Shown here piece after piece: positions 1 through 57,136 of a stretch of DNA of 57,136 nucleotides; positions within the stretch are counted from its first letter, which is position 1; every line of letters begins with the position of its first letter. A model generated the notes under the pieces. That model saw nothing but the letters and a program-made list of their open reading frames with translations, was not told the origin of the DNA and searched no databases. Location of the stretch: IMG/VR virus record IMGVR_UViG_3300037307_000387, positions 1 through 57,136 of that record. One strand, given 5' to 3'. A program made the translations under genes and the position numbers. Origin of the DNA: a virus. Taxonomy: Duplodnaviria; Caudoviricetes.

Positions 1-97
1 GGTCGATCACCCGCTTCGCGACCATCGTCTCGCGCGCGGGCGCTGCGGCGTCGACGTGCTTCGTCTCCTTCGGTGCGGGCTTCTTCTTCTCGGGCAT
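1..97 (-). CDS. 5' part of a gene running off the left edge (MPEKKKPAPKETKHVDAAAPARETMVAKRVID...), possibly the endolysin N-terminus
   Basis: ATG at 97-95 with a GGAGGT RBS upstream; follows terL on the same strand; the right edge of the window begins inside a lysozyme gene. Confidence 0.5.
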   Translation of the reverse strand, partial: MPEKKKPAPKETKHVDAAAPARETMVAKRVID

Positions 98-150
98 CGG
101 CCCACCTCCACTCGTTAACGACGACCTCAGGTACTCTGCCAAGTCGAGGA

Positions 151-1428
151 TCATTGCAGCCTGCCGATGCTGATCCCGAGGTCGCCGAAGCGCGTGGCCC
201 CGCGCAGGGCGAGCCCAAGCGCCATGACGCAGTCGTCGTGCTGCCCCTCGGGGGCGGCGTAGCGGACGTTGCCGCCGGCCGTCGCGGTCATCTCGAAGGC
301 TTCGATCTCGTTGAGGAGGATCGGCTCGTCGGGCAGCGTCAGCAGCGCTTCGTCGCACGCCATAGCGAGAGACTCTACCAGCTGTCGCTTCGAGAGGCCC
401 GTGAAAAGGAACGCCTCCGCGATGTAGACCCCCGCGTACTGAAGCTCCTGCACCATCGGGTCGCCGACGCCCGTCGCGTCGATGACGAGGGCGGGCTTGC
501 CGAGGGCCAGCCACGTCTTCTCGATCCTTCCCCTCTGGAGGGGCCAGTCAATGTCCTTGAACCGCTCGAAGTGGGTGACCCCATACTTTTCGTCCATGCC
601 GATCAGGACGGTCCAGTCGGCGCGGCGGGCGAGGTCGATGCCGAGGGCGACGGTGCGCTCCGTCGAGTAGTGGAGCCCCTTCGCGCGCACGCGCTCCAGC
701 TTGAGCACCGCGCCCTCGTCGGAGAGGAACGCCGCCATGATCTCCTGCTGGTACAGGCGCGACGACATCTCGCTCGCCATGAGGCGAAGCTCGTCAGGGT
801 CGATGAAGGGGTTGCCGAAGGACGAGAGGCCGTGCCCGGCGCGCTCGGAGTAGGAGGTGGTGTCGGTGTTGGCGGGGTCCTGCCCGCGCACGAACATCCG
901 CCAGAACCAGTTGTGCCCCTTCGGGGTGCCGGTGAGGAGGGCGGGCGCGATGTGGTCGGTGAGGGTGGGGCGCAGCGACTCGGACCAGACCCGCTCCTTG
1001 ATCTCGCCGCACTCGTCGATCCAGACGGCCAGCAACCCCTCACCGACGAGCGTGCCGGGGTTCGCCCCCGACTTGAACTCGACCACGATGTTGCCGATGC
1101 GAAGGGCCTCGGGGTGCATGTCGGTCCCGAGCCAGTGGGTGACCCACCCGTCGGGGACGAGCTTCTTGAACTTCCGCCACGCGATACGGGCGATGGCGTA
1201 GGTCGGGTACACGATCCAGATCACGCCGCTCTTCCCCGCGAGGGTGGCCTCCTGCGCCTTGCGGATGACCCACATGACGGAGACTTCGGACTTGCCCCAC
1301 CGCCTCCCCGCCGGCACCACTTGGAAGCGCGACCCGGCGAGGAGGATGCGTTGCTGCTGGTGGTGGACCTGCCACGTCCTGACCGGGAGGCCGTCCTCGC
1401 CGTAGTTACTCGGGGAGGGCGCTTCCAT
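151..1428 (-). CDS. terL: Terminase large subunit
   Basis: AGRRWGKS Walker A, VWIDECG Walker B, LLTGTPKG coupling motif, RNase H-like C-terminal domain (GIDLA..D, IDATGVG, HDDCVMA). Confidence 0.93.
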   Translation of the reverse strand: MEAPSPSNYGEDGLPVRTWQVHHQQQRILLAGSRFQVVPAGRRWGKSEVSVMWVIRKAQEATLAGKSGVIWIVYPTYAIARIAWRKFKKLVPDGWVTHWLGTDMHPEALRIGNIVVEFKSGANPGTLVGEGLLAVWIDECGEIKERVWSESLRPTLTDHIAPALLTGTPKGHNWFWRMFVRGQDPANTDTTSYSERAGHGLSSFGNPFIDPDELRLMASEMSSRLYQQEIMAAFLSDEGAVLKLERVRAKGLHYSTERTVALGIDLARRADWTVLIGMDEKYGVTHFERFKDIDWPLQRGRIEKTWLALGKPALVIDATGVGDPMVQELQYAGVYIAEAFLFTGLSKRQLVESLAMACDEALLTLPDEPILLNEIEAFEMTATAGGNVRYAAPEGQHDDCVMALGLALRGATRFGDLGISIGRLQ

Positions 1429-1822
1429 CGTCCCGCGCTCTCACCGCCACCGCCGGCTCGTTCACCACCACGACCCGCAGCTCCGTCCTCGACTCCCCGT
1501 CGCCCTCCATGCCCGGCAGCCTGATTGGCTGCATCGGTCGGCCCTCGACGCGGTCGGCAATCTCCTTGATGGCGGCGATGCGGGCCTGCGGGGATGCCTT
1601 CTTGTCGTTGGCGATGGAGAGGAGGATGGTCGCGATCCCCTCGGCCCACGTCCGCCCCTCCAGCGGCTCCGACTCCAGCAGCCTCTCAAGCTCGCGGGTA
1701 ATGAGCCCCTTCTTGGGCCTCCCGCGGGGGTTGGAGACAACGCCGGGCTGGAAGCGCGTTGCGACACCCTCAGCGTTCCCCTCCACGAACCGCCCCCGCC
1801 CGTCTCGCCCCTCCTCAGCCAC
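1406..1822 (-). CDS. terS: Terminase small subunit-like protein (DUF5681-type N-terminus)
   Basis: FQPGVVSNPRGRPK motif, AIKEIADRVEGRP, immediately upstream of and overlapping terL. Confidence 0.75.
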   Translation of the reverse strand: MAEEGRDGRGRFVEGNAEGVATRFQPGVVSNPRGRPKKGLITRELERLLESEPLEGRTWAEGIATILLSIANDKKASPQARIAAIKEIADRVEGRPMQPIRLPGMEGDGESRTELRVVVVNEPAVAVRARDDGSALPE

Positions 1823-1825
1823 GGC

Positions 1826-2587
1826 CTATTCTCCGCCACTTTCGAGGCGGGACCACCGCTCTCCTGTCTCTTGCCCCTTGCGCTTGAGCCGCACGAACGT
1901 CCACTCCACCGGGACGCGGTGAACTCGCGCGCCGAGGGCGGGAATCGCAAGCTCCATGGGGAGTTGGCGGGCCGAGTTCGACCACAGCACCACGTCCTTC
2001 ACGCCAAGCTCCTCGACGCAGAAGCGCAGCGCCTGCATCTCCATTGGAAGGTACCGGGCCTCGTGGGTGGAGTGGTTGGCGTCGATCACCATGGTCGGGA
2101 TCGGAGGCTTAAGGATCTTGCGGTAGACGGAGAGGTTCCACGCGAGGATGTTGTTGAAGTTCAGGGCCACCTTGTACCCGGCGTCCTGCTGTTCCTTGAG
2201 GAGGAGGAAGTTGCGGAAGAGGTTCCGCGAGCGTATCTCCTCCGGGTCTTGGTAGAAGACGGAGAAGTCGAACTGCGTGATGCAGCGGAAGCCGATCTCC
2301 CGCCATTCAGCGAGCTTCCGCCTGTACTTTTCCGGCGGCCAGAAGGCCTCAAGGAGGTAGTCCCACTGGTACCCGGCGAGGATGATGCGCTCGATGGGGG
2401 TGACGCGGAGGCAGCGGTTGAGGCGTAGGCCGCGGGACACGGAAAGGCTGTTGTGGATGAGGTAGTCGGGGGGCTTCCCGTCGGGCGACCAGATGAACTT
2501 CGCGTTGGCCGAGGACCCGCCAACCCGCGCCCCGCCCTCCAGATCCAGCCACGGGCCATCCAAGCGGAGGCGGTCGAGGTCGCTCAC
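1826..2587 (-). CDS. DUF4417-like protein (candidate DNA base-modification enzyme)
   Basis: GYQWDYLLEAFW...ITQFDFSVFYQDP...RNLFRN...QQDAGYKVALN resembles the DUF4417 pattern; GTG start overlaps the ParB stop; sits in a ParB-terminase locus. Confidence 0.5.
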   Translation of the reverse strand: MSDLDRLRLDGPWLDLEGGARVGGSSANAKFIWSPDGKPPDYLIHNSLSVSRGLRLNRCLRVTPIERIILAGYQWDYLLEAFWPPEKYRRKLAEWREIGFRCITQFDFSVFYQDPEEIRSRNLFRNFLLLKEQQDAGYKVALNFNNILAWNLSVYRKILKPPIPTMVIDANHSTHEARYLPMEMQALRFCVEELGVKDVVLWSNSARQLPMELAIPALGARVHRVPVEWTFVRLKRKGQETGERWSRLESGGE

Positions 2588-3135
2588 GCTGTTTTCGATT
2601 TTTCGTAGGCCTGCCTGCCGAGCTTCGCGTTGGTCTTGGGGGAGAACTCCAAGCCGCAGCTCGGGCAGGTGACGAGCCTTTGGTTCGCCCCCTCCGCATC
2701 CGTCTGGATGAGGTTGGCGGGGCGGAAGGTCTGGTCTGGCTGCAGGGCGAAGGGTAGCTCCCACGATTCGAACCCCCAGCCGATCAGGTCGTTGAGTTCG
2801 AAGTTCGCCTCGAGCCCCTCGAAGTCCCACTCGCCGGTGTTCTTGTTGGAGCGGATGAGGTACTCGCTCGCCTCGCTGGGTGAAAGGGTGCGGCTGGGGA
2901 CACGGACCTCGATCACCTCCTCCCCGCGCCCGAGCATCGCCATGACCTTGAGGCGCTGGTGTCCGGCGAGGATGGTGTTGTCGGTGTTGATGGCGGGGAT
3001 CTCGGCGAGGTTGAAGCGCTCCAGCGAGTCCTTCAGGGTCTGTGCCTGCGCGTCGGTCAGCTTGCGGGGGTTAAGGGGGTGGGGGACGAGGTCCGAGATC
3101 CTCCGACGCTCTGTGCTCCACGACAGGTCGGTCAT
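2584..3135 (-). CDS. ParB/Srx N-terminal domain protein with C-terminal CPxCG zinc knuckle
   Basis: ISDLVPHPLNPRK, ILAGHQRLK, IRSNKNTGEWD, VTCPSCG. Confidence 0.85.
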   Translation of the reverse strand: MTDLSWSTERRRISDLVPHPLNPRKLTDAQAQTLKDSLERFNLAEIPAINTDNTILAGHQRLKVMAMLGRGEEVIEVRVPSRTLSPSEASEYLIRSNKNTGEWDFEGLEANFELNDLIGWGFESWELPFALQPDQTFRPANLIQTDAEGANQRLVTCPSCGLEFSPKTNAKLGRQAYEKSKTA

Positions 3136-3686
3136 CCGTCAAGCCTCCTGAGCGCCATCAGGATGAGAAGCGACGTGCTCCTGACCCCGTGCTGCTCCTT
3201 CAATTTGTCCACCAGCATGGTGTACTCGGAATGGCCGACCGCGTCGAACGTGAGCGTGACGTGCTTCTCCTCGCTCACGTCCTCCTCGACGGCCTCTGGC
3301 ATCTCTCCCGGCGTGAAGAACTCCCCGACCCGCACCCCCTCATCCGCCAACTCCCGCAGCACCTCCACGTCCCACGAGAGGTCGACCTCGGCGACGCGGT
3401 TGTCCGCGATGGCAAGCTCTCGCGCCTCGCGGTCCTCCATCGAGAGGTCCGTCCTGCGAACGACGACGAGGTCCTTCCCATCCGTGTCAACCACCCGCAT
3501 CCCCAGCCCAAGCTCGACGGCCACGTCGAGTGTCTTGCTTCCGGCGATGACGACCCCGTCGCGGTCTACGGTGATGGAGCGGCCAGCCCCGTAGCTGCGA
3601 AGCGACTGTTCGAGGAGGGCGCGCCCGCGTTCGGTGCCCTTGTTGGCGTTGCGAGGGTCTGGCTGCAGGTCCGAGAGGCTTTTCAC
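3132..3686 (-). CDS. ParB-like protein
   Basis: SDLQPDPRNANKGTERG, GAGRSITVDRDGVVIAG, ELAIADNRVAE; start uncertain (GTG 3686 preferred, 3743 possible). Confidence 0.7.
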   Translation of the reverse strand: MKSLSDLQPDPRNANKGTERGRALLEQSLRSYGAGRSITVDRDGVVIAGSKTLDVAVELGLGMRVVDTDGKDLVVVRRTDLSMEDREARELAIADNRVAEVDLSWDVEVLRELADEGVRVGEFFTPGEMPEAVEEDVSEEKHVTLTFDAVGHSEYTMLVDKLKEQHGVRSTSLLILMALRRLDG

Positions 3687-3693
3687 GCTCAGA

Positions 3694-3702
3694 ATCGTAG
3701 CA
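3694..3702 (-). promoter_or_regulatory. Possible extended -10 (TGcTACGAT) giving a leaderless late transcript
   Basis: TGnTACGAT lies 7 nt upstream of GTG 3686 and there is no SD sequence. Confidence 0.3.
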
Positions 3703-3776
3703 GTACGGTCAAGGCGGTTTTTGCTGTGGCGGGCGCAAGCCATCGCATGCGTAGTCCACCCTCCCTAGACCCCGTA

Positions 3777-3823
3777 CGACCCGCCAGACAACCGTTAACA
3801 GTCTCTAGTGATAGGTCTGGCGG
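3777..3823. repeat. Copy 1 of a conserved intergenic element with a GTTAAC-centred core
   Basis: 3777-3808 matches the reverse complement of 21353-21384 at 28 of 32 nt; CCGCCAGAC/GTCTGGCGG inverted arms at 3781-3789 and 3815-3823. Confidence 0.8.
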
Positions 3824-3900
3824 ATGTGTGGGTCATGCGGTTGGGCGGGGCGCGCCCCGAGGCCAAGGCACGCGGAAGCGCCGGAAGGCCTCCCGGGGGT

Positions 3901-3975
3901 TGTGAAAGGTCATTATTTTATTGGAAGTGCTATACTGGGTCTTTACTTTTCTAAACTGGGGATTAGATTATATAG
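3901..3975 (+). promoter_or_regulatory. AT-rich early promoter region
   Basis: Conspicuously AT-rich island between the divergent arms; extended -10 TGcTATACT at 3928-3936; TTTACT-16-TAGATT at 3942-3969. Confidence 0.6.
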
Positions 3976-4365
3976 CGCCCGATGGACCCAGTAACCACCA
4001 CCGACCGCCGCCACCACCCTCCCGGGCTCCTCAATCCCATCCAGAGGGGGACCGACGGACAGCGCCTCTGGACCGCCGTCGAGGCGGCTTCAACGGCTGG
4101 GACCGGCAGCCTCACCCCGGCGACCAGCTACAAGGCGATCCGCACAGCAGAGCCCCGGCAGCTGCACTGACCGGCCTGCCGCCCCATCGAGTACCCCCGT
4201 GGGCCAGCCACGAACGGGGGCCTGACCGGGACTGAAGACAACGCAGTAGCGGGACCACCACGAGGGCAGCGACCCGACCGAACGATACCCAACCCGAACA
4301 AGCGGACTGATCTCCACCGGGCAGCGACGACCGACAGCCGCTGCGAAGAGTACCGACAAGCGACC

Positions 4366-4426
4366 GAAGGGCGGGTGGCAGACGCCACCCGCCTTCCGAC
4401 TCGTGCCTACGACAACCCGTAGGCAC
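4366..4426 (+). other. Two strong tandem hairpins before the first early gene
   Basis: GAAGGGCGGGTGGC-agac-GCCACCCGCCTTC (4366-4396) and GTGCCTACG-acaacc-CGTAGGCAC (4403-4426), just 5' of an AAGGAGG RBS. Confidence 0.6.
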
Positions 4427-4445
4427 AAGTGGGAAGGAGGAAACA

Positions 4446-4826
4446 ATGCGGTGCGCCGACTGCAACAAATTCACCGGCCTCGAAACGCAGGACCCCGAGA
4501 TCGACATCGACATCGATAACTTCGGATCCATCTCCGGGTCCGTCACCATCCGCCGCGAGTGCTCCGAGTGCGGCAACGTCCTCAAGGAGGGGATCTTCGA
4601 CATCGACCACACCATCAACCCGGCCGACATCCCGGCTGAAGACCACGACCACAGCCACAGCCTCGAGGTGGAGGAGGTCTCGTCCGAGATCACCTCAGCG
4701 TGGGCTGGCTCCAAGAACCTCATCGGCTACAGCCTCCTCTACCGCGTCATCTGCTCCGAGTGCGACGCCTCGGTCGAGGGAACGCTGGAGGACAGCCAGC
4801 CGGCATCGGCCTTCGACGAGGTCTGA
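4446..4826 (+). CDS. Acidic zinc-ribbon protein
   Basis: Strong AAGGAGG RBS; three CxxC pairs. Confidence 0.8.
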   Translation: MRCADCNKFTGLETQDPEIDIDIDNFGSISGSVTIRRECSECGNVLKEGIFDIDHTINPADIPAEDHDHSHSLEVEEVSSEITSAWAGSKNLIGYSLLYRVICSECDASVEGTLEDSQPASAFDEV

Positions 4827-4832
4827 CCCCCC

Positions 4833-5030
4833 GTGCCGAACACGATGACGACGAAGCGCATGAGGCGGCTGGGTAGCACGCTGCCATCGCTCGCCGCAAG
4901 CCTCGCCAATTACGGGGCCTGGGGGCGAGTGCCCAAGCCGACAACCGCCGCCGCCGACCGCGCCCTCTGCACGCAGACGGCACCGCGGCTCGTCCAGCGG
5001 AAGGGCGAGGCGCGGCTCTGGCAGTTCTGA
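4833..5030 (+). CDS. Hypothetical protein
   Basis: ORF fills the gap in the + strand operon; weak RBS. Confidence 0.4.
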   Translation: MPNTMTTKRMRRLGSTLPSLAASLANYGAWGRVPKPTTAAADRALCTQTAPRLVQRKGEARLWQF

Positions 5031-5052
5031 TCCAACCACCACCCGTGGCTCT

Positions 5053-5068
5053 AAGGAGACCTGACATG
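5053..5068 (+). repeat. Start-associated 16-mer AAGGRGRCCTGACATG (copies at 5053, 5596, 6215, 7285, 7945; degenerate copy near 10289)
   Basis: Near-identical RBS-TGA-C-ATG string directly precedes five early genes. Confidence 0.85.
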
Positions 5069-5371
5069 GCAAACGACACCGACAACTGCCTCGACTGCGG
5101 GAAGCTCACCCCGCTGCTCGACCTCGACGACGACCACGGCCGTTGTCCCGACTGCCACGCCAGCGCGAGCCGCGCTCGCGCCGAGTGGGAGGCGGAGAGC
5201 GCGCTCGACGCCATGCGCCTGCTGAGCAACCTGAAGATCAAGCTCGTTGACCTCGCGCTCATCGAAGCCCGCAAGGGGCCGGGCGTGACGAGCATCGAAG
5301 GCTTCTTTGACAGCATGGACGGCTACGCGGCCTGCTCCGGCGCGTACAACTACCTGATGCGGAGGCTGTGA
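5066..5371 (+). CDS. Hypothetical zinc-finger protein
   Basis: Start within the conserved motif; CLDC...CPDC. Confidence 0.75.
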   Translation: MANDTDNCLDCGKLTPLLDLDDDHGRCPDCHASASRARAEWEAESALDAMRLLSNLKIKLVDLALIEARKGPGVTSIEGFFDSMDGYAACSGAYNYLMRRL

Positions 5372-5607
5372 TGGGCGCGACGCCGAAGACGCAGACACGC
5401 TGCCGCCGCTGCCGCCGCTGGATCGACATCCTCGACGACGGCACGCTCCAGCAGCACGGGTCGATCAACCTGTGGGCGCGCAAGCCGGCGTTGGCCTACA
5501 AGGCGTGCAGGGGGTCGGGCACGGTGCAGCGCTGCCCGGCGATCAAGGACAAGACGGCGAACCCCCGCGACTGCGCGTGCGGGGCCTGTGAGCACAAGGA
5601 GGCCTGA
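5371..5607 (+). CDS. Small Cys-rich hypothetical protein
   Basis: Coupled to the upstream stop; CRRC...H...C...CACGAC. Confidence 0.65.
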   Translation: MGATPKTQTRCRRCRRWIDILDDGTLQQHGSINLWARKPALAYKACRGSGTVQRCPAIKDKTANPRDCACGACEHKEA

Positions 5608-5608
5608 C

Positions 5609-5776
5609 ATGTCGAAGAAGAACCACTGCCCGATCTGCGGGAGGCTCGTCCTCGGCCCGCACGAGCCCCACCCGACGGTCAAGATCAAGCACGCGGCGAG
5701 CGGCACGGCCTTCTGGCTGCGCCCGATCCCGCCGAAGCCCGCCGCGCCCCGCCAGCAGCTGAATCTCGGGAAGTAA
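5609..5776 (+). CDS. Small hypothetical protein (CPIC)
   Basis: Start within the conserved motif. Confidence 0.65.
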   Translation: MSKKNHCPICGRLVLGPHEPHPTVKIKHAASGTAFWLRPIPPKPAAPRQQLNLGK

Positions 5777-5785
5777 TTCCGGCAC

Positions 5786-5807
5786 CCCGGGAGAAATATC
5801 TCCCGGG
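5786..5807. promoter_or_regulatory. Intergenic inverted repeat (operator or hairpin)
   Basis: CCCGGGAGA-aata-TCTCCCGGG, perfect 9-bp arms. Confidence 0.45.
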
Positions 5808-5831
5808 AGCGTGCCCAACCATAGCCTCGCC

Positions 5832-6146
5832 ATGGAACACGGAAACACGCGAAGCACCACGCCGAGCGGCCGGCAGACGGAAGAGGAGCGCGACATCTTC
5901 GCTGACCTCGCGCGCGTCGCCCGACGCATCCGCAAGCTGCACCCGCCGACCCCGCCGACGCTGAACGAGGACGGCGTGCTGGTCGCCCAGCCCATCGACC
6001 TCCAGCGCGGCGCGCCGACGCACGACACGCCGTTGTTGTTCGACGTGGCCGAGAAGATCGAGGCCGCCTGCAAGGCCCGCCGCAACCGGGTGCCGTTCGG
6101 CGGCAAGGCCCGACGCGGCGCGCCGTCGCGCGGCATCCGCGCGTAG
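5832..6146 (+). CDS. Hypothetical protein
   Basis: ORF in the early operon with GC3-rich codons; start uncertain (5811 or 5832). Confidence 0.55.
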   Translation: MEHGNTRSTTPSGRQTEEERDIFADLARVARRIRKLHPPTPPTLNEDGVLVAQPIDLQRGAPTHDTPLLFDVAEKIEAACKARRNRVPFGGKARRGAPSRGIRA

Positions 6147-6227
6147 CGGTTGCGGGCCAGCGACGACCAGCGCATCAGGTCGTCGCTGCGCCCGGAGCCA
6201 ACGCGCTCCAACAGAAGGGGACCTGAC

Positions 6228-6539
6228 ATGCTGACCGAAGACGAGAAGCGAGAGGTTCAGACGGCCGAGATCGTCGACGCCGTGCTGGGGGTGATTGACG
6301 TGTCCCTCTCCCCGGAGCAGGAGGAAGAGGCAATGCGGGCCGTCCGCGCGGCGATCACTCACCACCTCGCAGGCGAGAGCCGCTGCGATCGGTGCCGGGA
6401 GTGGGCGCAGCTGGTCGAGAAGACGGTCGACCTCGACCCGGGCGACCCCGAGCGCGGCCCCGCCCCCGACATCGTGACCTATATCGTTTGCCCGCGCTGC
6501 GCGGCGCGGCCGTGGAACGACGAAGAAGAGGAGGAGTAG
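6228..6539 (+). CDS. Hypothetical zinc-finger protein
   Basis: Start within the conserved motif; CDRC...CPRC; acidic tail. Confidence 0.75.
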   Translation: MLTEDEKREVQTAEIVDAVLGVIDVSLSPEQEEEAMRAVRAAITHHLAGESRCDRCREWAQLVEKTVDLDPGDPERGPAPDIVTYIVCPRCAARPWNDEEEEE

Positions 6540-6776
6540 ATGGACGACGGACGCTACGTTCCGACGCCGAGGCGCACGCCGCTCTCGCAGCACCTGCTCA
6601 ACTTCAACGACGCGCTGCGCGAGTTGGAGCAGGTCGCCGACCTCGCGCGGCACGAACTGAGCGAGGGCCGCTGGGACACCGCGATCAAGAACGTCCGCGG
6701 CGAGGTGCAGACGAAGGCGATGCTGGTGCAGGAGATGGCAGGAGCGCTCAACGAAGCGCTGGAGGAGAACCGATGA
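6540..6776 (+). CDS. Small helical hypothetical protein
   Basis: GAGGAG RBS; abuts neighbouring genes. Confidence 0.7.
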   Translation: MDDGRYVPTPRRTPLSQHLLNFNDALRELEQVADLARHELSEGRWDTAIKNVRGEVQTKAMLVQEMAGALNEALEENR

Positions 6777-6976
6777 GCGAGCAGAACTTCTACATCAACG
6801 AGATCGAGGTCGGGGTCGGCGCGCGGATGCTCGACTTCATGGGCAACGAGTGGGTCTTCAGCGGCGTCGCGCAGCCGGCCGGCGGCGGCTCGTCCGGCAA
6901 GGTGCGCGTGACCTCGCTCGACGGCGAGACGACCGCGATCTTCTTCCCGGGCGTCTTCGGCGGGGTGATCCGATGA
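6773..6976 (+). CDS. Hypothetical protein
   Basis: ATGA overlap; GGAGGAG RBS. Confidence 0.7.
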   Translation: MSEQNFYINEIEVGVGARMLDFMGNEWVFSGVAQPAGGGSSGKVRVTSLDGETTAIFFPGVFGGVIR

Positions 6977-7296
6977 GGACGGTGACGATGACCTTCACCC
7001 CGAACGACGGCACGAAGTCCGAGCAAATGCTGGCCGAGGCCGAGATGCACTTCACTTCGCCCGGCTCGCCGATCCACGGCTTCAGGCTCGCCGGCTTCTC
7101 GATCAGGCGCTCGCCCGACGGCAACCGCTACGTCACGTTCCCGGCGCATGCCTTCGGGGTCGGCATCGACCGCCGCTACTTTGACCTCCTCCGCGCCGAC
7201 GCCGAGGGCGCGGAGTACGGCGCGCGCACGCGCCGGCTGAAGACGTGGATCCTCGACGAGTACGCGCTCTGGCTCGACGCCAGCAAGGAGGCCTGA
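6973..7296 (+). CDS. SpoVG-like nucleic-acid-binding protein
   Basis: LAEAEMHF...GFRLAGFSIRRSPDGNRYVTFPA...YFDLL...WILDEY follows the SpoVG pattern. Confidence 0.6.
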   Translation: MRTVTMTFTPNDGTKSEQMLAEAEMHFTSPGSPIHGFRLAGFSIRRSPDGNRYVTFPAHAFGVGIDRRYFDLLRADAEGAEYGARTRRLKTWILDEYALWLDASKEA

Positions 7297-7297
7297 C

Positions 7298-7792
7298 ATG
7301 ACGAATAGCGAGTTCGAACCGAACTACCAGCAGATGCTTCAGGTCGCGGATGGGCTGCAAAAGCCGTTCATCCACATCCTGAAGCAGGGCCGGATCATGC
7401 CCCCCGAGGCATTGGGCGGGCTCGCGCTGCACCTGATCATCAACGCCCGCATCGCCAAGCTGCCGACCCACCTCGTGCACAAGCTCATCGACATCCTCGA
7501 CGTCAAGGTGCAGGTGTTGACGCCCGAGGGAGGCAACGACCTCGACATCATGCTGCCCCCCGAGGCGCGCGCGGCCGCGAAGCGCGTCGAGGCGGCGGTG
7601 GCGAGCGGGGACGTGGAGGACATGCAGAAGGCGCTACAGGCGCTCGCCGACTTGATGGGCAGCGCGGCGGTGCTCAGGAAGCAGGAGATGGACAAGGTCG
7701 ACGCGAAGGTGCGCGAGGCGACGGAGCGGGTCATCGCGAAGGTGGCCGAGACGATCACCCCGATCACAGATGACGGCAAGGGTGAGTCGTGA
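7298..7792 (+). CDS. Hypothetical protein
   Basis: Start within the conserved motif; 164 aa, helical. Confidence 0.75.
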   Translation: MTNSEFEPNYQQMLQVADGLQKPFIHILKQGRIMPPEALGGLALHLIINARIAKLPTHLVHKLIDILDVKVQVLTPEGGNDLDIMLPPEARAAAKRVEAAVASGDVEDMQKALQALADLMGSAAVLRKQEMDKVDAKVREATERVIAKVAETITPITDDGKGES

Positions 7793-7956
7793 TGTCGCCG
7801 CCGAGAAAGGACAAGCTCCGCGACGCGCTCGACGCCAACAGCCTCCGTGACGTGATGCTCAACCTCGGCGGAAGCGCACTGCTCAGGCGGGTCAAGCGCC
7901 GAAGGCTGGCCGCCGCGAGGGCAGAAAAGGCCAAGGGCAAAGAGAAGGAGACCTGA
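7792..7956 (+). CDS. Small basic protein (MSPPRKDKLRDALDANSLRDVMLNLGG...)
   Basis: TGATG coupling; its stop lies inside the next start-associated motif; below the ORF-track size cutoff. Confidence 0.55.
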   Translation: MSPPRKDKLRDALDANSLRDVMLNLGGSALLRRVKRRRLAAARAEKAKGKEKET

Positions 7957-7957
7957 C

Positions 7958-9448
7958 ATGAGGACGCTGATCGAGGTCGTGCAGGACGCGAGGGACGCCG
8001 GGACGCCGCTGCTGGCCGTGACGACGACGGACCAGCAGGCTGCCGTGTCGGCCATCTGCAAGGCGAGCAACGGCGCGCCCAAGCTCGCGTGGGACGCCGT
8101 GCGCGGGATCATCCCGCTCAACGAGACGGCGAAGACGTTCTGCAAGTCGAAGTGGGCCGACGACGCCCAACGCGCGATGGAGACGGCCAACCCGCAGACG
8201 GCCCTCGAGGTGGCGGGCCGGCTGCCCGACGACTCCCAGTTCTTCGCCCTCAACGCTCACCGCTTCGTGCAGGACGCCTTCTTCTCGACCGCGGTGCTGG
8301 CGCTGCGCGACACGAACAAGCTGACGGGCCGCACGCTCATCCTGCTCGGCCCCGCCTTCGACCTGCCCGCCGAGCTTCAGCAGGACGTGGTCGTCATCGA
8401 CGACCCGATCCCGACCGACGCGGCGCTGCGCGAGAAGATCGCGAAGCTCTCCTCGGCGAACGGCCTCGCGGTGCCCGACGACGTGCTCGACCGCGCGGTC
8501 GACGCGACGCGCGGGCTGAGCCTCTTCGGCTGCGAGCAGGTGACCGCGATGTCGCTCCGCAAGGTCGGCATCGACCTCGACTCGCTGTGGGAGCGCAAGC
8601 GAACGCAGATCAGCCAGACGAAGGGGCTCAGCCTCCAGCGCACCGGCCCGTCGCTCGACGACATCGGCGGCAACGCCGCGATCTGCACCTACGGCCGGCG
8701 CGTCGTCGCCGGCAAGCAGCCGCCCCGCGCCCTCTACCTCGTCGACGAGATCGAGAAGTACATGGCCGGCTCGGGCTCTGGCGGCGACTCCTCGGGCGTC
8801 TCGGCCGACTACCTCGGCGTGCTGCTGCGCGAGATGGAGGACAACGGGCACGACGGCCTGATCTGCGTGTCGCCCCCGGGATGCGGCAAGACGATGTTCG
8901 CCCGCGCGCTGGCCGTCAGCGCGAAGCTGCCGCTGCTTCAGTTCGACTTCGGCGCGATGAAGGGCCGCTACGTCGGCGACTCCGAGGGCGCGATCCGGCA
9001 GGCGTTCAAGGTGGCGAACGGCGTGGCCGCGGGCCGCGCGCTCGTCGTCGCCACCTGCAACCGCCTCGACTCGCTGCCGCCCGAGCTGCGCCGTCGCTTC
9101 ACGAACGGCATCTGGTACTTCGACCTCCCCGACGCGCAGGAGCGCCTCGCGATCTGGAAGCTCCAGATCGCCGCGCACGGCCTCAGCGCTTCGCCGGCCG
9201 GCGTCACCTTCGACGAGGGCTGGACGGGCGCGGAGATCCGCAACTGCTGCCGCATCGCCTCGCGCCTCGACATCCCGCTCGCCGAGGCCGCGTCCTACGT
9301 CGTGCCCGTCAGCCAGAGCGACCCGAACAGCATCGAGGCGCTCCGCACGCTGGCCGAGGGCCGGTTCCTTTCGGCGAACCGCCCGGGTACCTACACGCGC
9401 GCCATCGCGCCGGAGGGCGGCGAGCGTCGCGTGCGCCGCGAGTCGTGA
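7958..9448 (+). CDS. Ycf46/SpoVK-type AAA+ ATPase with permuted Walker motif order
   Basis: Ycf46-like N-terminal inactive domain; SLDDIGG, LYLVDEIEK, SPPGCGKT, pore loop RYVGDSE, sensor-1 VVATCN, LPPELRRRF, FDLPDAQER. Confidence 0.9.
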   Translation: MRTLIEVVQDARDAGTPLLAVTTTDQQAAVSAICKASNGAPKLAWDAVRGIIPLNETAKTFCKSKWADDAQRAMETANPQTALEVAGRLPDDSQFFALNAHRFVQDAFFSTAVLALRDTNKLTGRTLILLGPAFDLPAELQQDVVVIDDPIPTDAALREKIAKLSSANGLAVPDDVLDRAVDATRGLSLFGCEQVTAMSLRKVGIDLDSLWERKRTQISQTKGLSLQRTGPSLDDIGGNAAICTYGRRVVAGKQPPRALYLVDEIEKYMAGSGSGGDSSGVSADYLGVLLREMEDNGHDGLICVSPPGCGKTMFARALAVSAKLPLLQFDFGAMKGRYVGDSEGAIRQAFKVANGVAAGRALVVATCNRLDSLPPELRRRFTNGIWYFDLPDAQERLAIWKLQIAAHGLSASPAGVTFDEGWTGAEIRNCCRIASRLDIPLAEAASYVVPVSQSDPNSIEALRTLAEGRFLSANRPGTYTRAIAPEGGERRVRRES

Positions 9449-9810
9449 TCCTCCTCCGGCGCGTGCGGCTGGAGTTCAAGGCCGGCTCGTCCGACAAGTT
9501 CTACCTCGCAGAGGCCTACGAGAACCCCGACGGTACCGCCCAGCTCTCCTTTCGGTGGGGCCGGCGCGGCTCCGTCGGGCAGGAGAAGGTCGAGGAGTGC
9601 GACACGGTCGGCTATGCCTTGTGGGCGCTGGTCCAGAAGGTCGAGGAGAAGCGCAACGGCGGCTACGTCGTCGTCGAGGACCGCAGGGGCTACGGCGCGC
9701 TGCGAAGGCCGGTCGCTCGCGCGGCATCCGATCCGCGCAACGACCGGCGGGATGTGACGGCCGACGCCGTGTTCCCGATGGACGGTGAACGCAGGGTGAG
9801 GCTCAAGTAG
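9445..9810 (+). CDS. WGR-domain protein
   Basis: GSSDKFY...FRWGRRGSVGQ...EKRNGGY; GTGA overlap with the ATPase stop. Confidence 0.85.
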   Translation: MILLRRVRLEFKAGSSDKFYLAEAYENPDGTAQLSFRWGRRGSVGQEKVEECDTVGYALWALVQKVEEKRNGGYVVVEDRRGYGALRRPVARAASDPRNDRRDVTADAVFPMDGERRVRLK

Positions 9811-9821
9811 GGAGGTGCGAG

Positions 9822-10145
9822 ATGCCGTGCGATCAGGTGAGAACGACGACGCTCAAGGCTCCAGCCGCGAACGTCGAGACGATGGCCGAGGCGCTGCGCT
9901 CGCTCGGCTACTACGCCGTGGTGACGCGCGCCGGGACGATCGGGGTGAGCCGCGACAGCCTGCGCGGCGAGTGGGCTGCCGGCAAGCTGACCCTCTACGG
10001 CAACGTCGATGCGAGCGCGGAGACGAGCGCGCTGGCGAAAGCCTACGCCAAGCAGTCGATCATCCAGACGGCGAAGCGGCAGGGCTGGCAGCTGCGCTTC
10101 AAGGCCGACGGCGACATCGAGGCCACGCGCCGGAGCTTCGCATGA
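9822..10145 (+). CDS. DUF1257/Ycf35-like protein
   Basis: GGAGGT RBS; MAEALRSLGY...LAKAYAKQSIIQTAKRQGW pattern; next to a Ycf46-type ATPase. Confidence 0.6.
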   Translation: MPCDQVRTTTLKAPAANVETMAEALRSLGYYAVVTRAGTIGVSRDSLRGEWAAGKLTLYGNVDASAETSALAKAYAKQSIIQTAKRQGWQLRFKADGDIEATRRSFA

Positions 10146-10300
10146 GCGTCTGGCTGGCGCTCGGCTACCTCACCGCTTGGCTCGTCGTCGCGATCGCGAT
10201 CGGCGTGCTCGTCGGTCACTTCATGGCGCGCGTCGAGTACGAGGAGGACCGCCGGACCATCGAGAGGCTGCGCCGCGAGCAGCGGCGGGGGAGAGACTGA
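10142..10300 (+). CDS. Small single-pass membrane protein
   Basis: ATGA overlap; hydrophobic N-terminal half and charged tail. Confidence 0.6.
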   Translation: MSVWLALGYLTAWLVVAIAIGVLVGHFMARVEYEEDRRTIERLRREQRRGRD

Positions 10301-10301
10301 C

Positions 10302-10502
10302 ATGGAAGACAAGATCACGTTCAGGGTGCTGGATGACGGCACCGTCCGCATCACGAGCCCGCGCATCAGCGGCGCGAACCACGCCTCGGCCGACGCGCTC
10401 GTCAAGGGTGTCGAGGGGCTCATGGCCGGCGACACGACCGTCCACCGCCGCACCGACCACGCGCACGCGCACGCCCACAACCACGAGCACTCGAAGAACT
10501 GA
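10302..10502 (+). CDS. DUF2997-like small protein with His-rich tail
   Basis: ITFRVLDDGTVRITSPRISG...ADALVKGVEGLMAG; HAHAHAHNHEH tail. Confidence 0.6.
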   Translation: MEDKITFRVLDDGTVRITSPRISGANHASADALVKGVEGLMAGDTTVHRRTDHAHAHAHNHEHSKN

Positions 10503-10515
10503 AAGGAGAGAGACG

Positions 10516-11499
10516 ATGACGAAGAAGAAGCCGTCCACGTCCACGAGGAAGCCCGAGCCCGCCACCCTCACCCCGACAGAGCGCGTTGCTGAGGGGACGT
10601 TCGTCCTCAACCTCACCGCACACGCCATTCGCACCAGCGCCCGCGTCAAGCGCGAGCAGGTCATCAAGATGGCCTCCGCCCTCTCGACCGACGAGGCGGC
10701 CCAGCGCGAGGGGGCCGACGAACTGTACGTCTCGAAAGAGCTACTGCGAGTCCCCGAGGTGGCCGCGATCATCAAGCAGATCGAGGACACCCGCTGGCTC
10801 ATCCGCAGCTCCGCCCTGCCCGTCCGCTTCCTCAAGGGCGGCCTGTACCTCTACCCCGTCACCAAGGTGGAGTGGGTCGAGGGGGAGCTGGCGAGGGCGC
10901 GGGTGCGGATCTCCGAGCTGTTCTCCGCGCTGGAGCCGCGGTGGGAGGAGATCCTCCGCGAGGACGAGGCTCGCCTCTCGCCCCTCGGCCTGTTCGACCC
11001 CGCCGACTACCCCACCCTGTCGTCCATCCGCGAGGCGACCCTCATCCGGCACAGCTGGCTTCGCTTCGAGGTGCCCACCAGCCTCAAGTCCATCAGCGTC
11101 GCCGTCTTCGAGGCTGAGCGCGAGAAGGCGAAGGCAATGTGGGCCGACGCGGTCGATCAGATCCGCTCCACCTACGCCACCACCCTGAACGACTTCATCA
11201 CCCGGCTGAAGGCTGCCATCATCCCATCCGAGGACGGCACGAAGCGCATCCTGCGGCAGTCGGTGGTCGAGAGGATGAAGCAGTTCCTTTCCGACTACAG
11301 GCTGCAGGACGTGACCGGCTTCGAGGAGCTGGCGACGCTGGTCGACAAGGCAAAGGCCGCGCTGGACGGGATCGACGCTGAGGTGCTGCGGACGGAGACG
11401 GACGCCCGAGAGCGCGTCTCGGTGGTGATGCAGGAGATCAGCGCGGAACTCGAACCGCTCGTCGACGAGGTCGTCCGCAAGGTCAACATCAACAAGTAG
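10516..11499 (+). CDS. DUF3150/DUF932-like helical protein
   Basis: AAAGGAG RBS; VSKELL...GGLYLYP...LFDPADYP pattern; long coiled C-terminus. Confidence 0.55.
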   Translation: MTKKKPSTSTRKPEPATLTPTERVAEGTFVLNLTAHAIRTSARVKREQVIKMASALSTDEAAQREGADELYVSKELLRVPEVAAIIKQIEDTRWLIRSSALPVRFLKGGLYLYPVTKVEWVEGELARARVRISELFSALEPRWEEILREDEARLSPLGLFDPADYPTLSSIREATLIRHSWLRFEVPTSLKSISVAVFEAEREKAKAMWADAVDQIRSTYATTLNDFITRLKAAIIPSEDGTKRILRQSVVERMKQFLSDYRLQDVTGFEELATLVDKAKAALDGIDAEVLRTETDARERVSVVMQEISAELEPLVDEVVRKVNINK

Positions 11500-11509
11500 G
11501 GGGGGTTCT

Positions 11510-11764
11510 GTGGCAAAGCCCAACAACAACCGCGGCGAACTGCTTCGTCGCGTCAGGAAGTTTCTCGGCCTAACGCAGGGGGGGATGGCCGAGAAGATGT
11601 GCGTCAGCGAGGCAACCCTCTCGCAGTACGAGACGGGCGCTGTGCCGCTCCCCACCTACAGGCTCGACACGCTGGAGGTGCTGGTGACGGACGCGAAGGA
11701 CAGCCCGACGCTCCTCCTCAACGACATCAGGAGGGAGCGCGGCAATGACGACATCGACGCCTAA
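11510..11764 (+). CDS. XRE-family HTH regulator
   Basis: LRRVRKFLGLTQGGMAEKMCVSEATLSQYETG. Confidence 0.9.
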   Translation: MAKPNNNRGELLRRVRKFLGLTQGGMAEKMCVSEATLSQYETGAVPLPTYRLDTLEVLVTDAKDSPTLLLNDIRRERGNDDIDA

Positions 11765-12032
11765 GCTCGATTGCCGCCCTGTCAATCCGCACAGCCCCCC
11801 GCCGCTCGCCGACATCGAGAGGTGGCTCCTGCGCCGGCTAAACGACGGCACCGGCCGCCCCTGCTGGCTCATCCGGCTCAAGGAGTCAGGGCTCGTTTGC
11901 TCGCTCTACTGCGGCGACCTCGCCGCGCTTCCGATGGCGGGCGGTCCCTTCACGATGCAGCGCGCGCTGCTCGGGCTCAACGGGCAGGTGACCTACGGCC
12001 CCGAGTGCGCGCTACCGGAGGCGACGACATGA
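11745..12032 (+). CDS. Hypothetical protein
   Basis: Overlaps both neighbours in the operon. Confidence 0.55.
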   Translation: MTTSTPKLDCRPVNPHSPPPLADIERWLLRRLNDGTGRPCWLIRLKESGLVCSLYCGDLAALPMAGGPFTMQRALLGLNGQVTYGPECALPEATT

Positions 12033-12436
12033 TCAGCTTCGAGCGGACGACGTGCGCGTGCCAAAAGTGTGTCGAATGCTGCAAGCGCAAGCCCGGACCG
12101 CTGATCCTCTCCGACTTGGAGCGGCTCCGCGAGGCCGGAATCAACGCGGGCGACACGCTCGTCCAGTCGGAGGGCGGCATCTATGGAGCGGTGATCAACG
12201 GCCGCTTGCGCTTCATCCGCGTCCCGACAATCACGCCGCGTCGCGTGAACGGCCGGTGCATCTTTCTCGCCGCGGATCGCTGCCTCATCCACGACATTGC
12301 CCCGTTCGGCTGCGCCTACTTCGATACCCACATGCCAACGACGGAGTGGCGGCGGCGATCGATCGCGATGGCGAGCGATCAGGCCAGACCCGAATACCAG
12401 AGAGCGCGCGAACTGCTCAGAAAGGAGGGTGCATGA
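12029..12436 (+). CDS. YkgJ-like (CxxCxxCC) Fe-S/Zn cluster protein
   Basis: CACQKCVECC...RCIFL...CLIHDIAPFGCAYF. Confidence 0.75.
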   Translation: MISFERTTCACQKCVECCKRKPGPLILSDLERLREAGINAGDTLVQSEGGIYGAVINGRLRFIRVPTITPRRVNGRCIFLAADRCLIHDIAPFGCAYFDTHMPTTEWRRRSIAMASDQARPEYQRARELLRKEGA

Positions 12437-12630
12437 GACTGCGCGTCCGGCTCGAGGAGGGCCGCTATCCGCCGGTGACGGTCGCGTTCGCCGACACCAT
12501 CGAGGAGGCGCGGCGCATCGCGCTGACGACGATGGTGAGCGCGAGCCGCCCGTGCGCCACCGTCATCACCACCGACGACTACCACGAGATCGAGCGCCGC
12601 AGCACCGAGGCGCTATGGGAGGCACCATGA
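12433..12630 (+). CDS. Hypothetical protein
   Basis: AAGGAGG RBS; ATGA overlaps at both ends. Confidence 0.65.
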   Translation: MRLRVRLEEGRYPPVTVAFADTIEEARRIALTTMVSASRPCATVITTDDYHEIERRSTEALWEAP

Positions 12631-13517
12631 GGCGCTGGTCGAACTCGATGCTGTACACCGCGCAGCAGTGCGGCGAGCGCTTTCGCCGCAAGTACATCGA
12701 GCGCGACTTCCGGCCGAGCGGCATCCGCGCCAAGCGCGGCATCGCCGTCCACAAGGTCGCCGGCAAGTCGCACGTCCGGCAGCTGGCCGGCAAGGAGCGC
12801 GGCGACCCGCGCGAGGTCTACCTCGATGCCGTGCTGTCGGACGAGGAGGCGAAGGACGTGGCCGCGACCGAGTTCGACCACTCGGTCAAGGAGTACGGCG
12901 TCGCGTGGAGCGACGACGAGAAGGCGGTCGGCGTCGAGAAGGTGGCCGGCGAGGAGAAGGACACGGCGGTGCGAATGGCGGGCTACTACGTCGGCAAGGT
13001 CGCGCGCGGCGTCGATCCGCTGGCTGTCGAGCGCTCGCTGACGATCAAGCCGGCGGGGCTCGATGTCGAGATCCTCGGCATCATCGACCTCGTCGGCGAG
13101 GAGCCCGCGCCGGCCCTCGACCCGTTCGCCGAGGAGCCCGAGCGCCGCGTGAGGGGCGTCAACATCGAGGTCGTCCACGACCTCAAGACGAGCGACAAGC
13201 GCCCCCGCGAGGACGCGATCGACTCCAATCAGCAGCTGACGATGTACTCGCTGCTGCGCGCGGCGCAGACAGGGAAGCCGCCCGACCGCGTGCGCCTGAC
13301 GACGCTCGTCAACTCGCGGCAGGGGGTCGTGACGGTGACGCAGACGGGCACGCGCTCGCTCGAAGACCTCAATGCCGTCGCCGCGAGGATCGACGCGAGC
13401 ATCCGCATGGTCGAGGCCGGCGCGTTCGTGCCCGCGAACCCGGATGCGTGGTGGTGCAGCGAGAAGTTCTGCGAGTACTGGTCCGAGTGCAAGTTCGCGC
13501 TCGGGCGCAAGCGATGA
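12627..13517 (+). CDS. PD-(D/E)XK (RecB/Cas4-like) exonuclease
   Basis: SNSML...QCGERF, GIAVH, VE, GIIDLV, DLKT, QLTMY, C-terminal WWCSEKFCEYWSEC. Confidence 0.85.
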   Translation: MRRWSNSMLYTAQQCGERFRRKYIERDFRPSGIRAKRGIAVHKVAGKSHVRQLAGKERGDPREVYLDAVLSDEEAKDVAATEFDHSVKEYGVAWSDDEKAVGVEKVAGEEKDTAVRMAGYYVGKVARGVDPLAVERSLTIKPAGLDVEILGIIDLVGEEPAPALDPFAEEPERRVRGVNIEVVHDLKTSDKRPREDAIDSNQQLTMYSLLRAAQTGKPPDRVRLTTLVNSRQGVVTVTQTGTRSLEDLNAVAARIDASIRMVEAGAFVPANPDAWWCSEKFCEYWSECKFALGRKR

Positions 13518-13553
13518 GAGAGAGCAGCACGCGGGAAGGCATGGAGGTGCCTG

Positions 13554-14420
13554 ATGAACAATACGATTCAGCCGGGTGAGGTTCGTTTGATGACGCTGGA
13601 GCAGCTGGCGGCCCTGAACGTGGACTACGCTCGCGACGGCGGATACCAGCGCGACAGGTCCGAGAAGGAGATCGCCCTCATCCGCGCCCGCTACGGGCCG
13701 CTCTCCGAGCGGAAGTGGCTGCCGTACGTCATAGTGGGCCGGCGCGCCGACGGCGACTACTGCATCGACGGCAACGGGCGTCGTCTGTGCGCCATCGCGG
13801 AGGGGACGCCGCTATGGGTCGTGATCGTTCCCGGCACGACCACGCGCGAGATCGAACGCGGCCTGTTCTGCTGGATCAACGGCGGCGGGAAGGAAGTGAC
13901 CAAGGTCGAATTGGTCCGCGCTCACGACGGCCTCATCGCAACGGCCGTCCGCGAGATGCATTCCACCACGCTGCCTCAGATCTCGTGGCAGAAGTCGGGC
14001 GGGCTGCGCGGTGACGACACCTTGGGCCACATCAAGGCCGACCTCGCGGCCTCGGTGATCTTCACGGGGGCGACGGGGGAGATCGCCTCCAAGGTGTATC
14101 CGCGCGTGCTGGAGGCCACGGAGGTCAAGACCAAGGTGCAGCGAACGATGGGCTGCTGCGCTCTGCTGAACGTGTGCGAGGTGTTCGCCGACCAGCGGAT
14201 CTACCGCGAGCCGGCGCTCGTCGTGGCTGAGGCCACCTTCCACCGGGGTGGGCGGCGCTTCACGAAAGACGAGATCGACGCGCTGCACTCGCTGCCGTGG
14301 CTGAAGCAGAAGGACAAGGGCGAAGCTCGGAGCAATTTCAACTGGGACAAGCTGCGCCGCATGGTGCGCAACGCGCTCGACGCCAAGCAGCATCGGACCC
14401 CGCCGCGGCGTAGCGCCTAG
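13554..14420 (+). CDS. ParB/DGQHR-like domain protein
   Basis: YQR motif and YCIDGNGR (variant of IDGQHR), E..LF..IN; GGAGGT RBS. Confidence 0.6.
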   Translation: MNNTIQPGEVRLMTLEQLAALNVDYARDGGYQRDRSEKEIALIRARYGPLSERKWLPYVIVGRRADGDYCIDGNGRRLCAIAEGTPLWVVIVPGTTTREIERGLFCWINGGGKEVTKVELVRAHDGLIATAVREMHSTTLPQISWQKSGGLRGDDTLGHIKADLAASVIFTGATGEIASKVYPRVLEATEVKTKVQRTMGCCALLNVCEVFADQRIYREPALVVAEATFHRGGRRFTKDEIDALHSLPWLKQKDKGEARSNFNWDKLRRMVRNALDAKQHRTPPRRSA

Positions 14421-14613
14421 GATAATGATCGACTACGGCGTGAAGTGGGCGGCTCTCGCGCCCTCGGGAGAGATGCGCCGACTGCGGCGCGAACGAGCTG
14501 CACGACGAGGGGCGGCGGCTCATCATCGAGGTCCTGACGTGCACCGCTTGCGGGCGACGGGTCTGCAAGCGGTGCCACTTCAGGCACCTCATCGACGGGC
14601 ACAAGGAGAAGGC

Positions 14614-15513
14614 ATGAGCGAGACGAAGACGCTGGTGAAGCCGGACGAGAAGATGATCGCGACGCTGGAGAAGCTGAAGCCACAGCTGCGCGCGGCGCTG
14701 CCGCGCTCGATGGACGCGGACCGCTTCTCGCGCGTCGTGCTGACCGAGATCCGCCGCAACCCGAAGCTGCTGGAGTGCAACCCGCAGTCCTTCCTCGGGG
14801 CCGTCTTCACGGCGGCTCAGATCGGGCTGGAGATCGGCGGGCACCTCGGCGAGGCGTTCATCCTGCCGTTCAACAACCGCCGCAAGGGCACGGTCGAGGC
14901 GACGCTGGTCGTCGGCTACAAGGGACTCGTCAAGCTCATGTGGGAGAGCGAGCAGATCGCCTCGCTCTCCGAGGTCGTCGTCCACGCGAAGGACACGATC
15001 GAGTTCACGCGCGGCGACACCGAGGCGATCAAGCACGTCCCCTACGTCCCGCCCGTCGAGTTGCTGGCGAAGGTGGGCGGCGAGGGCTCGAAGCTCACGG
15101 CCGCCGAGAAGGAGGCGCTCGACCCGGGGCCGGCCGTCGCCTACTACGCGATCATCGAGATGAAGAACGGCGGTCGCCGCCGCGCCTTCATGTGGGTGAG
15201 CGAGGTGCAGCAGCACCGCGAGCGTTACGGCCGCGAGGGAGCCGACAGCGTGTGGGCGTCGAACTTCGACGCGATGGCGCTCAAGACGGTCATCCGCAAG
15301 GCCGCCAAGCTCGCCCCGCGCGCGGTCGAGCGCCCGTCGCTGCAGCAGGCGATCGCGCTCGACGAACTCGCGGAGGCCGGCGTCGGGCAGGAACTCATGC
15401 TGCCCGCCGAGGTGCAGCAGGCGATCGACGGCGGCTCGCCGGCCGCGGCCGGGCTGTCGCTCGCGTCGTTCACGGCCGGCGCGGTGGTCGAATCGAGGGA
15501 CGACACGAAGTAG
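14614..15513 (+). CDS. recT: RecT-family single-strand annealing protein
   Basis: ALPRSMDADRFSR...NPKLLECNPQSFLGAV...GEAFILPF...GYKGLVKL...W..NFDAMALKTVIRK. Confidence 0.92.
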   Translation: MSETKTLVKPDEKMIATLEKLKPQLRAALPRSMDADRFSRVVLTEIRRNPKLLECNPQSFLGAVFTAAQIGLEIGGHLGEAFILPFNNRRKGTVEATLVVGYKGLVKLMWESEQIASLSEVVVHAKDTIEFTRGDTEAIKHVPYVPPVELLAKVGGEGSKLTAAEKEALDPGPAVAYYAIIEMKNGGRRRAFMWVSEVQQHRERYGREGADSVWASNFDAMALKTVIRKAAKLAPRAVERPSLQQAIALDELAEAGVGQELMLPAEVQQAIDGGSPAAAGLSLASFTAGAVVESRDDTK

Positions 15514-15616
15514 CATCCCCGCTGGCGGCACAACAAGACGCCGGCCCCCGGCAGATGGGCTGCGCGGGGGCCGGTTGCTTGCGGGCGCGCCGTCCGGCAT
15601 GGAGGTGCCGGCCGAC

Positions 15617-16756
15617 ATGAGCAAGATACCACGTCAGTCGTCCGCTCCGGTCCACATCATTCCGTGGGCACCGGCAGATTTTCTCGGGAGCCGCACGCGC
15701 GCTCGCGCGATCCGCTCCAACGACCTCGCGCTGCGCGTCTTCTACCGCGAGGCCCTCGACGTGCTCTACATGCAGGGGGGGGTTATCGTCGCTGACGCGC
15801 TCGTCGACCTGCTGGCTTTCAGTGAGGCTGAGGTGCTGCGCTGCGTCGAGGCGTGCTGCTCGCTCGGGAGCCTCATCGCCGAGACCAAAGATGGCACGCC
15901 GCTGGCCCCGCCGTTCGTCTCTGAGCCGTCGGGTAGGCCAATCCCGCTCGATGAGATCGTGCTGCACAACTCTCGCGTGCTGAGAGAGTTAGCGACGATC
16001 CACGAGCGCCGCGAGCACATCGCTGATGTCGGTCGCAAGAGCGGGCACCTCGGTAAGCAGTTCGGCTTCCTCGGGGGTCCCTTCGGTGTGCTCGGTGGGA
16101 GGCCGCGGGGGAAACCCCCCCAAGACGGGGGTCTAACCCCCCCTCCATCTCCTTCTCCTTCTCCTTCTCCTTCTCCTTCTCCTTCCCCTTCCCCTTCTCC
16201 TTCTCCTAAGAAGACGACGTGGCTGACCCCCTACGGTGAGGCATGGCTCGCGGCGGTTGGAGGTGAGCCACCGTGGGAGCAGATGGCCAGAGAGTTCAAG
16301 AAGCCGCACGACCGCATCGGCGAGGAGGCGCTGCTCGTTGGCTGGAAGCACTACCTCGCGGAGACAGAGCCTCGCTTCGTGAGCCCGTCGGCGTTCGCGC
16401 GCCGTCTCGGCGCGTGGGTGAAGGTGCCGCCGCCGAAGCCATCGCCGAAGCCGAAGCTCCCGCCCGCGATCCCGGCCGTGCAGAAGCGGTGGCGCGAAGC
16501 GTGCGAGCGCGTCGATATGCCGCCGCACCTCAAGCGGACGTGGCTCTCGCCGACCGACGCGCGCTACCTCAGTGACGACGGCGGCCTGACCGTCGTCGTC
16601 CCGTCGAATCCGCACGCCGAGGCGCTACGCCGCTACGAGAAGCGGCTGATCGCCGCCTACAACAACGCCGAGCACTACACCGACTCGCCGGCGCGCTCGC
16701 TGGCGAGCATTCTCGTGATCCCGCAGGACGATGGCCTGCACGACGGAGGACTGTGA
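15617..16756 (+). CDS. Putative replication initiator (DUF1376/YdaU-like N-terminus, Ser-Pro linker, DnaA_N-like C-terminus)
   Basis: WAPADFLG...FYREALDVLY...LHNSRVLRE; (SP)n linker; position after recT. Confidence 0.6.
   Translation: MSKIPRQSSAPVHIIPWAPADFLGSRTRARAIRSNDLALRVFYREALDVLYMQGGVIVADALVDLLAFSEAEVLRCVEACCSLGSLIAETKDGTPLAPPFVSEPSGRPIPLDEIVLHNSRVLRELATIHERREHIADVGRKSGHLGKQFGFLGGPFGVLGGRPRGKPPQDGGLTPPPSPSPSPSPSPSPSPSPSPSPKKTTWLTPYGEAWLAAVGGEPPWEQMAREFKKPHDRIGEEALLVGWKHYLAETEPRFVSPSAFARRLGAWVKVPPPKPSPKPKLPPAIPAVQKRWREACERVDMPPHLKRTWLSPTDARYLSDDGGLTVVVPSNPHAEALRRYEKRLIAAYNNAEHYTDSPARSLASILVIPQDDGLHDGGL
16149..16207 (+). repeat. CCTTCT hexamer tandem repeat encoding (Ser-Pro)n
   Basis: About 10 imperfect copies, directly visible. 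Confidence 0.9.
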
Positions 16757-17127
16757 TGACGCCAGACGAGGCGGCCAAGCTCGTTGAGAGGCACGCGGAG
16801 TGGCTCACGCAGTGGGCGCTCGCGGCCGACACCGACGTGCAGATGCGAGAGGAGCAGGCCACGGCCGAGGCCCTGCGTATCCTTCTCGTTGAGAGAGTAC
16901 GGCTGCGCGAGACCCGCGAGACCTCCGTGGGGCTTCTCGCAGAGCAGCGCGACGCTGCCGAGGCCCGGCTCCGCGAGGTCGAGGCTGAGCGGGACGCGCT
17001 GCTGGTCCAGCGGGACGTGAACTGCCAGTATCTCGATGGAGTAATTGCCGAGCGGGACGCGCTGCGAGAGGCGCTGCCAGAGATCATGGCGGTGCTACTC
17101 GATCCGACTCTGAACGAGATGCTCTGA
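16753..17127 (+). CDS. Coiled-coil hypothetical protein (EAERDAL family)
   Basis: GGAGG RBS; shares its N-terminus with 17983..18588. Confidence 0.7.
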   Translation: MMTPDEAAKLVERHAEWLTQWALAADTDVQMREEQATAEALRILLVERVRLRETRETSVGLLAEQRDAAEARLREVEAERDALLVQRDVNCQYLDGVIAERDALREALPEIMAVLLDPTLNEML

Positions 17128-17140
17128 AGGGGAGGGGGCC

Positions 17141-17404
17141 GTGGCAATAGTTCCCGATGACGTACATGACGGGTGCCAAAGCGAGCTGCGCGCGATGGAG
17201 GCCAAGCTCCGCGACACCGAGGCCGAGCGGGGCGCGCTGCGGGAGGCGCTAGCCGGTGCGGTCGAGGCACTCAAGGATTTTCGCGCCTACTACATCAGTG
17301 ATCACCGCCTTGGCGGAACAGAGCAGGCGAGCCCTGAAATTCGCCGTGCCGACGCTGCTCTTGCGAAGGCTCACGCTGCTCTGAAGGGAGGGGACCGTGG
17401 GTGA
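17141..17404 (+). CDS. Coiled-coil hypothetical protein
   Basis: GGAGGGG RBS; shares modules with the ORFs at 17983 and 18572. Confidence 0.7.
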   Translation: MAIVPDDVHDGCQSELRAMEAKLRDTEAERGALREALAGAVEALKDFRAYYISDHRLGGTEQASPEIRRADAALAKAHAALKGGDRG

Positions 17405-17990
17405 GTGCTGCTTCTGCACGCATCCGGCGCACGGTGCCGGCGGGTGTGACAACTGCCGTAAGGGGCGCGGCTGCAACAGGCCTCCCGGCGTCGCACGGGC
17501 GCTGGCTCTCCACGATCTCAAGGATCGCATCCTGCCGAGCCGTGACGAGACCGACCGGCTCACAGGCAAGCGGATCGCCCCGGAGCCTGCCGCTCCGAAG
17601 GGCCGTGGCAAGATGACCGCAGTGGACAGGTTCTGCATGTGGTGCCGGAAGCCGATGACCAGGGCACAGCGGATCGAGATGGGTTTCTCGGTGATGCACG
17701 GCCGGCAGGCGGTCTGCTCCGAGCGGTGCCGTCTGCTGTGGAACACGCAAGGGAGGTTGGGAATGAGAGAGGACGACAAGCCGACGTACGCGGAGCTGGC
17801 GAAAGAGTGCGATTGGGGACAGGTAGTGTCCAACGGCGGCCCGCCGTGTTTCTACGTCGAAACCGATGGCACCAAGTCGCGCTTCTGTCTCCGGGCAGAG
17901 CGATGGCGCGGACACACCGACAAGGATGCATGGCCAGAGCATCAATTCGTCTCGTTAGCCGACCTACTTTCCGAGGTGCAGCGTGGCTGA
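17397..17990 (+). CDS. Cys-rich multi-module hypothetical protein
   Basis: GGAGGGG RBS; several CxxC clusters; may be a fusion of two or three small genes. Confidence 0.55.
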   Translation: MGECCFCTHPAHGAGGCDNCRKGRGCNRPPGVARALALHDLKDRILPSRDETDRLTGKRIAPEPAAPKGRGKMTAVDRFCMWCRKPMTRAQRIEMGFSVMHGRQAVCSERCRLLWNTQGRLGMREDDKPTYAELAKECDWGQVVSNGGPPCFYVETDGTKSRFCLRAERWRGHTDKDAWPEHQFVSLADLLSEVQRG

Positions 17991-18588
17991 GATGACGCCA
18001 GACGAGGCGGCCAAGAGGGCGGGGGAAATCGCCGAGTGGTTTGATCGTCTACACGAGGAGCACCCGCTTGACGGGCGGGACGCAGACGCCGAAACCCTGC
18101 GCGTCCTTCTGGCCGAGCGGGAGCAGTACGGGCTACTCAAGGCAGCGGTCAACGCCGAAGCGTGTGACGACCCGGAGCACGGACCTGACTGCGCGTGCTC
18201 ATTCCACCGAATGCTGGAGGCGGCCGAGCAGCGCGCCGAGACGGCCGAGGCGCTGCTCCGCGAGGTCATGCGCGCAGGGCACAAGCCCGGCTGTGATGGA
18301 GAGGATTCCGACTCTTGCGCCTGTGGTTTCAAGCAGGCCGGCGGGTATGCGGTGCTGGAGGCCAAGCTCCGCGAAGTAGAGGCCGAGCGGGACGCGCTGA
18401 GGGAGGCGTTAGCGGGTGCGGAGCAACTAGCAACAACCGCTCGATGGGCCTATGACAAGCTGACATCTATCGAGCAATACGGAGAGCATCGGGACAATCC
18501 ATTGCCGGCTTTGTTGCGTGGTGCCCTTGCTGCATGGGATGAATCTCGCGCTGCTCTGGAGGGAGGGGACCGTGGCGGTAGTTCCTGA
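17983..18588 (+). CDS. Coiled-coil/Cys hypothetical protein
   Basis: GAGGTG RBS; mosaic of repeated modules. Confidence 0.7.
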   Translation: MAEMTPDEAAKRAGEIAEWFDRLHEEHPLDGRDADAETLRVLLAEREQYGLLKAAVNAEACDDPEHGPDCACSFHRMLEAAEQRAETAEALLREVMRAGHKPGCDGEDSDSCACGFKQAGGYAVLEAKLREVEAERDALREALAGAEQLATTARWAYDKLTSIEQYGEHRDNPLPALLRGALAAWDESRAALEGGDRGGSS

Positions 18589-19168
18589 TGATGTACACGA
18601 CAAGTGCACGGCATTGCTTGCGAAGGTCGAGGCCGAGCGGGACGCTCTGCGGGAGGGGGGCGACATGGAGATTGAAGACGAGGCCATGCTCTGGACGTGC
18701 GACGACGCGCCCGAGGGGCTGAGCCACAGCGACCCGGACGAGTGCATCGAGGACTACCTCGACAACTACTGCGACCCGCCGAAGTGGATCGATGGCAAGT
18801 GGACGCCGCTCCCACGCGAGGAGCAGGTGAAGCGGCTGCCCGAGCGGATCACCGTGTACGGATACAAGCGCGCGCCGCTCGTCGCCGACCACATCCTCGA
18901 CCCGGACACGATCCTTGAAAGGATCTACGAGGCGCTCGACGAGGAGCACAACGGCGGCGAAGAGCCCACCGAGCCGACCACCCGCGTGCAAGAGGCAGCC
19001 GCCGCCCTCTGCGCGGTGATCCGCGAGGAGTACGTCCCGTGGAATTGCGAGCGGGTGGCCACGCGCGAGATCGTCGTCGCTGAGTGGCTGGCGCAGCACC
19101 CCGACTTCTTCGACGACACGTGCTTCAACCGAGGTCGCTTCCGCCCCCCGAGCCATTCCGATGCCTAA
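18572..19168 (+). CDS. Acidic hypothetical protein
   Basis: GGAGGGG RBS; alternative start at 18665. Confidence 0.65.
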   Translation: MAVVPDDVHDKCTALLAKVEAERDALREGGDMEIEDEAMLWTCDDAPEGLSHSDPDECIEDYLDNYCDPPKWIDGKWTPLPREEQVKRLPERITVYGYKRAPLVADHILDPDTILERIYEALDEEHNGGEEPTEPTTRVQEAAAALCAVIREEYVPWNCERVATREIVVAEWLAQHPDFFDDTCFNRGRFRPPSHSDA

Positions 19169-19601
19169 GCGCTCGACGAAGAAGACGGACGAGCGCCAGC
19201 GCCGCGCCGCTGAGCGCTACGCCCGGGCGCGCGGCCTGATGCTCGAGCCAGCGCCCGGCGGCTCGTTCGCACCGATCGACTTCGTGCTGCGCGATCCGAA
19301 GACGCGCCGCCCGGAGGAGGTCATCGAAGTGAAGTGCCGCGACAACGGCTCGACCGCGTACCCGACGGTGTGGGCCGAGGAGCGGAAGGTCCGCGCGCTG
19401 ACGCACTGGTCGGGGATCTACGAGTGCCCCGGCCTCTTCGTCGTCGAGTGGGCCGACGGGGAGATGCGCGCGATGGACGTAGAAAGCGTGCGCCTGCTCT
19501 CGGGGCATCCGGTGAGGCGCGAGCGCGTGGGACGGGACGACGCGCTCGACAGCGACATGGTCTACCTCGTCCCGGTAGAGAGGATGGAACGCATTCCATG
19601 A
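19161..19601 (+). CDS. PD-(D/E)XK restriction-endonuclease-like protein
   Basis: APIDFVLRD...VIEVKCR...K...LFVVEWADG. Confidence 0.7.
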   Translation: MPKRSTKKTDERQRRAAERYARARGLMLEPAPGGSFAPIDFVLRDPKTRRPEEVIEVKCRDNGSTAYPTVWAEERKVRALTHWSGIYECPGLFVVEWADGEMRAMDVESVRLLSGHPVRRERVGRDDALDSDMVYLVPVERMERIP

Positions 19602-20104
19602 GCGAAGACAACTGGCCGAAGCGCGCGTGCCGCTCCTGCGGTGCCGAGGTCATCTGGACGCAGACGCAGAGAAGCGGGAAGCGGATGCCGGTCGATGCCG
19701 AGCCGGTCGGCGGCGGCAAGTTCATCCTCGAGCCCGGGAACGACGACGACACGCCGATCGCGATCTTCATCGGCCCGCGCGATCCGTACACCGGCCCGCG
19801 GTACGAGTCGCACTTCTCGACGTGCCCGAACGCGAGCCAGCATCGGCAGCGCGGCCTCACGGTGGTGGAGTGGCTCGTTGTCGTGGCGAGCGTCGGCCTG
19901 CTTGCGGCCGTCCTCTTGACGGCGCTGATGGGCGGCAACAGTCCTGCCGAGGAGGTCAAGCAGCAGCGCCTTCGCCTCATCTCCGAGGAGCGCGGCATCG
20001 AGGTGATGTGCGACACGGTCACGCACGACCTGATCTACGTCAGGGCCAGCCGCGACAGCAGGGGCGGGATCGGCATGGCCGTCGTGCCGGGAGGCTGCGA
20101 ATGA
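19598..20104 (+). CDS. Zinc-finger protein fused to a type IV pilin-like N-terminal motif
   Basis: CRSCGAEVIW...MPVDAEP...SHFSTCP, then QRG|LTVVEWLVVVASVGLLAAVLL. Confidence 0.7.
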   Translation: MSEDNWPKRACRSCGAEVIWTQTQRSGKRMPVDAEPVGGGKFILEPGNDDDTPIAIFIGPRDPYTGPRYESHFSTCPNASQHRQRGLTVVEWLVVVASVGLLAAVLLTALMGGNSPAEEVKQQRLRLISEERGIEVMCDTVTHDLIYVRASRDSRGGIGMAVVPGGCE

Positions 20105-20283
20105 CCGGCCCGATGCTACACGTCGTCGCCGTCTTCTGCCCGCAGTGCAAGCGCGGCCAGATCATGCGCGTCGACGATGCGCCCGCTACGCCGCAGCCCT
20201 GCTGGTGGTGCCGGCACAACGTCGTCGTCGGCCCGCGCCGGCCCCTTGACGCCCCCGGTAAGATAGCGGCTCGGGACCAATGA
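20101..20283 (+). CDS. Small zinc-finger protein
   Basis: ATGA overlap; GGAGG RBS; CPQC...CWWC. Confidence 0.6.
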   Translation: MTGPMLHVVAVFCPQCKRGQIMRVDDAPATPQPCWWCRHNVVVGPRRPLDAPGKIAARDQ

Positions 20284-20492
20284 TGAAGGCCACGACGATC
20301 TACGGAGACTACGGGCTCATGCGCGCAGAGGCGCTGGTGCTCATCGAATACCTCCGCGTGGTCGGTGAGCCGAAGACGGCGGCCTCGACCGAGCAGGTGC
20401 GCCGTGTCATCGAACGCGCGCAAAAGCTTCAGCGTCTCGGCTGGGAAGCGAACATGCTGGCAGCGGAGACGCAGGGGGGGAGATGGCATTGA
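20280..20492 (+). CDS. Hypothetical protein
   Basis: Overlaps both neighbours. Confidence 0.55.
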   Translation: MMKATTIYGDYGLMRAEALVLIEYLRVVGEPKTAASTEQVRRVIERAQKLQRLGWEANMLAAETQGGRWH

Positions 20493-20797
20493 GCTACCCA
20501 TCGACAACGACGAGCGATCCGACCTCCTACGGCGGCACGAGCGGCTGGTGCGACTCCTCCTCGGGGGGCACGGCCGTCGATACGGCCGGCTGGGTCGACT
20601 CCGAGGGTTACTGGTGGATCTATCGCCCGCAGGTCCACGAGCCGCCGCCCCCGCTCGCCTCGTGGACCTATCCCCCGCAGGTCGAGCCGCCGCCCCCGCT
20701 CGCCTCGGGAGCGCCGTCGTGGCGCAAGATCGTCGCGCCAGCCGAGCCCGACCTGTTTCCGCTGGACCGCGAGCGTCGCGTCCGGCGGCTCCGTTGA
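20483..20797 (+). CDS. Pro/Trp-rich low-complexity protein ending in an ERRVR motif
   Basis: GGGGAG RBS; internal duplication WxYxPQV(H)EPPPPLAS; C-terminus FPLDRERRVRRLR. Confidence 0.65.
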   Translation: MALSYPSTTTSDPTSYGGTSGWCDSSSGGTAVDTAGWVDSEGYWWIYRPQVHEPPPPLASWTYPPQVEPPPPLASGAPSWRKIVAPAEPDLFPLDRERRVRRLR

Positions 20798-21312
20798 CGG
20801 CGATCCCGAAACCGGCGCGGCGAGGCCCGAAGCCGCGCCGGCCGATCGCGCGCAGCCGCGGTTGGGGCCGGGCCGCCGCGCTCAAGGCGTGGCGCTCCGA
20901 GAAGAAGCTCGCCGACGACACGTTTGCCCTCTACATCCGCGTCCGCGATGGCAACCGCTGCCGCCTCTGCAGGTCGAACCTCTTCACGCAATGTGCGCAC
21001 CTCATCTCGCGCAGGTACGAGTCCTGCCGCATCGACGAGACGAACGCTTGGTGCCTCTGCCGGACCTGCCACAAGCGCTACACCGAGGATCCGCTCGGGT
21101 GGGACGGCCTGATGGAGACGACGTTCGGCGTCGTCGAGTGGGCGAAGCGGAAGCGCGACGCGCAGGTGCCGACGCGCATCGACTACTCGGCCGCCCGCAT
21201 CCCCCTCCTGCAGATGCTGCTGCGGGAGGTGAAGGCCCGAGGCGGAGCGGGCGGGCTGGAGGCGCAGGTCGAGAGGATAATCGAGCGACACGGCGCGTTT
21301 GGTTGTCTCTAG
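20794..21312 (+). CDS. NinG/Rap-like HNH recombination endonuclease
   Basis: ADDTFALYIRVRD..CRLC...QCAHLISR...DETNAWCLCRTCH; start uncertain. Confidence 0.8.
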   Translation: MTAIPKPARRGPKPRRPIARSRGWGRAAALKAWRSEKKLADDTFALYIRVRDGNRCRLCRSNLFTQCAHLISRRYESCRIDETNAWCLCRTCHKRYTEDPLGWDGLMETTFGVVEWAKRKRDAQVPTRIDYSAARIPLLQMLLREVKARGGAGGLEAQVERIIERHGAFGCL

Positions 21313-21340
21313 GCCCGAAAACTGAGGTCTAGGCCCGTCA

Positions 21341-21384
21341 CCAGAATCCATTCTAGGGACCGTTAACGGTCTTCTGGCGGGTCG
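21341..21384. repeat. Copy 2 (inverted) of the intergenic element, with perfect palindrome GACCGTTAACGGTC
   Basis: Palindrome at 21358-21371; 28 of 32 nt match to 3777-3808 on the opposite strand. Confidence 0.8.
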
Positions 21385-21400
21385 GATGCCCCACACGTGA

Positions 21401-21703
21401 GTGATCTATCACAAGGAGCCCCATCCAGTGCGCCAGAGCCAAAAGAGGGGGTGCGCGGAGTGCGGGTTGGTCAGGGTGTTTTCCCACCCCACCGGCCGCT
21501 TCTGCTCCGACCGCTGCCGTCTACGCGCGTGGGCGAAGCGGCAGGTGGGCGCGCCCCCCCCACACCGCAGGACCAAACCGAGGACGTGGGAGGTGGTCGA
21601 TCAGGCGGCGGTGCCGCGCGAGTACCTCGCCGTCGTCGCGAAGCGCATCGACCGCGCGCTCGCGTCGGGCGTCGATGTGCCCGGCGTGCGCCGCAAGGAG
21701 TGA
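21401..21703 (+). CDS. Zinc-finger protein with Gp157-like C-terminal motif
   Basis: CAEC...FCSDRCR; WEVVDQAAVPREYL...VPGV. Confidence 0.55.
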   Translation: MIYHKEPHPVRQSQKRGCAECGLVRVFSHPTGRFCSDRCRLRAWAKRQVGAPPPHRRTKPRTWEVVDQAAVPREYLAVVAKRIDRALASGVDVPGVRRKE

Positions 21704-21901
21704 TGGAGCAGCGGCGCGCCCGCCGCCGCGCAACCCGAGCCGGGAACCCAACGCGTTAGCCCCTTGACGTTGGACCGGCGAGGGAGCGGGCAGCCTCTTG
21801 ACCGACCCATGCTGCTCAGGCAGACTCAGGGCCGGGAGGAGGCGGGCCAACAGGGGCGAGCACGGTTGGCAGCCGGGTGATCGCCCCCCTCCCACCCCCT
21901 T

Positions 21902-22123
21902 CTACTTCCAGTTCACCTTGATCGTCGCGTCGAAGGCCAGCGTCCCGGTCCCGCCGCTGTTCGACTCGAGCAGCAGCCCCGCGTCGTCGCCGTCGGCGAG
22001 GCCGGTCGTCCCGCGCGTCGTCAGCGTGATGCCGAAGCGCGCCTTCGCCTGCCCGCCCGAGTTCATCGCCCACCACGCCGTCGCGTCCGGCGAGGGGCAG
22101 AAGACGCCATCGAGCGCCGTCAC
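21902..22123 (-). CDS. Last late-operon ORF; its signal-peptide-like 5' extension lacks an in-frame ATG
   Basis: In-frame upstream RRLAFTALAFALAAGASAQSTY, but the ATG run near 22200 is in another frame. Confidence 0.45.
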   Translation of the reverse strand: MTALDGVFCPSPDATAWWAMNSGGQAKARFGITLTTRGTTGLADGDDAGLLLESNSGGTGTLAFDATIKVNWK

Positions 22124-22146
22124 GGTGCGGTAGGTGCTCTGCGCCG

Positions 22147-22178
<32 letters not shown>

Positions 22179-22205
22179 GTGAACGCGAGCCGCCTCCCAT
22201 CATCA

Positions 22206-22454
22206 TCATCGCTTGGCTCCCTTCGGCGCGCCCTCCGTCACCGTCTCCGTCGGTGCCATGACGGGCGCGGCCGCAGGCACCATGAACGAGGTGACGTGCA
22301 CCTCGCGCTTCAACCCGTCCACGTCGAGCAGCGCGACGGGCACGTCGTTGCCCGTGACGAGGTAGACCGTCACGCGCGGCGTCGCGATGCGCGCCCCCGT
22401 CTCGTCGCGCACGTCGAGCACGCCGTTCTCGAAGCGGATCGACACCTTCTCCAT
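22206..22454 (-). CDS. Hypothetical protein
   Basis: AGGAGG RBS; MEKVSIRFENG... Confidence 0.7.
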   Translation of the reverse strand: MEKVSIRFENGVLDVRDETGARIATPRVTVYLVTGNDVPVALLDVDGLKREVHVTSFMVPAAAPVMAPTETVTEGAPKGAKR

Positions 22455-22462
22455 TTTCCCTC

Positions 22463-23512
22463 CTACGACAGCGGGACCACGATCGGGTCTTCGGAAACGA
22501 CGAGGTCCGTCTCGAAGACGGTCGGCAGCACGCGGCGCTCCGTCCACGAGTCCGACAGCCGGCCGTAGACGACGACCCCTTCGGTCGACATCGGGGCCAC
22601 GATCATCGGGTGCGCGCCCCCGCGCCCGCGCAGCACGATGCCGTCGCGAAGCTCGGCCGCCGCGGTGCTGGTCGCGCGGAAGGTGAGCCTGACGACGCGC
22701 AGCGGCGACGGTAGCAGGTTGTAGACGTTCGAGATCCCCCATCGGCTCTCGTTGCGGATCTGCTGCTCCTTGTACGCGAGCGAGTAGCCCGCCGCCATGT
22801 GCATCCCCGCGGCCGTCTCCAGCCAGCACGGCACGACCTCGCCGAACCACGGCGTCGCGCTGTTCGTCCCGGTCAGCAGGAGGCGGCCGTAGCGGTTCGC
22901 GATGCCGCCCGTGTCGATCATGTAGAAGCTCGGGCGCAGGATCGTGCCCGTCACCTCCAGCACGTTCGACCCGGAGAAGTTGTCGGTGCTGCTCCGAAGC
23001 TCGCACGTCAGGCCGGTGTCGAGGTTGTGGCCCGCGACGACGAGGGCATTCCAGCGCGGGTGATCGACGACGCTCGTCCCGTTCGTGATGACGATCTGGA
23101 GGCTCATCGTCGGCTGCTGGCACGCCGTCAAGCTCTCGATCTGGTAGTCGAGCGAGGTCGCCGTCGTCATGCACGTGGTCGAGCCCGTCTGCCACGCGCC
23201 GCCGCTCGTCAGGTACTTCAGCGTGGCGAGGTTGCGGACGGTGATCGAGGTCGTGCCCGTCGACGTGAGCCGCCGCCGCTCGCCCGCGCGGACGGTGATC
23301 GTCTTCGTCCCCGGCCCCGAGGGCGCGAAGGCCGTCAGGTCGAACGTGATCGAGGGGTTCGCCGCGTTGCTGCCCAGCAGCGTCGGGCGCGACGGGCGCG
23401 AGTCGTACAGGTTCGCCACCGGGAAGGACGATGCCGCCGACGGCGAGGTCGCAACCGCGTTCGCCCGGCCCAGCAGGTTCATGTGCTCGCCGGCTGCGAA
23501 GTAGTACGGCAT
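22463..23512 (-). CDS. Tail-tip (distal-tail-like) protein
   Basis: VANLYDSRPS, AGHNL; beta-rich; position in the tail module. Confidence 0.6.
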   Translation of the reverse strand: MPYYFAAGEHMNLLGRANAVATSPSAASSFPVANLYDSRPSRPTLLGSNAANPSITFDLTAFAPSGPGTKTITVRAGERRRLTSTGTTSITVRNLATLKYLTSGGAWQTGSTTCMTTATSLDYQIESLTACQQPTMSLQIVITNGTSVVDHPRWNALVVAGHNLDTGLTCELRSSTDNFSGSNVLEVTGTILRPSFYMIDTGGIANRYGRLLLTGTNSATPWFGEVVPCWLETAAGMHMAAGYSLAYKEQQIRNESRWGISNVYNLLPSPLRVVRLTFRATSTAAAELRDGIVLRGRGGAHPMIVAPMSTEGVVVYGRLSDSWTERRVLPTVFETDLVVSEDPIVVPLS

Positions 23513-24558
23513 CAGGGAGCCTCCGTTTGCGCGTCAGCCGCGAGGTCACTCGTCGCGTCGAGCGCCGCCGCGCCCTCGACGGTGGCTGGCCCGATGAACA
23601 GCCCGCCCGAGGACGCGCCAAGGGTAGCAGTCGCGGACGTGATCGTCAGCGTCGCGGTCGCGGTGACGCCAGCCGCGGCCCCGAGCAGCGCGTGGCCGAA
23701 GAAGAGACCGGCGAGCGTGTTCGTCCGCTCACCGAGAGCGTCGACCCTCGCCGTCAGCAGCGCCACCTGCGTCAGCAGCCACGACACCTGCTCGGTGAGG
23801 TCGTCGGCCGTCGCGAGCGCGAGGCTCTCCGTCGCCGCCACCCGCTCCTCCAGAACGACCGTGGTCGCCACGGCCGGCGGCGTGTACGACACATCCTCGC
23901 CGCCAGTCGCCGCGCGGTAGACGACGAGCAGCGCCGTCCAGTTGACCTCGTGCCCCAGTGTCCACGACGCGGTGTCGGTCGTCTCCTCCGTTGGGATACG
24001 CTCGATGAACGACCCGACGTGATTGGTCGCGCCGTGCTCCTCCTCGAAGAGGAGGTTGTACGGTGCGTCTTCGTAAATCGAGATGTCGCCGCCCTCGATC
24101 AGGCCGAGGACGCCGAGGAACAGCCCGCCGTTCGTTGGGCTCGTCACCGAGGTCGTGAAGGGCGAAGCGCCGTAGGTCGTGTAGCCACCGTAGCCGACCA
24201 CCGGGCTGGCGTTGTCGATCCCGCTGTACTCGGCCATGACCGCGAGCACGGTCTGATTGCCGGTGTTGAACTCGAGGTTGAGCGAGAGCGTCCCGCTGCC
24301 CGTGATCGGCACCGAGAACGCGGTCGAGTAGACCACGTCGCCGTCGGACTGCACGCCGTCCTTCGTCACGGTGCCGATGGTCGCGGTGCCGCCGGCCTGC
24401 GTGAGATCCTCGGCGAACGTCTCGCCGTCGAGGTCGGAAGCGTAGTTGCCGACGAGGAAGACGACGCGGTTGCCAGCGGTGACGGGCGCATCGAGCGTGA
24501 CGGTGAAGTCGGAGATGAGGCTCTGCTTGTGCGTCTTCATCTGCACGCGCTGGATCAC
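23512..24558 (-). CDS. Tail-associated/fibre-like protein
   Basis: Thr/Gly-rich beta domain followed by a coiled coil; coupled to neighbours. Confidence 0.55.
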   Translation of the reverse strand: MIQRVQMKTHKQSLISDFTVTLDAPVTAGNRVVFLVGNYASDLDGETFAEDLTQAGGTATIGTVTKDGVQSDGDVVYSTAFSVPITGSGTLSLNLEFNTGNQTVLAVMAEYSGIDNASPVVGYGGYTTYGASPFTTSVTSPTNGGLFLGVLGLIEGGDISIYEDAPYNLLFEEEHGATNHVGSFIERIPTEETTDTASWTLGHEVNWTALLVVYRAATGGEDVSYTPPAVATTVVLEERVAATESLALATADDLTEQVSWLLTQVALLTARVDALGERTNTLAGLFFGHALLGAAAGVTATATLTITSATATLGASSGGLFIGPATVEGAAALDATSDLAADAQTEAP

Positions 24559-26873
24559 GGGAGCCTACCGATCTCGGCGTCGAGGAGCGCGTGCGGGAAG
24601 ACGCGGCGCTCGCGGATGCGCCCGTCGAACTGGCTCGCCCCGGAGCCGTTGCTGCCGATGCGGAGCGTCTCGGGGCTCGTGAAGGTCGGCGCAGCGCTCG
24701 TCGCGTCGGTGCCCTTCGCGCCATCGACGAAGACGCTGATCGAGTAGGCCGAAAGGTCAAGCTCGCCAGCGCTGCTCGTCCAGCGCGCAGCGAGCCGGTA
24801 CGTCGTCCCGGCGACGGGCGAGGCCGCGCGCGAGGCGATGTAGGTCGAGCCGCCGACCTTGCGCTCGAAGCGCCACGCCGAGGACGCGCGGTCGTAGTAG
24901 AGCGCGTCGTAGTCCGCGCCGCCGTTCGTCTCCATGTGGTAGACGTAGCGCTTGTCGCTGCCGCCGAGCTGCGAGGCGCTCCACGTCGGGATGACCTCGG
25001 CGAAGAAGGTGCCCACCGTCGGGTCGTAGACCTTCGCGGTGGTCGTCACGTCGTAAGCGAGCGTCGCTGCGCCGCGCGTGACGGACGAGGCGTCGGAGAT
25101 GATGCGCGTGCCGACGTAGCCGCCGACCTCAAGCTGCGCGTGGAAGAGACGACCGATGCGCCCGGCGGTGCCGCCGCCGAGGAAGCCGACCCCGAAGAGG
25201 ACTGTCGAGTTCGCCGCGCCGATGGAGAACGGCGACGAGACGTAGCGGCTCGCCTCGTTCGGGCTCGTCACGTTGGATAGCGTGTTCTGGATCTCGCTCG
25301 CCTGCCACGAGTTGCTGCCCGCGTTGTACCAGTAGTTGTCGGCGTTGCGGCGCATCGTGAAGTAGAGCCCCGCGCCGGAGTCCTCGGCGTGGTCGATCGA
25401 GAGCACGCAGACCGAGTTCGCGGTGATCGACGCGCTCGTCGGCAGCCAGACGGCCAAGGTGACGGTGTGCGGCGAGCCGGCGGTGAGCTTGATGCTGCTC
25501 GGCGAGGACTCCGGGTTGAAGAGAAGGACGGCGGTGTCGGCGGCAACCGCAGAGCCGTTGGTGCCGGTGCCGCTCGTCGATAGGCCCGTCATCCCCGACA
25601 CGCCCGAGGAGCGCAGCAGGTAGTTGGTCCGCGACGCCTCGAAGAACTCGCCCGTGCTCGTGATGGCCGGCGTCGCCGCGCTGCACTCGATGACCTTCGT
25701 CGGGTCAGTCGGATTGGCGACCCACGACTTCCCCGTGCGCGTGTAGGTGCGCGCGGCCCCGCGCGCGAGACGCGCGACGCCGTTGTCGCGCTCGAGGTCA
25801 AGCCCCGAGAGGTTCGCGAGCGAGGTCATCCCGGTGTCGTAGAGCCGCACGTCAAGCTCGCGACGGTCGAGCAGGAGCAGCCGGACGACCTGCGCGTGCA
25901 CGTCGATCTCCATGCGCTGGATCGAGAACACGCGGCGCTTCCACTCCGCACCGCCGCTCCAGCCGATGCCGCTCGGCGTCGGGCCGATCGGGCTCTCGAC
26001 GGCGACGCGATCGAGCACGTTCGCGTCGAGGATCGAGAGCGGCGCGGTGATCTCCAGCAGCGCGCGCGGCCGGCGCAGCGTCCACAGCCGGCGGGTCAGG
26101 ATCTCGCGGATGCGGTTGTTCTGCGCCGGCGTACCGGCGTTCGTCTGGAAGCTCCGCTCGGGCGACTCGTAAAGCACCGAGCCGCTGTTGAGCGCCTGCA
26201 CCTTGTAGAGGTAGGTCGTGCCCGGCGTGAGCCCCGTCAGGTTGCGCGAGCAGGTGACGGTCCCGGTCTGCCCCGGCGCGGAGGTGTAGGACGGCGCGTC
26301 GAACGAGCCCGCCGTGAACTCCTTGTACACGAGCCGCCACTGCGAGCCGCCGTCGCCGTTCGCGTTGTACTGGCCGTTGAGCGTGACGGAGGTCGGCGCG
26401 TAGTTCGTGACGTCGTTCGCGGTCAGCGAGAGCAGCGGCAGGTAGTCCCACGAGATCGTGACTGGCATGTGGTTGATCGTCGATGGATTGCTGTTGCCGT
26501 TGCCAGCGCAGTAGCACTGCGACGCGATGTTCGCCGCCGCGTTGCGGCTCAGGCCGTAGACGTAGCCGCCGATCGTGTACGCCCCGGTGCCAGTCACGAC
26601 CTGCACCGCCTGCCCGCCGAGGTACATCGTCAGCGTCGCGCCCGAGCCGTTGCTGCCGCCACCGCCGACGTAGGCCCAATTGATGCCGCAGTAGGTCGGC
26701 AGCCCCGTGAAGGTGTAGTAGTGCCCCTGCGAGTAGCCCGCGACCGAGCCGTCCGTGCGAACGTCCGACGAGTCGTTCGCCGCGATGCCGTCAGGATAGG
26801 TGGCGGCGAAGCCGAACCACGTGCCGCTGCCGCCGCCGTCGGTGTAGGTGACCTCGGAGTAGATGGTAGGCAT
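24555..26873 (-). CDS. Tail protein with FN3-like and C-terminal LamG-like domains (probable receptor-binding protein)
   Basis: LTGLTPGTTYLYKVQA (FN3); SVFVDGAK...LRIGS...FDGRIRE..VF..AL (LamG). Confidence 0.7.
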   Translation of the reverse strand: MPTIYSEVTYTDGGGSGTWFGFAATYPDGIAANDSSDVRTDGSVAGYSQGHYYTFTGLPTYCGINWAYVGGGGSNGSGATLTMYLGGQAVQVVTGTGAYTIGGYVYGLSRNAAANIASQCYCAGNGNSNPSTINHMPVTISWDYLPLLSLTANDVTNYAPTSVTLNGQYNANGDGGSQWRLVYKEFTAGSFDAPSYTSAPGQTGTVTCSRNLTGLTPGTTYLYKVQALNSGSVLYESPERSFQTNAGTPAQNNRIREILTRRLWTLRRPRALLEITAPLSILDANVLDRVAVESPIGPTPSGIGWSGGAEWKRRVFSIQRMEIDVHAQVVRLLLLDRRELDVRLYDTGMTSLANLSGLDLERDNGVARLARGAARTYTRTGKSWVANPTDPTKVIECSAATPAITSTGEFFEASRTNYLLRSSGVSGMTGLSTSGTGTNGSAVAADTAVLLFNPESSPSSIKLTAGSPHTVTLAVWLPTSASITANSVCVLSIDHAEDSGAGLYFTMRRNADNYWYNAGSNSWQASEIQNTLSNVTSPNEASRYVSSPFSIGAANSTVLFGVGFLGGGTAGRIGRLFHAQLEVGGYVGTRIISDASSVTRGAATLAYDVTTTAKVYDPTVGTFFAEVIPTWSASQLGGSDKRYVYHMETNGGADYDALYYDRASSAWRFERKVGGSTYIASRAASPVAGTTYRLAARWTSSAGELDLSAYSISVFVDGAKGTDATSAAPTFTSPETLRIGSNGSGASQFDGRIRERRVFPHALLDAEIGRLP

Positions 26874-26879
26874 TGGGTG

Positions 26880-28175
26880 CTAGATGAAGGCCGCCGAGTA
26901 GCGAAGGTCGAGCGATTCCGGCGCGCCCTCTCCCGTCTGGAGATCCTGCACCGTCAGGTACTGCCGGTAGCTGGAGTCGCTGTCGAAGTAGGCATAGGAG
27001 GCGTCGATGCGGTCGATGGCGTCGGCGGTCGGAAACTGGAGCCGCCAGCCGTCGACCTCGTCGGAGCGCAGCACGTAGGGCGCGGAGAAGTCGGTCGGGT
27101 CATCGACGCCGAGCGCGATCTTGTCGGCTTCCCACCACGCCTTCAGCTGGTACGACTCGAGGAACTGCGAGATGAAGCTGATGCCCGTCGTCTTCGAGCC
27201 GATGTGGACCGACGCCTCGACGCCTCGCGCTGAGAAGTAGGACGAGAGCGCGGCGAGCCGCGTCGTCTCGACCATCGCCGTCGAGGACCACGCTCCGCTG
27301 CGGTAGTCGGAGTAGACCCAGTTGTTGAGGACGTGCGCCAGTACGTCGGCGGGATTCGAGATGAGCGTCCCGCTGCCGTCGCCCACCGACTCCATACCCT
27401 TCACGTCAGCCGTGATCGGCTTCGTGCCCTGATCGGCAACGAAGTCGACGACCGTGTACACCCGCCCGTTCACCACCGGGTTCGTGACCGTGTAGTCCGT
27501 CGTCAGCGTCTTGCGAACGCCGTCGGAGAAGACGGCCACGACCGACTTCGCGATCCCCGCACAGACGACGTAGCGGAAGCCGGTGCGATCGACGTACAGG
27601 CACTTCACCGCGCCAAGCTCCGTCATCTGCGCCGAGGAGACGGTGCCGTAGATGATCGGGATCGGCTTGCTCAACTCCGAGCGGTCGGCGTTCGGCCAGT
27701 CGCCGAGCGAGATCACGGCGCGCGGCATCGTCTCGCGCCGCAGCGGCAGGTCGAGCGATGCCAGCTGCACGCTCCACGTCAGCGGAGCGGGCTGGTACAT
27801 CGAGTCGATCCGCCCGACGAAGGCGGTGTACCAGTTCGCCGCCGCGACGTTCGGCGAGGCGAGGTAGATCGTCGCCGTCGAGCCGCGCATCGTGCGCCCT
27901 TCGCTGCCGAGCCAGCGCCGCGAGAGGTCGCCGTCCGTGTCGTCGAGCACGACCTCGGTCGATGGAAGCTCCAGCGTGCTCTGCCGGTAGTTCGTCGACT
28001 TCGAGATCGGCCCCCACGTCAGCACGCGCGGCTCGTACAGCCCGGTGCCCGAGACGAGCCCGCCGGGCTCCGAGTAGTAGCGCGCGCCAGACGGCAGGTC
28101 GAGGCGTAGCAGGAACAGGACGGACGGCGAGGCCCTCTGAAGCTCGGCGAGCATCGAGGCGTTCAGGTTGCCCAT
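26880..28175 (-). CDS. Baseplate hub/tail protein
   Basis: Directly after the TMP; FVGRID, KPIPIIYG, NPADVL motifs. Confidence 0.65.
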   Translation of the reverse strand: MGNLNASMLAELQRASPSVLFLLRLDLPSGARYYSEPGGLVSGTGLYEPRVLTWGPISKSTNYRQSTLELPSTEVVLDDTDGDLSRRWLGSEGRTMRGSTATIYLASPNVAAANWYTAFVGRIDSMYQPAPLTWSVQLASLDLPLRRETMPRAVISLGDWPNADRSELSKPIPIIYGTVSSAQMTELGAVKCLYVDRTGFRYVVCAGIAKSVVAVFSDGVRKTLTTDYTVTNPVVNGRVYTVVDFVADQGTKPITADVKGMESVGDGSGTLISNPADVLAHVLNNWVYSDYRSGAWSSTAMVETTRLAALSSYFSARGVEASVHIGSKTTGISFISQFLESYQLKAWWEADKIALGVDDPTDFSAPYVLRSDEVDGWRLQFPTADAIDRIDASYAYFDSDSSYRQYLTVQDLQTGEGAPESLDLRYSAAFI

Positions 28176-28178
28176 GCG

Positions 28179-31085
28179 CTACTTCGCCTTGCGGGCAAGC
28201 TCCTCGAAGCGCGTGAGGAAGCCGCGGTAGTTCTGATCGAGCGCCCGCTCGACGGCCGCCGTGACGTACTGCCCGAAGGCGCGCTGCCCCTCGACCGTCT
28301 GCACCGCGCTCTCCTGCGTGATGTTGATGACGGGCGAGTAGACCATCGGTTGCGCCGCGCTGACGTTCGCCCCCGGGGGCGTCTCGCCGCGCGGCGTCAC
28401 CGACACGAACTCCGGCCCCGACTCACCGGCGAGGAACCGCGTCGGCTTGTTTACCCATCCGCTGTAGCCCTCGGCCGCCGCGACCTCTTCGCCGCCCATG
28501 TAGTCGCCGCCGCCGCCGCCATAGCTTGGGACGCGGTACTGGTGCGAGGCGTTCGCGCCGCGGCCGATCTCGTCGGCGAGGCCCTTCGCGCCACCGTACG
28601 CGCGCTCCAGAGCCGCCGCGACGCGCTCCATCGCGTTCGCCGCGCGGACGAGCGGATCCTCCTTGAACGCCATCCCGTTCGCCTCGGCGGTCTCCTTGAG
28701 CTTGAGGAGGTTCTCGTCGAGCGGGATGCCGAGCGCTTGGTACTGCGCGATGATCTCGGAGATGGCCGGGCCGACCGCGCGGATCGCCGCCTGCTGCGCC
28801 GCCGCGCCCTCGAGCCCCTGCGCCTGCGCCGCCGCGAGAGCCTGATTGTACTGGTCGGTCGCGACGATGCTGGCATTCGAGAGGTCGGTGATCGAGATGA
28901 CCCCCATGTCGGCCATCCCCTTGAGCGCCTGCGCCAGCCCGACCGCGCCCTCGGTCGCGCCCGCGAACGCCTCGCTCGTCGCGAGGTTCATCTGCTGCTG
29001 GATCGGAGCGAGGTAGGCCAGCATCGCCTCGCTCGCGCCCTCGGTCAGCTTCTTGAACGCCTCGCCGAGCGCGCTCGATGCGGCGACGAGCCCCTTCTCC
29101 TTGACGGTCGCCCAGAAGACGGAGGAGAACAGCCCCGCCTGCGCCATCGCCCCCGCCTCGGTCGCGGGCTTGAGCGACGTGATCATCTTCGTGATCCCGC
29201 TCGCGGCGGTGTCGTAGCCGGCGACGCGGCGCTGCTCTGCCTCCTCCTCCCGCCGCTTCTTCTCCGCGGCCTCGGCCTCCTTGCGCTTGCGCTCCTCCTC
29301 CTTCTTCTTCTTCTTGTTCCCGAAGATGCCGCCGATGAGCCCCCCGATCCCGCCGACGACCGCGCCGATCGGCCCGCCGATCGAGAAGCCCGCCATCGCG
29401 CCGCCGGCGGCACCCTGAATGCCCGCGCCAGCCGTGCCGCCGATGAGCCCGCCGATCTGCCCCACACCCCCAGCGATGGCACCGAAGCGCGCCGCCGGGT
29501 CCATCTTTTCCCACCCCTTGAAGCTCTGCGTGATGTTGCCGATGACCTGCGCCACGTCGCCGAACTTTCCGCCTATCGCGCCCGCGAGCAGCGACACGCC
29601 CTGCAGGAGCGTTTCCCACTTGAAGGTCTTCTTCGTGATCGCGTCGAGGTACTTCTGGCTCTCTGTCGACAGGGTCTTGACGATGGGCGCAATCGAGTCG
29701 AGCGCGGTGCCCTTGCCGTCCTTGAAGAGTGTCGACTGCGCCTTGCCCAAGAGGTGCTCGATGTCGAACTGCCTGAGGTACTCTGGCGAGATCGTCTTCG
29801 CGACCGACGCGAACGGTGCCCGCAGCGAGGCGATCTTGTCCCGCTGCGCGAGCCCGTCCATCAGCTTGGCGATCTCTTTCGCCTGCTTGATCTGCTCCTT
29901 CGTCTGGACGGTCGCGTTGCTGGTCGCCACCCCGGCCTCGGCCATGGCGCTCGCGTACTGCTTCGCCGCACCCATCCCCGACGTGAAGGCGATCACGCCC
30001 TCGCGCATAGACTTGATCTGAGCGTCGGTCTCCTTTTGGAGGTTGCGGTTCTCGACCGCAGCGATCGACATCGAATCGCCGAGCGCAGTGAAGTGATCCT
30101 TCAGGCCCTTGGTCGGGGCGAACTTCGCGAGCATGCGGGCAGCGTCGCGGCCGGTCTCATTGATCGCCGCGAAGGCCCCCGCGAACGTCGACCGCATCTC
30201 CAAGATCCGGGCGATGAACTCGACGATGAAGGTGAGCGCGAAGCGGATTCCCTCGGTCAGCCCGATCCTGATGGCGTCCTTGTTGTCGAGGAGGAACTTC
30301 GCGAGCTTCGAGAGCTGAAGCAGGACAAGCTGCATGACGGGCAGCAGCGCCTCCCCCATAGCGATCTGGAGGTTCTTCGTCTGCTCCTTGAGGAGCCTCA
30401 GCTGGTTGACCGGCGAGTCCATCGTCCTCGCGAGGTCGCCTTGCGCTTTGCCGGTCTGGCTGAGAATGGCCTGATACCGCGCCTGAACCTTCTGCTGCTC
30501 CGTTAGCTCCTCGCCCACGCGCGCGATCCCCATGGCGTAGGCGGTCTGCTTCACCGTGTTGGCGTCGACGAGGATGCCGAGCTGCCTCAGCGGCTCCATC
30601 TCCCCGACGAGCCCTGATCGCAGCTTGTTGAAGGCCACGTCCATCGGCAGGTTGTAGAACGAGGCCATGTCGCCGGCCAGCTTCGTCATCCCGGTCGACA
30701 TCTCGAAGGCCGACTGCTTCGTCAGCCCCATGCTCTGCGTCATCGTGTAGAGCATCCCGGCGTTCTTGCGAAGCTCGTACTCGTTAAGCCCTGTCGCTTT
30801 TTGGATCTCTTGGGACCAGCGCCTCGCCGCCGCCGCCATCTCACCGAAACTGACCTCGAAGAGGTTCTCCGACTCCTGAGCCTCGGCCGCCGCACCGAGG
30901 GCAGCCTGCCCCACGCTGAACAGGCTGCCCGCGACCTTCATCGCCCCCTGCGTGATCGCTGACCCGAAGCCCAGCCCGATCCCGCCGAGGATGGAGTCGA
31001 ACGCCTTCGACTCGCTCTTGGCCTTGTTCAGGCCAGAGAGGAAGTCGCGGGTGTCGAGGTCGAGGCGTACCTCAAGGGCATCCAC
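28179..31085 (-). CDS. Tape measure protein
   Basis: 968 aa, Ala/Gly-rich helical; LAGDMASFYN...GEMEPLRQLGI...AQGDLART; GxxxG segment; C-terminal AGESGPEFV. Confidence 0.92.
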   Translation of the reverse strand: MDALEVRLDLDTRDFLSGLNKAKSESKAFDSILGGIGLGFGSAITQGAMKVAGSLFSVGQAALGAAAEAQESENLFEVSFGEMAAAARRWSQEIQKATGLNEYELRKNAGMLYTMTQSMGLTKQSAFEMSTGMTKLAGDMASFYNLPMDVAFNKLRSGLVGEMEPLRQLGILVDANTVKQTAYAMGIARVGEELTEQQKVQARYQAILSQTGKAQGDLARTMDSPVNQLRLLKEQTKNLQIAMGEALLPVMQLVLLQLSKLAKFLLDNKDAIRIGLTEGIRFALTFIVEFIARILEMRSTFAGAFAAINETGRDAARMLAKFAPTKGLKDHFTALGDSMSIAAVENRNLQKETDAQIKSMREGVIAFTSGMGAAKQYASAMAEAGVATSNATVQTKEQIKQAKEIAKLMDGLAQRDKIASLRAPFASVAKTISPEYLRQFDIEHLLGKAQSTLFKDGKGTALDSIAPIVKTLSTESQKYLDAITKKTFKWETLLQGVSLLAGAIGGKFGDVAQVIGNITQSFKGWEKMDPAARFGAIAGGVGQIGGLIGGTAGAGIQGAAGGAMAGFSIGGPIGAVVGGIGGLIGGIFGNKKKKKEEERKRKEAEAAEKKRREEEAEQRRVAGYDTAASGITKMITSLKPATEAGAMAQAGLFSSVFWATVKEKGLVAASSALGEAFKKLTEGASEAMLAYLAPIQQQMNLATSEAFAGATEGAVGLAQALKGMADMGVISITDLSNASIVATDQYNQALAAAQAQGLEGAAAQQAAIRAVGPAISEIIAQYQALGIPLDENLLKLKETAEANGMAFKEDPLVRAANAMERVAAALERAYGGAKGLADEIGRGANASHQYRVPSYGGGGGDYMGGEEVAAAEGYSGWVNKPTRFLAGESGPEFVSVTPRGETPPGANVSAAQPMVYSPVINITQESAVQTVEGQRAFGQYVTAAVERALDQNYRGFLTRFEELARKAK

Positions 31086-31101
31086 TGGAGCGTTCCCTCC
31101 T

Positions 31102-31377
31102 TTAGTCGGGGATCTCGTCTTCGTCGAGCTGTCCTGAGGTCAGCCCGAAGAAGAGGGCGCGGGGGGTCGTGCGGCCTTGGTCGCTCTTCGAGAGGTGCGG
31201 TGCCATCACGCTACTGACCGCCCAAGAGAGGTGCATCGCCCGGCGGTTCCTTCTCCTTCGCTCGCCCCACAGCCGCCACGAAAGCTCCAGCGGCGTCATC
31301 TCGTCGAACTCGGCCCACCCCACCCCGAGATGCTCGACAGCGACGCGCCACGCGAACGAGTGGTTGTTCGCCAGCAC
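31102..31377 (-). CDS. Tail assembly chaperone, downstream (gpT-like) part
   Basis: LGVGWAEFDEMTPLEL; lies in the -1 frame relative to the upstream TAC and is open across its stop. Confidence 0.65.
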   Translation of the reverse strand: MLANNHSFAWRVAVEHLGVGWAEFDEMTPLELSWRLWGERRRRNRRAMHLSWAVSSVMAPHLSKSDQGRTTPRALFFGLTSGQLDEDEIPD

Positions 31378-31388
31378 GCATGGATCCT

Positions 31389-31742
31389 CTACTTGCCGGC
31401 GTCTTCCGCCGGCAGGGGAGGGCGGTCTTCTTGGCTCCCGCGGAGGACGCCGCTGCGCTTCAGCGCCTCCATCAGGTCGTTGATGAGGGTCGGCAGGTCG
31501 CCGCCAGCGGCCATGTGCTTCTCAATGGCCGACTCGACATCCTCCACCTTGACGCGCGGGTTGCCGGCGAGGAGCCCGGCCGCGATCCCGGCGACGAGGT
31601 AGTCGGCACCAATCCGGCCGCTCGCGGAATCGCCGAAGAAGTTGCCGCCGGTGATCTTCTCGAAGTGGCGGATGGCCTTGAACGAGTAGGTGAGGTCGAG
31701 CACCTCGCCGTGCGCGAGCTTCATCTGGTACGGGTCACGCAT
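31389..31742 (-). CDS. Tail assembly chaperone (gpG-like)
   Basis: GGAGG RBS; LTYSFKAIRHFEKITG; between the tail tube and the TMP. Confidence 0.75.
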   Translation of the reverse strand: MRDPYQMKLAHGEVLDLTYSFKAIRHFEKITGGNFFGDSASGRIGADYLVAGIAAGLLAGNPRVKVEDVESAIEKHMAAGGDLPTLINDLMEALKRSGVLRGSQEDRPPLPAEDAGK

Positions 31743-31857
31743 CGAGTCCTCCTTCGCGCGGTCTGCGCGCGGTTACGGCGGGCTTGCCCCGTCCCGCCAC
31801 GGCGGCCCCACTAAGCCGCTCCCTCTATCGCCGGCCCCCGGGAGAGGGGGAGTCGTG

Positions 31858-32295
31858 TTACACGGTCGCGCGGTTCAGGTTGCCGGCGCACTGGAACGAC
31901 GCCTTGACCATGATCGCCTCGCCGACGCCGCCGTCGATCGGGTTGTACGACTCGAGCACGCAGGAGCCGTAGAAGACGGGGTTGCCCGAGCCGAGCGCGC
32001 CGCTCGACGGCTTGATCGCGATGTTGAACGGCCCCTGCCCGTAGCGCCCGTCGAGCAGCGCGTCGATCTGCGAGGAGCCCGCGAAGTCCTGCAGGCACTC
32101 CACGTCGACCGACCACTCGTTGAGGCCGGGCAGGTTGATCTTCGTGGTGACGCCCATCTCCGAGATGTCGAGCATGTCGCTCGACCGCGTGATCGAAACG
32201 GAGTGGACGTGCGGCAGCTGCGTGCCCCCCGCGGTCGGCGGCGTGCCGGTGCCGAGGATGTAGACCCACGCATCGTAGAACTTGGTGACCGCCAT
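31858..32295 (-). CDS. Tail tube (major tail) protein
   Basis: VHSVSITRSSDMLDISEMG...PGLNEWSVDVE...YGSCVLESYNPIDGGVGE. Confidence 0.8.
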   Translation of the reverse strand: MAVTKFYDAWVYILGTGTPPTAGGTQLPHVHSVSITRSSDMLDISEMGVTTKINLPGLNEWSVDVECLQDFAGSSQIDALLDGRYGQGPFNIAIKPSSGALGSGNPVFYGSCVLESYNPIDGGVGEAIMVKASFQCAGNLNRATV

Positions 32296-32313
32296 GGCTT
32301 CCTGTCTCCTTTC

Positions 32314-33099
32314 CTAAACGCCGAGGCCCGCCGGGGTCGTCTTCCCGAAGGCCGCCACGGCGGTGAACGTCGTGCCGCCCGAGCGCGTGTACTTCACGCG
32401 GAAGTAGGTGTCGGTCGCGATCGGCCCCTGCAGTGACCCGATGTAGCTCCCGCCGCTCGTGAGCGCACCGGACGAAAGGCGCGAGGTCGGCGACGAGAAG
32501 CCCGTGTTGTCGTCCGACTCGACCTCGAAGGTCACCGTCGTCGCGTCGGTCGAGATGAGGTGGACGCACAGGACGAGGAAGTCGCCAGAGCCGAAGGCGG
32601 GCGTCAGCTGCTGGTAGGTGCCGTTGCCCGTCGCGCTCGTGCGCGCGGCGAGCGGCAGCCCGAGCACGCCGCGGCAGTGAGGCACCCGCGTGCCCGACGG
32701 CCCGTAGGCCGAGTAGTTGAAGGTCGCGTCGAAGGGGGCCAGCTCGCCGAAGGCCCCGAAGAAGTTGAAGGCCGACTCGACGACCGGGAAGAAGTAGGAC
32801 GGGCTGAGATCGACGCTCGCCTTCGCCGTCAGCAGGAACGGCCGCCCCTCGGGGTCGCCGAGCTTGTTGAAGAGGTTGGGGTCGGGGGCCTGCGTGCCGA
32901 CGACATCCTGCGCGTACCACCACCCGCTGACGCTCACCTCCGTCTCGTCCTGCCCCGGCGAATTGATGCGCGTCTCGACGCCGAAGACGGAGGTGTCGAG
33001 CATCGCGACCTTCCGCATCAAGGCCACCTTGTTGGACTGGCCCGTCAGGTTCCAGCCGTTGTAGTAGATGCCGGCGTCCGTGAACCTCTCGACAGCCAT
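32314..33099 (-). CDS. Tail-tube-like structural protein with an extra C-terminal domain
   Basis: NLTGQSNKVAL...LDTSVFG...PG N-terminus resembles the adjacent tube protein. Confidence 0.6.
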   Translation of the reverse strand: MAVERFTDAGIYYNGWNLTGQSNKVALMRKVAMLDTSVFGVETRINSPGQDETEVSVSGWWYAQDVVGTQAPDPNLFNKLGDPEGRPFLLTAKASVDLSPSYFFPVVESAFNFFGAFGELAPFDATFNYSAYGPSGTRVPHCRGVLGLPLAARTSATGNGTYQQLTPAFGSGDFLVLCVHLISTDATTVTFEVESDDNTGFSSPTSRLSSGALTSGGSYIGSLQGPIATDTYFRVKYTRSGGTTFTAVAAFGKTTPAGLGV

Positions 33100-33102
33100 C
33101 GC

Positions 33103-33321
33103 TTACTCCTCTGCGGCCCTCTCGCCGCCGATGAAGCCGCACCGCCTGCACATCCAGCGCCCCGGCACATCAAACGTCGCCACACCACCATCGCGCTCGC
33201 CCGGCGGGTGATCACACGCAGTCGACGACGAGACGGCCATCGCCTCTTCGAGCAGCTGAAGCTGCGTGAGGAGGGACGCCGCGGTCGCCCTGATCGCGCG
33301 GACCTGAAGTTGCAGGCTCAT
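33103..33321 (-). CDS. Small Cys/His protein
   Basis: ATGA overlap; CDHP...CRRCG. Confidence 0.55.
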   Translation of the reverse strand: MSLQLQVRAIRATAASLLTQLQLLEEAMAVSSSTACDHPPGERDGGVATFDVPGRWMCRRCGFIGGERAAEE

Positions 33322-33746
33322 GAGAGTTCCTTTGCCGCGTTGAAGTTGCACGCGATGATCCAGCGACCAGCGTCGTCACGCGTGAGCGGGAAAGGCGACT
33401 GCGTCGCCTCGATCAGCAGGTACCGCACCCCGCTGAGCGTGCCGGCGAACTTGTGAAGCCTCCCCCACGCCGCGCCAGCCTTCGATCTGGCGGTGGCGTA
33501 GGACGCCGACCGGACATGGACGACGAACGCGGCCTCTTCCGCCGCCACGGCACCCACCTCCGCCCCCATCTCATCCAGCGGCCTCCCGCCCGGCGACTCG
33601 ATGATGCCGATCGCATCGTGCGGGTGCGCCTGCGTGCCGGGGTACAGGCCACCCTTGTGGATCGGCCATGCCGGGTCGTTCGCCGCCGTCTTCACGACGC
33701 CGAGCCCTTCCGCCTCGAGGTGAGCCGCGATCTCGTCGAGCAGCAT
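33318..33746 (-). CDS. Tail terminator/minor capsid-type protein
   Basis: MLLDEIAAHLEAEGLG...VHVRSASY...QSPFPLTRDDAGRWIIACNF. Confidence 0.75.
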   Translation of the reverse strand: MLLDEIAAHLEAEGLGVVKTAANDPAWPIHKGGLYPGTQAHPHDAIGIIESPGGRPLDEMGAEVGAVAAEEAAFVVHVRSASYATARSKAGAAWGRLHKFAGTLSGVRYLLIEATQSPFPLTRDDAGRWIIACNFNAAKELS

Positions 33747-34225
33747 CAGTCGAACTCCGCGAGGATCGCCCTCGCCGCGTCCTCGGCAACCAGCGGGCCG
33801 TACTCGCGCAGCGGCATTTCCAAGAACTTCCACTGCGTCGGTGGCGCGTGGTAGGCATAGGGGTTCTCGTGAACGAAGCGGGCGTAGTCGGTGTCGTAGC
33901 CGACCGACCCGGAGACCCTCCCGTTCGCGTAGAGGGCGTCCACCCACGCGCTCGCGCGAAGGGCTCCCGTCTCGATGGGGCACAGGACGAGCGACCTCGT
34001 GAGGACCCTCCGCTTCAGCGCGTCGCGCAGCGCCTCGACGGCCTCATCCTTCGCGTCGCGCCAGTCGCTGTCGATCGAGTCGAGGAACGAGTTGAGGTTG
34101 ACGATGCTCATGTGGAACGCGGCGGCCCCGGTGTCGCCGCCACGCCCGGGGTACTTTTTCCCCCAAGAGCGCGGCTTCACCGTCCCGACGGACCGCCTGA
34201 CGCGGCTCGCCCGCACGGCCGCCAT
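33746..34225 (-). CDS. HK97 gp10-like tail completion protein
   Basis: CPIETGALRAS...VGYDTDYARFVHE...KFLEMP. Confidence 0.8.
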   Translation of the reverse strand: MAAVRASRVRRSVGTVKPRSWGKKYPGRGGDTGAAAFHMSIVNLNSFLDSIDSDWRDAKDEAVEALRDALKRRVLTRSLVLCPIETGALRASAWVDALYANGRVSGSVGYDTDYARFVHENPYAYHAPPTQWKFLEMPLREYGPLVAEDAARAILAEFD

Positions 34226-34542
34226 CAGAGCACCACCCGCAGGTGCCGCGTGCCGTCGGGCCACGCCGGCCGCGTGAACGACTTCACCGGATAGACGCGC
34301 CCGTCGTCGAGCGTCAGCGTGGCGTCGATTGTGAAGCCCGCCACGTCGGGCATGAGGACTGTGTAGGACGTGAGCACGTCCTCGCCGCTCGTGCTCTGCG
34401 ATCCCGTCCGCGCGTGCGTCACGCGAGCGCGCGAGGCGACGGACGAGCCGGCGGCCGCCTCGCCGTAGGCGTCCTTCGCCCCGGCGAGCGTCACCGTCAC
34501 CGTGTCCCGCATCTGCGCGAGGATCGCGCCCGGCAGCGGCAT
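34225..34542 (-). CDS. Head closure/stopper protein
   Basis: DTVTV...DAYGE; size and position. Confidence 0.7.
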   Translation of the reverse strand: MPLPGAILAQMRDTVTVTLAGAKDAYGEAAAGSSVASRARVTHARTGSQSTSGEDVLTSYTVLMPDVAGFTIDATLTLDDGRVYPVKSFTRPAWPDGTRHLRVVL

Positions 34543-34955
34543 CAGCCCTTTCCCCCCACCTTGTCCTGCTGGCACAGGAGCTTCGACCCCACGAAACACG
34601 GGAGCCCCGTCACGTCCTGCTCGATCGCCATGACCTGATCCTGCAGCGCGGTCAGCCGCGCCTCTATCGCGTGTTCCTTCGCGCCGTTGCGCGTGATCGA
34701 GCGGACCTCCTTCAGCACCTCCTCGAGCGTCTCCTGATAGGTGCTCGAGAAGTACTCCATGTCGGCGCGGAGGCTGCGGATGTTCGCCTCCGCGATCGAC
34801 AGCCGCGCGTCCTGCTTCTCGATCCGCGCGTTCTGCGAGATGCCGGTCCACTGCCGCGAGCGGTGGTAGAAGACGAGCGCGACGAGCAGGATGAGCAAGG
34901 TGTTGATGAGCGGAAGTGCGTGCTGCTCGAAGGTCACGATCTCGGGCGTCGTCAT
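34542..34955 (-). CDS. Membrane-anchored coiled-coil protein
   Basis: N-terminal TM (LINTLLILLVALVFY) followed by heptad repeats. Confidence 0.65.
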   Translation of the reverse strand: MTTPEIVTFEQHALPLINTLLILLVALVFYHRSRQWTGISQNARIEKQDARLSIAEANIRSLRADMEYFSSTYQETLEEVLKEVRSITRNGAKEHAIEARLTALQDQVMAIEQDVTGLPCFVGSKLLCQQDKVGGKG

Positions 34956-35320
34956 CCGCGGTGCTCCTTCTCTTCGACCACAACGAGTCCAACGAGGCTG
35001 CCCTCGATCCGGGCGACGCGGCGGTCGATGCCACGCACGTCGTTACGCAGCCCCTCGACCTCGCGATGGACGTGGCGCACGGAATCGGAGAGGCGGTCCG
35101 GGTCACGCGGGACGTTGTGCTCGACCTTGTTCAGCCAGCGGACGAAGGCGAGCGCCAGCGCTCCAGCGACGACGACGATGAAGCCGCCGAGGACGACCAG
35201 CACGTCCTGCGGCGTCGCAGGCTGGAGCGACGGCTCGTTCGCCGCGACGGCGAGTCCCGCGCCCGGCACGGCGACGGCAGCGAGCGCATGGACCTTCGCG
35301 CGCTGAAGGATGTGGATCAC
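34952..35320 (-). CDS. Membrane protein with coiled coil
   Basis: VLVVLGGFIVVVAGALALAFV TM; RVARIEG. Confidence 0.6.
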   Translation of the reverse strand: MIHILQRAKVHALAAVAVPGAGLAVAANEPSLQPATPQDVLVVLGGFIVVVAGALALAFVRWLNKVEHNVPRDPDRLSDSVRHVHREVEGLRNDVRGIDRRVARIEGSLVGLVVVEEKEHRG

Positions 35321-35892
35321 AGGAGCACTCCACGATAGCGATGAAGCGCGGCCGCCGCGCCCGCGATGGCGGGCGAAGACGTTTCGGGTGCGGCCGCGTA
35401 GGAGATGGAGAGGTCGCCGACGCCGACGGAGTTCACCCCGGCGGCCGGGGCCTCGCGCAGCGTCCCGAGCGCGCGGATAATCTCGTCCTTCACGTCGGGC
35501 GCGACGGCGCTCGTCGAGGAGAAATGCCCGGCGGTGTAGGTCACGGTGTAGTCGGTCTGCTGGCCCGCCGAGTTGAAGGCGAGCGGGAAGTGACCCCAGT
35601 GCTCCAGCCACCGCTTCCGCCGCACGACGTACTGGTCGGACGGTACGGCGTTGCCGGCAGGATCGACGACGGAGGAGACAGCGACGATCGGGAGCACCTG
35701 CGGGTAGATGCGGCGCTCGCCGCCCTCGTGCTCCTCGACGACCTCGCGGATGACGAACTGCGTACCAAGCAGCCGCTCGACCTCCAGCGTCGTCGCGGAG
35801 ATCAGGCGGGCGAGGCTCACGTCCTCGGCGGTGCCGTCGATCGACAGCGCCGTCTTCAGTTCGATCAGCGTGACCGCGTCGTAGGTCGCCAT
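35317..35892 (-). CDS. Head-tail connector (gp6-like adaptor)
   Basis: VTLIELKTALSID...D..LARLISA...YTVTYTAG...VGDLSISY. Confidence 0.85.
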   Translation of the reverse strand: MATYDAVTLIELKTALSIDGTAEDVSLARLISATTLEVERLLGTQFVIREVVEEHEGGERRIYPQVLPIVAVSSVVDPAGNAVPSDQYVVRRKRWLEHWGHFPLAFNSAGQQTDYTVTYTAGHFSSTSAVAPDVKDEIIRALGTLREAPAAGVNSVGVGDLSISYAAAPETSSPAIAGAAAALHRYRGVLL

Positions 35893-35956
35893 GATCCCTC
35901 TCCCGAGCACGAGGGCCGGCGGCTCAGCCGCCGCCGACCCCCGTCATGGAGCGCTA

Positions 35957-36421
35957 CTAGGCGGCCGACTCGACGCGCGGGAAGCCCTTGATGACGGTCG
36001 CCCCGATGGGGAAGCCGTTCGTGTGGGTGCCCGTGAAGGTGATCAGCGGGCGGATGTAGCGCTTCACGCCCGCGCCCGCGAGCACGGTGACCGCCGTCTG
36101 GATGCTGTCCTCGGCGGGGTCGTCGATGAGGAGCGAGCCCTCGTCGATGCGGTACTTCGTCGAGGCGAGGTCGGCCCAGCCGGTCGAGCCGTTGTCGCTG
36201 TCCTGCACCGACAGTGTGACGTAGACCGAGCCCGAGAGCGTGTCGAGCGAGTTGCCGATGTTGAAGAGGACGAGCGCGCCCTCGTACCCCTTGAGGTCGA
36301 CCGCGACGCCGGTCCCCTCGGTCGTGTTGTTGCCGACGATGGCGGTGATGGACTGGACGGCCTTGAGCTTGGCTCCGAGATCGCGGTTGACGCTGGAGCC
36401 GCCGGTGGCGGGCTGTGACAT
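35957..36421 (-). CDS. Capsid-associated (decoration-like) protein
   Basis: Follows the MCP; GVAVDLKGYE...VQDSDNG...KRYIR pattern. Confidence 0.65.
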   Translation of the reverse strand: MSQPATGGSSVNRDLGAKLKAVQSITAIVGNNTTEGTGVAVDLKGYEGALVLFNIGNSLDTLSGSVYVTLSVQDSDNGSTGWADLASTKYRIDEGSLLIDDPAEDSIQTAVTVLAGAGVKRYIRPLITFTGTHTNGFPIGATVIKGFPRVESAA

Positions 36422-36498
36422 GAGCTTCGGACCTTTCGAGTCGTCGGGCGGCCTTGCCGGCAGTCCCGACGAGTTGCAGGGTCCGGGCTTGAGCTACG

Positions 36499-36537
36499 GG
36501 CCAGCAGCGAGGGCCGGACCAATCCTCGCTGCTGGCC
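36499..36537 (-). terminator. 14-bp stem-loop after the capsid gene (terminator or mRNA stabiliser)
   Basis: GGCCAGCAGCGAGG / CCTCGCTGCTGGCC perfect arms; no U-tract. Confidence 0.5.
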
Positions 36538-36552
36538 TTCAGGCGGTCGCTG

Positions 36553-37884
36553 TTACGCCTCGACCTTCTGCGCGAGGAACGCGACGGTGCGGACGAGCGC
36601 GCCGCCGACGCGCGCGGTCGGCAGGAACGCGACGTTGGGCGCGAAGCGCTCGATGAGCCGCTGCACGCGCAGGTCGCGGCGCGAGGCCACGACGTAGTAG
36701 CGCGGGTTGCCGAAGAGGACCGGGTACGCCGAGGCAGCGACCGACGGCAGGTGCTCGGTCATCCAGACCTTCTTCCCGAACAGCGTGCCGGGGATCTGGC
36801 CCGCGTACATGATCGGGTTGTTCGCGGAGTCCTTCAGCTTCAGGATCGCGCCGAAGGTCAGCGACTTCATGTACCAGACCGCGCCCTCGCGGTACTGCGC
36901 GGGCAGGGTCATCATGAGGTCGATGAGCCCGTTGTAGGTCATCAGCGAGGCGTCGCCCGTCTTCACGGACGACACGCCCGTGCCGATGTAGTCGAAGATG
37001 CCGCGCGGCTTGCCGATGCCGTCTCCGCGCAGGAAGGCGTAGTCCCAGTCGAGCGCCTGCGTCTCGGCGATCGCCTCCTGCAGGATCGACTCCAGCGGCA
37101 CCGCGGCGTCCTCGAGCAGCGACGGGTCGACGACGACCGCGTCCGGCTGCCACTCGTGGACGGGGATGCGCTCCTGCCCGAACGTCGGCTGGTTCTGGAC
37201 CGTGGGGGCGGTGCCGTCGGTGCCGACCGCGCCGGCCGGCCGCCACGTCCCCGAGTAGCCCGTCGACCACGGGTCGGTCCCGCCGACGATCGACGGGAAG
37301 ACGAGCGTGTTGGACGAGCAGGGCACGACGCGCACGCCCGACGCCAGCGCGACGCTGATGCCCGCCATGTTCTTGATGACCTCGGCCTTGAAGTCCTCGG
37401 TGACGAGCGCGCCGCCGAGCGTGCCGATGGAGCCGACGAGCGCCTGCCGCTCCTCGGGCTTGAGCGCAGTCGTCTGCGCCGAGAGCTTCTCCCGCGCCGT
37501 GATGTAGGCGGGGTGCGACGCGCCGTGGCGGAAGTAGGCGTTCTGGCACTCGCGGATCCCCTCCGCGAAGCGCTCGGCCGTCTCCTTCGACACGACCCCC
37601 TCGGCCCGCGAGCCCTCGCGATACGCCTCGCTTGGGTCGTTGGGCAGGCCGTTGATGACCTCGTTCGCGCGCGCTTCGGCGGCGATCATCTGGTCGATGC
37701 GCTGGAGCGTGCCGGCGAAGACCTCCACGTCCTTCATCGCCTTGTCGAACTGCTCCTTGAGCTCGGCCGCGTTGGCCTCGCCCTTGAGTTCGGCGTCGGT
37801 CAGCTTGACGCCGATCTCGCGCGCGTCGGCCTGCGCCTTGCCGAGTCGCTCACGCGCTTCCTTCTGCTGGACCTGAAGGGACAT
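36553..37884 (-). CDS. HK97-fold major capsid protein with N-terminal delta domain
   Basis: Coiled-coil N-terminus; GGALVTEDF, LLEDAA, AFLRGDGIGKPRGI, LKLKDSANNPI, ARVGG. Confidence 0.93.
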   Translation of the reverse strand: MSLQVQQKEARERLGKAQADAREIGVKLTDAELKGEANAAELKEQFDKAMKDVEVFAGTLQRIDQMIAAEARANEVINGLPNDPSEAYREGSRAEGVVSKETAERFAEGIRECQNAYFRHGASHPAYITAREKLSAQTTALKPEERQALVGSIGTLGGALVTEDFKAEVIKNMAGISVALASGVRVVPCSSNTLVFPSIVGGTDPWSTGYSGTWRPAGAVGTDGTAPTVQNQPTFGQERIPVHEWQPDAVVVDPSLLEDAAVPLESILQEAIAETQALDWDYAFLRGDGIGKPRGIFDYIGTGVSSVKTGDASLMTYNGLIDLMMTLPAQYREGAVWYMKSLTFGAILKLKDSANNPIMYAGQIPGTLFGKKVWMTEHLPSVAASAYPVLFGNPRYYVVASRRDLRVQRLIERFAPNVAFLPTARVGGALVRTVAFLAQKVEA

Positions 37885-37912
37885 CTCGCTTCTCCTCTCG
37901 TTCAAGCGGCCT

Positions 37913-38971
37913 TCAGGCCGCGCCTTCGTTCTTCGTGGCGCTCCCGTCCTCGGGCGCGTTCGCCGGCTCGCGCCCGTCCTCGGGCGCGCGCATCTCGTCG
38001 TCTTCGTCGTCGACCTCTTCGGCCTCGCCGATAGCGACGAGGTACTGCTTGACCGACTCGACCGTCAGCATCCGCCGCGCGTCCTTCGGGTACGAGCACG
38101 CGCCGCTGATGGCGTTGAGCAGTGCGTCGTCCGGGTTCACGCCCTCGGCGACGTAGGCCGGATAGGGCTCCAGCCGCAGCAGGGGCACGTCGATGCCGGC
38201 GGCGTGAAGCTCGGCGCGGCGCAGCCGGTCGGCGCGCAGCGCTGCGGAGCACCGCGCCTTTTTGGACTTGTTGGGCATGAGGACGATCGACTTCCGCAGC
38301 GCCTGAGCGGCGCGTCGTCCCAGCGCAGCGATGTGCCCCGGGTCGACCTTCTCGACGAGATCGACGAGCGTGCCGAGCGCCGCGCGAAGCTTCGTCAGGT
38401 TCGCCTCGGAGAAGACGCGGCCGGCGTGCGCCTCGGCGTCGGCGCGGCCGGCGAGCAGCGCAGCCTCGGCGTCCACGAGCCAGTCGTCCGGCACCTCGGT
38501 GTCGCCCTCGCGGTGCACCGTCAGCACGCGCGCGTTCGGGTCGGCCGGGAAGGTGACGAGGCTGACCTCCATCAGCTTCGCCTTCTCGACGACGCGCACC
38601 GACTTCCCGCCGTGCGTCTCCATCCTCGCCTTCTCGGCGGTGAAGCCGATCGACACACCGTCGAGCGCGCCCATCTTCAGTAGCTCGCGCGCCTCACGCC
38701 CACGCTGGACCTCGAGGGCCAGCTGCCCGTCGAGGACGAGCCCCTCGGCGCTGTCCATCGAGAGGTGCGCGACGCCGACCGGCGCGTCGTCCTTGTGCTG
38801 CCAGAGCAGCGGGTAGCGGGCACTGCGCTCCAGCGACTCGCGGAAGGCGTTCTCGGCGAAGCGGGTCGGCCCGCGCTCGCCGTTCGCGATGGAGTCGCGC
38901 GCGCTCGCGACCGCCCGGAAGGTTCCCTCCGCCCCCGTCGTGATCGCGGCGCTCAGGAACTCCAGCGACAT
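37913..38971 (-). CDS. HK97-type prohead protease with C-terminal extension
   Basis: PLLWQH...PVG, GALDGVSIGF, LMEVSLVTFPADPNARV. Confidence 0.92.
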   Translation of the reverse strand: MSLEFLSAAITTGAEGTFRAVASARDSIANGERGPTRFAENAFRESLERSARYPLLWQHKDDAPVGVAHLSMDSAEGLVLDGQLALEVQRGREARELLKMGALDGVSIGFTAEKARMETHGGKSVRVVEKAKLMEVSLVTFPADPNARVLTVHREGDTEVPDDWLVDAEAALLAGRADAEAHAGRVFSEANLTKLRAALGTLVDLVEKVDPGHIAALGRRAAQALRKSIVLMPNKSKKARCSAALRADRLRRAELHAAGIDVPLLRLEPYPAYVAEGVNPDDALLNAISGACSYPKDARRMLTVESVKQYLVAIGEAEEVDDEDDEMRAPEDGREPANAPEDGSATKNEGAA

Positions 38972-38982
38972 CGGCTGCCTCC

Positions 38983-39020
38983 AAAAGAAAACCCCGGCCC
39001 ACCTTGCGGTGGCCGGGGTC
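38983..39020 (-). terminator. Intrinsic terminator directly upstream of the protease RBS
   Basis: GACCCCGGCCACC-GCAA-GGTGGGCCGGGG followed by TTTTCTTTT, then GGAGG and ATG. Confidence 0.75.
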
Positions 39021-39071
39021 TGTCGGACCTTCTTGGCCGAACGGGATTCTGTGGGCGCTCCTACGGGGGTG

Positions 39072-39329
39072 TCAAGGCTTCGACTCCGACGCCTGCCACG
39101 TCGTGCGGCGCTGGAACGCCGCGGAGCGCACGTCGCCGCGGTGCATGTGGAACTCGACGGCGACGTGGCCGAACGCCTGCTCGGCCTTCATCGCATCGAG
39201 GTGGAGCGCGAGCAGGACGAGGAGCGACGGCGGCAGCGCGGCGCGCAGCGTCGCGAGCGCGTGCTCGATCGTGCGGGCGTCGGGCGGCCCGCTCTTGCCC
39301 GGCGCAATCCAATGCGGGATCGTGTTCAT
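39072..39329 (-). CDS. Small protein, DUF2292-like
   Basis: ATGA overlap; FGHVAVEFHMHRGDV pattern. Confidence 0.5.
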   Translation of the reverse strand: MNTIPHWIAPGKSGPPDARTIEHALATLRAALPPSLLVLLALHLDAMKAEQAFGHVAVEFHMHRGDVRSAAFQRRTTWQASESKP

Positions 39330-39646
39330 GTCGTCGGCCTCACCGTGAAGAAGAAGGGCTCGACGCTCGTCGTGAACTTCCCAGCGAGCGTCACGCGAAC
39401 CTCGGCCTGCATGATGCCGGCGACGAGATCGGCCGCGTCGAAGGTGTAGGTACAGACGCCGTTGGGCGCGTCGGTGATCGTCATCGTCTTCGTGACGAGC
39501 GTCCCGCCGTCGATCCGCCAGCGCAGCGTCACGGTGGCCCCGGAGAGATCCATCACGGCGTCGGTATCCGCGTGGCGACAGGTGACGGTGAGGACGGTGT
39601 TCGTATCCCCCGCCACGAAGGAGTAGTCCATCGCGCCGCCGAGCAT
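39326..39646 (-). CDS. BppU-N-like virion protein
   Basis: GDT..LTVT...DLSGATV...G.CTYTF...D....G...AEV. Confidence 0.65.
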   Translation of the reverse strand: MLGGAMDYSFVAGDTNTVLTVTCRHADTDAVMDLSGATVTLRWRIDGGTLVTKTMTITDAPNGVCTYTFDAADLVAGIMQAEVRVTLAGKFTTSVEPFFFTVRPTT

Positions 39647-41394
39647 CAGATCCTCCAGTCCACGTCGAGGTGGAAGTGCGCGACCACCGAGACGGCGGGC
39701 GCGTGGTGCGAAACGATCCCGCGGTCGGTGGCGAAGTGCGCCGTGACGGCAACGAGCGCTTGAGCAAGCTCCTCCGTCCCGACCACGCCCGTGGCCACGA
39801 GGCCGGACGTGCCCGGCATCCCGACCGTGCCCTCGCCGCCGCCCTCGCCGGCCGCGATGAGCCCCGACTGCGTGGCGAGCGTCGCGCCCCCGAGCGCCGT
39901 GACGGAGCCGGTGGCGGTGAGCCCGCTCGCCCCGCCGAGTGTCGCGGCCCCGGTCGGCAGGGCGGTGCCGGCCGTGACGAGCGTCGAGCCCGCCGGCAGG
40001 GTCGCGGAGCCGAGTGCGTCGTGCTGCCCCGAGGCGGTGAGCGCGCTCGTCGAAGCGAGCACCGCCGTACCGACCTGCCCGCCCTCCGCGACCACGTCCA
40101 TCCCCGAGACGGCGGCGAGGGCGGCGGTGCCGGTCGGGTACGCCGTGCCGGCGACGGTGAGGCCCGAGGTCGCCGGCAGCGCCGCCGAGGCGACCGCCGT
40201 CCGCTGCCCCGAGGCCGTGAGGGTCGAGGTCGACGCAAGCGCGGCCGCGCCCGTCGGGTTCGCCGTACCCGTGGCGGTGAGCGCGCTCGTGCTCGCGAGG
40301 GTCGCCGCTCCGGTCTGGACCGCAGCGCCATCGGCGACCAAGGTACTCGCCGCCGCCAGCGTCGCGCCCGAGGAAACCACCCGAACGCCAGCAGCAGCGA
40401 GGGAGGAGGAGGCGGAAAGCGCGCACGCGCCGAAGGCCGTGTTCTGGCCCGCGGCCGTGAGGGTGGTGCTGGACGAGAGCGTGCTCGCCGCGCGCACCTC
40501 CACCTGCGCGCTGGCGGTGAGGCCCGAGACGGCGGGCAGGGTCGCGGAGCCGGTCAACTGCCCCTGAACGTCGCCCTCGCAGTAGAGGGTCGTCGCGGCC
40601 GCAAGAGTCGCGGAGCCCGTCGGGTTCGCGTTGCCGGCGGCCGTCAGCGTCGAGGCCGCGCCGAGCGTCACCGTGCCGTTGACCGTCCGCTGGCCGCTCG
40701 CGATGAGCGTCGACGTGGCGGGCAGGGTCGCCGCCGCGTGCGCCTCGTTGCGCCCGGCGGCGGTGAGCCCCGAGGTCGCCGGGAGGGTCGCCGCGCCGTT
40801 GGCGGTGCGCTGGCCCGTGGCCACCAGCGTGGTCGTGCCGGCGAGCGTGGCTGCGCCCGTGACGCTCGCCTCGCCGGCCGCGGTCAGGGACGAGACGGCC
40901 GGCAGGGTCGCCGCCCCGTCGACCGCGCGCGAGCCGGTGGCCGTCAGCCCGGAGGTGGCCGCGAGGGTCGCCGCGCCGCGTGCCTCGTTCTGAGCGGACG
41001 ACGTGAGGCCCGAGGACGCCGCGAGGGTCGCTGTGCCGTTCGTCGTGCGCTGCCCGGCGGCCGTGAGCCCGGAGACGGCGGCAAGGGTCGCGGCCCCGTT
41101 CGCGGTGCGCTGGCCTGCGGCGGTGAGGGTCGTCGTCCCGGCGAGGGTCGCTGCGCCATTGACGAAGCGGGTACCCGATGCCGTGATCGAGGAGGTGGCC
41201 GCGAGCGTCGCTGCGCCCGTGCGCTCGACGACGCCGCTGCACGCGAGGGTCGTGACGGCGGCGAGCGTGGCTGCCGCGAACTTCGTCGCCTGCCCGGCAG
41301 CGGTGAGCGTCGTCGCGCCCGCGAGCGTCGCGCTGCCGGTGACGGTCGCGGGGCCGGCCGTGGCGCGCGGCGTGCCGGTGCGGAGGAACGCCAT
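39646..41394 (-). CDS. Ala/Thr/Gly/Ser repeat protein (about 21-aa unit), fibre-like virion protein
   Basis: More than 20 units of GAATLxAxSxLTAxG. Confidence 0.8.
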   Translation of the reverse strand: MAFLRTGTPRATAGPATVTGSATLAGATTLTAAGQATKFAAATLAAVTTLACSGVVERTGAATLAATSSITASGTRFVNGAATLAGTTTLTAAGQRTANGAATLAAVSGLTAAGQRTTNGTATLAASSGLTSSAQNEARGAATLAATSGLTATGSRAVDGAATLPAVSSLTAAGEASVTGAATLAGTTTLVATGQRTANGAATLPATSGLTAAGRNEAHAAATLPATSTLIASGQRTVNGTVTLGAASTLTAAGNANPTGSATLAAATTLYCEGDVQGQLTGSATLPAVSGLTASAQVEVRAASTLSSSTTLTAAGQNTAFGACALSASSSLAAAGVRVVSSGATLAAASTLVADGAAVQTGAATLASTSALTATGTANPTGAAALASTSTLTASGQRTAVASAALPATSGLTVAGTAYPTGTAALAAVSGMDVVAEGGQVGTAVLASTSALTASGQHDALGSATLPAGSTLVTAGTALPTGAATLGGASGLTATGSVTALGGATLATQSGLIAAGEGGGEGTVGMPGTSGLVATGVVGTEELAQALVAVTAHFATDRGIVSHHAPAVSVVAHFHLDVDWRI

Positions 41395-42107
41395 CAGATC
41401 CTACCGGGCCGCCAGATCGCCGACCACGGCTTCACTCCGTCGTGGTCGTAGGGGAAGAGGTCGACGCCGGCCGACGGCTTGAACGACGCCGAGCACGCGC
41501 ACCAGTTCGACGTCTCCGACTTCGACACCGTGGGGTCTTCAGTCGAGGCCGACGAGAGCTTCGTCGCGCAGTAGTTGTAGGCGCTGCTGTACTGCGTCGT
41601 CGCGCCGGTCCAGTTCGCCGTGAACGTCGTCGAGGCATCCGACTTCGCGACGAACATGCACAGGTCTTCGCCGCCGCTCAGCGTCAGTTCGGTCGTCGAG
41701 AGATCCGTGCCGCCGCCGTAGCCCATCTCCGAGTCCGACACGGGCGTCGTCGCGTCGATCCCGCTGACCTCGAAGACGGCGAGCACGAAGTTGACCGTGC
41801 TCCCGTAGCTGACCGTCACCTCGTGATCGGTGCGCCCGGTGATGGCGGCCGTCCGCGAGATGACGGTGCAGAAGCGCGCGCTGGAGAAGCCGTTCTCACC
41901 GGCCGAGGACGTTTCGGTCCACGAGTGCGAGCCGTTGTCGGAGAAGGACGGGGTCGACACGTCGGTCCCCGTCATCGTGGCGGCTGCGATGAGGCGATTC
42001 CCCGTCGTCGTCGCCGACCCGAGGCCCGCCGACGTGAGGCTCGTGATGCCCGTGCCGACGAGCCACGACGTGCTGTTCGGGTCCTTCTGGACGACGGAGA
42101 TCGCCAC
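41394..42107 (-). CDS. Ser/Thr-rich beta-domain virion protein
   Basis: Composition; resembles the N-terminal part of 23512..24558 (GNRL/V...EVSGID/EYSGID). Confidence 0.6.
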   Translation of the reverse strand: MAISVVQKDPNSTSWLVGTGITSLTSAGLGSATTTGNRLIAAATMTGTDVSTPSFSDNGSHSWTETSSAGENGFSSARFCTVISRTAAITGRTDHEVTVSYGSTVNFVLAVFEVSGIDATTPVSDSEMGYGGGTDLSTTELTLSGGEDLCMFVAKSDASTTFTANWTGATTQYSSAYNYCATKLSSASTEDPTVSKSETSNWCACSASFKPSAGVDLFPYDHDGVKPWSAIWRPGRI

Positions 42108-42116
42108 GGACGGCTC

Positions 42117-42497
42117 CTAGATGCGCTCGACCGTGAGCAGCGAGTTGAACGTCCCGCCCGCTACCGTCACGCTCAGGCGCGCGCGGTTCGCGTCATCGGG
42201 GAAGGGGCAGAGGAGCCGCGTCTCCGGGATCTCGCCGTCCACGCCCGTCTCTTCGTTGCGGCCGATCCAGATGCCGCCGATGGCCGTGAAGCCGGCGAGG
42301 CCGCGCCACGTCTGGCCGGCATCGGACGACACGTCAAGGCGCACCGCGAGGCTCACGCCGTCGGCCCACAGCGTCGGGGTCACGGTCGTCTTGCGCGCGA
42401 GCCGGACGACGAGCGTGCCGGGCGCGTCGATCGCGTGCTCGACCTCGTGCGTTCCGGGGTTGATCGAGAGCGGCTGGGCGTCGATCAGGATCGCCAC
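42117..42497 (-). CDS. Hypothetical virion-associated protein
   Basis: GGAGG RBS; in the late operon. Confidence 0.6.
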   Translation of the reverse strand: MAILIDAQPLSINPGTHEVEHAIDAPGTLVVRLARKTTVTPTLWADGVSLAVRLDVSSDAGQTWRGLAGFTAIGGIWIGRNEETGVDGEIPETRLLCPFPDDANRARLSVTVAGGTFNSLLTVERI

Positions 42498-42498
42498 G

Positions 42499-42687
42499 TC
42501 ATGCCTCCATCGCCTTGATGAACTTCTTCACGCACTGCTTGACCTTGTCGTTCTTCGACGCGGCGAGCACGAGTCGGTCGTCGCCGTCGGATGCAGAGGT
42601 CGGGACGGACGGTAGCGGGACCGAGCCGCCGCTGGTGCACGCGGTCACGGCCGCCGCGAAGATGAGGATCACCCCTCGTCGATCCAT
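42499..42687 (-). CDS. Small putative lipoprotein
   Basis: MDRRGVILIFAAAVTA|C lipobox. Confidence 0.6.
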   Translation of the reverse strand: MDRRGVILIFAAAVTACTSGGSVPLPSVPTSASDGDDRLVLAASKNDKVKQCVKKFIKAMEA

Positions 42688-42690
42688 CGC

Positions 42691-43143
42691 TCACTCCTCC
42701 CAATAGAGGATCGCGCGCGCGTTCGTCGCGCTGTTGCCCGTCGGGTTCGTCACCCGCACGGCCCACGTCGCGTTGTAGTAGGCGACCTCGTCCTGCCCGC
42801 GCTGGAAGACCCACTCGTACCCGCTCTGGAGGTGGCAGTAGAGGGCCGCCTTCGAGGTCCACGTCGGCTCGGCCGAGTACGTCAGGCCGGCCCCCTGCAC
42901 CGTCGGCGCGCCGCCGGGCGCGCTGAGCAGCTGCTCGGTCACGCCCGCCGAGGTGCCGCCCGTCACGCTCCCGATCTCGATCAGCGCCGGCTTGTCGGTC
43001 GCCGCCACTCCCTCGAAGGAGACGATCAGGCGCAGCCACGCGACACCCTGATTCGTCGGGGCCGTGAGGCCGAGCAGCGTCTTCGTCGTGTTCGCAGCGA
43101 CGCTGATCGAGCCGCTGTCTGCCGTCGCAATCACCCTTGCCAT
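42691..43143 (-). CDS. Virion structural protein (hypothetical)
   Basis: AAGGAG RBS; MARVIATADSG...ILYWEE. Confidence 0.65.
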   Translation of the reverse strand: MARVIATADSGSISVAANTTKTLLGLTAPTNQGVAWLRLIVSFEGVAATDKPALIEIGSVTGGTSAGVTEQLLSAPGGAPTVQGAGLTYSAEPTWTSKAALYCHLQSGYEWVFQRGQDEVAYYNATWAVRVTNPTGNSATNARAILYWEE

Positions 43144-43144
43144 C

Positions 43145-43921
43145 TCAACTCCTTCTCGTTGGTACGGGGTACGAGCGGCTTCCGTAGGTTCCGCAGTATC
43201 CGCCCGCGCGGTTGCCGCCGCCGCGCATTCGGAAGCGCGGATAGGCGGACGCGGGCGGGTCGGTCCAAGTGATGATGATCTTGCCGTCGCCGCCGTTGCC
43301 GCCGCGCTTGGTCGACAAGTTACCGTTCGACGAGCCGCCGCCACCACCACCACCGCTCGCGCCGGCCACGCCGTTGTTGTTCGTCGCGACGCCGCCGTTG
43401 CCGCCGCTCGCTCCGTTGCCGCTCCCCGTCGCGCCGGTGTTCGAGGTCGCGTTCTCGCCCGCGCCCGCGTTGCCAGCGCTCGCGCCGCCACCGCCGCCGT
43501 ACCCGTTCGTGCCAACGTCGTTGTTCCCGCGCCCGCCCGCGTAGGTGGTCGTGCCGACGCAGTTCGCCGTCGTTCCGCCTGCGCCGTTCGCGCCGTTGCG
43601 GTTCCCGCCGCGCCCGGCGCTCCCGCGCACCTGATTCGCGTTGAACTCCGAGTTGTTCCCGTTCGCGCCGTTGCTGTTGTTCGATGCGCCGTACGCGCCG
43701 CCCTGCCCAACCGTCAGGTTGTAGACGGTCGATGGCACGACGGTCACGTCGCTGCGCGCGTAGCCCCCGCCGCCGCCACCGCCACCGCCGCCGCTCGTCG
43801 CCGTGTTGTTGTTCGATCCGCCCGCACCGCCCGCGCCCCAGCACTCGACCGTGATGGACGTAACGCCGGCAGGGCACGTCCACGTGTTCGCGCCCGCGAC
43901 GGTGAAGATGTTCTGGCCCAC
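43145..43921 (-). CDS. Glycine-rich domain protein
   Basis: TWTCPAGVTSITVECWGAGGAGG...GGDGKIIITW. Confidence 0.85.
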   Translation of the reverse strand: MGQNIFTVAGANTWTCPAGVTSITVECWGAGGAGGSNNNTATSGGGGGGGGGGYARSDVTVVPSTVYNLTVGQGGAYGASNNSNGANGNNSEFNANQVRGSAGRGGNRNGANGAGGTTANCVGTTTYAGGRGNNDVGTNGYGGGGGASAGNAGAGENATSNTGATGSGNGASGGNGGVATNNNGVAGASGGGGGGGSSNGNLSTKRGGNGGDGKIIITWTDPPASAYPRFRMRGGGNRAGGYCGTYGSRSYPVPTRRS

Positions 43922-44488
43922 CTAGACCTCCGCGTACCAGATGAGCGAGGGCTGGTGCTGGTACGGGGGCGGCTGCTGCGTCGCGTGGAACCTCGCGCCC
44001 GGAACGAGGTCGGCGACCGCCGCCGCCACGCCGCCGTGCTCGCCGTCGTGGCCGCAGAGCAGGCCGCCGGGGCGCAGCCGCGAGCGCCACATCAGGATGT
44101 CCTCGCGCACGGTCTCCTCGCGGTGATCGGCGTCGAGCCAGACCATGTCGAACGTCAGGTGTCCGGCGAGCGCGTAGGCCTGCTCGCTCGTCATCGCGTA
44201 GGTGACGACGTTCGACCGCCAGCCCACCTCGCGCATGTACGCGCCGTAGGCCGCGAGCGGGTCGAGCGCCGCCGTCTCGTCCTCGGGGTCGGTGGACGGC
44301 AGCCACGAGTCGACGACGTAGAGCACGCCGGGCGTCGCGCGCGCGAGCACGTCCGCGCTCTTGCCCTCCCACGCGCCGACCTCGAGGATCGAGTACCGCC
44401 GCTGCGCCTCGCTGGCGAGCCACTCCATCTGCTCCGGGTAGAGCCACCCGAAGATGCGGTCGTGGATCTCTACGGCTTGACCTTCCAC
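43922..44488 (-). CDS. Class I SAM methyltransferase (Methyltransf_24-like)
   Basis: LEVGAWEGKS, VDSW, FDMVWLDADH, LRPGGLLCGHD. Confidence 0.88.
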   Translation of the reverse strand: MEGQAVEIHDRIFGWLYPEQMEWLASEAQRRYSILEVGAWEGKSADVLARATPGVLYVVDSWLPSTDPEDETAALDPLAAYGAYMREVGWRSNVVTYAMTSEQAYALAGHLTFDMVWLDADHREETVREDILMWRSRLRPGGLLCGHDGEHGGVAAAVADLVPGARFHATQQPPPYQHQPSLIWYAEV

Positions 44489-45153
44489 CGCTCCAGCGTC
44501 TCCTTGATCTGCTCGACCTTCTCGGGGATGCCGACCGTGTAGGCGTGCCAGTAGAACTCGGCGTTCGTGAAGCCGAGGCGCTTCTCCAACGCCGTGAGCG
44601 TCTGCGTCTTGAGCCCGAAGCGCGCGATGTTCCGGCTCAGCGCGTAGTCGTCGACGAGGTGCTCGCGCGTGATGATGGTGTTCAGTTCGTCGACCGTCGG
44701 GTGGATCGCATCGACCGCCCCCTCAGGCGTCAGGTCGTCGAGCGGACGCCACAGGTCGAGGCACCACTTCGACGCGATCGTGTTCCAGTTGCACGACCCG
44801 ACGTTGCGCCCGTCGCGGAGGAAGTATTCGTCGTACCGCCAGCGGATGTTCGCGAAGTCGATGCCGTTGTGGGCCACGGTGTCGCGCGGGAGGAACGCGG
44901 TCCAGTCCGGCGTCTCGGGATGCACGAGCGCGTCGGAGTCGAGGTAGAGGTGCCACTCGCTGCCGTTACGCTTCGCGCGCTCGTAGATCTGGAGCTTCTC
45001 GTAGGTGATCGGCCAGTCGGGGAAGCGGCGCTCCGAGATGATCTCGATGTCCGCGCCGACCTTCCGCGCCCACCGATGGATGAGCGGATAGGTGAGCGCG
45101 GTGATCTCCGGCGCGTAGTCGTTCACGTTGAGCAGGTAGAGGGTCTTCGTCAA
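44470..45153 (-). CDS. GT-A glycosyltransferase-like protein
   Basis: YEKLQIYE...HLYLDSDALV DxD motif. Confidence 0.7.
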   Translation of the reverse strand: MTKTLYLLNVNDYAPEITALTYPLIHRWARKVGADIEIISERRFPDWPITYEKLQIYERAKRNGSEWHLYLDSDALVHPETPDWTAFLPRDTVAHNGIDFANIRWRYDEYFLRDGRNVGSCNWNTIASKWCLDLWRPLDDLTPEGAVDAIHPTVDELNTIITREHLVDDYALSRNIARFGLKTQTLTALEKRLGFTNAEFYWHAYTVGIPEKVEQIKETLERWKVKP

Positions 45154-45214
45154 GGGTGCCTCCAGCGCTCCTCGGTGTCGGGGGCGGGCGATCCGCCCCC
45201 ATCCCCGAGGCGCA

Positions 45215-45622
45215 CTACTCCAGCGTGCAGGTGAGCGACCCGCTCAGGATCTTGAACGTGTCGCCGCTGTTGACCGACTTCGACGCGGACAGCGTGCCCT
45301 GCCACAGGCAGTTCGACGACGCCGTTGCGGTCGAGTGATCCCAGATCGCGACGCCCGTCACCGTGCAGGTGGGCATGTTCGTCCACGTCAGGTCGGCGTT
45401 CGATGCCTTCGACGCGGGGTTGCCCTCGGTCGCGGCGGCGAAGGACGAGGTCGCGCCCTGCCGCGCGTAGGAGCCGCCCGTGATCTCGCCCGTCGTGCCG
45501 GTGTCGGTCGGGTCGGCCGAGTGCAGGGAGACGTAGAGGGAGGTCGGCTGCGAGTACGCCGTCCCCTTGAGAGCATGATCGAGGAGCTTCGCCTCGAACC
45601 ACTGCGTGAGCCCGTTTGCCAT
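45215..45622 (-). CDS. Conserved phage virion/tail-fibre-associated protein
   Basis: EAKLLDHAL...LYVSLHSADP...EITGGSYARQ...SKSVNSGDTF. Confidence 0.75.
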   Translation of the reverse strand: MANGLTQWFEAKLLDHALKGTAYSQPTSLYVSLHSADPTDTGTTGEITGGSYARQGATSSFAAATEGNPASKASNADLTWTNMPTCTVTGVAIWDHSTATASSNCLWQGTLSASKSVNSGDTFKILSGSLTCTLE

Positions 45623-46372
45623 CTAGACTGCCTCCTGTGGAACGCCGATCTGCGTCGGCGGGGTGCCCGTCATCTTCTCCACGATCATGCGACCGACCTT
45701 GTGGTGTCCGAGGCCGAGGCCGTAGTAGAGCCCCATGACGGGGAACCCCGCGGCTCGCGCCCGCTTACAGAACGAGAAGTCCTCTCCGGTGTCGACCCAG
45801 TACGGCTTCGTCGCGTGCTTCACCGGCCAGTGCATGAACCACGTGCCGGGGCCGAACCACGGCGGTTCGTCCCGCACCGCCGAGATCGCATCGAAGACGC
45901 GGCGGTGGATGAGGATGCAGGACGTGGCGACCGCGTTGACGAGGCCGATCTGCGCAGGCACGCCATCGACGAGCGGGCGCTCGGCGAGCGCGTACGAGCC
46001 AGCCGGCCCGTCCTGATCGTCCGCCGTCTGATCGAAGAAGCCGGTCGTGCGCGCGTCGTTGCCGAGGATCAGGTCGCCAGCGATGATCCCGAGCCCCGTC
46101 TCCTGCATCGCCTCGACCATCTTCGACATGGTCTCCGGGGGGCAGTGGACGTCGTGGTCGACCATCATCAGCGCGTCGCACTCGCGCTCGTACATCTTCA
46201 TGACGAGCTTGTTCCGGTTGCTCGCGATGTACGGCCCCTGCTCGAAGTTCGACGCGACGAGGTGCCCCTCGCCCGGTGGCTTCGTCATCTCGTAGTCGCG
46301 CATGAGGATGAAGCCCGCCACGAACTCGATGCGGGGTGCCCCGTGCGTCGGTGTTCCGAAGTAGACCTTCAT
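45623..46372 (-). CDS. GT2-like glycosyltransferase
   Basis: RNKLV...LMMVDHD...ATSCILIHRRVF...GEDFSFCKRAR..GF...H. Confidence 0.8.
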   Translation of the reverse strand: MKVYFGTPTHGAPRIEFVAGFILMRDYEMTKPPGEGHLVASNFEQGPYIASNRNKLVMKMYERECDALMMVDHDVHCPPETMSKMVEAMQETGLGIIAGDLILGNDARTTGFFDQTADDQDGPAGSYALAERPLVDGVPAQIGLVNAVATSCILIHRRVFDAISAVRDEPPWFGPGTWFMHWPVKHATKPYWVDTGEDFSFCKRARAAGFPVMGLYYGLGLGHHKVGRMIVEKMTGTPPTQIGVPQEAV

Positions 46373-46433
46373 GCCTTCCCCCCTCCCTCTCCCAAGGACG
46401 CGCCAGACTCTAGCAGCGGGCGCAGCGCTGTTT

Positions 46434-47195
46434 CTACGGTTCGCCTACGGGCTCCTCGTCCGGCAGCCGCACGGCGTCGCCACGCTTCTGCCACGCCTCC
46501 ATCTCCTCGACCCACGTCTCGAAGCCGATCTCGCGCGCGGGGCCGAGGTGCAGCGTCAGCAGCGCGGGATCGACGAACGTCGTGCACCGGCCGCGCAGCC
46601 GGTGGAACAGGGCGAAGTCGGGCGTCGTGAAGTGCCCCGTGTCGAAGGGGTGCTCGATCGAGCCCATGACCTCCAGCGCGCGGCGGCGGAAGAGTAGGCA
46701 GTTCATCGACGTGGCGTCGATCCGGTACGGCTTCGCCGAGGTGTCGATGCGGGTGATGAAGCGGTAGTGCTCCTTGCCGACGACCGGCTCGCCGCGCCGC
46801 GCGTTGACGATCATCGAGCGGTCGTGCCTGTCGAGTTCCTCTTGCGTGAGGACCCCCGCGTACTCCGCGATCATCGGGTGGTACGGCGAGTAGCGCATGA
46901 AGGTGATCCCGGTGGCGATGTCGACCTCGGGGTGCGCCTCGAGCAGCGCGACGAGCCGGGTGACGGCGTCCTGCGGGAGCACGCAGTCGTCCTCGGTCCA
47001 GAAGAGGGCGTCGAGGTTCGCGTTCTGGAGCGCGCGCTTGAGGATGCGCTCGCACGCTTGGATGTGGGGCGTGCGCTCGGTGCAGATGTTCGCGACCCAC
47101 GGGTGCGTCCACCCGGCGTGCATGACGGCCGCCGTCTGCGCGATCGTCACCTTCGGCGTCGCGTTGAGGTAGGGGCAGGCGAAGGCGAGCCTCAC
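46434..47195 (-). CDS. GT2-like glycosyltransferase
   Basis: LFWTEDDCVLP...IDATSMNCLLFRR...DFALF...VDP...H. Confidence 0.75.
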   Translation of the reverse strand: MRLAFACPYLNATPKVTIAQTAAVMHAGWTHPWVANICTERTPHIQACERILKRALQNANLDALFWTEDDCVLPQDAVTRLVALLEAHPEVDIATGITFMRYSPYHPMIAEYAGVLTQEELDRHDRSMIVNARRGEPVVGKEHYRFITRIDTSAKPYRIDATSMNCLLFRRRALEVMGSIEHPFDTGHFTTPDFALFHRLRGRCTTFVDPALLTLHLGPAREIGFETWVEEMEAWQKRGDAVRLPDEEPVGEP

Positions 47196-47773
47196 TTCGC
47201 CACCGCGACCGACCACCACCGCCTCGAGTCGCCACCAACCAGCCGCCGCCGCTCCTCCAGACCCGCGAGCGTCTCCGGGGTGATCTGCGAGCGCGGGATG
47301 GGGGGCAGGTTCAACTGCGCCATTAGCTCCTCCACCTTCCTGTGCAAAACGGTCTCGTTGGACGGGACGAGGATCGCGTCCTTCCCCTGCATGACGCTGC
47401 GGTATGCGGCGTTGTACTGCGACTCCCCGAACAGCGCGACGAGGCATTCTCGCAGCGCGACGATGAGGGGTGGGCCATTGCGGTAGTTCCCCTTGCAGAC
47501 CCAGTTCGGCAGGCAGGCTCGGTTGTGAAGGACGATGGTGTCGCCGGTGTTGTTGAAGGCGAGCGGGTAGAGAAGGCAGTCGATGGGGCGGTCGGCGGGG
47601 GTGAGCGTGCAGCCCTTGTCGCCGAGGTATCCGCAGCGGGAGTTCTCGAAGACGCGCGGAGGCCAGTACTGCTTAAGGCTGCAGCAGCCCGCCCCGCAGT
47701 TCCTCAGGATCCCGTCGAGGGTGCAGTTGAGGCGCTTTGACGACCACGCCGCGCTGATGCGCCACGTCTGCAT
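47192..47773 (-). CDS. YkgJ/DUF3109-like Cys-cluster protein
   Basis: NCGAGCC...CGYLGDKGCTL...RPIDCLLYPL. Confidence 0.65.
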   Translation of the reverse strand: MQTWRISAAWSSKRLNCTLDGILRNCGAGCCSLKQYWPPRVFENSRCGYLGDKGCTLTPADRPIDCLLYPLAFNNTGDTIVLHNRACLPNWVCKGNYRNGPPLIVALRECLVALFGESQYNAAYRSVMQGKDAILVPSNETVLHRKVEELMAQLNLPPIPRSQITPETLAGLEERRRLVGGDSRRWWSVAVAK

Positions 47774-47782
47774 CGGCGGCTC

Positions 47783-48307
47783 CTACTCCTCCGGCTCGGC
47801 GGTTTCGTCGATGATGCCGGGGGCATCGAGGTCGCCCTCCGACGCCCCCTCCGTGAGGTCGATCACCGAGAGCCTGACGAGGAGCGCCCTCGCGTTCTCG
47901 GGGAGGAGGCCGAACAGCTCGTCGTCGCCCGCCAGCATCCTCGCCTGATCCGCGATCTCCTGCAGCCCCTCCATGCCGATGCGCTGGCCGAAGTAGTCCT
48001 TGAGGAGAAAGATCGCGGGGGTGAACTCGCGTGCGCCCGGGCGCACGGAGTCGAGCACGCGCGCGAGCGTCGCTGCCGCCTCGTCAGTCCACTTGTCGCC
48101 GCGGTCGGGCATCACCCACCGCACGCGAGCGGTGTCGATCTTGAAGTAGCGCCTCATCGGACCACTCCCCCTTCTACCAACGGAGATTTCCCCGTCAGCC
48201 CACATCTTCTCCAGCAGCTTCACGTCTTCGTCGCTTTCCGGCACATAGCCGACGAGGAGGCGCGGCTGCTCGTGGCTGAAACTGTCGACGTTGTACTCGA
48301 TCCGCAT
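47783..48307 (-). CDS. Hypothetical acidic protein directly after the MuF fusion (candidate immunity protein)
   Basis: ATG abuts the MuF stop. Confidence 0.6.
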   Translation of the reverse strand: MRIEYNVDSFSHEQPRLLVGYVPESDEDVKLLEKMWADGEISVGRRGSGPMRRYFKIDTARVRWVMPDRGDKWTDEAAATLARVLDSVRPGAREFTPAIFLLKDYFGQRIGMEGLQEIADQARMLAGDDELFGLLPENARALLVRLSVIDLTEGASEGDLDAPGIIDETAEPEE

Positions 48308-51300
48308 CTACATGCTCCACAGGTAGCTTTCGCTGATCCCCGTCGCGGCCGCGAGGTTGGCGATGAAGGCGGTCTTCGTTACCCCTTTCGGCTTGCTCGC
48401 CTTGAAGGCTGCGATCTGCGAGTACGCCGACTTGAGAACCGACGGGCTGTACTTCTTTGACTTATCGAGCCAGCTTGGATACTGGAGCCCGCCCGTTCCG
48501 GCGGGCGGCGTGGCCGCGACCCCACCGATCGTCTTCACCGGCTTCTTGTTCGCGAGCAGGTAGTCCTGCGACAAAGCCGAGGACGTCGAGCCGCGAGGGG
48601 CTGGCGTACCGGCCTTGACGAGCACGTAGTTCCCACCCTGAAAGACAATGGCGTCCTTCGACCAGACGGTCCCGTCCAACACATGGCCGCTGCCTTCGGG
48701 CGGCTTGCTGAAGATGCGCACACTCGCCGCGCTCGGCAGGTTGGGGGGCTTCGGCGTGAAAGCCGGCTTCGGGATGCCCATAAGTTCGTCGTAGTCCATG
48801 TGGTACGGCGTCTGATGCGCGATTGCCTTCTGCGTCAGCGACGGTGCCTTCGCGCCGGGCGGGGCGACCATCCCCTTGGGGACGAGGACGTAAGCGCCTG
48901 ACTTTGGCGGGGTGAAGCCATCAGGGTGGGTGTACTTCATCGTCTCACTGAGGTATGTGGAGCTGACCTTGACGTAGGTGTCTTTCTTGAAGACGAACCC
49001 CTCGACCAGCGCGTAATCCTTGATGTTCGAGATGGAGGTCGGCGGCTTGCTGGTGTAGTTGGACGTGATCCAAGGATGCGGCGACAGCTTGGGGGTGATC
49101 TTGGCGGGGGGGGTCTTGGCGTAGGGGCCGATCTTGAGGTTGTAGGCGACCATCCAAGCGGTGCTCTCGTTCATCCCGTGGGCCTTAGCGACAGCCTCCA
49201 CGTTGCCACCGTCGTTGATCCCCTTCAGGACACCGGCCATCTGGTCCTTGGTGTACTTCTTCCCGTGGTAGTTCTTGAGGTAGGAGTCGGCGTCGGCGGG
49301 GAGGTGGTAGATCTGCTTCCCCGACGGCACGTTGACCTTCGAGACGGTCACTGGTGGGACGACGCTCGACAGCGGCACCTTCACGACACCCGCCTTCGGC
49401 GCGAGCGATGGGTTCTTGTTCAGGTAGTCAGTGAGGTTGAGCGGCTTCGCGCCCCACCCGGTCGGCTTGCTGACAGGAACTACTCCGTGGGGGATGTGCA
49501 GGTTGCTGCCGAAGACGCCGGCCTCGAAGTTCTTCCCGTGCAGAACGAAGAACTCGTGCTCGTCGGCATAGCCGCTGTCGTGGATGGTCGCGCTCAGGTC
49601 GGTCGAGAAGAGGATTGACGACGGCCTCACGTCGCGCTGATAAATGCCGTGGGTGTTCCAGTTCTTGGCGACATGCTTCTGTGTGGTGTAGCCCTCGACG
49701 GCCATGTTCGCTGTGTACTTCTTATGAACCCCACGGAAGAGGACGATCCGGTCGTTGTCGGTGATACCGGCCGCGGCGAGGTCGAGCTGCGTCTCGCGGT
49801 AGCAGATTTTTACGCCGTAGACGGAAATCCTCGACGGATCGTCATCGGTGATACCGCTTTTGCTGAGCATCCCCTCAGCGCCGAGCCCCTTCTTCGCCGC
49901 TGCCCGCAGCTCCTTCGCGCCTTCAGACTGCGCGTCGCCCTTCCAGCTGTCGATGTAATCACTTACGTGCCTCTTCGCGACGTGGTAGAGGTCGCTGTTC
50001 GGATTTGTGGGGGTGCCGTTGGCGTCAGGCCTCGGGTGGAAGGCATCGTCCCAGTTGTCGAGCCCCCACTTCAGCCCGGAGGCTTTGTTTACGCCGATGA
50101 CGCTGGTCGAGGTCGCGTCGGCACACGCCATCGCGGCGGCTGGGGTGAGGGTAGCGGGCTTCGGCTCCAGCATCTTGGGGTGCTTCGCGCTGACCGGCAG
50201 ACCGGTGGTGAGGTTGTAGTACTTCCCCGGGATCGGTGGCAGCCCAGCAGACTTGTCCAGCTCGGGCAGGCGCGATTCGAGGTAGAGCCGCCGCGCCTTC
50301 AGCGTCTCCGCCAACTCATTCTTTAACTCGCCAAGCTTGCCGCCGAACTCGTTGACGATGTGGTCGATCTCTTCCGGGGAGACCTTGAGAACGTGCTCGC
50401 GGATCCCGTTCGCCACGTCCGCGTCCGTCGTGTTGCTGAAAAGGTAGGCCGCCGCGTAGTTCTTGTTGGTATCTCGGAGTGAGTCGATCTCGCCCACCGT
50501 GTTGCCGAACGCCTTCCCCTTCGGCTCCCCCATTCCCCGGTACAGGAGAGCACCGCCGGACTCGATGCGGGTCGCCATCTTCGTGCCGTCGGTGTGCGTG
50601 GCTTGGAGAATGTTGTCGCCTTTCGGGCCAGCGACATCCCAGTTCGCGAGCCAAGCGTCCGTCGCGAACCCCGCCTTGACGGCGACGTTGTCGATGTTCG
50701 CGCTGCCGCTGTGGTCGAGGAGTTGGGAGGCGAGGCGTCGCTCGCCGTTGACGAGAACGACCTTGGTGTTGGCGTGAGGGATGCCGGCGGCGCGATACAG
50801 CGCCCCGGCGATGATCTCGTTGTCGAGCGCATCGGCGTGGTCGGGCGTCTTGACGTACCACAGGACGTTGTTCTCGTCGGAGTAGATTCCTGCCTTCGAG
50901 TGCCCGCCAAGCGAGCCGGTCTTCTCCAGATTCCACTTCCCAACGATCTCGACCTCTGGAGGCTTCTTCCACGAGGTGGCGTCCCCGCCTGGCGCTCCGA
51001 TGAAGATGTGCCTCCCCCCCTTCGTGATCCACGCGCCACCGAGAAGGTTCGCGCCGGCCATCGCCTCCTCTGGCCCCGAACCGCGGTCGGGCTCCCGCCG
51101 CCACCCCGGCTTCGTCTCGACGAGGACGACGGAGCAGCGGCAGCGGGGGTGTGGCTCGGGGGGGGAGAAGAAGCGGTCGTCGAAGTACTCGTCGACCGGG
51201 ACCTCGCGGCCGTCGAGGTCCATGCAGGTACCGCAGGTCCGCTCGTCGTCGGCAGCCACCCACAGCTTGTGCCAGTGCCGCTTCCCTCCCGGCAGCTTCT

Positions 51301-51682
51301 TGTCGGCGAAGAGCTTCCCCCACGCTGCCTGTTGGCCGAGCGCGTGCGCCATGCGCGTCTCGTGCTCAGCGATCAGGTTCGCGCGCTCGCGAAGGAGCTT
51401 GCCACGGAGCTTGTCGAGATCCTTCTCCAGCGCCTTGCCCTTGAGCTTGCCCTCGGCGAGCAGGCGCTGACGAGCCCTCTCAACCGTTTCAGCCTGTTGG
51501 CCGGTGAGGCCGATGCTATTGAGGATGGAGGTGGGGGAGATGGCCTCCTGCCTGCCGTTGATTACCTTGAGGATCTCGGAGCGCACGACATCGCGCACCT
51601 GCTTCTCGATCCTCCGTGTCTCCAGCTTGACGCGGGAGTTGATGACGTCCTGCCACCTCGGCTTGATCGCGAAAGCTTCCAC
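48308..51682 (-). CDS. MuF (SPP1 gp7-like) head protein fused to kinase-like, ART-like and HTH domains
   Basis: RANLIAEHE...KLWVAADDERTCGTC..LDG...PHPRCRC (MuF); YVK..NE..DAWLANWD..NIL..RIESGG; LFRG..YTT..EHEFFVL. Confidence 0.85.
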   Translation of the reverse strand: MEAFAIKPRWQDVINSRVKLETRRIEKQVRDVVRSEILKVINGRQEAISPTSILNSIGLTGQQAETVERARQRLLAEGKLKGKALEKDLDKLRGKLLRERANLIAEHETRMAHALGQQAAWGKLFADKKLPGGKRHWHKLWVAADDERTCGTCMDLDGREVPVDEYFDDRFFSPPEPHPRCRCSVVLVETKPGWRREPDRGSGPEEAMAGANLLGGAWITKGGRHIFIGAPGGDATSWKKPPEVEIVGKWNLEKTGSLGGHSKAGIYSDENNVLWYVKTPDHADALDNEIIAGALYRAAGIPHANTKVVLVNGERRLASQLLDHSGSANIDNVAVKAGFATDAWLANWDVAGPKGDNILQATHTDGTKMATRIESGGALLYRGMGEPKGKAFGNTVGEIDSLRDTNKNYAAAYLFSNTTDADVANGIREHVLKVSPEEIDHIVNEFGGKLGELKNELAETLKARRLYLESRLPELDKSAGLPPIPGKYYNLTTGLPVSAKHPKMLEPKPATLTPAAAMACADATSTSVIGVNKASGLKWGLDNWDDAFHPRPDANGTPTNPNSDLYHVAKRHVSDYIDSWKGDAQSEGAKELRAAAKKGLGAEGMLSKSGITDDDPSRISVYGVKICYRETQLDLAAAGITDNDRIVLFRGVHKKYTANMAVEGYTTQKHVAKNWNTHGIYQRDVRPSSILFSTDLSATIHDSGYADEHEFFVLHGKNFEAGVFGSNLHIPHGVVPVSKPTGWGAKPLNLTDYLNKNPSLAPKAGVVKVPLSSVVPPVTVSKVNVPSGKQIYHLPADADSYLKNYHGKKYTKDQMAGVLKGINDGGNVEAVAKAHGMNESTAWMVAYNLKIGPYAKTPPAKITPKLSPHPWITSNYTSKPPTSISNIKDYALVEGFVFKKDTYVKVSSTYLSETMKYTHPDGFTPPKSGAYVLVPKGMVAPPGAKAPSLTQKAIAHQTPYHMDYDELMGIPKPAFTPKPPNLPSAASVRIFSKPPEGSGHVLDGTVWSKDAIVFQGGNYVLVKAGTPAPRGSTSSALSQDYLLANKKPVKTIGGVAATPPAGTGGLQYPSWLDKSKKYSPSVLKSAYSQIAAFKASKPKGVTKTAFIANLAAATGISESYLWSM

Positions 51683-51691
51683 GGGAACCCC

Positions 51692-51937
51692 TCAGGAGGA
51701 CGGGACCTCGACGACACCGCCCCCCTTCTCGATCTCGGCCATCTCCTTGGCCAGCCGCCTCCTGAACTCAGCCGCGTAGGGCGTGTCCTTTACGGCCGGC
51801 GGAAGGCCGAAGGCGACCTCGCGGGTGATGCGGGCGATGTCGTCGGTGTCGATGGTCTCGATGTCGCCGAGCTGCCCCTCCTCCCACTCCTCGAACTCGT
51901 CGTCGGGAATCTCCTCGCCTTCGACTGTTACGCTCAT
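51692..51937 (-). CDS. Small acidic protein (candidate antitoxin/immunity protein)
   Basis: ATGA overlap with the portal-zeta stop; EEIPDDEFEEWEEG. Confidence 0.7.
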   Translation of the reverse strand: MSVTVEGEEIPDDEFEEWEEGQLGDIETIDTDDIARITREVAFGLPPAVKDTPYAAEFRRRLAKEMAEIEKGGGVVEVPSS

Positions 51938-54504
51938 CCCCTCGCCTTCCTCAGAAAAGCCGCGTAGGCGGCGCGGTCGTACAGGACACGCCTCTTGCCA
52001 AGCCCCTCGGCTATCAACCTCGGCTGCTCCCCGAGCGGGACGTTGTTGTCGAAGAGACGCCACGAGTCGAGCTTCCCGCTCTTCGTCACCCTCGGGAACA
52101 CACGCGACACCGACTTGTGAGTCTCGACTATCACGGAGTCGGGCACCCATCGCCCCGTCCGCTCTGCCCGTTTCCTCGCGCCCTCCAGTGCGGACGAGAT
52201 GTCGCGGGTGGTGTAGACGGCCTCGATCTTCGCGCCGCCCGCCTTGAAGCCGTCGAGCTTTGAAACGAGCTTCTCGTACTTCCCGTCGCCGGTGCCGTCA
52301 TAGAGCATGTCGTGCTTGCCCTCGGACCCACGCTTCAGCGCGAGCGAGACGATGTGGGAGGACTCCTCGTAGGTAGCGACAGCGGCGAGTTTCTGCACCG
52401 ACTTGTCCCCAGCCAGCATCTCGCCGTACTCGGGGAGTTGCTTCCTGATCTCGTCCGCGTCGATGAGCACCATGTTCGGGGTGAGCATCTCGCCTCGAAT
52501 AGTCCCCTTCCCAGCGGCCGGCCCCCCGCCCATCATGCGGACGACCGGGGACTCGCTCGGCTTCTTGTCAGCGAAGATGTCGTCGAGGATCTTCTGGTGC
52601 AGCGCCTGCCGCTCAGGCGTCCACTCCCCATTGACCTTGTACCTGCGTTCGGTGTCGTAGTCCTCAATGCGGTGGGTTTGGGGCGTGGGGGGAAGGTTGA
52701 CGGACCCACCGCCGCCGGGTGAGATGAACTGCCCGCCCTTGGGCGTCCCGGCGGGGGCGTGGAGGGGCTTGTAGGCGGCCCCCTCGCGGTCAGGCGCAGA
52801 GTGGTGCTTGAGGTGGAGTTCGGCCGCGACCGAGGATTCGGCGCGCAGGTGCGAGTCGAGGGCACGGCCGTAGTGGGAGATGAAGCGGTCGATCGCCACG
52901 GCCCGCTCGGCCGCCCGCCAGTCCCCGCGCTTCAGCGCGAGGGACAGGGCCTCGAGATTCGAGGACTCGATGCCCTCATGCACCGCCGCGGAGAAACCAC
53001 GCTGAAGCCAGTCCGTCGCCCTCTGGATCTCCCGCTCGGACTCGTGGGGCATAGTGCCGAGTCCGAGCAGGTCGAAAGGGAGCGCCTGCCTCTCCTCCTC
53101 ATCCTCGTCCTCACGCGGCGGGCCTTCGTCGGATTTGGACTTGTTGGGCGGGAGGCCGGGCTTCCCACCACCCGCCATCGCCTGCTGCGCCGCCTCCTTC
53201 GCCTTCTCCGCGTCCTCGATGATCTTCCCCGACTCCACATCCTCTCGTCGCACCAGCGCACCCGTGGATGGCTTCCAGAAGTAGTCGGTCTTCACCTCGT
53301 CGAGGTCGGAGAGGGTTCGGGCCTCGTTGAAAGAGGCAAGGCCGTTCAGGAACAGCTTCGACGCCCGCTCGACGCGCGCGTTGAGGTCTTCCTGAAGCTC
53401 GGGGATGGACTCGAGATCGAAGACTAGCTCGAGGTTCTCGTCGTACTCCGAGACAATGTGGCGCGTGAGGCCGTCGCTGATCCGCCGGTAGATCGGCCCT
53501 AGCGTCTCGGTCCAGAAGGATCGCCGCGCCGACTCGGCGTTGGAGTAGGTGTTGAACTGGAGGCCGATGCGGGCTTGGATGATTGAGGGCGGCACGCCGA
53601 ACGTCGCGCACAGCCGGCTTTCGCTCATCCCCCACACTGCGTCGAGGCGAAGCTGGGCAGGCTCAGTGGCAATCGCCTGATACTCCACGTCCCCACCGAG
53701 GACGCCGACGTTGTGCCAGCGCGTCTTGCGCTGCGGGGCGATCTCGCCCGTGCCGTACTGCTCTGCCCACTCCTGCTGCACGCGCAGCCGATCCTCGCGC
53801 CGCACCGCCGGGGTCTTGAACTTGAGCAGCCCCATCGGCATCGCGCCGTTGGCGAAGAAGTCGCGGAGATAGAGGGCGGCGGCGGTGTCGATGTCGCCGA
53901 ACACCGCCGCGACGGAGAGGGGCGACAGGCCGTGGAAGTCGTTGAGCGGGTCGGGGAGGCGAAGCAGCGCGAGGTCTTTCGTTTCGATCCGCTGCGGCGC
54001 GTAGGCCTCCGAGTCGACTTTGTACTCGTAGTAGAGGACGTTGCCCTGCCGGTCGGGCACGGGCTGGATGCGGTCGGGGCGGGCTGGCTTGAGCTGGATG
54101 ATCTCGCCGCTTGCGTTGCGGCCTTTGTGGAGGTAGCCCTCGCCGGCCACCTGCTGGTGGATCAGCAGCGTCTCGATCAACTCGTACCACGACAGCCCGG
54201 GCGCGGGGCGCGCGAGCAGGTCGAGCAGCGGGTGCCCTTCTACCTCCCCCTGAGTCTTACGGTCGCGCAGGTACACGCGCGGCGCTGCGGCCGACGAGGC
54301 GATCTCGTTGACGCAGCAGTAGACGATGACGTTGTGGCGGTAGCCCTCGTCCATGAGGGTGCGCGGGTCCCAGTCGTTTACTGGGACGGGCCGCCCAGCC
54401 ACGAACCGTGTCACCACGTCGAGTTCGTTGGCGGGGGCGGGCTTGGGCTGTGCGGCAGGCTTGCGGAAGCGGTCGATGGCTCGGGTGAGCCAAGAGTTGG
54501 CCAC
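51934..54504 (-). CDS. HK97-type portal protein fused to a C-terminal zeta-toxin-like P-loop kinase
   Basis: VYCCVNEIASSAA, HPLLDLLARP, HGLSPL, FFANGAMP, FGVPP, YSNAE (portal); GGGPAAGKGT, IDADEIRK, YDGT, RAERTGRWVP (zeta-like). Confidence 0.9.
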   Translation of the reverse strand: MANSWLTRAIDRFRKPAAQPKPAPANELDVVTRFVAGRPVPVNDWDPRTLMDEGYRHNVIVYCCVNEIASSAAAPRVYLRDRKTQGEVEGHPLLDLLARPAPGLSWYELIETLLIHQQVAGEGYLHKGRNASGEIIQLKPARPDRIQPVPDRQGNVLYYEYKVDSEAYAPQRIETKDLALLRLPDPLNDFHGLSPLSVAAVFGDIDTAAALYLRDFFANGAMPMGLLKFKTPAVRREDRLRVQQEWAEQYGTGEIAPQRKTRWHNVGVLGGDVEYQAIATEPAQLRLDAVWGMSESRLCATFGVPPSIIQARIGLQFNTYSNAESARRSFWTETLGPIYRRISDGLTRHIVSEYDENLELVFDLESIPELQEDLNARVERASKLFLNGLASFNEARTLSDLDEVKTDYFWKPSTGALVRREDVESGKIIEDAEKAKEAAQQAMAGGGKPGLPPNKSKSDEGPPREDEDEEERQALPFDLLGLGTMPHESEREIQRATDWLQRGFSAAVHEGIESSNLEALSLALKRGDWRAAERAVAIDRFISHYGRALDSHLRAESSVAAELHLKHHSAPDREGAAYKPLHAPAGTPKGGQFISPGGGGSVNLPPTPQTHRIEDYDTERRYKVNGEWTPERQALHQKILDDIFADKKPSESPVVRMMGGGPAAGKGTIRGEMLTPNMVLIDADEIRKQLPEYGEMLAGDKSVQKLAAVATYEESSHIVSLALKRGSEGKHDMLYDGTGDGKYEKLVSKLDGFKAGGAKIEAVYTTRDISSALEGARKRAERTGRWVPDSVIVETHKSVSRVFPRVTKSGKLDSWRLFDNNVPLGEQPRLIAEGLGKRRVLYDRAAYAAFLRKARG

Positions 54505-54603
54505 GGGTCCTCCCGCGCTCGCTCGGCGCTCGACGTGCGGGAGCATCCTTGGCGGTGGCCCGCCGCTCTCGCCTCGCGCTGCCGGCGGTCGTCAGCGAGG
54601 GAG

Positions 54604-54646
54604 GATGACGAAGACGGGCGGTGGCGTCAAGGGCACGCCACCGCCC
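54604..54646 (-). promoter_or_regulatory. Hairpin overlapping a possible promoter (TTGACG-17-CATCCT) upstream of the portal gene
   Basis: 12-bp arms at 54616-54627 and 54635-54646; the -35 hexamer lies within the hairpin. Confidence 0.35.
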
Positions 54647-54650
54647 GGTG

Positions 54651-54968
54651 CTACCAGAACTTGAGGTCGCGGGGCCGCCAGACGATCTTGCCCTCGACCC
54701 CCTTGTCGCCCTTCGACCAGTCCTTGTACGCCCCGACCATGACGGACAGGCCACCGTTGGGGAGGCGGGCCACGGCGCTCAGCTTGGTGACGTTCTCCAC
54801 CTGCGTGCCGTCGTCGTTGTAGACGTGGTGCGCCACCACGACGACGGAATCGTCCGGGCTCATCTCGATGAGGGCTGAGTCGAGCGCGGCCTGCGTGTAC
54901 GGGTTCGAGAAGCGACGGAAGGGGCCGCTCTCGTATGTCGAGAGGTTGAGCGGCTTGTCGTCGGCCAT
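54651..54968 (-). CDS. Hypothetical protein
   Basis: ORF between the holin and the portal. Confidence 0.65.
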   Translation of the reverse strand: MADDKPLNLSTYESGPFRRFSNPYTQAALDSALIEMSPDDSVVVVAHHVYNDDGTQVENVTKLSAVARLPNGGLSVMVGAYKDWSKGDKGVEGKIVWRPRDLKFW

Positions 54969-54971
54969 GAG

Positions 54972-55325
54972 TCAGTCGGGCTTCTGCGGCGTGAGGTGCT
55001 TCTGCACCTCGTAGAGCCCCGTCGCTGCGAGCCCGAGTACCGCGCCGACGAGCGCGTTCTTCGGCGACATCGACGCCTGCTGGATCACGTTCAGCGCGAT
55101 GCCGATGAGCAGCGAGATGAGCGGGATCGACCACGACGGGAGCTTCGGAAGGAACTTCCGCACGACGCCGACGAGCAGCATCGTGAGAACCGGGATCGCG
55201 GCGGTGATGGCGCTGGCGGCGACGGCCATCCAGTCGAAGCCCGCGGCCTCGGGTGGGGTCGTCTGCGCGAGCAGGGGCACGGCGAAGGCGAAGACGGCGA
55301 AGACGAGCAGCAGGCGTCTGATCAT
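54972..55325 (-). CDS. Holin-like membrane protein
   Basis: Several TM segments; IPLISLLIG...GAVLGLAATGLYE resembles A118-type holins; has a signal-peptide-like N-terminus. Confidence 0.7.
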   Translation of the reverse strand: MIRRLLLVFAVFAFAVPLLAQTTPPEAAGFDWMAVAASAITAAIPVLTMLLVGVVRKFLPKLPSWSIPLISLLIGIALNVIQQASMSPKNALVGAVLGLAATGLYEVQKHLTPQKPD

Positions 55326-55336
55326 CAGCTTCCTCC

Positions 55337-56083
55337 TCAGTAGTCAACGTCGGCTGGGCCGGAACAGCCGGTCCCGTCCGGTAAGCACGCGCGGACCTTA
55401 CCGCGTCCGTGAACGATCGCGAAGATCCCGGCCATCGGGTGGCCACGCTCGTCGCGCTGCGCGCCGCACTCCGCGAGCCCCTCGAAGGCCGGCGTCTGCG
55501 GGTCGTCGCGGAAGCGCACGTCCCCGAAGTGATCGCACGACATCGCGCTCTCGGCCGCCTCCTGCAGGCAGGGCTTCCACGTCTGCCCGCCGTCCTGCGA
55601 GTACTGCCAGATCGGGCAGCCGCCCATGACCTTCAACTCGCATTCAAGGCGCGGCTCCCAGCCTTCGAGGTGGCAATCTTGCGAGGCGTTCGCGTGGCCC
55701 GCTTCGGCGCACCACTCCTTCGAGCCGCGCACGCGCAGCGACGTGTCGAAGCCCTGCCCGTAGGGCTTCATCCCGAGGTACTTCATCGCGCCGGCGGGCA
55801 GCGGCCACATCGGGCAGATGCGAGGTCCGGGCTTCGGCGGGCAGTCGACGGCGTTCGGCTTGTTCTCGACGCCGATCACGTCGCCTCGCGAGTTGTAGAC
55901 GGGGCAGGCGTAGACCCAGCCGCCGCCGGGGTCGTGATAGCACCCGTAGTTCTGCCCGGGTCCGCACACGGGGGTCGGGGTCGTCGGCGCTGGCGGGGGC
56001 GGCGTCGGCGGCTTCGGCTTCGGCTTCGACGACGCGCACGCAGCGGTGAGCAGAACGGCGGCAACGACAGCGGTCAGTCTCAT
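55337..56083 (-). CDS. Cys-rich lipoprotein with Pro-rich linker
   Basis: MRLTAVVAAVLLTAA|C lipobox; KPKPKPPTPPPP; many Cys. Confidence 0.8.
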   Translation of the reverse strand: MRLTAVVAAVLLTAACASSKPKPKPPTPPPPAPTTPTPVCGPGQNYGCYHDPGGGWVYACPVYNSRGDVIGVENKPNAVDCPPKPGPRICPMWPLPAGAMKYLGMKPYGQGFDTSLRVRGSKEWCAEAGHANASQDCHLEGWEPRLECELKVMGGCPIWQYSQDGGQTWKPCLQEAAESAMSCDHFGDVRFRDDPQTPAFEGLAECGAQRDERGHPMAGIFAIVHGRGKVRACLPDGTGCSGPADVDY

Positions 56084-56766
56084 TCGACCTCCTTCTCGAT
56101 CATGCACGTCATGGACAGCGGGCCGCGCTCGAAGATCGTCACGCTCTCGACCTGCCGTTGCAGGCGCTCAAGCTCCTCGGCTCTGAGGTAGTGCGCGGGT
56201 GGGATGTAGCCCGCGCCGGCGAGGTGCTCGACGAGCGAGAGCGTGGTGTTGTCCACGTCACTGAGCACGCCCCACTTCTTCGGCTGCGCCGAGCGCGACG
56301 TGTGCAGGTCTTCGAGGATGTAGATCCCGCCGGGGGCGAGCACCTGCCAGAGGACGCCGAGCGTCACCTGCTGCTCGTTCATCCGGTGCCCGCCGTCGTC
56401 GACGACGAGGTCGAACGCGCCGGGTCCGAAGTCGGCGAGCGCCATCAGCAGCGCGTCGCGGCTGCCCTGATCGGCGACGTTCGTGCGGATGCGGTCCTTG
56501 ACGTGGGACCAGCACGGCGGCTGCGGCGGCTGGCTGTAGTCGACGAGGTCGATCCCGCACACCTGCGCGCGCGGGAAGTAGTCGGCCCACATCGCGAGCG
56601 AGCCGCCATCGAGGATGCCGACCTCGAGGACCCGCAGCGTGCTGAAGCGCCGCGTCCGCAGCCGCGTCTCGTAGAAGTGGGTGAACTCGTGCCCGCCCTC
56701 GCCGCCCTTGTCGGTCGCGTAGCGCGCGGCGAGCCGCGTGAGCAGGCCGTAGTCGAGCCCGTTCAT
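56080..56766 (-). CDS. Class I SAM methyltransferase (sugar O-methyltransferase-like)
   Basis: TDK...H...Y, LEVGILDGGSL.MW..YFP, DQ, FDLVVDDGGH, GGIYILED. Confidence 0.88.
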   Translation of the reverse strand: MNGLDYGLLTRLAARYATDKGGEGGHEFTHFYETRLRTRRFSTLRVLEVGILDGGSLAMWADYFPRAQVCGIDLVDYSQPPQPPCWSHVKDRIRTNVADQGSRDALLMALADFGPGAFDLVVDDGGHRMNEQQVTLGVLWQVLAPGGIYILEDLHTSRSAQPKKWGVLSDVDNTTLSLVEHLAGAGYIPPAHYLRAEELERLQRQVESVTIFERGPLSMTCMIEKEVE

Positions 56767-56876
56767 CGGCGCACCCGCTTGCCCTTCCACCACGCGCGCA
56801 GGGCATCGACGGCGGCGAGCGCGACGAGCCCGCCCCCGACGACGACGAGGGTGACGACGCTGGCGGTCTTGCTCAC
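56763..56876 (-). CDS. 37-aa membrane peptide
   Basis: GGAGGT RBS plus GTG; MSKTASVVTLVVVGGGLVALAAVDALRAWWKGKRVRR. Confidence 0.5.
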   Translation of the reverse strand: MSKTASVVTLVVVGGGLVALAAVDALRAWWKGKRVRR

Positions 56877-56905
56877 GACCTTCACCTCCACAGGCCCCGA
56901 CTCCA

Positions 56906-57136
56906 CTACAGCCATCGCATCCTCTCGATGCAGTCCATGACGCTCTCCTCGTGCCCGCCGAGGAACCGAAGCTCCTCGAAGATGCGCCGGCGCAGCAACC
57001 CGCGGACGGGCTTCGGCGGCTTGCCGGCGTAGTGCCAGCGCCGAAACTCGCGGGCCGCGCCGAACGTGTCGCCCGCATTGAGCTTCCGCAGCAACGTCGA
57101 CCCTTCGAGCGCAGCGATGCCGAGATTGAAGGCGAA
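56906..57136 (-). CDS. Endolysin, GH24 phage lysozyme (3' part; start beyond the window)
   Basis: FAFNLG...STLLRKLNAGD..GAAREFRRW...GLLRRR..E..F. Confidence 0.9.
   Translation of the reverse strand, partial: FAFNLGIAALEGSTLLRKLNAGDTFGAAREFRRWHYAGKPPKPVRGLLRRRIFEELRFLGGHEESVMDCIERMRWL

What the first reader, a model, noticed from the sequence alone, without database searches (positions are those of the whole stretch)
7958..9448. AAA+ ATPase with Walker B placed before Walker A (internal permutation of the fold)
Seen: the order is SLDDIGG, then LYLVDEIEKYMAGSGSGGDSSGVS...LLREME (Walker B plus its helix, from 8732), then LICVSPPGCGKT...RYVGDSE...AFKVA (Walker A and pore loop, from 8870), then VVATCN, LPPELRRRF and FDLPD. 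Known: Ycf46/classical AAA proteins run Walker A, pore loop, Walker B (DEIDK..GDSG.S), sensor 1. Here the two blocks are swapped and every catalytic motif is intact. Inference: in the 5-1-4-3-2 sheet, strands 1, 4 and 3 are adjacent, so a b3-a3-b1-a1-b2-a2-b4 connectivity could still fold and be active. That would be a non-circular permutation of an AAA+ core, which I do not recognise as described.
Basis: partly seen in the sequence, partly recalled or inferred. Interest (0 to 1): 0.9.

Follow-up and report, generated by a model that had tools for sequence, protein, structure and literature searches.

The report
Phage AAA ATPase with swapped core blocks
A large family of phage ATP-driven motor proteins has the two halves of its catalytic core written in the opposite order from every other known relative, yet appears to fold into the same shape, which shows an unexpected way in which this ancient enzyme fold can be rewired.

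Summary
ORF 7958-9448 (+), 496 aa, lies on a 57-kb phage record. It is a classical AAA ATPase in which the Walker B strand, pore-loop-2 and helix a3 block (residues 258-299) comes before the Walker A, a1, b2, pore-loop-1 and a2 block (300-357).

- **Out-of-order match:** a profile of the closest canonical family (Mycobacterium phage Corndog gp96-like) matches the protein in four pieces. Nodes 346-387 map to 258-299 and nodes 287-342 map to 300-355.
- **Not an assembly error:** all 481 relatives examined share the order. The catalytic E264, K311, N368 and R380 are invariant in 264 of 264. Contigs from three runs are colinear.
- **Same fold expected:** AlphaFold2 gives pLDDT 95.9. Direct-coupling analysis places the moved strand between b4 and b2, the canonical 5-1-4-3-2 sheet.
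- **Gene context:** a DUF3150-like gene always follows, and DUF1257-like and DUF2997-like genes often do.
- **Prior work:** four full-text searches found no description of a permuted AAA core.

The ATPase activity, ring assembly and biological role are inferred, not shown.

The parts
7958..9448 (+). Whole gene: permuted classical AAA ATPase, 496 aa (P0001), stop codon included
   Evidence: ORF and translation. GC3 is 0.97. Pfam PF00004 scores 56.7 bits against a cut-off of 21.2. Homologues cover 96-100% of its length.
7958..8647 (+). N-terminal domain (residues 1-230), alpha/beta, without Walker motifs; probably a degenerate AAA-like first tier
   Evidence: It is homologous to the N-domain of the canonical Corndog gp96-like family: HMM nodes 22-260 map to 14-240 at E 8.4e-11, and BLASTP agrees. 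Foldseek aligns the whole model over 533-608 columns to two-tier Cdc48/p97/Rix7 chains. The AAA-like nature is inferred from that.
8651..8728 (+). Residues 232-257: SLDDIGG motif, helix a0 (240-251) and the linker that now leads into the Walker B strand
   Evidence: Secondary structure from the AF2 model. G238 is conserved in 262 of 264.
8729..8854 (+). Transposed block (residues 258-299): strand b3 with Walker B (D263/E264, nt 8744-8749), GDSSG loop (276-280, nt 8783-8797; pore-loop-2 position) and helix a3 (281-296)
   Evidence: Canonical HMM nodes 346-387 map here at E 1.3e-9, out of order. E264 is E in 264 of 264; D263 is D in 255 and E in 9. Couplings link it to b4 (I265-A365 rank 9, V262-V363 rank 30), to b2 (L261-L326 rank 63) and to the end of a2 (A258-A357 rank 2).
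8855..9028 (+). Block now second (residues 300-357): strand b1, Walker A SPPGCGKT (305-312, nt 8870-8893), a1, b2, pore loop 1 KGRYVG (335-340, nt 8960-8977), a2
   Evidence: Canonical HMM nodes 287-342 map to 300-355 at E 1.2e-18. G308 and K311 are conserved in 264 of 264. PDB phmmer aligns 299-358 to the Walker A to a2 stretch of VAT/p97.
9029..9130 (+). Residues 358-391: strand b4 with sensor 1 (T366-C-N368), LPPELRRRF with candidate arginine fingers R379/R380 (nt 9092-9097), strand b5
   Evidence: N368 and R380 are conserved in 264 of 264, R379 in 261 of 264. Canonical HMM nodes 385-523 map to 358-479. The roles of the residues are inferred from classical AAA proteins.
9134..9355 (+). Helical lid (residues 393-466) with the GWTGAEIRN motif (421-429)
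   Evidence: Helices in the AF2 model. PDB alignment to the lid of VAT. Pfam AAA_lid_3 scores only 14.6 bits, below its cut-off of 27.2.
9822..10145 (+). 107-aa neighbour, tentatively DUF1257 (Ycf35)-like
   Evidence: Relatives lie downstream of the AAA gene in 19 of 80 viral loci by tblastn and 41 of 80 by HMM. Pfam DUF1257 matches are weak: 7 of 17 family members, best E 0.0075, all below the cut-off. The gene at the same position in phage Tunturi_3 (gp102) passes the DUF1257 cut-off with 32.3 bits. hhalign of A2 to gp102 gives only 3% probability.
10302..10502 (+). 66-aa neighbour with His-rich tail, tentatively DUF2997-like
   Evidence: Found in 25 of 80 viral loci by tblastn and 31 of 80 by HMM. 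Pfam DUF2997 matches 1 of 20 members at E 0.02. Tunturi_3 gp101 at the same position passes the DUF2997 cut-off with 29.1 bits. hhalign gives 4% probability.
10579..11499 (+). 306-aa neighbour, DUF3150-like, the constant partner gene
   Evidence: Found on the same strand in 66 of 80 viral loci by tblastn with the window protein. The family HMM finds it in 80 of 80 viral, 63 of 80 genome and 35 of 80 metagenome loci, and in 0 of 80 loci of the canonical family. Pfam DUF3150 matches 19 of 50 members, best E 1.5e-11. The AF2 model has pLDDT 91.8 and is mostly long helices. No PDB fold match reaches E <= 0.001.

Best explanation
The gene encodes a functional phage AAA ATPase of the classical clade. 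An N-terminal alpha/beta domain resembling a degenerate first AAA tier is followed by one active ATPase module. That module carries a non-circular, internal sequence permutation.

**The permutation.** The unit 'strand b3 (Walker B) - pore-loop-2 (GDSSG) - helix a3' has moved from its usual place between a2 and b4. It now sits just ahead of strand b1 (Walker A). The chain therefore runs a0-b3-a3-b1-a1-b2-a2-b4-b5-lid.

**The fold.** The three-dimensional fold stays the canonical one. The sheet order is 5-1-4-3-2, with a2 and a3 side by side. The chemistry should therefore be as in any AAA protein (inferred):
- K311/T312 hold the phosphates and Mg.
- D263/E264 activate water.
- N368 senses the gamma-phosphate.
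- R379/R380 reach into the neighbouring subunit's site.
- Pore loops 335-340 and 276-280 line a central channel of a ring that remodels or unfolds a substrate.

**Origin (inferred).** The simplest route is a tandem duplication of the b1-to-a3 segment in a Corndog-gp96/Ycf46-like ancestor. Loss of the first Walker-A half and the last Walker-B half would give this order.

**Role (inferred).** The protein works with the DUF3150-like protein that always accompanies it, and often with DUF1257-like and DUF2997-like small proteins. The genes lie in the early/DNA-metabolism region of the phage. The substrate is unknown.
For: **Shown**
1. The motif order is in the sequence.
2. The profile of 115 canonical relatives hits P0001 out of order: nodes 346-387 map to 258-299 (E 1.3e-9) and nodes 287-342 map to 300-355 (E 1.2e-18). 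These are flanked by colinear N- and C-terminal hits. BLASTP to Corndog gp96 shows the same two reciprocal gaps.
3. The order is shared by 481 of 481 relatives down to about 36-40% identity. These include a cultured phage, Tunturi_3 gp103.
4. E264, G308, K311, N368 and R380 are invariant in 264 of 264.
5. The family is large. The library search gave 1070 representatives at E <= 1e-30, and the best 150 are all full-length family members. There are 229 viral, 167 genome and at least 510 metagenome loci.
6. The AF2 model has pLDDT 95.9 and pTM 0.91. The 250-300 region scores 84-98, and there are five core strands at 258-262, 299-304, 326-329, 361-367 and 385-387.
7. Mean-field DCA used 480 sequences, Meff 342, and 23,436 pairs. 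Counts of strand pairs within the top 221 couplings:
   - b3-b4: 7
   - b1-b4: 3
   - b3-b2: 2
   - b1-b5: 2
   - b3-b1, b3-b5, b2-b4 and b2-b5: 0 each

   Other couplings are a3-a2 (N296-N354, E292-N354, D284-E343) and GDSSG loop to pore loop 1 (S282-K335, S279-V339).
8. Inteins sit in the P-loop (3 proteins) and in the sensor-1 strand (1 protein) of family members. Inteins usually sit in sites under strong constraint.
9. Gene linkage is documented.

**Inferred**
- Catalytic roles, the ring, threading, the duplication-deletion route and the partnership with DUF3150.
Against: - I could not read model coordinates. The strand order in the AF2 model is not directly verified and rests on DCA.
- DCA also gives one b4-b5 coupling (L362-N383, rank 24) and one b1-b2 coupling (rank 194). 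The 5-1-4-3-2 order does not predict these as strand neighbours.
- No intermediate with two Walker B blocks was found: 0 of 481 permuted and 0 of 115 canonical. The duplication route therefore has no direct witness.
- The pore-loop-1 aromatic is Leu in most members (172 of 264), not the aromatic typical of unfoldases.
- AAA_lid_3 is below the Pfam cut-off.
- The DUF1257-like and DUF2997-like genes are detected in only 6 and 3 of 80 genome loci. The hhalign links to the Pfam-confirmed Tunturi_3 proteins are weak, at 3-4% probability.
- The neighbour HMMs were built from some of the same viral loci they were scored on.
- There is no biochemical, expression or phenotype evidence.
Confidence: 0.85

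Rival explanations
1. The order is an artefact. Either it is a local misassembly of this metagenomic contig, or a recent rearrangement has left a dead gene in this one phage.
For: The window is a metagenome-derived virus record, 73% complete by CheckV. Only assembled contigs could be laid on it, not raw reads. The two perfect matches may come from the source sample.
Against: - 481 of 481 relatives from many samples have the same order.
- A 15,098-base contig of a third run and study is colinear over 7932-9485 with 107 differences.
- L003 from another IMG/VR record is 93% identical over residues 1-495.
- The isolate phage Tunturi_3 has the same order.
- The catalytic residues are invariant.
Confidence: 0.01
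2. The block is real, but it does not complete the fold of its own chain. Either the b3-a3 unit is domain-swapped into the neighbouring protomer of the ring, or it folds into a different place so that the active site is built differently from canonical AAA proteins.
For: Permutations that arise through duplication often pass through swapped intermediates (established knowledge of protein evolution, no call). DCA cannot tell contacts within a chain from contacts between chains. I could not inspect coordinates.
Against: - The monomer model is confident without a partner: pLDDT 95.9, with blocks 251-300 at 84-98.
- All connections needed for the in-chain solution join neighbouring or near-neighbouring strands and keep the helices on their usual sides of the sheet (my topological reasoning).
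- The a3-to-b1 linker is only about 2-3 residues (296 to 299). That fits a turn back into the same sheet.
Confidence: 0.07
3. The protein is an ATPase-dead scaffold or nucleotide sensor that merely keeps AAA-like motifs. The permutation was tolerated because catalysis is not needed.
For: There are no activity data. Pore loop 1 mostly has Leu rather than an aromatic residue. The oligomer prediction gave no answer, which is not evidence either way.
Against: Walker A Lys, Walker B Glu, the sensor-1 Asn and the arginine R380 are each invariant in 264 of 264 sequences at 36-69% identity. That pattern is expected for hydrolysis rather than for binding alone. Inteins target the P-loop and sensor 1.
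Confidence: 0.05

Closest known systems
Corndog gp96-like phage 'AAA-ATPase' family (Mycobacterium phage Corndog gp96, NP_817947; cluster O mycobacteriophages and many metagenomic relatives)
   Same: - The N-terminal domain is homologous, at E 8.4e-11.
- The classical AAA module is the same, including the family-specific loop and helix after Walker B. Compare the canonical consensus 'DEIEKAL.GA.SGSADGGVSADALGAIL' with the window's 'DEIEKYMAGSGSGGDSSGVSADYLGVLL'.
- Sensor 1, LPPEL-R and the lid motifs are the same.
- Both families are phage-borne, and both are hit by inteins.
   Different: - The canonical order, Walker A before Walker B, holds in 115 of 115.
- Identity is only about 24%.
- None of the three neighbour families was detected in 80 of its loci.
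Ycf46-type AAA proteins (UniProt name 'Uncharacterized AAA domain-containing protein ycf46' on phage proteins in BFVD, e.g. Pseudomonas phage SM1 A0A0U3CC34)
   Same: These are the best whole-chain fold matches among viral models: TMq 0.59-0.69 over 558-605 columns, E down to 3.6e-24. They share the two-part architecture.
   Different: Sequence identity is 16-18%. I did not see their sequences. That cyanobacterial and plastid Ycf46 have the canonical motif order is recalled, not tested here.
Two-tier classical AAA unfoldases (Cdc48/p97/VAT, Rix7, Afg2)
   Same: They are the best PDB sequence matches (E 8e-20) and fold matches (E 2e-14). They share Walker A, pore loop 1, sensor 1, the arginine-rich second region of homology and the lid.
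   Different: - Here the first tier has no nucleotide motifs.
- The Walker B/a3 unit is on the other side of Walker A in the chain.
- There is no N-terminal substrate or adaptor domain of the Cdc48 type.
Circularly permuted GTPases (YlqF/YjeQ type; recalled from the literature, seen here only as a search listing, PMC6912228)
   Same: They are a natural precedent for re-ordered nucleotide-binding motifs in a P-loop fold that stays active.
   Different: - That is a circular permutation of the whole G domain (G4-G5-G1-G2-G3) in the GTPase class.
- Here only an internal segment of an ASCE/AAA core is re-ordered, while both termini of the domain stay in place.
- This is an analogy, not membership.

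Membership tests
AAA ATPase, classical clade (Pfam PF00004) | Score above the curated Pfam cut-off | tested here: met
   56.7 bits against a cut-off of 21.2, matched in 2 stretches.
AAA ATPase, classical clade (Pfam PF00004) | Walker A GxxxxGK[ST] | tested here: met
   SPPGCGKT at 305-312. G308 and K311 are conserved in 264 of 264.
AAA ATPase, classical clade (Pfam PF00004) | Walker B hhhhDE | tested here: met
   LYLVDE at 259-264. E264 is conserved in 264 of 264.
AAA ATPase, classical clade (Pfam PF00004) | Linear order Walker A, pore loop 1, Walker B, sensor 1 (chain topology b1-a1-b2-a2-b3-a3-b4) | tested here: not met
   Walker B precedes Walker A in 481 of 481. Profile hits are out of order.
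AAA ATPase, classical clade (Pfam PF00004) | Five-stranded parallel sheet of order 5-1-4-3-2 | tested here: inconclusive
   The AF2 model has five strands. The DCA neighbour pattern fits 5-1-4-3-2. I could not read the coordinates.
AAA ATPase, classical clade (Pfam PF00004) | Sensor 1 polar residue and second region of homology with arginine fingers | tested here: met
   N368 and R380 are conserved in 264 of 264, R379 in 261 of 264. The function of these residues is inferred.
AAA ATPase, classical clade (Pfam PF00004) | C-terminal helical lid (AAA_lid_3) | tested here: inconclusive
   PF17862 scores 14.6 bits, below its cut-off of 27.2. Helices at 393-466 and the GWTGAEI motif align to the VAT lid.
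AAA ATPase, classical clade (Pfam PF00004) | Ring-shaped (usually hexameric) assembly and ATP hydrolysis | not testable with these tools
   The oligomer job gave no answer (see Tried and rejected). No biochemistry is available.
Corndog gp96-like / Ycf46-like phage AAA family | Shared N-terminal domain | tested here: met
   HMM nodes 22-260 map to 14-240 at E 8.4e-11. BLASTP covers 116-240.
Corndog gp96-like / Ycf46-like phage AAA family | Colinear full-length alignment | tested here: not met
   Four HMM pieces, two of them in swapped order.
Corndog gp96-like / Ycf46-like phage AAA family | Same gene neighbourhood | tested here: not met
   0 of 80 canonical loci contain the DUF3150-like, DUF1257-like or DUF2997-like HMM matches. 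Sensitivity is limited, because the HMMs were built from the permuted family's neighbours.

The most novel reading that the evidence does not exclude
This is the first natural example of a non-circular (internal-segment) permutation of the ASCE/AAA+ catalytic core. It was fixed once in a Ycf46/Corndog-gp96-like ancestor by duplication and deletion, and has been kept active in hundreds of phage lineages of soil and freshwater bacteria. It is the motor of an undescribed phage module (permuted AAA, a DUF3150-like partner, and often DUF1257-like and DUF2997-like small proteins). The DUF3150-like protein is the adaptor or substrate of the ring.
Probability: 0.55. Interest if true: 0.8.

Novelty: new variant of a known kind. 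Interest (0 to 1): 0.72.

Why it matters
**The fold.** The AAA+ core is one of the most studied protein folds, and its chain topology is treated as invariant. A large natural family that keeps every catalytic residue but threads the chain through the sheet in another order has several consequences:
- It shows that the Walker B strand and helix a3 form a movable unit.
- It is a natural test of how much folding order and loop connectivity matter for ATP-driven motors.
- It gives protein engineers a template for re-wired AAA modules.

**Annotation.** Linear profile models such as Pfam PF00004 cover only part of the domain. The Walker B of these proteins is therefore missed by automatic annotation, and they could wrongly be called inactive.

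**Phage biology.** The finding ties three domains of unknown function (DUF3150, DUF1257/Ycf35, DUF2997) to an AAA motor. A cultured phage-host pair, Tunturi_3 on Tunturiibacter psychrotolerans, carries the module and makes it testable.

Tried and rejected
- **Oligomer prediction.** Three copies of residues 225-496 with three ATP gave 'no answer', score 0.00. This is no evidence either way.
- **RNA evidence.** No RNA holder was listed for window 8400-9400. Only contigs could be laid, not raw reads, so read-level support across 8700-9060 was not obtained.
- **Model coordinates.** They are not given to me and are not in /data. I could not check strand order or the distance from D263/E264 to the P-loop directly, and used DCA instead.
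- **DUF3150-like partner.**
  - PDB Foldseek found only generic helical bundles, best E 0.05.
  - PHROGs gave nothing for it or for the other neighbours.
  - The Atlas returned only unnamed or DUF3150 viral clusters.
  - Corndog gp95 is not detectably related to it: BLASTP E 14 and hhalign 4% probability.
- **Small neighbours.** hhalign of the window's small-ORF families to the Pfam-confirmed Tunturi_3 gp102 and gp101 gave 3-4% probability. The DUF1257 and DUF2997 labels for the window's own ORFs stay tentative.
- **NCBIfam.** It has no specific model. The best hit is IteA_antiphage at 40.2 bits against a cut-off of 510.
- **Literature.**
  - Searches found no paper describing a permuted AAA or a Walker B ahead of Walker A.
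  - In PMC7824862, PMC10853773 and 10.64898/2026.10.19.760177, the passages with 'permuted' concern methylases or FHA domains.
  - (Ycf46 + phage + AAA) listed three papers. I saw the listing only, and none is on this topic by title.
  - PMC11924767, the Tunturi phage paper, has no occurrence of 'ATPase' or 'AAA' in its main text.
  - Supplements are closed, so its annotation tables were not seen.
  - Subscription journals are not in the library.
- **Phylogeny.** I considered a tree of permuted against canonical families and dropped it. Without an outgroup it would only restate the split.
- **First motif count.** The regex count was superseded by the alignment. It missed the Walker B in P0102 and the right site in P0106, and missed many Walker A variants.
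Full report
**What is there.** The window is a single IMG/VR virus record of 57,136 bases, linear, 73% complete by CheckV, with about 68% G+C. It is a tailed-phage genome. PHROGs name a large terminase (151-1428, -), a portal (51934-54546, -), a major head protein (36553-37905, -), a tape measure (28179-31085, -), a RecT-like annealing protein (14425-15513, +) and an exonuclease (12297-13517, +). The finding is the ORF 7958-9448 (+), 496 aa. It has GC3 of 0.97 and an AAGGAG about 8 nt before its ATG. It sits in the rightward early/DNA-metabolism arm, upstream of an HTH gene, the exonuclease and RecT.

**Checking the observation.** L259 of LYLVDEIEK is nt 8732, and S305 of SPPGCGKT is nt 8870. 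The order along the chain is:
- SLDDIGG (232-238)
- Walker B D263/E264
- GDSSG (276-280)
- Walker A K311/T312
- pore loop KGRYVG (335-340)
- sensor 1 TCN (366-368)
- RRR (378-380)

Pfam finds PF00004 at 56.7 bits, but in two stretches, the best covering only profile positions 3-54. Against PDB sequences the protein aligns to VAT, p97, Afg2 and Rix7 (E down to 8e-20). Residues 299-358 align to Walker A through a2, and residues 342-436 align to a3 through the lid. At the place where these proteins have hhhhDE, the query has its sensor-1 strand. No canonical Walker B therefore follows Walker A.

**The decisive comparison.** A tblastn search of phage genomes found one full-length relative, Tunturiibacter phage Tunturi_3 gp103, annotated 'ATPase'. 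It also found partial matches to canonical AAA-ATPases such as Mycobacterium phage Corndog gp96.

BLASTP of P0001 to Corndog gp96 aligns the N-terminal domains and the AAA module with two reciprocal gaps. Query 258-298 has no counterpart before Corndog's Walker A. A 40-residue Corndog block with its Walker B and the following helix has no counterpart after the query's a2. The two orphan blocks resemble each other.

I then collected 115 canonical-order relatives of Corndog gp96. Walker A comes before Walker B in 115 of 115. I built an HMM from them and ran it against P0001. It gives four significant pieces:

| HMM nodes | P0001 residues | E-value |
|---|---|---|
| 22-260 | 14-240 | 8.4e-11 |
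| 346-387 | 258-299 | 1.3e-9 |
| 287-342 | 300-355 | 1.2e-18 |
| 385-523 | 358-479 | 1.1e-15 |

It defines the event as a clean exchange of two adjacent blocks, with both ends of the domain left in place.

**Not an artefact, and a family trait.** The word-indexed search found 854 proteins at E <= 0.001 among the 8,000 candidates scored, and the best 120 cover 79-100% of the query. The exhaustive search of 1.84 billion cluster representatives found 1070 at E <= 1e-30. The best 150 are listed, nearly all full-length at 38-67% identity.

In a MAFFT alignment of these 264 proteins, conservation is as follows:
- E264, G308, K311, N368 and R380 are invariant.
- D263 is D in 255 and E in 9.
- R379 is conserved in 261.
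- T366 is conserved in 258.
- G340 and S342 of the pore-loop region are conserved in 261 each.

I added 241 translations from loci fetched from IMG/VR, GTDB genomes and metagenomes. That gave 486 distinct sequences. The 481 shorter than 620 aa were analysed.

The canonical Walker-B-block HMM hits 478 of the 481. By a regex the hit precedes Walker A in 473. The other 5 were regex false positives, and the 3 without a hit show EELEK, DELDK or DEFDK ahead of the P-loop on inspection. The order therefore holds in 481 of 481. None has two Walker-B blocks, and none of the 115 canonical proteins does either.

Logan contigs from two runs, possibly the source samples, cover 7900-9500 with no difference. 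A 15,098-base contig from a third run and study is colinear over 7932-9485 with 107 differences.

**Does it still fold as an AAA core?** AlphaFold2 with a 148-sequence alignment gives mean pLDDT 95.9 and pTM 0.91. The ATPase core has exactly five strands, at 258-262, 299-304, 326-329, 361-367 and 385-387. Helices lie at 240-251 (a0), 281-296 (a3), 311-321 (a1) and 339-357 (a2), followed by the lid. I was not given coordinates, so I tested strand neighbours by residue covariation.

Mean-field DCA covered columns 225-445, with 480 sequences, effective number 342 and 23,436 pairs at separation of 5 or more. Counts of strand pairs within the top 221 couplings:

| Strand pair | Couplings in top 221 | Best pair |
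|---|---|---|
| b3-b4 | 7 | I265-A365, rank 9 |
| b1-b4 | 3 | H298-A361, rank 45 |
| b3-b2 | 2 | L261-L326, rank 63 |
| b1-b5 | 2 | D299-N383, rank 52 |
| b3-b1, b3-b5, b2-b4, b2-b5 | 0 each | - |

That is the neighbour pattern of the canonical 5-1-4-3-2 sheet. Two couplings do not fit it as strand neighbours: L362-N383 (b4 to the loop before b5, rank 24) and one b1-b2 pair at rank 194.

Further top couplings are what a canonical arrangement predicts:
- the start of b3 with the end of a2 (A258-A357, rank 2)
- b3 with a1 (L261-A315, rank 3)
- a3 with a2 (N296-N354, E292-N354, D284-E343)
- the GDSSG loop with pore loop 1 (S282-K335, S279-V339)

My own topological reasoning is that every new connection joins strands that are adjacent or two apart: a0 to b3, a3 to b1, and a2 to b4. 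Each helix also stays on its usual face, so all crossovers remain right-handed.

**Architecture and kin.** Foldseek aligns the whole model over 533-608 columns to two-tier AAA proteins (Cdc48, p97, Rix7; E down to 2e-14, TMq 0.34-0.56). This suggests that residues 1-230 are a degenerate AAA-like first tier without nucleotide motifs (inference). Among viral models the best matches are phage proteins that UniProt names 'AAA domain-containing protein ycf46', with TMq 0.59-0.69. PHROGs place the protein in phrog_8638, of unknown function, at E 5.7e-42 in four stretches.

The motifs are those of the classical clade: GWTGAEI in the lid, an arginine-rich second region of homology, and no sensor-2 arginine motif that I could see. 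That reading of the motifs rests on general knowledge of the clade.

**Surroundings.** Downstream on the same strand lie a 107-aa ORF (9822-10145), a 66-aa ORF with a His-rich tail (10302-10502) and a 306-aa ORF (10579-11499).

With the window's proteins as tblastn queries against the 80 IMG/VR loci, matches are found in 19, 25 and 66 loci respectively. With family HMMs the counts are:

| Neighbour family | Viral loci | Genome loci | Metagenome loci | Canonical-family loci |
|---|---|---|---|---|
| 306-aa | 80 of 80 | 63 of 80 | 35 of 80 | 0 of 80 |
| 107-aa | 41 of 80 | 6 of 80 | 19 of 80 | 0 of 80 |
| 66-aa | 31 of 80 | 3 of 80 | 14 of 80 | 0 of 80 |

In the viral loci the 306-aa family is always on the same strand. 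The metagenome loci have shorter flanks and many short contigs. One caveat applies: the HMMs were built from members of the viral set.

Pfam identifies the 306-aa family as DUF3150 (19 of 50 members, best E 1.5e-11).

In phage Tunturi_3 the two genes directly after the permuted AAA pass the Pfam cut-offs for DUF1257 (gp102, 32.3 bits) and DUF2997 (gp101, 29.1 bits). Its gp96, annotated 'HNH endonuclease', matches the DUF3150-like HMM at E 7e-89.

For the window's own small ORFs the Pfam signals are weak and hhalign to the Tunturi_3 proteins is weak. Those two labels are tentative and rest mainly on position.

A review of cyanobacterial ferredoxins lists a conserved cluster duf2997-ycf35(DUF1257)-fed7 (PMC4284462, passage seen). 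The pairing of these two small families is therefore known elsewhere. A link of that pair to Ycf46 is my recollection only.

The DUF3150-like model is confident (pLDDT 91.8) and mostly long helices. It has no informative PDB match.

**Hosts.** The 80 best genome-contig loci are mostly MAGs labelled Acidobacteriota (Bryobacterales, Terriglobia, Solibacter). Some are Planctomycetota, Myxococcota, Nitrospirota and others. This is my reading of the titles and was not counted. Many lie on long contigs, consistent with prophages. The window's own runs are labelled freshwater metagenome.

**How it most likely works.**
- *Shown:* the sequence order, its conservation, the homology of each block to its canonical counterpart, a confident five-strand model, and covariation consistent with the canonical sheet.
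- *Inferred:* the protein binds and hydrolyses ATP as classical AAA proteins do, forms a ring with R379/R380 acting across subunits, and pulls on a substrate with pore loops 335-340 and 276-280.
- *Also inferred:* it arose from a Corndog-gp96/Ycf46-like ancestor by tandem duplication of the b1-to-a3 segment, followed by loss of the outer halves. That is the classical route to permutations, and it gives exactly this order.

Inteins in the P-loop (P0139, P0243, P0255) and in the sensor-1 strand (P0150) of family members argue that these sites are under strong constraint. The biological role is open. The constant DUF3150-like partner and the position among early and recombination genes suggest a remodelling task during early infection or DNA metabolism.

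**Novelty.** Four full-text searches found no description of an AAA or AAA+ protein with Walker B ahead of Walker A, or of a permuted AAA core. The only paper on a cultured phage carrying a member does not mention the ATPase in its main text. Supplements were closed and subscription journals are not covered, so prior description cannot be excluded.

Circularly permuted GTPases are a precedent in spirit (recalled). They differ in class and in the kind of permutation.

I file this as a new variant of a known kind. It is a bona fide classical AAA module by residues and by predicted fold, and it fails the family's otherwise universal chain topology.

**Verdict.** My confidence that this is a real, conserved, in-chain permutation of an active AAA core is about 0.85, and interest is 0.72.

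Noticed in passing
Family members P0139, P0243, P0255 (insert after the residue aligned to G308) and P0150 (insert after T366): Inserts of 278-401 aa begin with Cys and end with His-Asn. They carry Hint, Intein_splicing, LAGLIDADG or HNH Pfam domains. These are inteins sitting inside the Walker A loop (3 proteins) and in the sensor-1 strand (1 protein). The canonical Corndog-like family also has long members with HNH_3 and Intein_splicing domains, P0281 and P0283.
   Followed up: partly
L001:9690-10649 (Tunturiibacter phage Tunturi_3 gp96): It is annotated 'HNH endonuclease', but the ORF matches my DUF3150-like family HMM at E 7e-89. It is probably mis-annotated and is the partner gene of the permuted AAA gp103.
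   Followed up: partly
window 10302-10502 (+) and alignment A3: The 66-aa neighbour family ends in a conserved alternating His tail (HxHxHxH; H55, H57 and H59 are conserved in at least 90%) and has invariant D12, G13, H27, A30 and G43. This may be a metal-binding tail.
   Followed up: no
window 9822-10145 (+) and alignment A2: The 107-aa neighbour family has an invariant N-terminal Met-Pro-Cys and an invariant W89 in 17 of 17 sequences. The meaning of the conserved N-terminal Cys is unknown.
   Followed up: no
window 12297-15513 (+): An exonuclease (phrog_69) and a RecT-like annealing protein (phrog_148, E 3.9e-63) flank an unassigned 288-aa ORF (13554-14420). This looks like a Red/RecET-type recombination module just downstream of the AAA module.
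   Followed up: no
window 8089-9810 (+) and 7892-9178 (-): Long ORFs of 573 and 428 aa overlap the AAA gene in other frames. They are Arg/Ala/Gly/Pro-rich, as expected for wrong-frame reading of 70% G+C DNA, and I do not treat them as genes.
   Followed up: partly
window 48308-51682 (-): A 1124-aa protein has its N-terminal 26-195 residues matching head-morphogenesis and minor-head (SPP1 gp7-like) PHROGs. The remaining 900 or so residues are unassigned.
   Followed up: no

Follow-up and report, generated by a model that had tools for sequence, protein, structure and literature searches.

The question raised by this phage locus is why the same five residues, ERRVR, recur in proteins that are otherwise unrelated. 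In the 57,136-nucleotide stretch of viral DNA analysed here (the window, a contig of 57 kb), six-frame translation gives exactly four copies of ERRVR, each in a coding frame and each at the position reported in a preliminary description of this DNA, and three of the four end two to three residues upstream of a stop codon. The carriers, motif sites and module genes discussed below all lie on the plus strand. The first copy (9422..9436) stands three residues before the stop of a Cdc48/p97-like AAA+ ATPase of 496 aa (7958..9448), whose C-terminus is ...APEGGERRVRRES, that is, a tail ending in GGERRVRRES. The second (9787..9801) is found two residues before the stop of a WGR-domain protein of 121 aa (9445..9810; C-terminus ...FPMDGERRVRLK), and the third (20771..20785) three residues before the stop of a Pro-rich orphan ORF of 104 aa (20483..20797; C-terminus ...FPLDRERRVRRLR). 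The fourth (13140..13154) is internal to a PD-(D/E)XK (Cas4/RecB-like) nuclease of 296 aa (12627..13517), where it occupies a variable loop insertion, ...DPFAEEPERRVRGVNIEVVHDLKT, between the nuclease motifs GIIDLV and DLKT. These proteins were thought to be unrelated, and Pfam agrees, assigning them to AAA, WGR and PDDEXK_1 and the Pro-rich ORF to no family.

The recurrence of ERRVR is far above chance. Judged by amino-acid composition, 75 gene products totalling 16,244 aa, called crudely by a GC3-based method with starts set by hand, should contain 0.03 copies, compared with four observed. When residues were shuffled within proteins (n = 2000), ERRVR was present in no protein 1885 times, in one protein 112 times, in two proteins three times and never in more than two; any 5-mer common to at least four proteins appeared in 45 of the 2000 shuffles, and any 5-mer within the last 10 aa of at least three proteins in none. 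The back-translated DNA pattern has 5 matches in the window versus 1.6 expected, a count reached in 2 of 100 shuffles, so that the enrichment of ERRVR lies mainly in frame and position. The four sites also use different codons, as had been noted earlier (GAG CGT CGC GTG CGC; GAA CGC AGG GTG AGG; GAG CGT CGC GTC CGG; GAG CGC CGC GTG AGG), the first 11 bases being identical between the ATPase and Pro-rich sites.

The earlier proposal that selection acts on the protein and not on the DNA is borne out by the homologues of all four ERRVR proteins, which keep the motif while flanking residues and codons change. The WGR gene begins with a GTG that overlaps the stop codon of the ATPase gene (GTGA), and its product is laid out as a domain (residues 8-78; Pfam WGR E 1e-11; 45 bits against PF05406, where the cut-off is 22), a disordered-looking linker and the tail. 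All three of its homologues retain the motif, with C-termini of ...FPMDQERKVRLR, ...DEPVRKIRLVD and ...TARRVRLRD, and in one relative (L001) the corresponding codons are GAG CGC AAG GTG CGA, which read ERKVR. The nuclease (Pfam PDDEXK_1 E 2e-16; 61 bits against PF12705; PHROG 69 exonuclease) adjoins RecT (14617-15513; Pfam RecT E 1e-41) and conserves D154, D185 and K187 of the PD-(D/E)XK motifs together with C282 and C288 of the C-terminal Cys cluster. Its ERRVR had been taken to lie in a loop insertion, and the alignment indeed reveals a hypervariable internal loop that is absent from distant homologues: at 50-97% identity, 12 of 16 homologues carry R-[RKAQ]-[VLIM]-[RKE] in an otherwise unalignable loop and one more carries a partial match, whereas at 33-48% identity the insertion is missing and the motif occurs in 0 of 7. 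In another relative (L162) the nuclease reads LPRKVRVPG, and RRVR or RKVR is found on the ATPase, the DUF3150 protein, the WGR protein and the nuclease. The stop codon of the Pro-rich ORF overlaps the TTG start of a NinG-like gene, and Pfam and PHROG searches with this ORF gave no match; in its only real homologue, P0147 (92 aa, 74% identity), the last 13 residues are identical and the stretch upstream of them is different.

As a description of the motif, ERRVR proved real in the window and too narrow beyond it, where the pattern is R-[KRA]-hydrophobic-x-hydrophobic, a tail found at the C-terminus both of a widespread phage AAA+ ATPase and of the DUF3150 protein encoded in its four-gene module. 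In the window these two tails are RRVRR and RKVNI. The latter (11476..11490) belongs to a DUF3150-family protein of 330 aa (10507..11499; tail ...DEVVRKVNINK) whose tail had been described as a weaker variant and is in fact a true instance. Arg324 of this protein is the sole invariant column in 79 DUF3150 sequences and one of two in a set of 46. Thirteen of these 46 match PF11348 (best E 1e-10); the window protein clusters with them, has no Pfam match of its own at E <=0.01, and gives an AF2 model with a pLDDT of 93. The tail arginine of the ATPase, R490, is at least 90% conserved in alignments of 27 and 79 sequences, and 111 of 114 anchored tails of ATPase homologues (44-69% identity) score at least 5 bits with a tail matrix that was trained on the same tails it then scored. 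In this matrix Arg stands at 0.99 and two hydrophobic positions are conserved. Among 2302 ORFs, crudely called in 80 related loci and the window, 43 tails reach at least 10 bits, versus 6 shuffled tails and 6 internal windows, and in other loci the tail ends four YqaJ exonucleases, one Ku, one BRCT and one SWIM protein. The spelling shifts by phage lineage, and many lineages have net-acidic tails such as RKIDLDDD and ERSIEFE. On these alignments ERRVR is the local spelling of a family-wide tail, and comparison of homologues demonstrates protein-level selection on the peptide in all five carriers. Our literature search found no publication on such a tail system.

Four genes make up the module to which the two constant carriers belong. 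The window ATPase matches Pfam AAA (E 4e-15), a PDB sequence search leads to p97 D2 (E 1e-28), and with its AF2 model (pLDDT 93) Foldseek finds the D1-D2 domains of Cdc48/p97/Rix7 (E 1e-14 over about 560 columns). The ATPase had previously been called permuted, which these comparisons contradict; it has a degenerate N-terminal AAA-like domain (about residues 1-255) followed by an active C-terminal AAA domain, a tandem like Cdc48/p97 D1-D2. The remaining core members are without the tail. One is a DUF1257-like protein of 107 aa (9822..10145), a candidate partner, which alone has no Pfam match; its family HMM merges with a family whose members match PF06868, and its Atlas model has a TM score of 0.73 to a DUF1257 cluster. 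The other is a DUF2997-like protein of 66 aa with a His-rich C-terminus (10302..10502), which likewise has no Pfam match and agrees in position and size with the PF11211 proteins encoded in related loci; HMM comparison left its BLAST family separate from the PF11211 family, and an Atlas feature score of 0.79 is a lead only. With these two families joined by hand for the census, all four genes were found on one strand in 72 of the 76 loci with enough flank, while 112 of 159 loci have DUF3150, as does every one of the 76 with enough flank. A duf2997-ycf35-fed7 cluster of cyanobacteria is listed in PMC4284462. In the Ycf46 (AAA+)/Ycf35 (DUF1257)/DUF2997 set of cyanobacteria and plastids three families are adjacent, as they are in the phage module, which has DUF3150 and the shared tail in addition (the tail having been read in phage proteins alone). 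The excerpts of the literature consulted give no established function for Ycf46, Ycf35 or DUF2997.

Within a locus, the ATPase tail matches the DUF3150 tail at 1.08 of 4 positions, versus 0.57 after permutation, and none of 5000 permutations gives so high a value; Fisher tests of this agreement ignore relatedness and are inflated. In a phylogeny-aware test of basic residues at R+1, with 17 independent pairs, the partner followed the change in 7.9 pairs and went against it in 0.1 (median p 0.008); at R+2 the figures were 3.6 versus 0.4 (p 0.25) and at R+3 this test detected no covariation, so that significance under phylogenetic control is confined to R+1. The comparison demonstrates that unrelated carriers within one phage alter the peptide together. 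A replication set (set 2) of 90 new ATPases, 60 of them with concordant tails, links the R+1 residue to two ATPase positions: K or R at position 124 accompanies 2 of 38 basic-R+1 tails versus 11 of 22 non-basic ones, and D or E at position 92 accompanies 23 of 38 versus 3 of 22, these Fisher scans being inflated by relatedness in the same way. Position 124 comes top of 2195 column-property tests in this set, which alone holds only about 4 independent pairs and in which many columns of all the proteins reach 1e-4 to 1e-5; when the data are combined and scanned with phylogeny taken into account, this position ranks third of 884. The pattern at positions 124 and 92 is present in every GC tercile, and at position 98 the raw and tree-based directions contradict each other. 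The 15 positions that co-vary most strongly with tail R+2 are without exception in the N-terminal domain of the ATPase (P 3e-4), a domain that evolves faster than the AAA domain and may be favoured by such scans, and the R+1 and R+2 features are themselves correlated. Position 12 of DUF1257 also replicates (2 of 26 versus 8 of 16), and DUF1257 therefore stays a candidate reader. In the AF2 monomer the ATPase tail is not docked, residues 481-496 having no secondary structure and a pLDDT falling from 70 to 60. The covariation is a lead, not proof. It makes the degenerate N-terminal domain of the ATPase itself, in the region of residues 92 and 124, our first candidate for the reader, though at less than even odds.

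The suspected link between the motif and the ATPase module thus holds, in that the motif is the conserved tail of the ATPase family and of DUF3150 and both tails co-vary. We favour the reading, at a probability of roughly 0.6, that ERRVR is a putative short linear docking peptide for one shared site, the proteins proposed to read it being candidates. Such a peptide would comprise an invariant Arg, then K, R or A, a hydrophobic residue, any residue and another hydrophobic residue, usually at the extreme C-terminus past a flexible linker, and would belong to a widespread phage module of Cdc48/p97-like AAA+ ATPase, DUF1257-like, DUF2997-like and DUF3150 proteins, with the ATPase and DUF3150 as its constant carriers. 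Each phage would add it to a few accessory proteins, here the WGR protein, the orphan Pro-rich protein and, on an internal loop, the RecT-associated nuclease, and all carriers may plug it into one common site, so as to be recruited to the ATPase machine or to compete there. Across phages, the proteins that serve as accessory carriers belong to DNA ends or breaks (nucleases, YqaJ exonuclease, Ku, WGR, BRCT and SWIM), which suggests a role for the machine at DNA ends. Its probable task on the ends of phage DNA is to assemble, remodel or unload proteins of recombination and repair, and the module seems to gather DNA-end-processing enzymes.

Other explanations of the tail need to be weighed. It could be a substrate tag, an initiation signal engaged by the ATPase pore as ssrA is by ClpX, in which case the ATPase would unfold tagged proteins or strip them from DNA and would regulate itself through its own tail. 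The ATPase is Cdc48/p97-like, the tags are terminal and behind flexible linkers, and the carriers are DNA-end binders, possibly topologically or tightly bound (Ku, exonucleases); but tail covariation concentrates in the N-terminal domain and not in the active AAA domain that bears the pore loops, the internal loop of the nuclease would be a poor place to start threading, and the stable core partner DUF3150 is always tagged, which together make this rather unlikely. A degron or tether for a host protease or chaperone (e.g. ClpXP, Lon or FtsH), timing the turnover of early phage proteins, would account for a basic and hydrophobic C-terminal sequence behind a linker, and the tail resembles the basic C-terminal ClpX signals (C-motif 2) and the SspB XB tether. 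We judge it unlikely because a conserved host site would be expected to keep the spelling uniform within each host clade, whatever the sequence of the phage ATPase, whereas the tail travels with the phage module, shifts its spelling by phage lineage in step between carriers and co-varies with residues of the phage ATPase itself. It is very unlikely that the tail is a small nucleic-acid-binding element, an arginine-rich hook carried independently and with no common protein reader: the Arg is invariant and the carriers handle DNA (nuclease, WGR, Ku, BRCT, SWIM, YqaJ), but two hydrophobic positions are conserved as well, many lineages have net-acidic tails, tails within a phage co-vary, something that binding to DNA would not call for, and the constant carriers are the ATPase and DUF3150. 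Chance in an Arg-rich, 68% GC proteome (7.4% Arg), or a DNA repeat that the reading frames run across, to which the 11 bases common to the ATPase and Pro-rich sites might point, is already refuted, as far as these tests reach, by the counts given above, by the differing codons and by the keeping of the motif in homologues despite nucleotide turnover.

The proposed docking peptide has parallels in known systems. The HbYX/GQYL tails of the proteasome activators PAN, Rpt subunits, archaeal Cdc48, Blm10/PA200, Mpa and Bpa are also short C-terminal peptides past a flexible stretch, are also common to AAA+ ATPases and unrelated proteins, and all dock into one kind of pocket, as we propose for the phage tail. 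The phage pattern of R-[KRA]-hydrophobic-x-hydrophobic differs from hydrophobic-Tyr-X and may lie short of the terminus or within a loop, and the phage module is without a proteasome-like ring. Identity with HbYX, whose consensus has hydrophobic-Tyr-X as its last three residues, was rejected, since the window tails end in RES, RLK, RLR and INK and the family tails have no penultimate Tyr. In other AAA+ systems, namely SspB XB with the ClpX N-domain, the p97 C-terminal tail with PUB/PUL and the ESCRT-III MIM with Vps4 MIT, a linker and short terminal peptide tether partners to an accessory (N-terminal) domain of the unfoldase, and the phage covariation lead points to the N-terminal domain too. 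That domain is, however, a degenerate AAA fold and not a zinc-binding, MIT, PUB or PUL domain, and the phage motif is unrelated in sequence to those of the three systems. Sliding-clamp-binding motifs and SSB-tail hubs likewise gather many unrelated DNA-transaction enzymes on one hub through one short peptide, as proposed here; in the phage system the constant carriers are phage-encoded and the motif co-varies with a phage protein. The bacterial clamp-binding motif itself (QL[SD]LF) was rejected, the tail matrix having Arg at 0.99 and neither Gln nor a Leu-x-Leu-Phe pattern. The phage ATPase, unlike the SspB, p97 and MIM systems, carries the peptide itself, and its bearing its own tag is a point that the docking model leaves unexplained.

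A more specific form of the docking model, which we regard as doubtful at present, is that the ATPase itself reads the tail, through a pocket near residues 92 and 124 of its degenerate N-terminal AAA-like domain, making the module a self-contained 'tag-and-machine'. If this were true, the genetically encoded tag would be to its reader, a phage Cdc48-like unfoldase, what ubiquitin is functionally to p97. The tag would serve to load, remodel or strip the recombination nuclease, WGR, Ku, YqaJ, BRCT and SWIM proteins on phage DNA, and the tails of the ATPase and DUF3150 would be built-in competitors or assembly latches.

The pentapeptide ERRVR, proposed in the preliminary description as a docking tag or degron shared by several phage proteins, occurs at four sites in the six-frame translation of the window, all on the plus strand and in the coding frame. 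These lie, as first described, in a Cdc48/p97-like AAA+ ATPase (gene 7958-9448, site 9407-9436), a WGR protein (9445-9810, site 9772-9801), a Pro-rich ORF (20483-20797, site 20756-20785) and a PD-(D/E)XK nuclease (12627-13517, site 13125-13154). Three of the sites are 2-3 residues ahead of the stop, while the fourth is internal to the nuclease. Given the composition of the 16,244 aa encoded by 75 crudely called genes, for which starts lying between 6.9 and 21.7 kb were placed manually, 0.03 copies are expected. Over 2000 within-protein shuffles, a background count that had been advised at the outset, ERRVR never appeared in three proteins; some 5-mer was common to four proteins in 45/2000 shuffles, and any 5-mer lay within the last 10 residues of three proteins in 0/2000. 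The only other 5-mer common to four proteins is DALRE, which belongs to four adjacent paralogues. Adjacent plus-strand ORFs at 16753-17127, 17141-17404, 17983-18588 and 18518-19168 have a LREVEAERDALREAL-type stretch in common and so by appearance form a local paralogue family, two members of which end in GGDRG. On the minus strand, ERRV[LF]P is found about 20 residues from the C-termini of two tail-region proteins (22463-23512 and 24555-26873), in a register unlike that of the motif studied here, and may be due to chance.

A DNA-level element, or a Shine-Dalgarno or start-codon cause of the terminal position, can be ruled out from the codons, which do differ among the sites as claimed, together with conservation of the protein sequence, while the back-translated DNA pattern is mildly enriched (5 matches vs 1.6 expected, with 5 reached in 2/100 shuffles). 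The likeness of the sites also reaches upstream, as [FA]-[PA]-x-[DEG]-x-E-R-R-V-R. Stop/start overlaps follow two of the genes on the plus strand, GTGA at 9445-9448 (ATPase/WGR) and TTGA at 20794-20797 (Pro-rich ORF/NinG-like HNH), which suggests translational coupling directly after the tail codons.

Homologues without the motif would speak against a shared tag, and each carrier was examined with this in mind; the motif is kept in homologues of the ATPase, WGR protein and Pro-rich ORF and in most close homologues of the nuclease. The ATPase has GERRVR in the related locus L001 and GERRVN in L082. Beyond the window's own protein, the database holds two WGR homologues, with the C-termini FPMDQERKVRLR and DEPVRKIRLVD, the latter preceded by a wholly different Pro/Gln-rich linker, and a third in locus L162 ends in TARRVRLRD. 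Between the window and L001 five codons of the WGR tail have changed, yet the peptides are ERRVRLK and ERKVRLR. For the Pro-rich ORF, exhaustive HMMER searching recovered a single true homologue (74% identity), in which the last 13 residues are identical and a 10-residue difference lies just upstream; a second match was discounted as a proline-repeat protein. In the nuclease, a hypervariable insertion separates the two catalytic motifs, and R-[RKAQ]-[VLIM]-[RKE] stands at its end in 12 of the 16 homologues of 50-97% identity (partial in 1, none in 3); the seven homologues of 33-48% identity have neither insertion nor motif. In L162, RRVR or RKVR is present on the ATPase, DUF3150, WGR and nuclease loop, the DUF3150 and WGR tails having the identical seven residues RRVRLRD.

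ERRVR is the window's spelling of a wider, mostly C-terminal tail, R-[KRA]-hydrophobic-x-hydrophobic, whose positions R+1, R+2 and R+3 are counted from the conserved arginine. Among the best 120 of 854 ATPase homologues at E <=1e-10 (44-100% identity), 114 contain the anchor FLSAS-PG-Y, beyond which the tail is 15-62 residues long (median 19), with a variable linker preceding the motif. The pattern [GTA]-[GAK]-R-[KRA]-[IVL]-x-[LV] is found in 111/114 of these tails, mostly 0-5 residues from the end, a count that is descriptive only because the tail matrix was trained on those very tails. When the matrix was run on 2302 crude ORFs from 80 IMG/VR loci and the window, 43 tails reached at least 10 bits, vs 6 shuffled tails and 6 internal windows. 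A second constant carrier is a family of about 310 aa encoded 0.1-1.4 kb (interquartile range) 3' of the ATPase gene, which is DUF3150 (10507-11499, plus strand, in the window), PF11348 being matched by 13/46 members. Since the tail arginine (R324 in the window) is the only invariant column in an alignment of 79 DUF3150 sequences with a mean column identity of 15%, the ending DEVVRKVN, at first regarded as a weaker variant, is a genuine instance of the motif (R-K-V-N-I).

The two constant tails also change in step. In 95 distinct pairs, agreement between the ATPase and DUF3150 tails of a locus is 1.08 positions out of the four following the arginine, vs 0.57 when permuted, and the observed figure was reached by 0/5000 permutations; examples are GRKFSV with SRKFNFD, GRSYGG with TRLYGD, GRKIRVKG with VRAIRLRK, and GRELE with ERSIEFE. 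On a FastTree phylogeny of 90 ATPase bodies, built with the last 25 residues excluded, a basic residue at R+1 changes together with the partner tail in 7.9 of 17 independent pairs and in the opposite direction in 0.1 (median p 0.008). The trend is the same for an aromatic residue at R+2 (3.6 vs 0.4, underpowered), and no joint change was seen on this tree at R+3.

These two proteins belong to a four-gene module with DUF1257-like and DUF2997-like genes. HMMs built from the loci found the ATPase in 159/161 sources, and where a locus extends for at least 3 kb upstream and 4 kb downstream (76 loci), all four genes occur together in 72; with one exception, each module gene shares the ATPase strand. 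Neither the DUF1257-like nor the DUF2997-like protein has the tail. The DUF1257-like C-terminus, ATRRSFA or ATKRRFA, is kept among close relatives (window 9822-10145; L082 1172-1492; L162 3317-3640) and does not match the tail motif. The DUF2997-like protein (10302-10502, plus strand) has the His-rich end HAHAHAHNHEH, present in a whole sub-family of relatives, not in canonical PF11211, and this run may be a metal site. Between these two genes is a 52-aa ORF (10142-10300, plus strand) with one strongly hydrophobic stretch (MSVWLALGYLTAWLVVAIAIGVLVG). PHROGs gave a named function for none of the small proteins, and no credible sequence relatives of DUF1257 or DUF2997 were found in the PDB, the best E values (DUF1257 0.0065, DUF2997 0.0015) both falling on designed proteins. 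The DUF3150 model is confident, with an alpha/beta head and long helices. It provides no functional hint, as Foldseek found no match in the PDB at E <=0.001 and a wide VIA-align search, covering mainly residues 188-330, reached no more than Z 9.9, with generic helical bundles, which is under the tool's helical noise level. The ATPase model (pLDDT 93, pTM 0.85) aligns with Cdc48/p97/Rix7 D1-D2 over about 560 columns, and its degenerate AAA-like N-terminal half (about residues 1-255) appears to have no P-loop. The tail is unstructured in the AF2 monomer, with no cis-docking seen.

Which protein binds the tail was approached by complex prediction and covariation. Three prediction runs of ATPase 1-478, DUF1257-like and DUF2997-like chains with WGR residues 80-121, made without control folds, scored 0.01, 0.64 and 0.01 (threshold 0.32) and favour neither answer. 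A plain mutual-information comparison of tail features with the alignment columns of all four core proteins gave no decisive signal. In a first set of 90 loci, K/R at R+1 is associated with Asp/Glu at position 92 of the ATPase and a non-basic residue at 124, and tails without K/R at R+1 pair with K/R at both positions. A second set comprised 90 ATPases from new loci, each <90% identical to any in the first set, of which 60 had concordant tail states. Here position 92 is D/E in 23/38 loci with K/R at R+1 vs 3/22 with other tails, and position 124 is K/R in 2/38 vs 11/22, position 124 topping 2195 column-property tests. In a combined tree-aware scan (884 tests) position 124 ranks third (5.5 opposite vs 0.2 same) and position 92 seventh. 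GC content as a confounder is ruled out by the presence of the pattern in all three GC terciles. Among 109 database homologues with only their own tails considered, the association points the same way but is weaker (uncorrected p 0.03-0.04).

Of the tested ATPase positions, 207/351 are in the N-terminal domain, which holds all 15 of the best 15 positions for R+2 (aromatic vs aliphatic; P 3e-4) and 10 of the best 11 for R+1 (P 0.022), the two features being correlated with each other. In the model of the degenerate AAA fold, positions 92 and 124 directly precede two strands (94-97 and 126-131) that are presumably neighbours in the AAA sheet. Other first-set candidates fell away: ATPase position 63 failed to replicate, DUF1257 position 45 and DUF2997 positions 60 and 22 reversed direction, and ATPase position 98 was unstable. 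Against a role for the N-terminal domain are the small number of independent pairs, the inflation of raw covariation tests, the faster evolution of this domain and the replication of DUF1257 position 12 as well. On balance, the chance that the tail is read by the ATPase N-terminal domain is put at roughly one in three.

In other loci, high-scoring tails are also carried by non-core proteins, namely four YqaJ-type exonucleases, one Ku, one BRCT, one SWIM and one HNH protein, and several small orphans. With the WGR protein and RecT-linked nuclease of the window, the YqaJ, Ku, BRCT and SWIM carriers suggest, judging from domain names, that the tail is largely borne by proteins acting at DNA ends or breaks.

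The window, a whole contig of 57,136 bp (GC 62-74%, with no tRNA genes), is a tailed phage. Its minus strand encodes terminase, portal, S78 prohead protease and HK97-type capsid; the 870-aa portal protein (51934-54546, minus strand; Phage_portal, E 1.5e-56) has a C-terminal Zeta_toxin kinase-like domain at residues 657-834 (E 2e-20). The plus strand at 6.8-21.7 kb is an early DNA-metabolism arm with AAA ATPase, WGR, HTH, CxxCxxCC, PD-(D/E)XK nuclease, RecT, a second PDDEXK and NinG-like HNH. The host is likely acidobacterial, given the relatives of the ATPase: the closest is in L001, an IMG/VR contig (93% identity), another is in the contig L162, which was binned with an Acidobacteriota MAG (67%), and among cultured phages a full-length relative is present only in Tunturiibacter phage Tunturi_3 (35%). 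A genome scan found at least 588 ATPase relatives in bacterial assemblies, besides 226 metagenomic ones; of the genomic relatives, the best 80 (L162-L241) are mostly from Acidobacteriota (Bryobacterales, Terriglobia), and several sit on contigs of megabase size, so that many of these are probably prophages.

Tunturi_3 carries the whole module with tails, as gp103 (ATPase, ending DGRIIR), gp102 (DUF1257), gp101 (DUF2997) and gp96 (15690-16649). The last is annotated as an HNH endonuclease, but gp96 is DUF3150 by profile-profile comparison (probability 100%, E 1e-54) and has the module tail (DRKFHLEGEEF). Because this phage and its host are a cultured pair, bench tests are feasible.

Several well-known cellular machines, among them proteasome activators, the clients of clamps and the ESCRT-III/Vps4 system, are organised by shared docking peptides. 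The module tail follows the logic of the known docking tails HbYX/GQYL, SspB XB-ClpX, p97 tail-PUB/PUL domains and MIM-MIT, but differs in motif, carriers and module, and it has the defining features of neither HbYX nor the clamp motif. A full-text literature search, with subscription journals mostly outside its reach, found no publication on the tail or on what the module does. New here are the nuclease copy displayed on a loop, the YqaJ exonucleases as carriers and the DNA-end theme that they suggest with Ku, the covariation pointing to residues 92 and 124 of the ATPase, and the cultured module in Tunturi_3, including gp96 as DUF3150. Docking-peptide logic probably extends to a very common, unstudied phage module, in which the tag offers a sequence-only route to listing the clients of the machine in any phage. 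By this tag the putative clients are WGR, the RecT-linked nuclease and an orphan in the window, and Ku, YqaJ, BRCT and SWIM elsewhere, pointing to DNA-end metabolism, and three orphan families, DUF1257/Ycf35, DUF2997 and DUF3150, are made testable.

Follow-up and report, generated by a model that had tools for sequence, protein, structure and literature searches.

An uncultured viral contig encodes a MuF protein with an atypical kinase-like module, an ADP-ribosyltransferase-like domain and a Lys/Pro-rich tail bearing two HTH-like units

Introduction

Why would a gene in a phage head module encode a long chain of enzyme-like domains behind its MuF domain? The question is raised by P0001, a protein of an uncultured viral contig, the whole 57,136-nucleotide stretch of which is called the window here. 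An initial annotation, made by inspecting the sequence, had read P0001 as a polyvalent MuF protein with a kinase-like, an ADP-ribosyltransferase (ART)-like and two HTH-like domains, and had named domain-wise structure prediction as the way to refute that reading. The models that we obtained match kinase folds and, weakly, ART folds. P0001 contains a MuF domain, an atypical kinase, an ART and a Lys/Pro-rich tail with two HTH-like units, and is a rare variant of an already known class, the polyvalent MuF effectors.

Results

The MuF gene and its neighbors in the head module

The ORF list and the translation confirmed the boundaries, strand and start of the gene, and all motifs quoted in the initial annotation were located in the translated protein. 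The gene, its N-terminal features and its neighbors are as follows.

48308..51682, minus strand: whole gene for P0001, polyvalent MuF protein, 1124 aa, GTG start
51083..51682, minus strand: MuF (phage head morphogenesis) domain, aa 1-200, with the Pfam match at aa 72-185
50996..51031, minus strand: WITKGGRHIFIG motif at aa 218-229, with a Gly-rich linker after it
51934..54546, minus strand: portal protein (PF04860, E 1.5e-56) bearing a Zeta-toxin kinase domain in its C-terminal part
52045-52578, minus strand: Zeta-toxin domain of the portal (PF06414), portal aa 657-834
47783..48307, minus strand: P0136, 174 aa with an acidic C-terminus, a candidate partner or immunity protein, beginning at the base adjoining the MuF stop codon

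The N-terminal domain matched Phage_Mu_F (PF04233; E 1.7e-10; score 42.1 bits, cut-off 29.6) and the PHROG head morphogenesis family phrog_3517 (E 5.1e-19), and scored under the cut-off of TIGR01641; a Pfam search of the protein gave no significant kinase or ART match. P0001 has three full-length relatives, P0004, P0005 and P0006, which match it at 45-52% identity and begin with the same N-terminus; with P0003 an identical copy of P0001, the clade comprises four distinct full-length proteins. All four conserve the region of the motif at aa 218-229 as W[IV]T..G+..[IVL], a regular expression that found no protein outside the clade among 137 stored proteins (the P0003 copy included).

The P0001 gene lies between the portal gene, immediately upstream, and the small conserved gene for P0136, in a head module that also contains protease, major capsid and tape-measure genes. 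The portal is indeed fused to a Zeta domain, as had been claimed: Phage_portal and Zeta_toxin matches (the latter with E 2.1e-20, 73.4 bits against a cut-off of 22.3) and a P-loop, GGGPAAGKGT, beginning at aa 673, occur in one protein. The portal/MuF gene order is shared with the related contig L001, the one relative in which order was compared. The two portal bodies are 71% identical up to ~aa 588, past which the L001 portal has an ATLF-like domain in place of Zeta.

The neighboring gene bears on one alternative that we consider unlikely, namely that P0001 is a MuF polymorphic toxin used in bacterial competition and not in take-over, with the ART and/or kinase carried by virions into non-lysogens and inhibiting their growth and P0136 acting as the immunity protein of producers or lysogens. 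P0136 directly abuts the MuF stop codon, the ORF directly downstream of the MuF gene in L001 is 39% identical to it (E 1e-33), and the ART family of P0001 mostly sits C-terminally in MuF proteins 400-600 aa long. However, P0136 matched no Pfam or PHROG family, a word-indexed search with it returned P0136 alone, and its 174 residues exceed the <150 aa of the immunity proteins described in PMC5576092. A scan of 23 ORFs elsewhere in the window turned up no integrase that would point to a temperate lifestyle, and a build of several enzymes plus HTH-like units suits polyvalent take-over proteins better than the single-toxin type.

An atypical protein-kinase-like module

50240..50977, minus strand: atypical protein-kinase-like module, aa ~236-481, supported by an AlphaFold2 (AF2) model and residue counts

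The stretch first picked out as kinase-like (50950-50280, aa 245-468) falls inside this module, the AF2 model of which (pLDDT 87.5, pTM 0.86) has a bilobal kinase fold and strongly matches protein-kinase-like enzymes: CtkA at Z 16.7 (rmsd 3.7, 219 residues aligned), CotH at Z 14.6 and HipA at Z 11.7, with PI3K/Vps34 at Z ~9. The CtkA, CotH and HipA alignments cover 197-219 residues at 12-15% sequence identity. Foldseek returned 236 matches at E<=1e-3, almost all of them kinases among the matches listed, with CtkA at E 1.7e-7. By its predicted structure, the module sits in the CtkA/CotH/HipA neighborhood. Sequence comparison placed it less closely: no significant match to PDB chains was found, the window fragment scored far short of the cut-offs of HipA_C (E 0.22) and HipA_2 (E 0.044; 13.5 bits, cut-off 27), no PI3_PI4_kinase match was listed, and sub-threshold HipA_C and HipA_2 matches occurred in 4/17 (best E 0.0023) and 2/17 alignment members, respectively. 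The original label, 'HipA/PI3-4-kinase-like', was fair given these sub-threshold matches, but the nearest solved folds are CtkA and CotH. Membership by sequence in the HipA (PF07804 / PF20613) or PI3/PI4-kinase families was rejected for want of a significant profile match. BLASTP matched the module to 16 further proteins (E 1e-28 to 1e-81), and at least 575 loci were confirmed in IMG/VR.

The motifs YVK (aa 276-278), NE (aa 288-289), DAWLANWD (aa 342-349), NIL (aa 357-359) and RIESGG (aa 372-377) contain the key residues K278, E289, D349, N357 and E374. Over 105 unique modules, K278, E289 and D349 are each conserved in 104 and N357 in all 105, their roles being assigned by position in the secondary structure of the model and not by residue-level superposition. 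At the DFG-equivalent metal-binding site, where P0001 has Glu374, the residue is D in 100 modules, E in 4 and N in 1, with E found only in the four members of the window clade; the earlier remark that E stands where D is usual therefore holds and describes a clade-limited change. With Glu in place of Asp in the metal-binding DxG, the kinase might be less active or even inactive.

An alternative in which the module is a pseudokinase, serving as scaffold or nucleotide-binding regulator of the ART, and the ART is the sole catalyst in the clade draws on the restriction of E to this clade at a near-universal D position and on the linkage of kinase and ART, which persists across ART families (see below) and would fit regulatory coupling. 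We judge it quite unlikely. Glu is a conservative substitute that still binds metal, and the four clade members, whose modules are just 47-54% identical, all retain K278, E289, D349 and N357, a sign of continued selection on the active site.

An ADP-ribosyltransferase domain distantly related to DraT

49976..50239, minus strand: Pro-rich linker and conserved HPRPD..G.PTNP.S segment (aa 549-563), present in 4/4 clade proteins
49478..49975, minus strand: ADP-ribosyltransferase domain, aa ~570-735, supported by profile, motifs and AF2 model

The ART-like span originally proposed (49750-49540, aa 645-715) lies within this domain, but the domain is larger, at ~165 residues. In the AF2 model (pLDDT 84.5), the HPRPD..G.PTNP.S segment packs onto the ART domain, mean pLDDT in the first three 10-residue blocks (aa 535-564) being 79, 88 and 93; its invariant residues in the four proteins are H549, P550, R551, P552, D553, G556, P558, T559, N560, P561 and S563. 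An unbiased fold scan of 48,161 chains gave 67 at Z>=2, the 13 best of which (Z 5.8-4.6) were all ADP-ribosylating enzymes; the best matches were to ART2.2, C2-I, ExoS, C3 and VIP2, with Scabin at Z 3.6. Foldseek matches were likewise all ARTs among those listed, the best being weak (E 6.2e-3). Even Z 5.8 lies in the range, under Z 8, for which the structure tool itself advises caution, so the assignment of an ART fold rests on the specificity of the matches and on the motifs. On this footing the ART-like region predicted from sequence stands: the best matches of its model are nearly all ADP-ribosyltransferases, though weak.

LFRG (aa 648-651), GYTT (aa 664-667) and DEHEFFVL (aa 707-714) contain R650, T666/T667 and the pair E708-x-E710 (E708-H-E710). 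R650, S/T666 and E710 are each present in 50/50 ART relatives, so the R, S/T and ExE residues singled out at first coincide with those that the family keeps invariant, and position 708 is Q in 29 and E in 21. Strand 112-118 of the model bears the R, strand 128-132 and a helix bear the S/T, and strand 176-180 follows the ExE; the spacing from R to S/T is only ~16 residues. A profile search with the region found 119 representatives at E<=1e-3. Among 61 profile-found relatives, 16 carry a MuF domain and 10 matched DRAT (PF07357) at E<=1e-3, five of these at or above the cut-off of 25 bits. P0001 had no DRAT match at E<=1, and we therefore regard its ART as a distant relative of DRAT and not a member. 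Pfam coverage of this ART family comes solely through the weak DRAT matches of relatives.

ExE is the signature of arginine-specific ARTs. By this rule, the ART of P0001 would in all likelihood use NAD+ to modify an arginine of a host protein; the Q/E split at position 708 implies that target chemistry may vary within the family.

HTH-like and beta-rich units in the tail

49133..49297, minus strand: HTH-like unit 1 (..NYHGKKYTKDQM..VEAVAKAHGMNESTAW..), aa ~796-850, from homology and weak Pfam matches
48812..49075, minus strand: beta-rich unit 1 (GFVFKKDTYVKV ... GAYVLVPKG), aa ~870-957, conserved in P0004
48554..48745, minus strand: beta-rich unit 2 (GTVWSKDAIVF, GNYVLVKAG), aa ~980-1043, conserved in P0004 and P0006
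48311..48517, minus strand: HTH-like unit 2 (..SKKYSPSVL..IANLAAATGISESYLW), aa ~1056-1124, from homology and weak Pfam matches

The tail contains 11.1% Lys and 10.8% Pro, in agreement with the Lys/Pro-rich segments noted earlier. The two quoted HTH-like pieces, VEAVAKAHGMNESTAW (aa 828-843) and IANLAAATGISESYLW (aa 1107-1122), belong to real, homologous repeats with weak matches mostly to HTH families, but none reaches a Pfam cut-off. In P0004, P0005 and P0006, HTH-like unit 1 finds a match in the first as well as in the C-terminal unit; it scores under cut-off against HTH_Tnp_1 (E 0.0088, 16.7 bits against 24.1) and HTH_23 (E 0.21). Unit 2 is homologous to the P0004 C-terminal unit (E 1.6e-6), and its P0006 equivalent matches HTH_23 at E 0.0016. 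In a four-unit alignment the best per-member Pfam matches, both from units of relatives, were HTH_23 at 2.1e-4 and HTH_SB at 2.7e-4, and a profile search against the PDB matched HipB at E 0.049. The Atlas returned no usable match for aa 745-1124. No HTH_23, HTH_Tnp_1 or HTH_SB match to the HTH-like units exceeded the Pfam gathering score. Linkers and beta-rich units together account for roughly a third of the P0001 chain. Of the beta-rich units, the first is conserved in P0004 at E 8.6e-11; its local score against the second was 59, compared to 37 +/- 6.8 for shuffles, 6/300 of which reached 59, hinting weakly that the second may be a repeat of the first.

HTH-like units lie directly after the ART in the window clade and in two ART relatives, P0022 and P0026, which have HTH_SB / HTH_23 matches past the ART (P0022 HTH_SB at 27.7 bits against a cut-off of 43). 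This arrangement, together with the presence of Scabin among the fold matches, would suit an ART that targets nucleic acid and not protein, like DarT, pierisin and Scabin, and that is guided by the HTH-like units to mark host or phage DNA at entry. Such a target is very unlikely in our view, as the best fold matches are protein-modifying ARTs, the clade has the arginine-type ExE, and the family that ART relatives match, DRAT, is a protein-arginine ART.

Recurrence of the kinase-ART pairing

The kinase module followed by this DraT-like ART family recurs in 10 representative proteins, in one of which (P0022) the HTH is also present, C-terminal to the ART. Of the best 80 viral kinase loci, the one on the contig of the close relative is alone in having an ART of this family behind the kinase. 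Other ART families follow the kinase module in 19/66 viral tails and in 7/17 members of alignment A3, the ARTs paired with the module being PF03496, PF18760 and the DraT-like family of P0001. Because the pairing persists where unrelated ART families take the place of this one, the two activities may be coupled, and one could imagine an obligate two-enzyme cassette that acts jointly on a single DNA-associated target at genome entry, a speculation that we hold to be improbable. If true, the HTH-bearing tail of the clade would tether the kinase-ART pair to incoming DNA, and phosphorylation might prime, lock or protect the ADP-ribose mark, whether this sits on DNA or on a host protein of defense or transcription; phages are not known to have such a coupled modification chemistry.

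Discussion

We assign a probability of about 0.6 to the reading that P0001 is a polyvalent virion protein, the MuF-linked enzyme cargo of which leaves the head with the DNA and enters the host. Packaging and injection are suggested by analogy, since head packaging and injection have been proposed for MuF-fused ARTs and other effectors (PMC5512222, PMC9503650, PMC5576092); enzymatic activity, targets and DNA binding we likewise infer. The N-terminal MuF domain would recruit P0001 into the procapsid beside the portal, and the remainder of the chain would be cargo that exits the head with the DNA at infection. This cargo would comprise a kinase-like enzyme, in which the ATP-binding Lys, the Glu of helix C, the catalytic Asp and the Asn that binds metal are intact and the second metal-binding Asp is changed to Glu; a putative R-S/T-ExE mono-ADP-ribosyltransferase, distantly DraT-like; and the Lys/Pro-rich tail, the two HTH-like units of which, presumably simple and tri-helical, probably bind DNA and could anchor the enzymes to the genome, packaged or entering, or guide them to DNA-bound host proteins. 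The Zeta-type kinase on the adjacent portal may provide a third enzyme. Yersinia phage fHe-Yen8-01 has a 6441-base CDS (~2146 aa) with the same kinase module, annotated as 'phage particle associated protein'.

That the extra domains go undelivered, either because they work within the producing cell or help to assemble the head (condensing DNA through the Lys-rich tail, for example) or because the prohead protease removes them before packaging, is highly improbable: the window does contain a prohead protease gene (phrog_80, E 7.7e-38), processing of P1 DdrB precedes packaging (PMC5512222) and a Lys/Pro-rich tail could bind DNA non-specifically, but intact catalytic residues in two enzymes and an adjacent portal that swaps cargo (Zeta in this phage, an ATLF-like domain in L001) fit the usual pattern of conflict effectors and not that of assembly factors.

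The proposed delivery of enzyme cargo has its closest precedent in the polyvalent proteins of phages and conjugative elements described by Iyer, Burroughs, Anand, de Souza and Aravind (2017; PMC5512222), which are similarly large, virion-associated chains with unrelated enzymes behind a head domain such as MuF. Their components, as given there, include ARTs, kinases, Zeta-type kinases and an occasional HTH, and injection with DNA is proposed. The kinase family of that paper is described as lacking the whole C-terminal subdomain, as having a His...Asp phosphotransfer pair and as occurring mainly in Verrucomicrobia-Chlamydia and Bacteroidetes prophages. Because the P0001 kinase, unlike that family, retains a C-lobe built of helices (fragment residues 169-249) and has an NWD...DN...[DE]xGG motif, it looks, by the main-text description, like a different family.

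The MuF polymorphic toxins of Jamet et al. (2017; PMC5576092), of which the E. faecalis EFV MuF-ART toxin is an example, resemble P0001 in combining an N-terminal MuF domain with C-terminal toxins, including ARTs, and a small ORF immediately downstream; unlike them, P0001 joins two enzymes and DNA-binding-like units in a chain of about twice the length, and the word 'kinase' is absent from the main text of that paper. T4 Alt, an enzyme packaged in the head (PMC9503650), is the classic example of a phage ART that is injected. Among solved kinase folds, CtkA of H. pylori, the Bacillus spore coat kinase CotH and the persistence toxin kinase HipA are nearest, sharing with P0001 the element order strand-3 Lys, helix-C Glu, D...N loop and D/E-x-G, whereas by sequence the P0001 kinase falls outside these families. 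The P0001 ART resembles the R-S-E clade (DraT, ART2.2, C2-I/iota/VIP2, ExoS, C3) in having R, S/T and [QE]xE in the right elements, but differs in matching no Pfam ART model and in a fold Z of just 5-6.

Third-position A/T had been said to be higher in this gene than in core genes. GC3 of the P0001 gene (0.866; ART part, 0.825) is modestly under that of the major capsid (0.971), protease (0.935) and tape-measure (0.925) genes, but the drop is not specific to the cargo domains, because the portal gene (0.877) and the MuF domain itself (0.890) share it.

Organization of the MuF gene

The initial annotation described a single head gene encoding a MuF domain, a kinase-like region, an ADP-ribosyltransferase (ART)-like region, and HTH-like pieces, and all of the motifs quoted in its support were found at the assigned positions of P0001, the 1124-residue MuF protein of the window. 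The ORF list and translation show a 1124-codon open frame with a GTG start at 48308..51682 (−); its neighbors are as follows:

51934..54546 (−): portal gene, preceding the P0001 gene
47783..48307 (−): P0136, 174 codons, its first base adjoining the P0001 stop codon
37913..38971 (−): head maturation protease, further along the strand of P0001
36553..37905 (−): major head protein, also further along
Also further along (−): head–tail connector protein and tape measure protein

Pfam places Phage_Mu_F at aa 72–185 (E 1.7e-10; 42.1 bits vs. a cut-off of 29.6), PHROG head-morphogenesis families cover aa 26–192, and the sole match in an NCBIfam scan of P0001 was to MuF, below threshold. Three full-length metagenomic relatives (P0004, P0005, and P0006; 45–52% identity) share the N-terminus of P0001 and its architecture through the ART, and these four proteins make up the clade of the window. 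A W[IV]T..G+..[IVL] motif conserved only in this clade comes directly after MuF (aa 218–229; 50996–51031 (−)), with a Gly-rich run behind it. The portal–Zeta linker contains a stretch, PKGGQFISPGGGG, that loosely resembles the motif, and the two may represent a common linker or processing signal. Megablast of window positions 36000–57136 against 50,697 phage records gave no match.

A widespread kinase module

BLASTP and tblastn searches showed that residues ~236–481 of P0001 constitute a mobile module. Another 13 proteins of 861–1935 aa carry it (29–42% identity), with partners that include MuF, PF03496 or PF18760 ARTs, 2H phosphoesterase, and pentapeptide repeats. It is also present in 20 cultured-phage records (Pseudomonas, Escherichia, Enterobacter, Yersinia, Morganella, Aeromonas, and Gordonia), in which the protein that carries it is often annotated 'ADP-ribosyltransferase', and at no fewer than 575 confirmed loci in IMG/VR. 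Dolphis and Jeremy, which infect Pseudomonas putida, are examples of cultured phages with a kinase–ART module. Pfam has no model for the module and assigns it to no family. Within A3, a 17-member alignment that was built from whole relatives rather than trimmed modules and whose catalytic columns were checked by eye, HipA_C was touched by four members (best E 0.0023) and HipA_2 by two, all far below cut-off. Pfam matches to LPD38 (E 0.036 and 0.0056) were treated as chance, as only 1 of the 17 members matched this family. Searches of PDB chains with P0001 and with profiles A2 (the ART region of the four clade members), A3, and A5 found nothing significant among kinases, ARTs, or HTH proteins; polyubiquitin and proteasome rows returned for A2 were noise, with a per-domain E of about 600.

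An AlphaFold2 model of the module, computed from a 17-row alignment (pLDDT 87.5; pTM 0.86), had 236 Foldseek matches in the PDB at E ≤ 1e-3, headed by Helicobacter pylori CtkA (E 1.7e-7), and nearly all of the remaining matches listed were protein kinases. VIA-align superimposed the model on CtkA with a Z of 16.7 (rmsd 3.7; 219 aligned), followed by CotH (14.6), HipA (11.7), LepB (10.9), actin-fragmin kinase (10.2), and PI3K/Vps34 (~9). The best matches in BFVD were large phage proteins, one named as a portal protein and two as ADP-ribosyltransferases. The same fold is found in BFVD entry A0A6J5S481 (1201 aa; 'Phage portal protein, HK97'; E 4.2e-15), so the module rides on portals as well as on MuF proteins.

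Among 105 unique modules, the active-site residues K278, E289, and D349 are each conserved in 104 and N357 in all 105. At position 374, 100 modules have D, 4 have E, and 1 has N; the four with E are exactly those of the window's clade, which bears out the remark in the initial annotation that E stands here where D is usual. Because the other catalytic residues are invariant in the clade, we infer that its kinase is more likely to be active than dead. Viral loci L009, L010, L016, L019, L021, and L028 have two kinase modules in consecutive frames (2–2614 and 3128–4678 in L009, for example), and thus the module can be duplicated or split over neighboring genes.

A predicted ADP-ribosyltransferase follows the kinase

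A Pfam scan of the proposed ART region of P0001 (aa ~570–735) gave no match. Searched against 1.84 billion representatives, the A2 profile had 119 matches at E ≤ 1e-3, and 17 of these reached E ≤ 1e-10. When the first 61 of the 116 new matches were scanned with Pfam, 16 contained MuF, 10 were touched by DRAT (PF07357; five at or over cut-off), and P0022 and P0026 had an HTH match directly after the ART. R650, G651, Q632, and E710 are invariant in a 50-row alignment, position 666 is occupied by S or T throughout, and position 708 is Q in 29 rows and E in 21, with E-H-E in the window protein.

In the AlphaFold2 model of this region (pLDDT 84.5; pTM 0.79), R650 lies in a strand, T666/T667 where a strand meets a helix, and the ExE motif just ahead of the last strand. 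Foldseek gave no match to this model at E ≤ 1e-3; the matches listed were all ARTs (ExoS at 6.2e-3, ExoT, C2-I, C3, iota-like, VIP2, ART2.2, and HopU1). In an unbiased scan with VIA, only 67 of 48,161 chains had Z ≥ 2 and the top 13 (Z 5.8–4.6) were all ADP-ribosylating, an identity taken from the title for six; C2-I, ExoS, CPILE-a, VIP2, Certhrax, and C3stau2, also among these matches, are ADP-ribosylating enzymes. The fold scores themselves are modest, but because the matches are specific and the motif is invariant, aa ~570–735 are best read as a putative ART. An HPRPD..G.PTNP.S segment ahead of this region (aa 549–563; 49994–50038 (−)) is invariant in the four clade members. In the model it lies, at high confidence, against the ART, where it may serve as a lid or docking element or may be a processing site.

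Pairing of the kinase with ARTs of different families

HMMs of both modules detected the kinase, followed ~100 residues on by a DraT-like ART, in 10 proteins (P0001, P0004–P0006, P0020, P0022–P0025, and P0089). The best 80 of the ≥575 viral loci contain 86 segments with the kinase module, and there the close relative's own contig was the only one with a DraT-like ART after the kinase; L079 has a DraT-like ART upstream of the kinase. A Pfam scan of the tails covered 66 of the 86 segments, the other 20 being the relative itself, L079, apparent duplicates, and tails that were truncated by the end of the locus or shorter than ~240 aa. Of the 66 tails, 18 contained PF03496 and 1 contained PF18760 together with NUDIX; a second tail had NUDIX, 2 had helicase/RNase T, and 1 had DUF3626; one further match, SH3-like, was sub-threshold, and 42 tails matched no Pfam family. 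These counts indicate that an ART often, if not demonstrably always, follows the kinase and that the family of the predicted ART is interchangeable. In some giant proteins (tails of L052, L066, and L070 and of L051 and L058), an RNase T-like exonuclease with a UvrD-type helicase, or NUDIX, stands in place of a direct ART.

The Lys/Pro-rich tail

The tail of P0001 (aa ~736–1124) is rich in Lys and Pro. Its unit at aa ~796–850 matches the first and the C-terminal units of P0004, P0005, and P0006, and its C-terminal unit (aa ~1056–1124) matches that of P0004. Four units from the window and L001, a related viral contig, were scanned singly, giving weak Pfam matches mostly to HTH families (HTH_23, 2.1e-4; HTH_SB, 2.7e-4; HTH_Tnp_1, 8.8e-3; HTH_7; and Sigma70_r4_2), and the best PDB match of the HTH-unit profile was the HipB HTH (E 0.049). 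Thus, the proposed HTH-like pieces are homologous units with a leaning toward HTH families, although no HTH match reaches the Pfam cut-off. Between them lie two weakly similar β-rich units; the Smith–Waterman score of this repeat was reached by 6 of 300 shuffles, which supports it weakly, BLASTP self-comparison of the tail gave no match, and an ESM Atlas search with aa 745–1124 gave no usable match.

Portal cargo and base composition

Pfam confirmed a Zeta-toxin domain on the portal, with an intact P-loop. The portals of L001 (3273–5783 (+)) and the window (51934–54546 (−)) are 71% identical over aa 7–588, and beyond residue ~588 the L001 protein has an ATLF-like domain (PF07737; E 2e-6) in place of the Zeta toxin. 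This amounts to a clean exchange of the cargo on the portal. Identity between the MuF proteins of the two contigs is only ~46%.

The higher third-position A/T noted for the P0001 gene was upheld in part: its GC3 (0.866; ART part, 0.825) is below that of the major capsid (0.971), protease (0.935), and tape measure (0.925) genes, but the difference is not cargo-specific, as the portal (0.877) and the MuF domain (0.890) are similar. This similarity rules out low GC3 as a mark of recently acquired cargo. The dip in overall G+C at 48–51 kb (0.61–0.65) is therefore attributed mainly to amino-acid composition and not to a cargo-specific codon signal.

Proposed delivery with the genome

Injected phage proteins are the first phage molecules that a host cell meets, and few have been studied, T4 Alt and the P1 Dar proteins being examples. 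The best reading of P0001 is as a polyvalent MuF virion protein whose predicted cargo, DNA-binding-like units as well as a kinase and an arginine-type ART, would enter with the genome; the adjacent portal carries a Zeta kinase. A GenBank note records as particle-associated a protein of Yersinia phage fHe-Yen8-01 with the same kinase module; a literature search found no paper on this phage. Packaging and injection of such virion proteins are proposed in PMC5512222, PMC9503650, and PMC5576092. The kinase family of PMC5512222 lacks a C-lobe and has a His...Asp pair, a description that appears to set it apart from the window kinase, and the word 'kinase' is absent from the main text of PMC5576092. 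The module is very widespread in viral contigs and lacks a Pfam model, and it did not come up in the literature searched, although supplementary lists may hold it.

At the window locus, the kinase–ART pairing persists with a different ART family, the kinase active site appears as a natural Asp-to-Glu variant, and adjoining portal and MuF genes would serve as exchangeable carriers of three enzymes. Finding their activities and targets would reveal how a host cell is disabled or redirected in the seconds after infection begins, and might also provide new enzymes for protein modification.

Neighboring genes

The product of the adjoining gene, P0136, is an acidic-tailed protein of 174 aa (47783–48307 (−)). 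A protein at the same position in L001 is 39% identical to it (E 1e-33), and P0136 is a candidate immunity protein or chaperone. It belongs to no known family; a homologue search returned P0136 alone, and a profile scan of viral contigs with A6 found only the known relative's contig. Complex prediction for the kinase module and the ART domain with P0136 as partner gave uncontrolled scores of 0.33, 0.00, and 0.00, which speak neither for nor against binding. The next gene product, P0137 (47192–47773 (−)), is a Cys-rich protein of 193 aa with a weak DUF3109 match (E 0.006); L001 has a glycosyltransferase-like gene there, and the lack of similarity to this neighbor rules out conservation of P0137 alongside the cassette.

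A scan of 23 ORFs in the rest of the window turned up no integrase. Genes within window positions 1–28000 include:

3132–3743: ParB-like protein
12297–13517: exonuclease
14425–15513: RecT-like annealing protein
20365–21312: NinG/HNH

From the MuF cassette to the protease, ~9 kb (~39300–47450 (−)) hold unusual head-module genes:

Within ~39300–47450 (−): two glycosyltransferase-like proteins and a Methyltransf_24 protein
Within ~39300–47450 (−): Gp80 fiber-like protein (PF23140; E 7.4e-33)
Within ~39300–47450 (−): glycine-rich-domain protein (PF21722)
39646–41394 (−): very G+C-rich repeat protein (G+C 0.775 at 40–41 kb)

The content of this stretch hints at capsid decoration or glycosylation.
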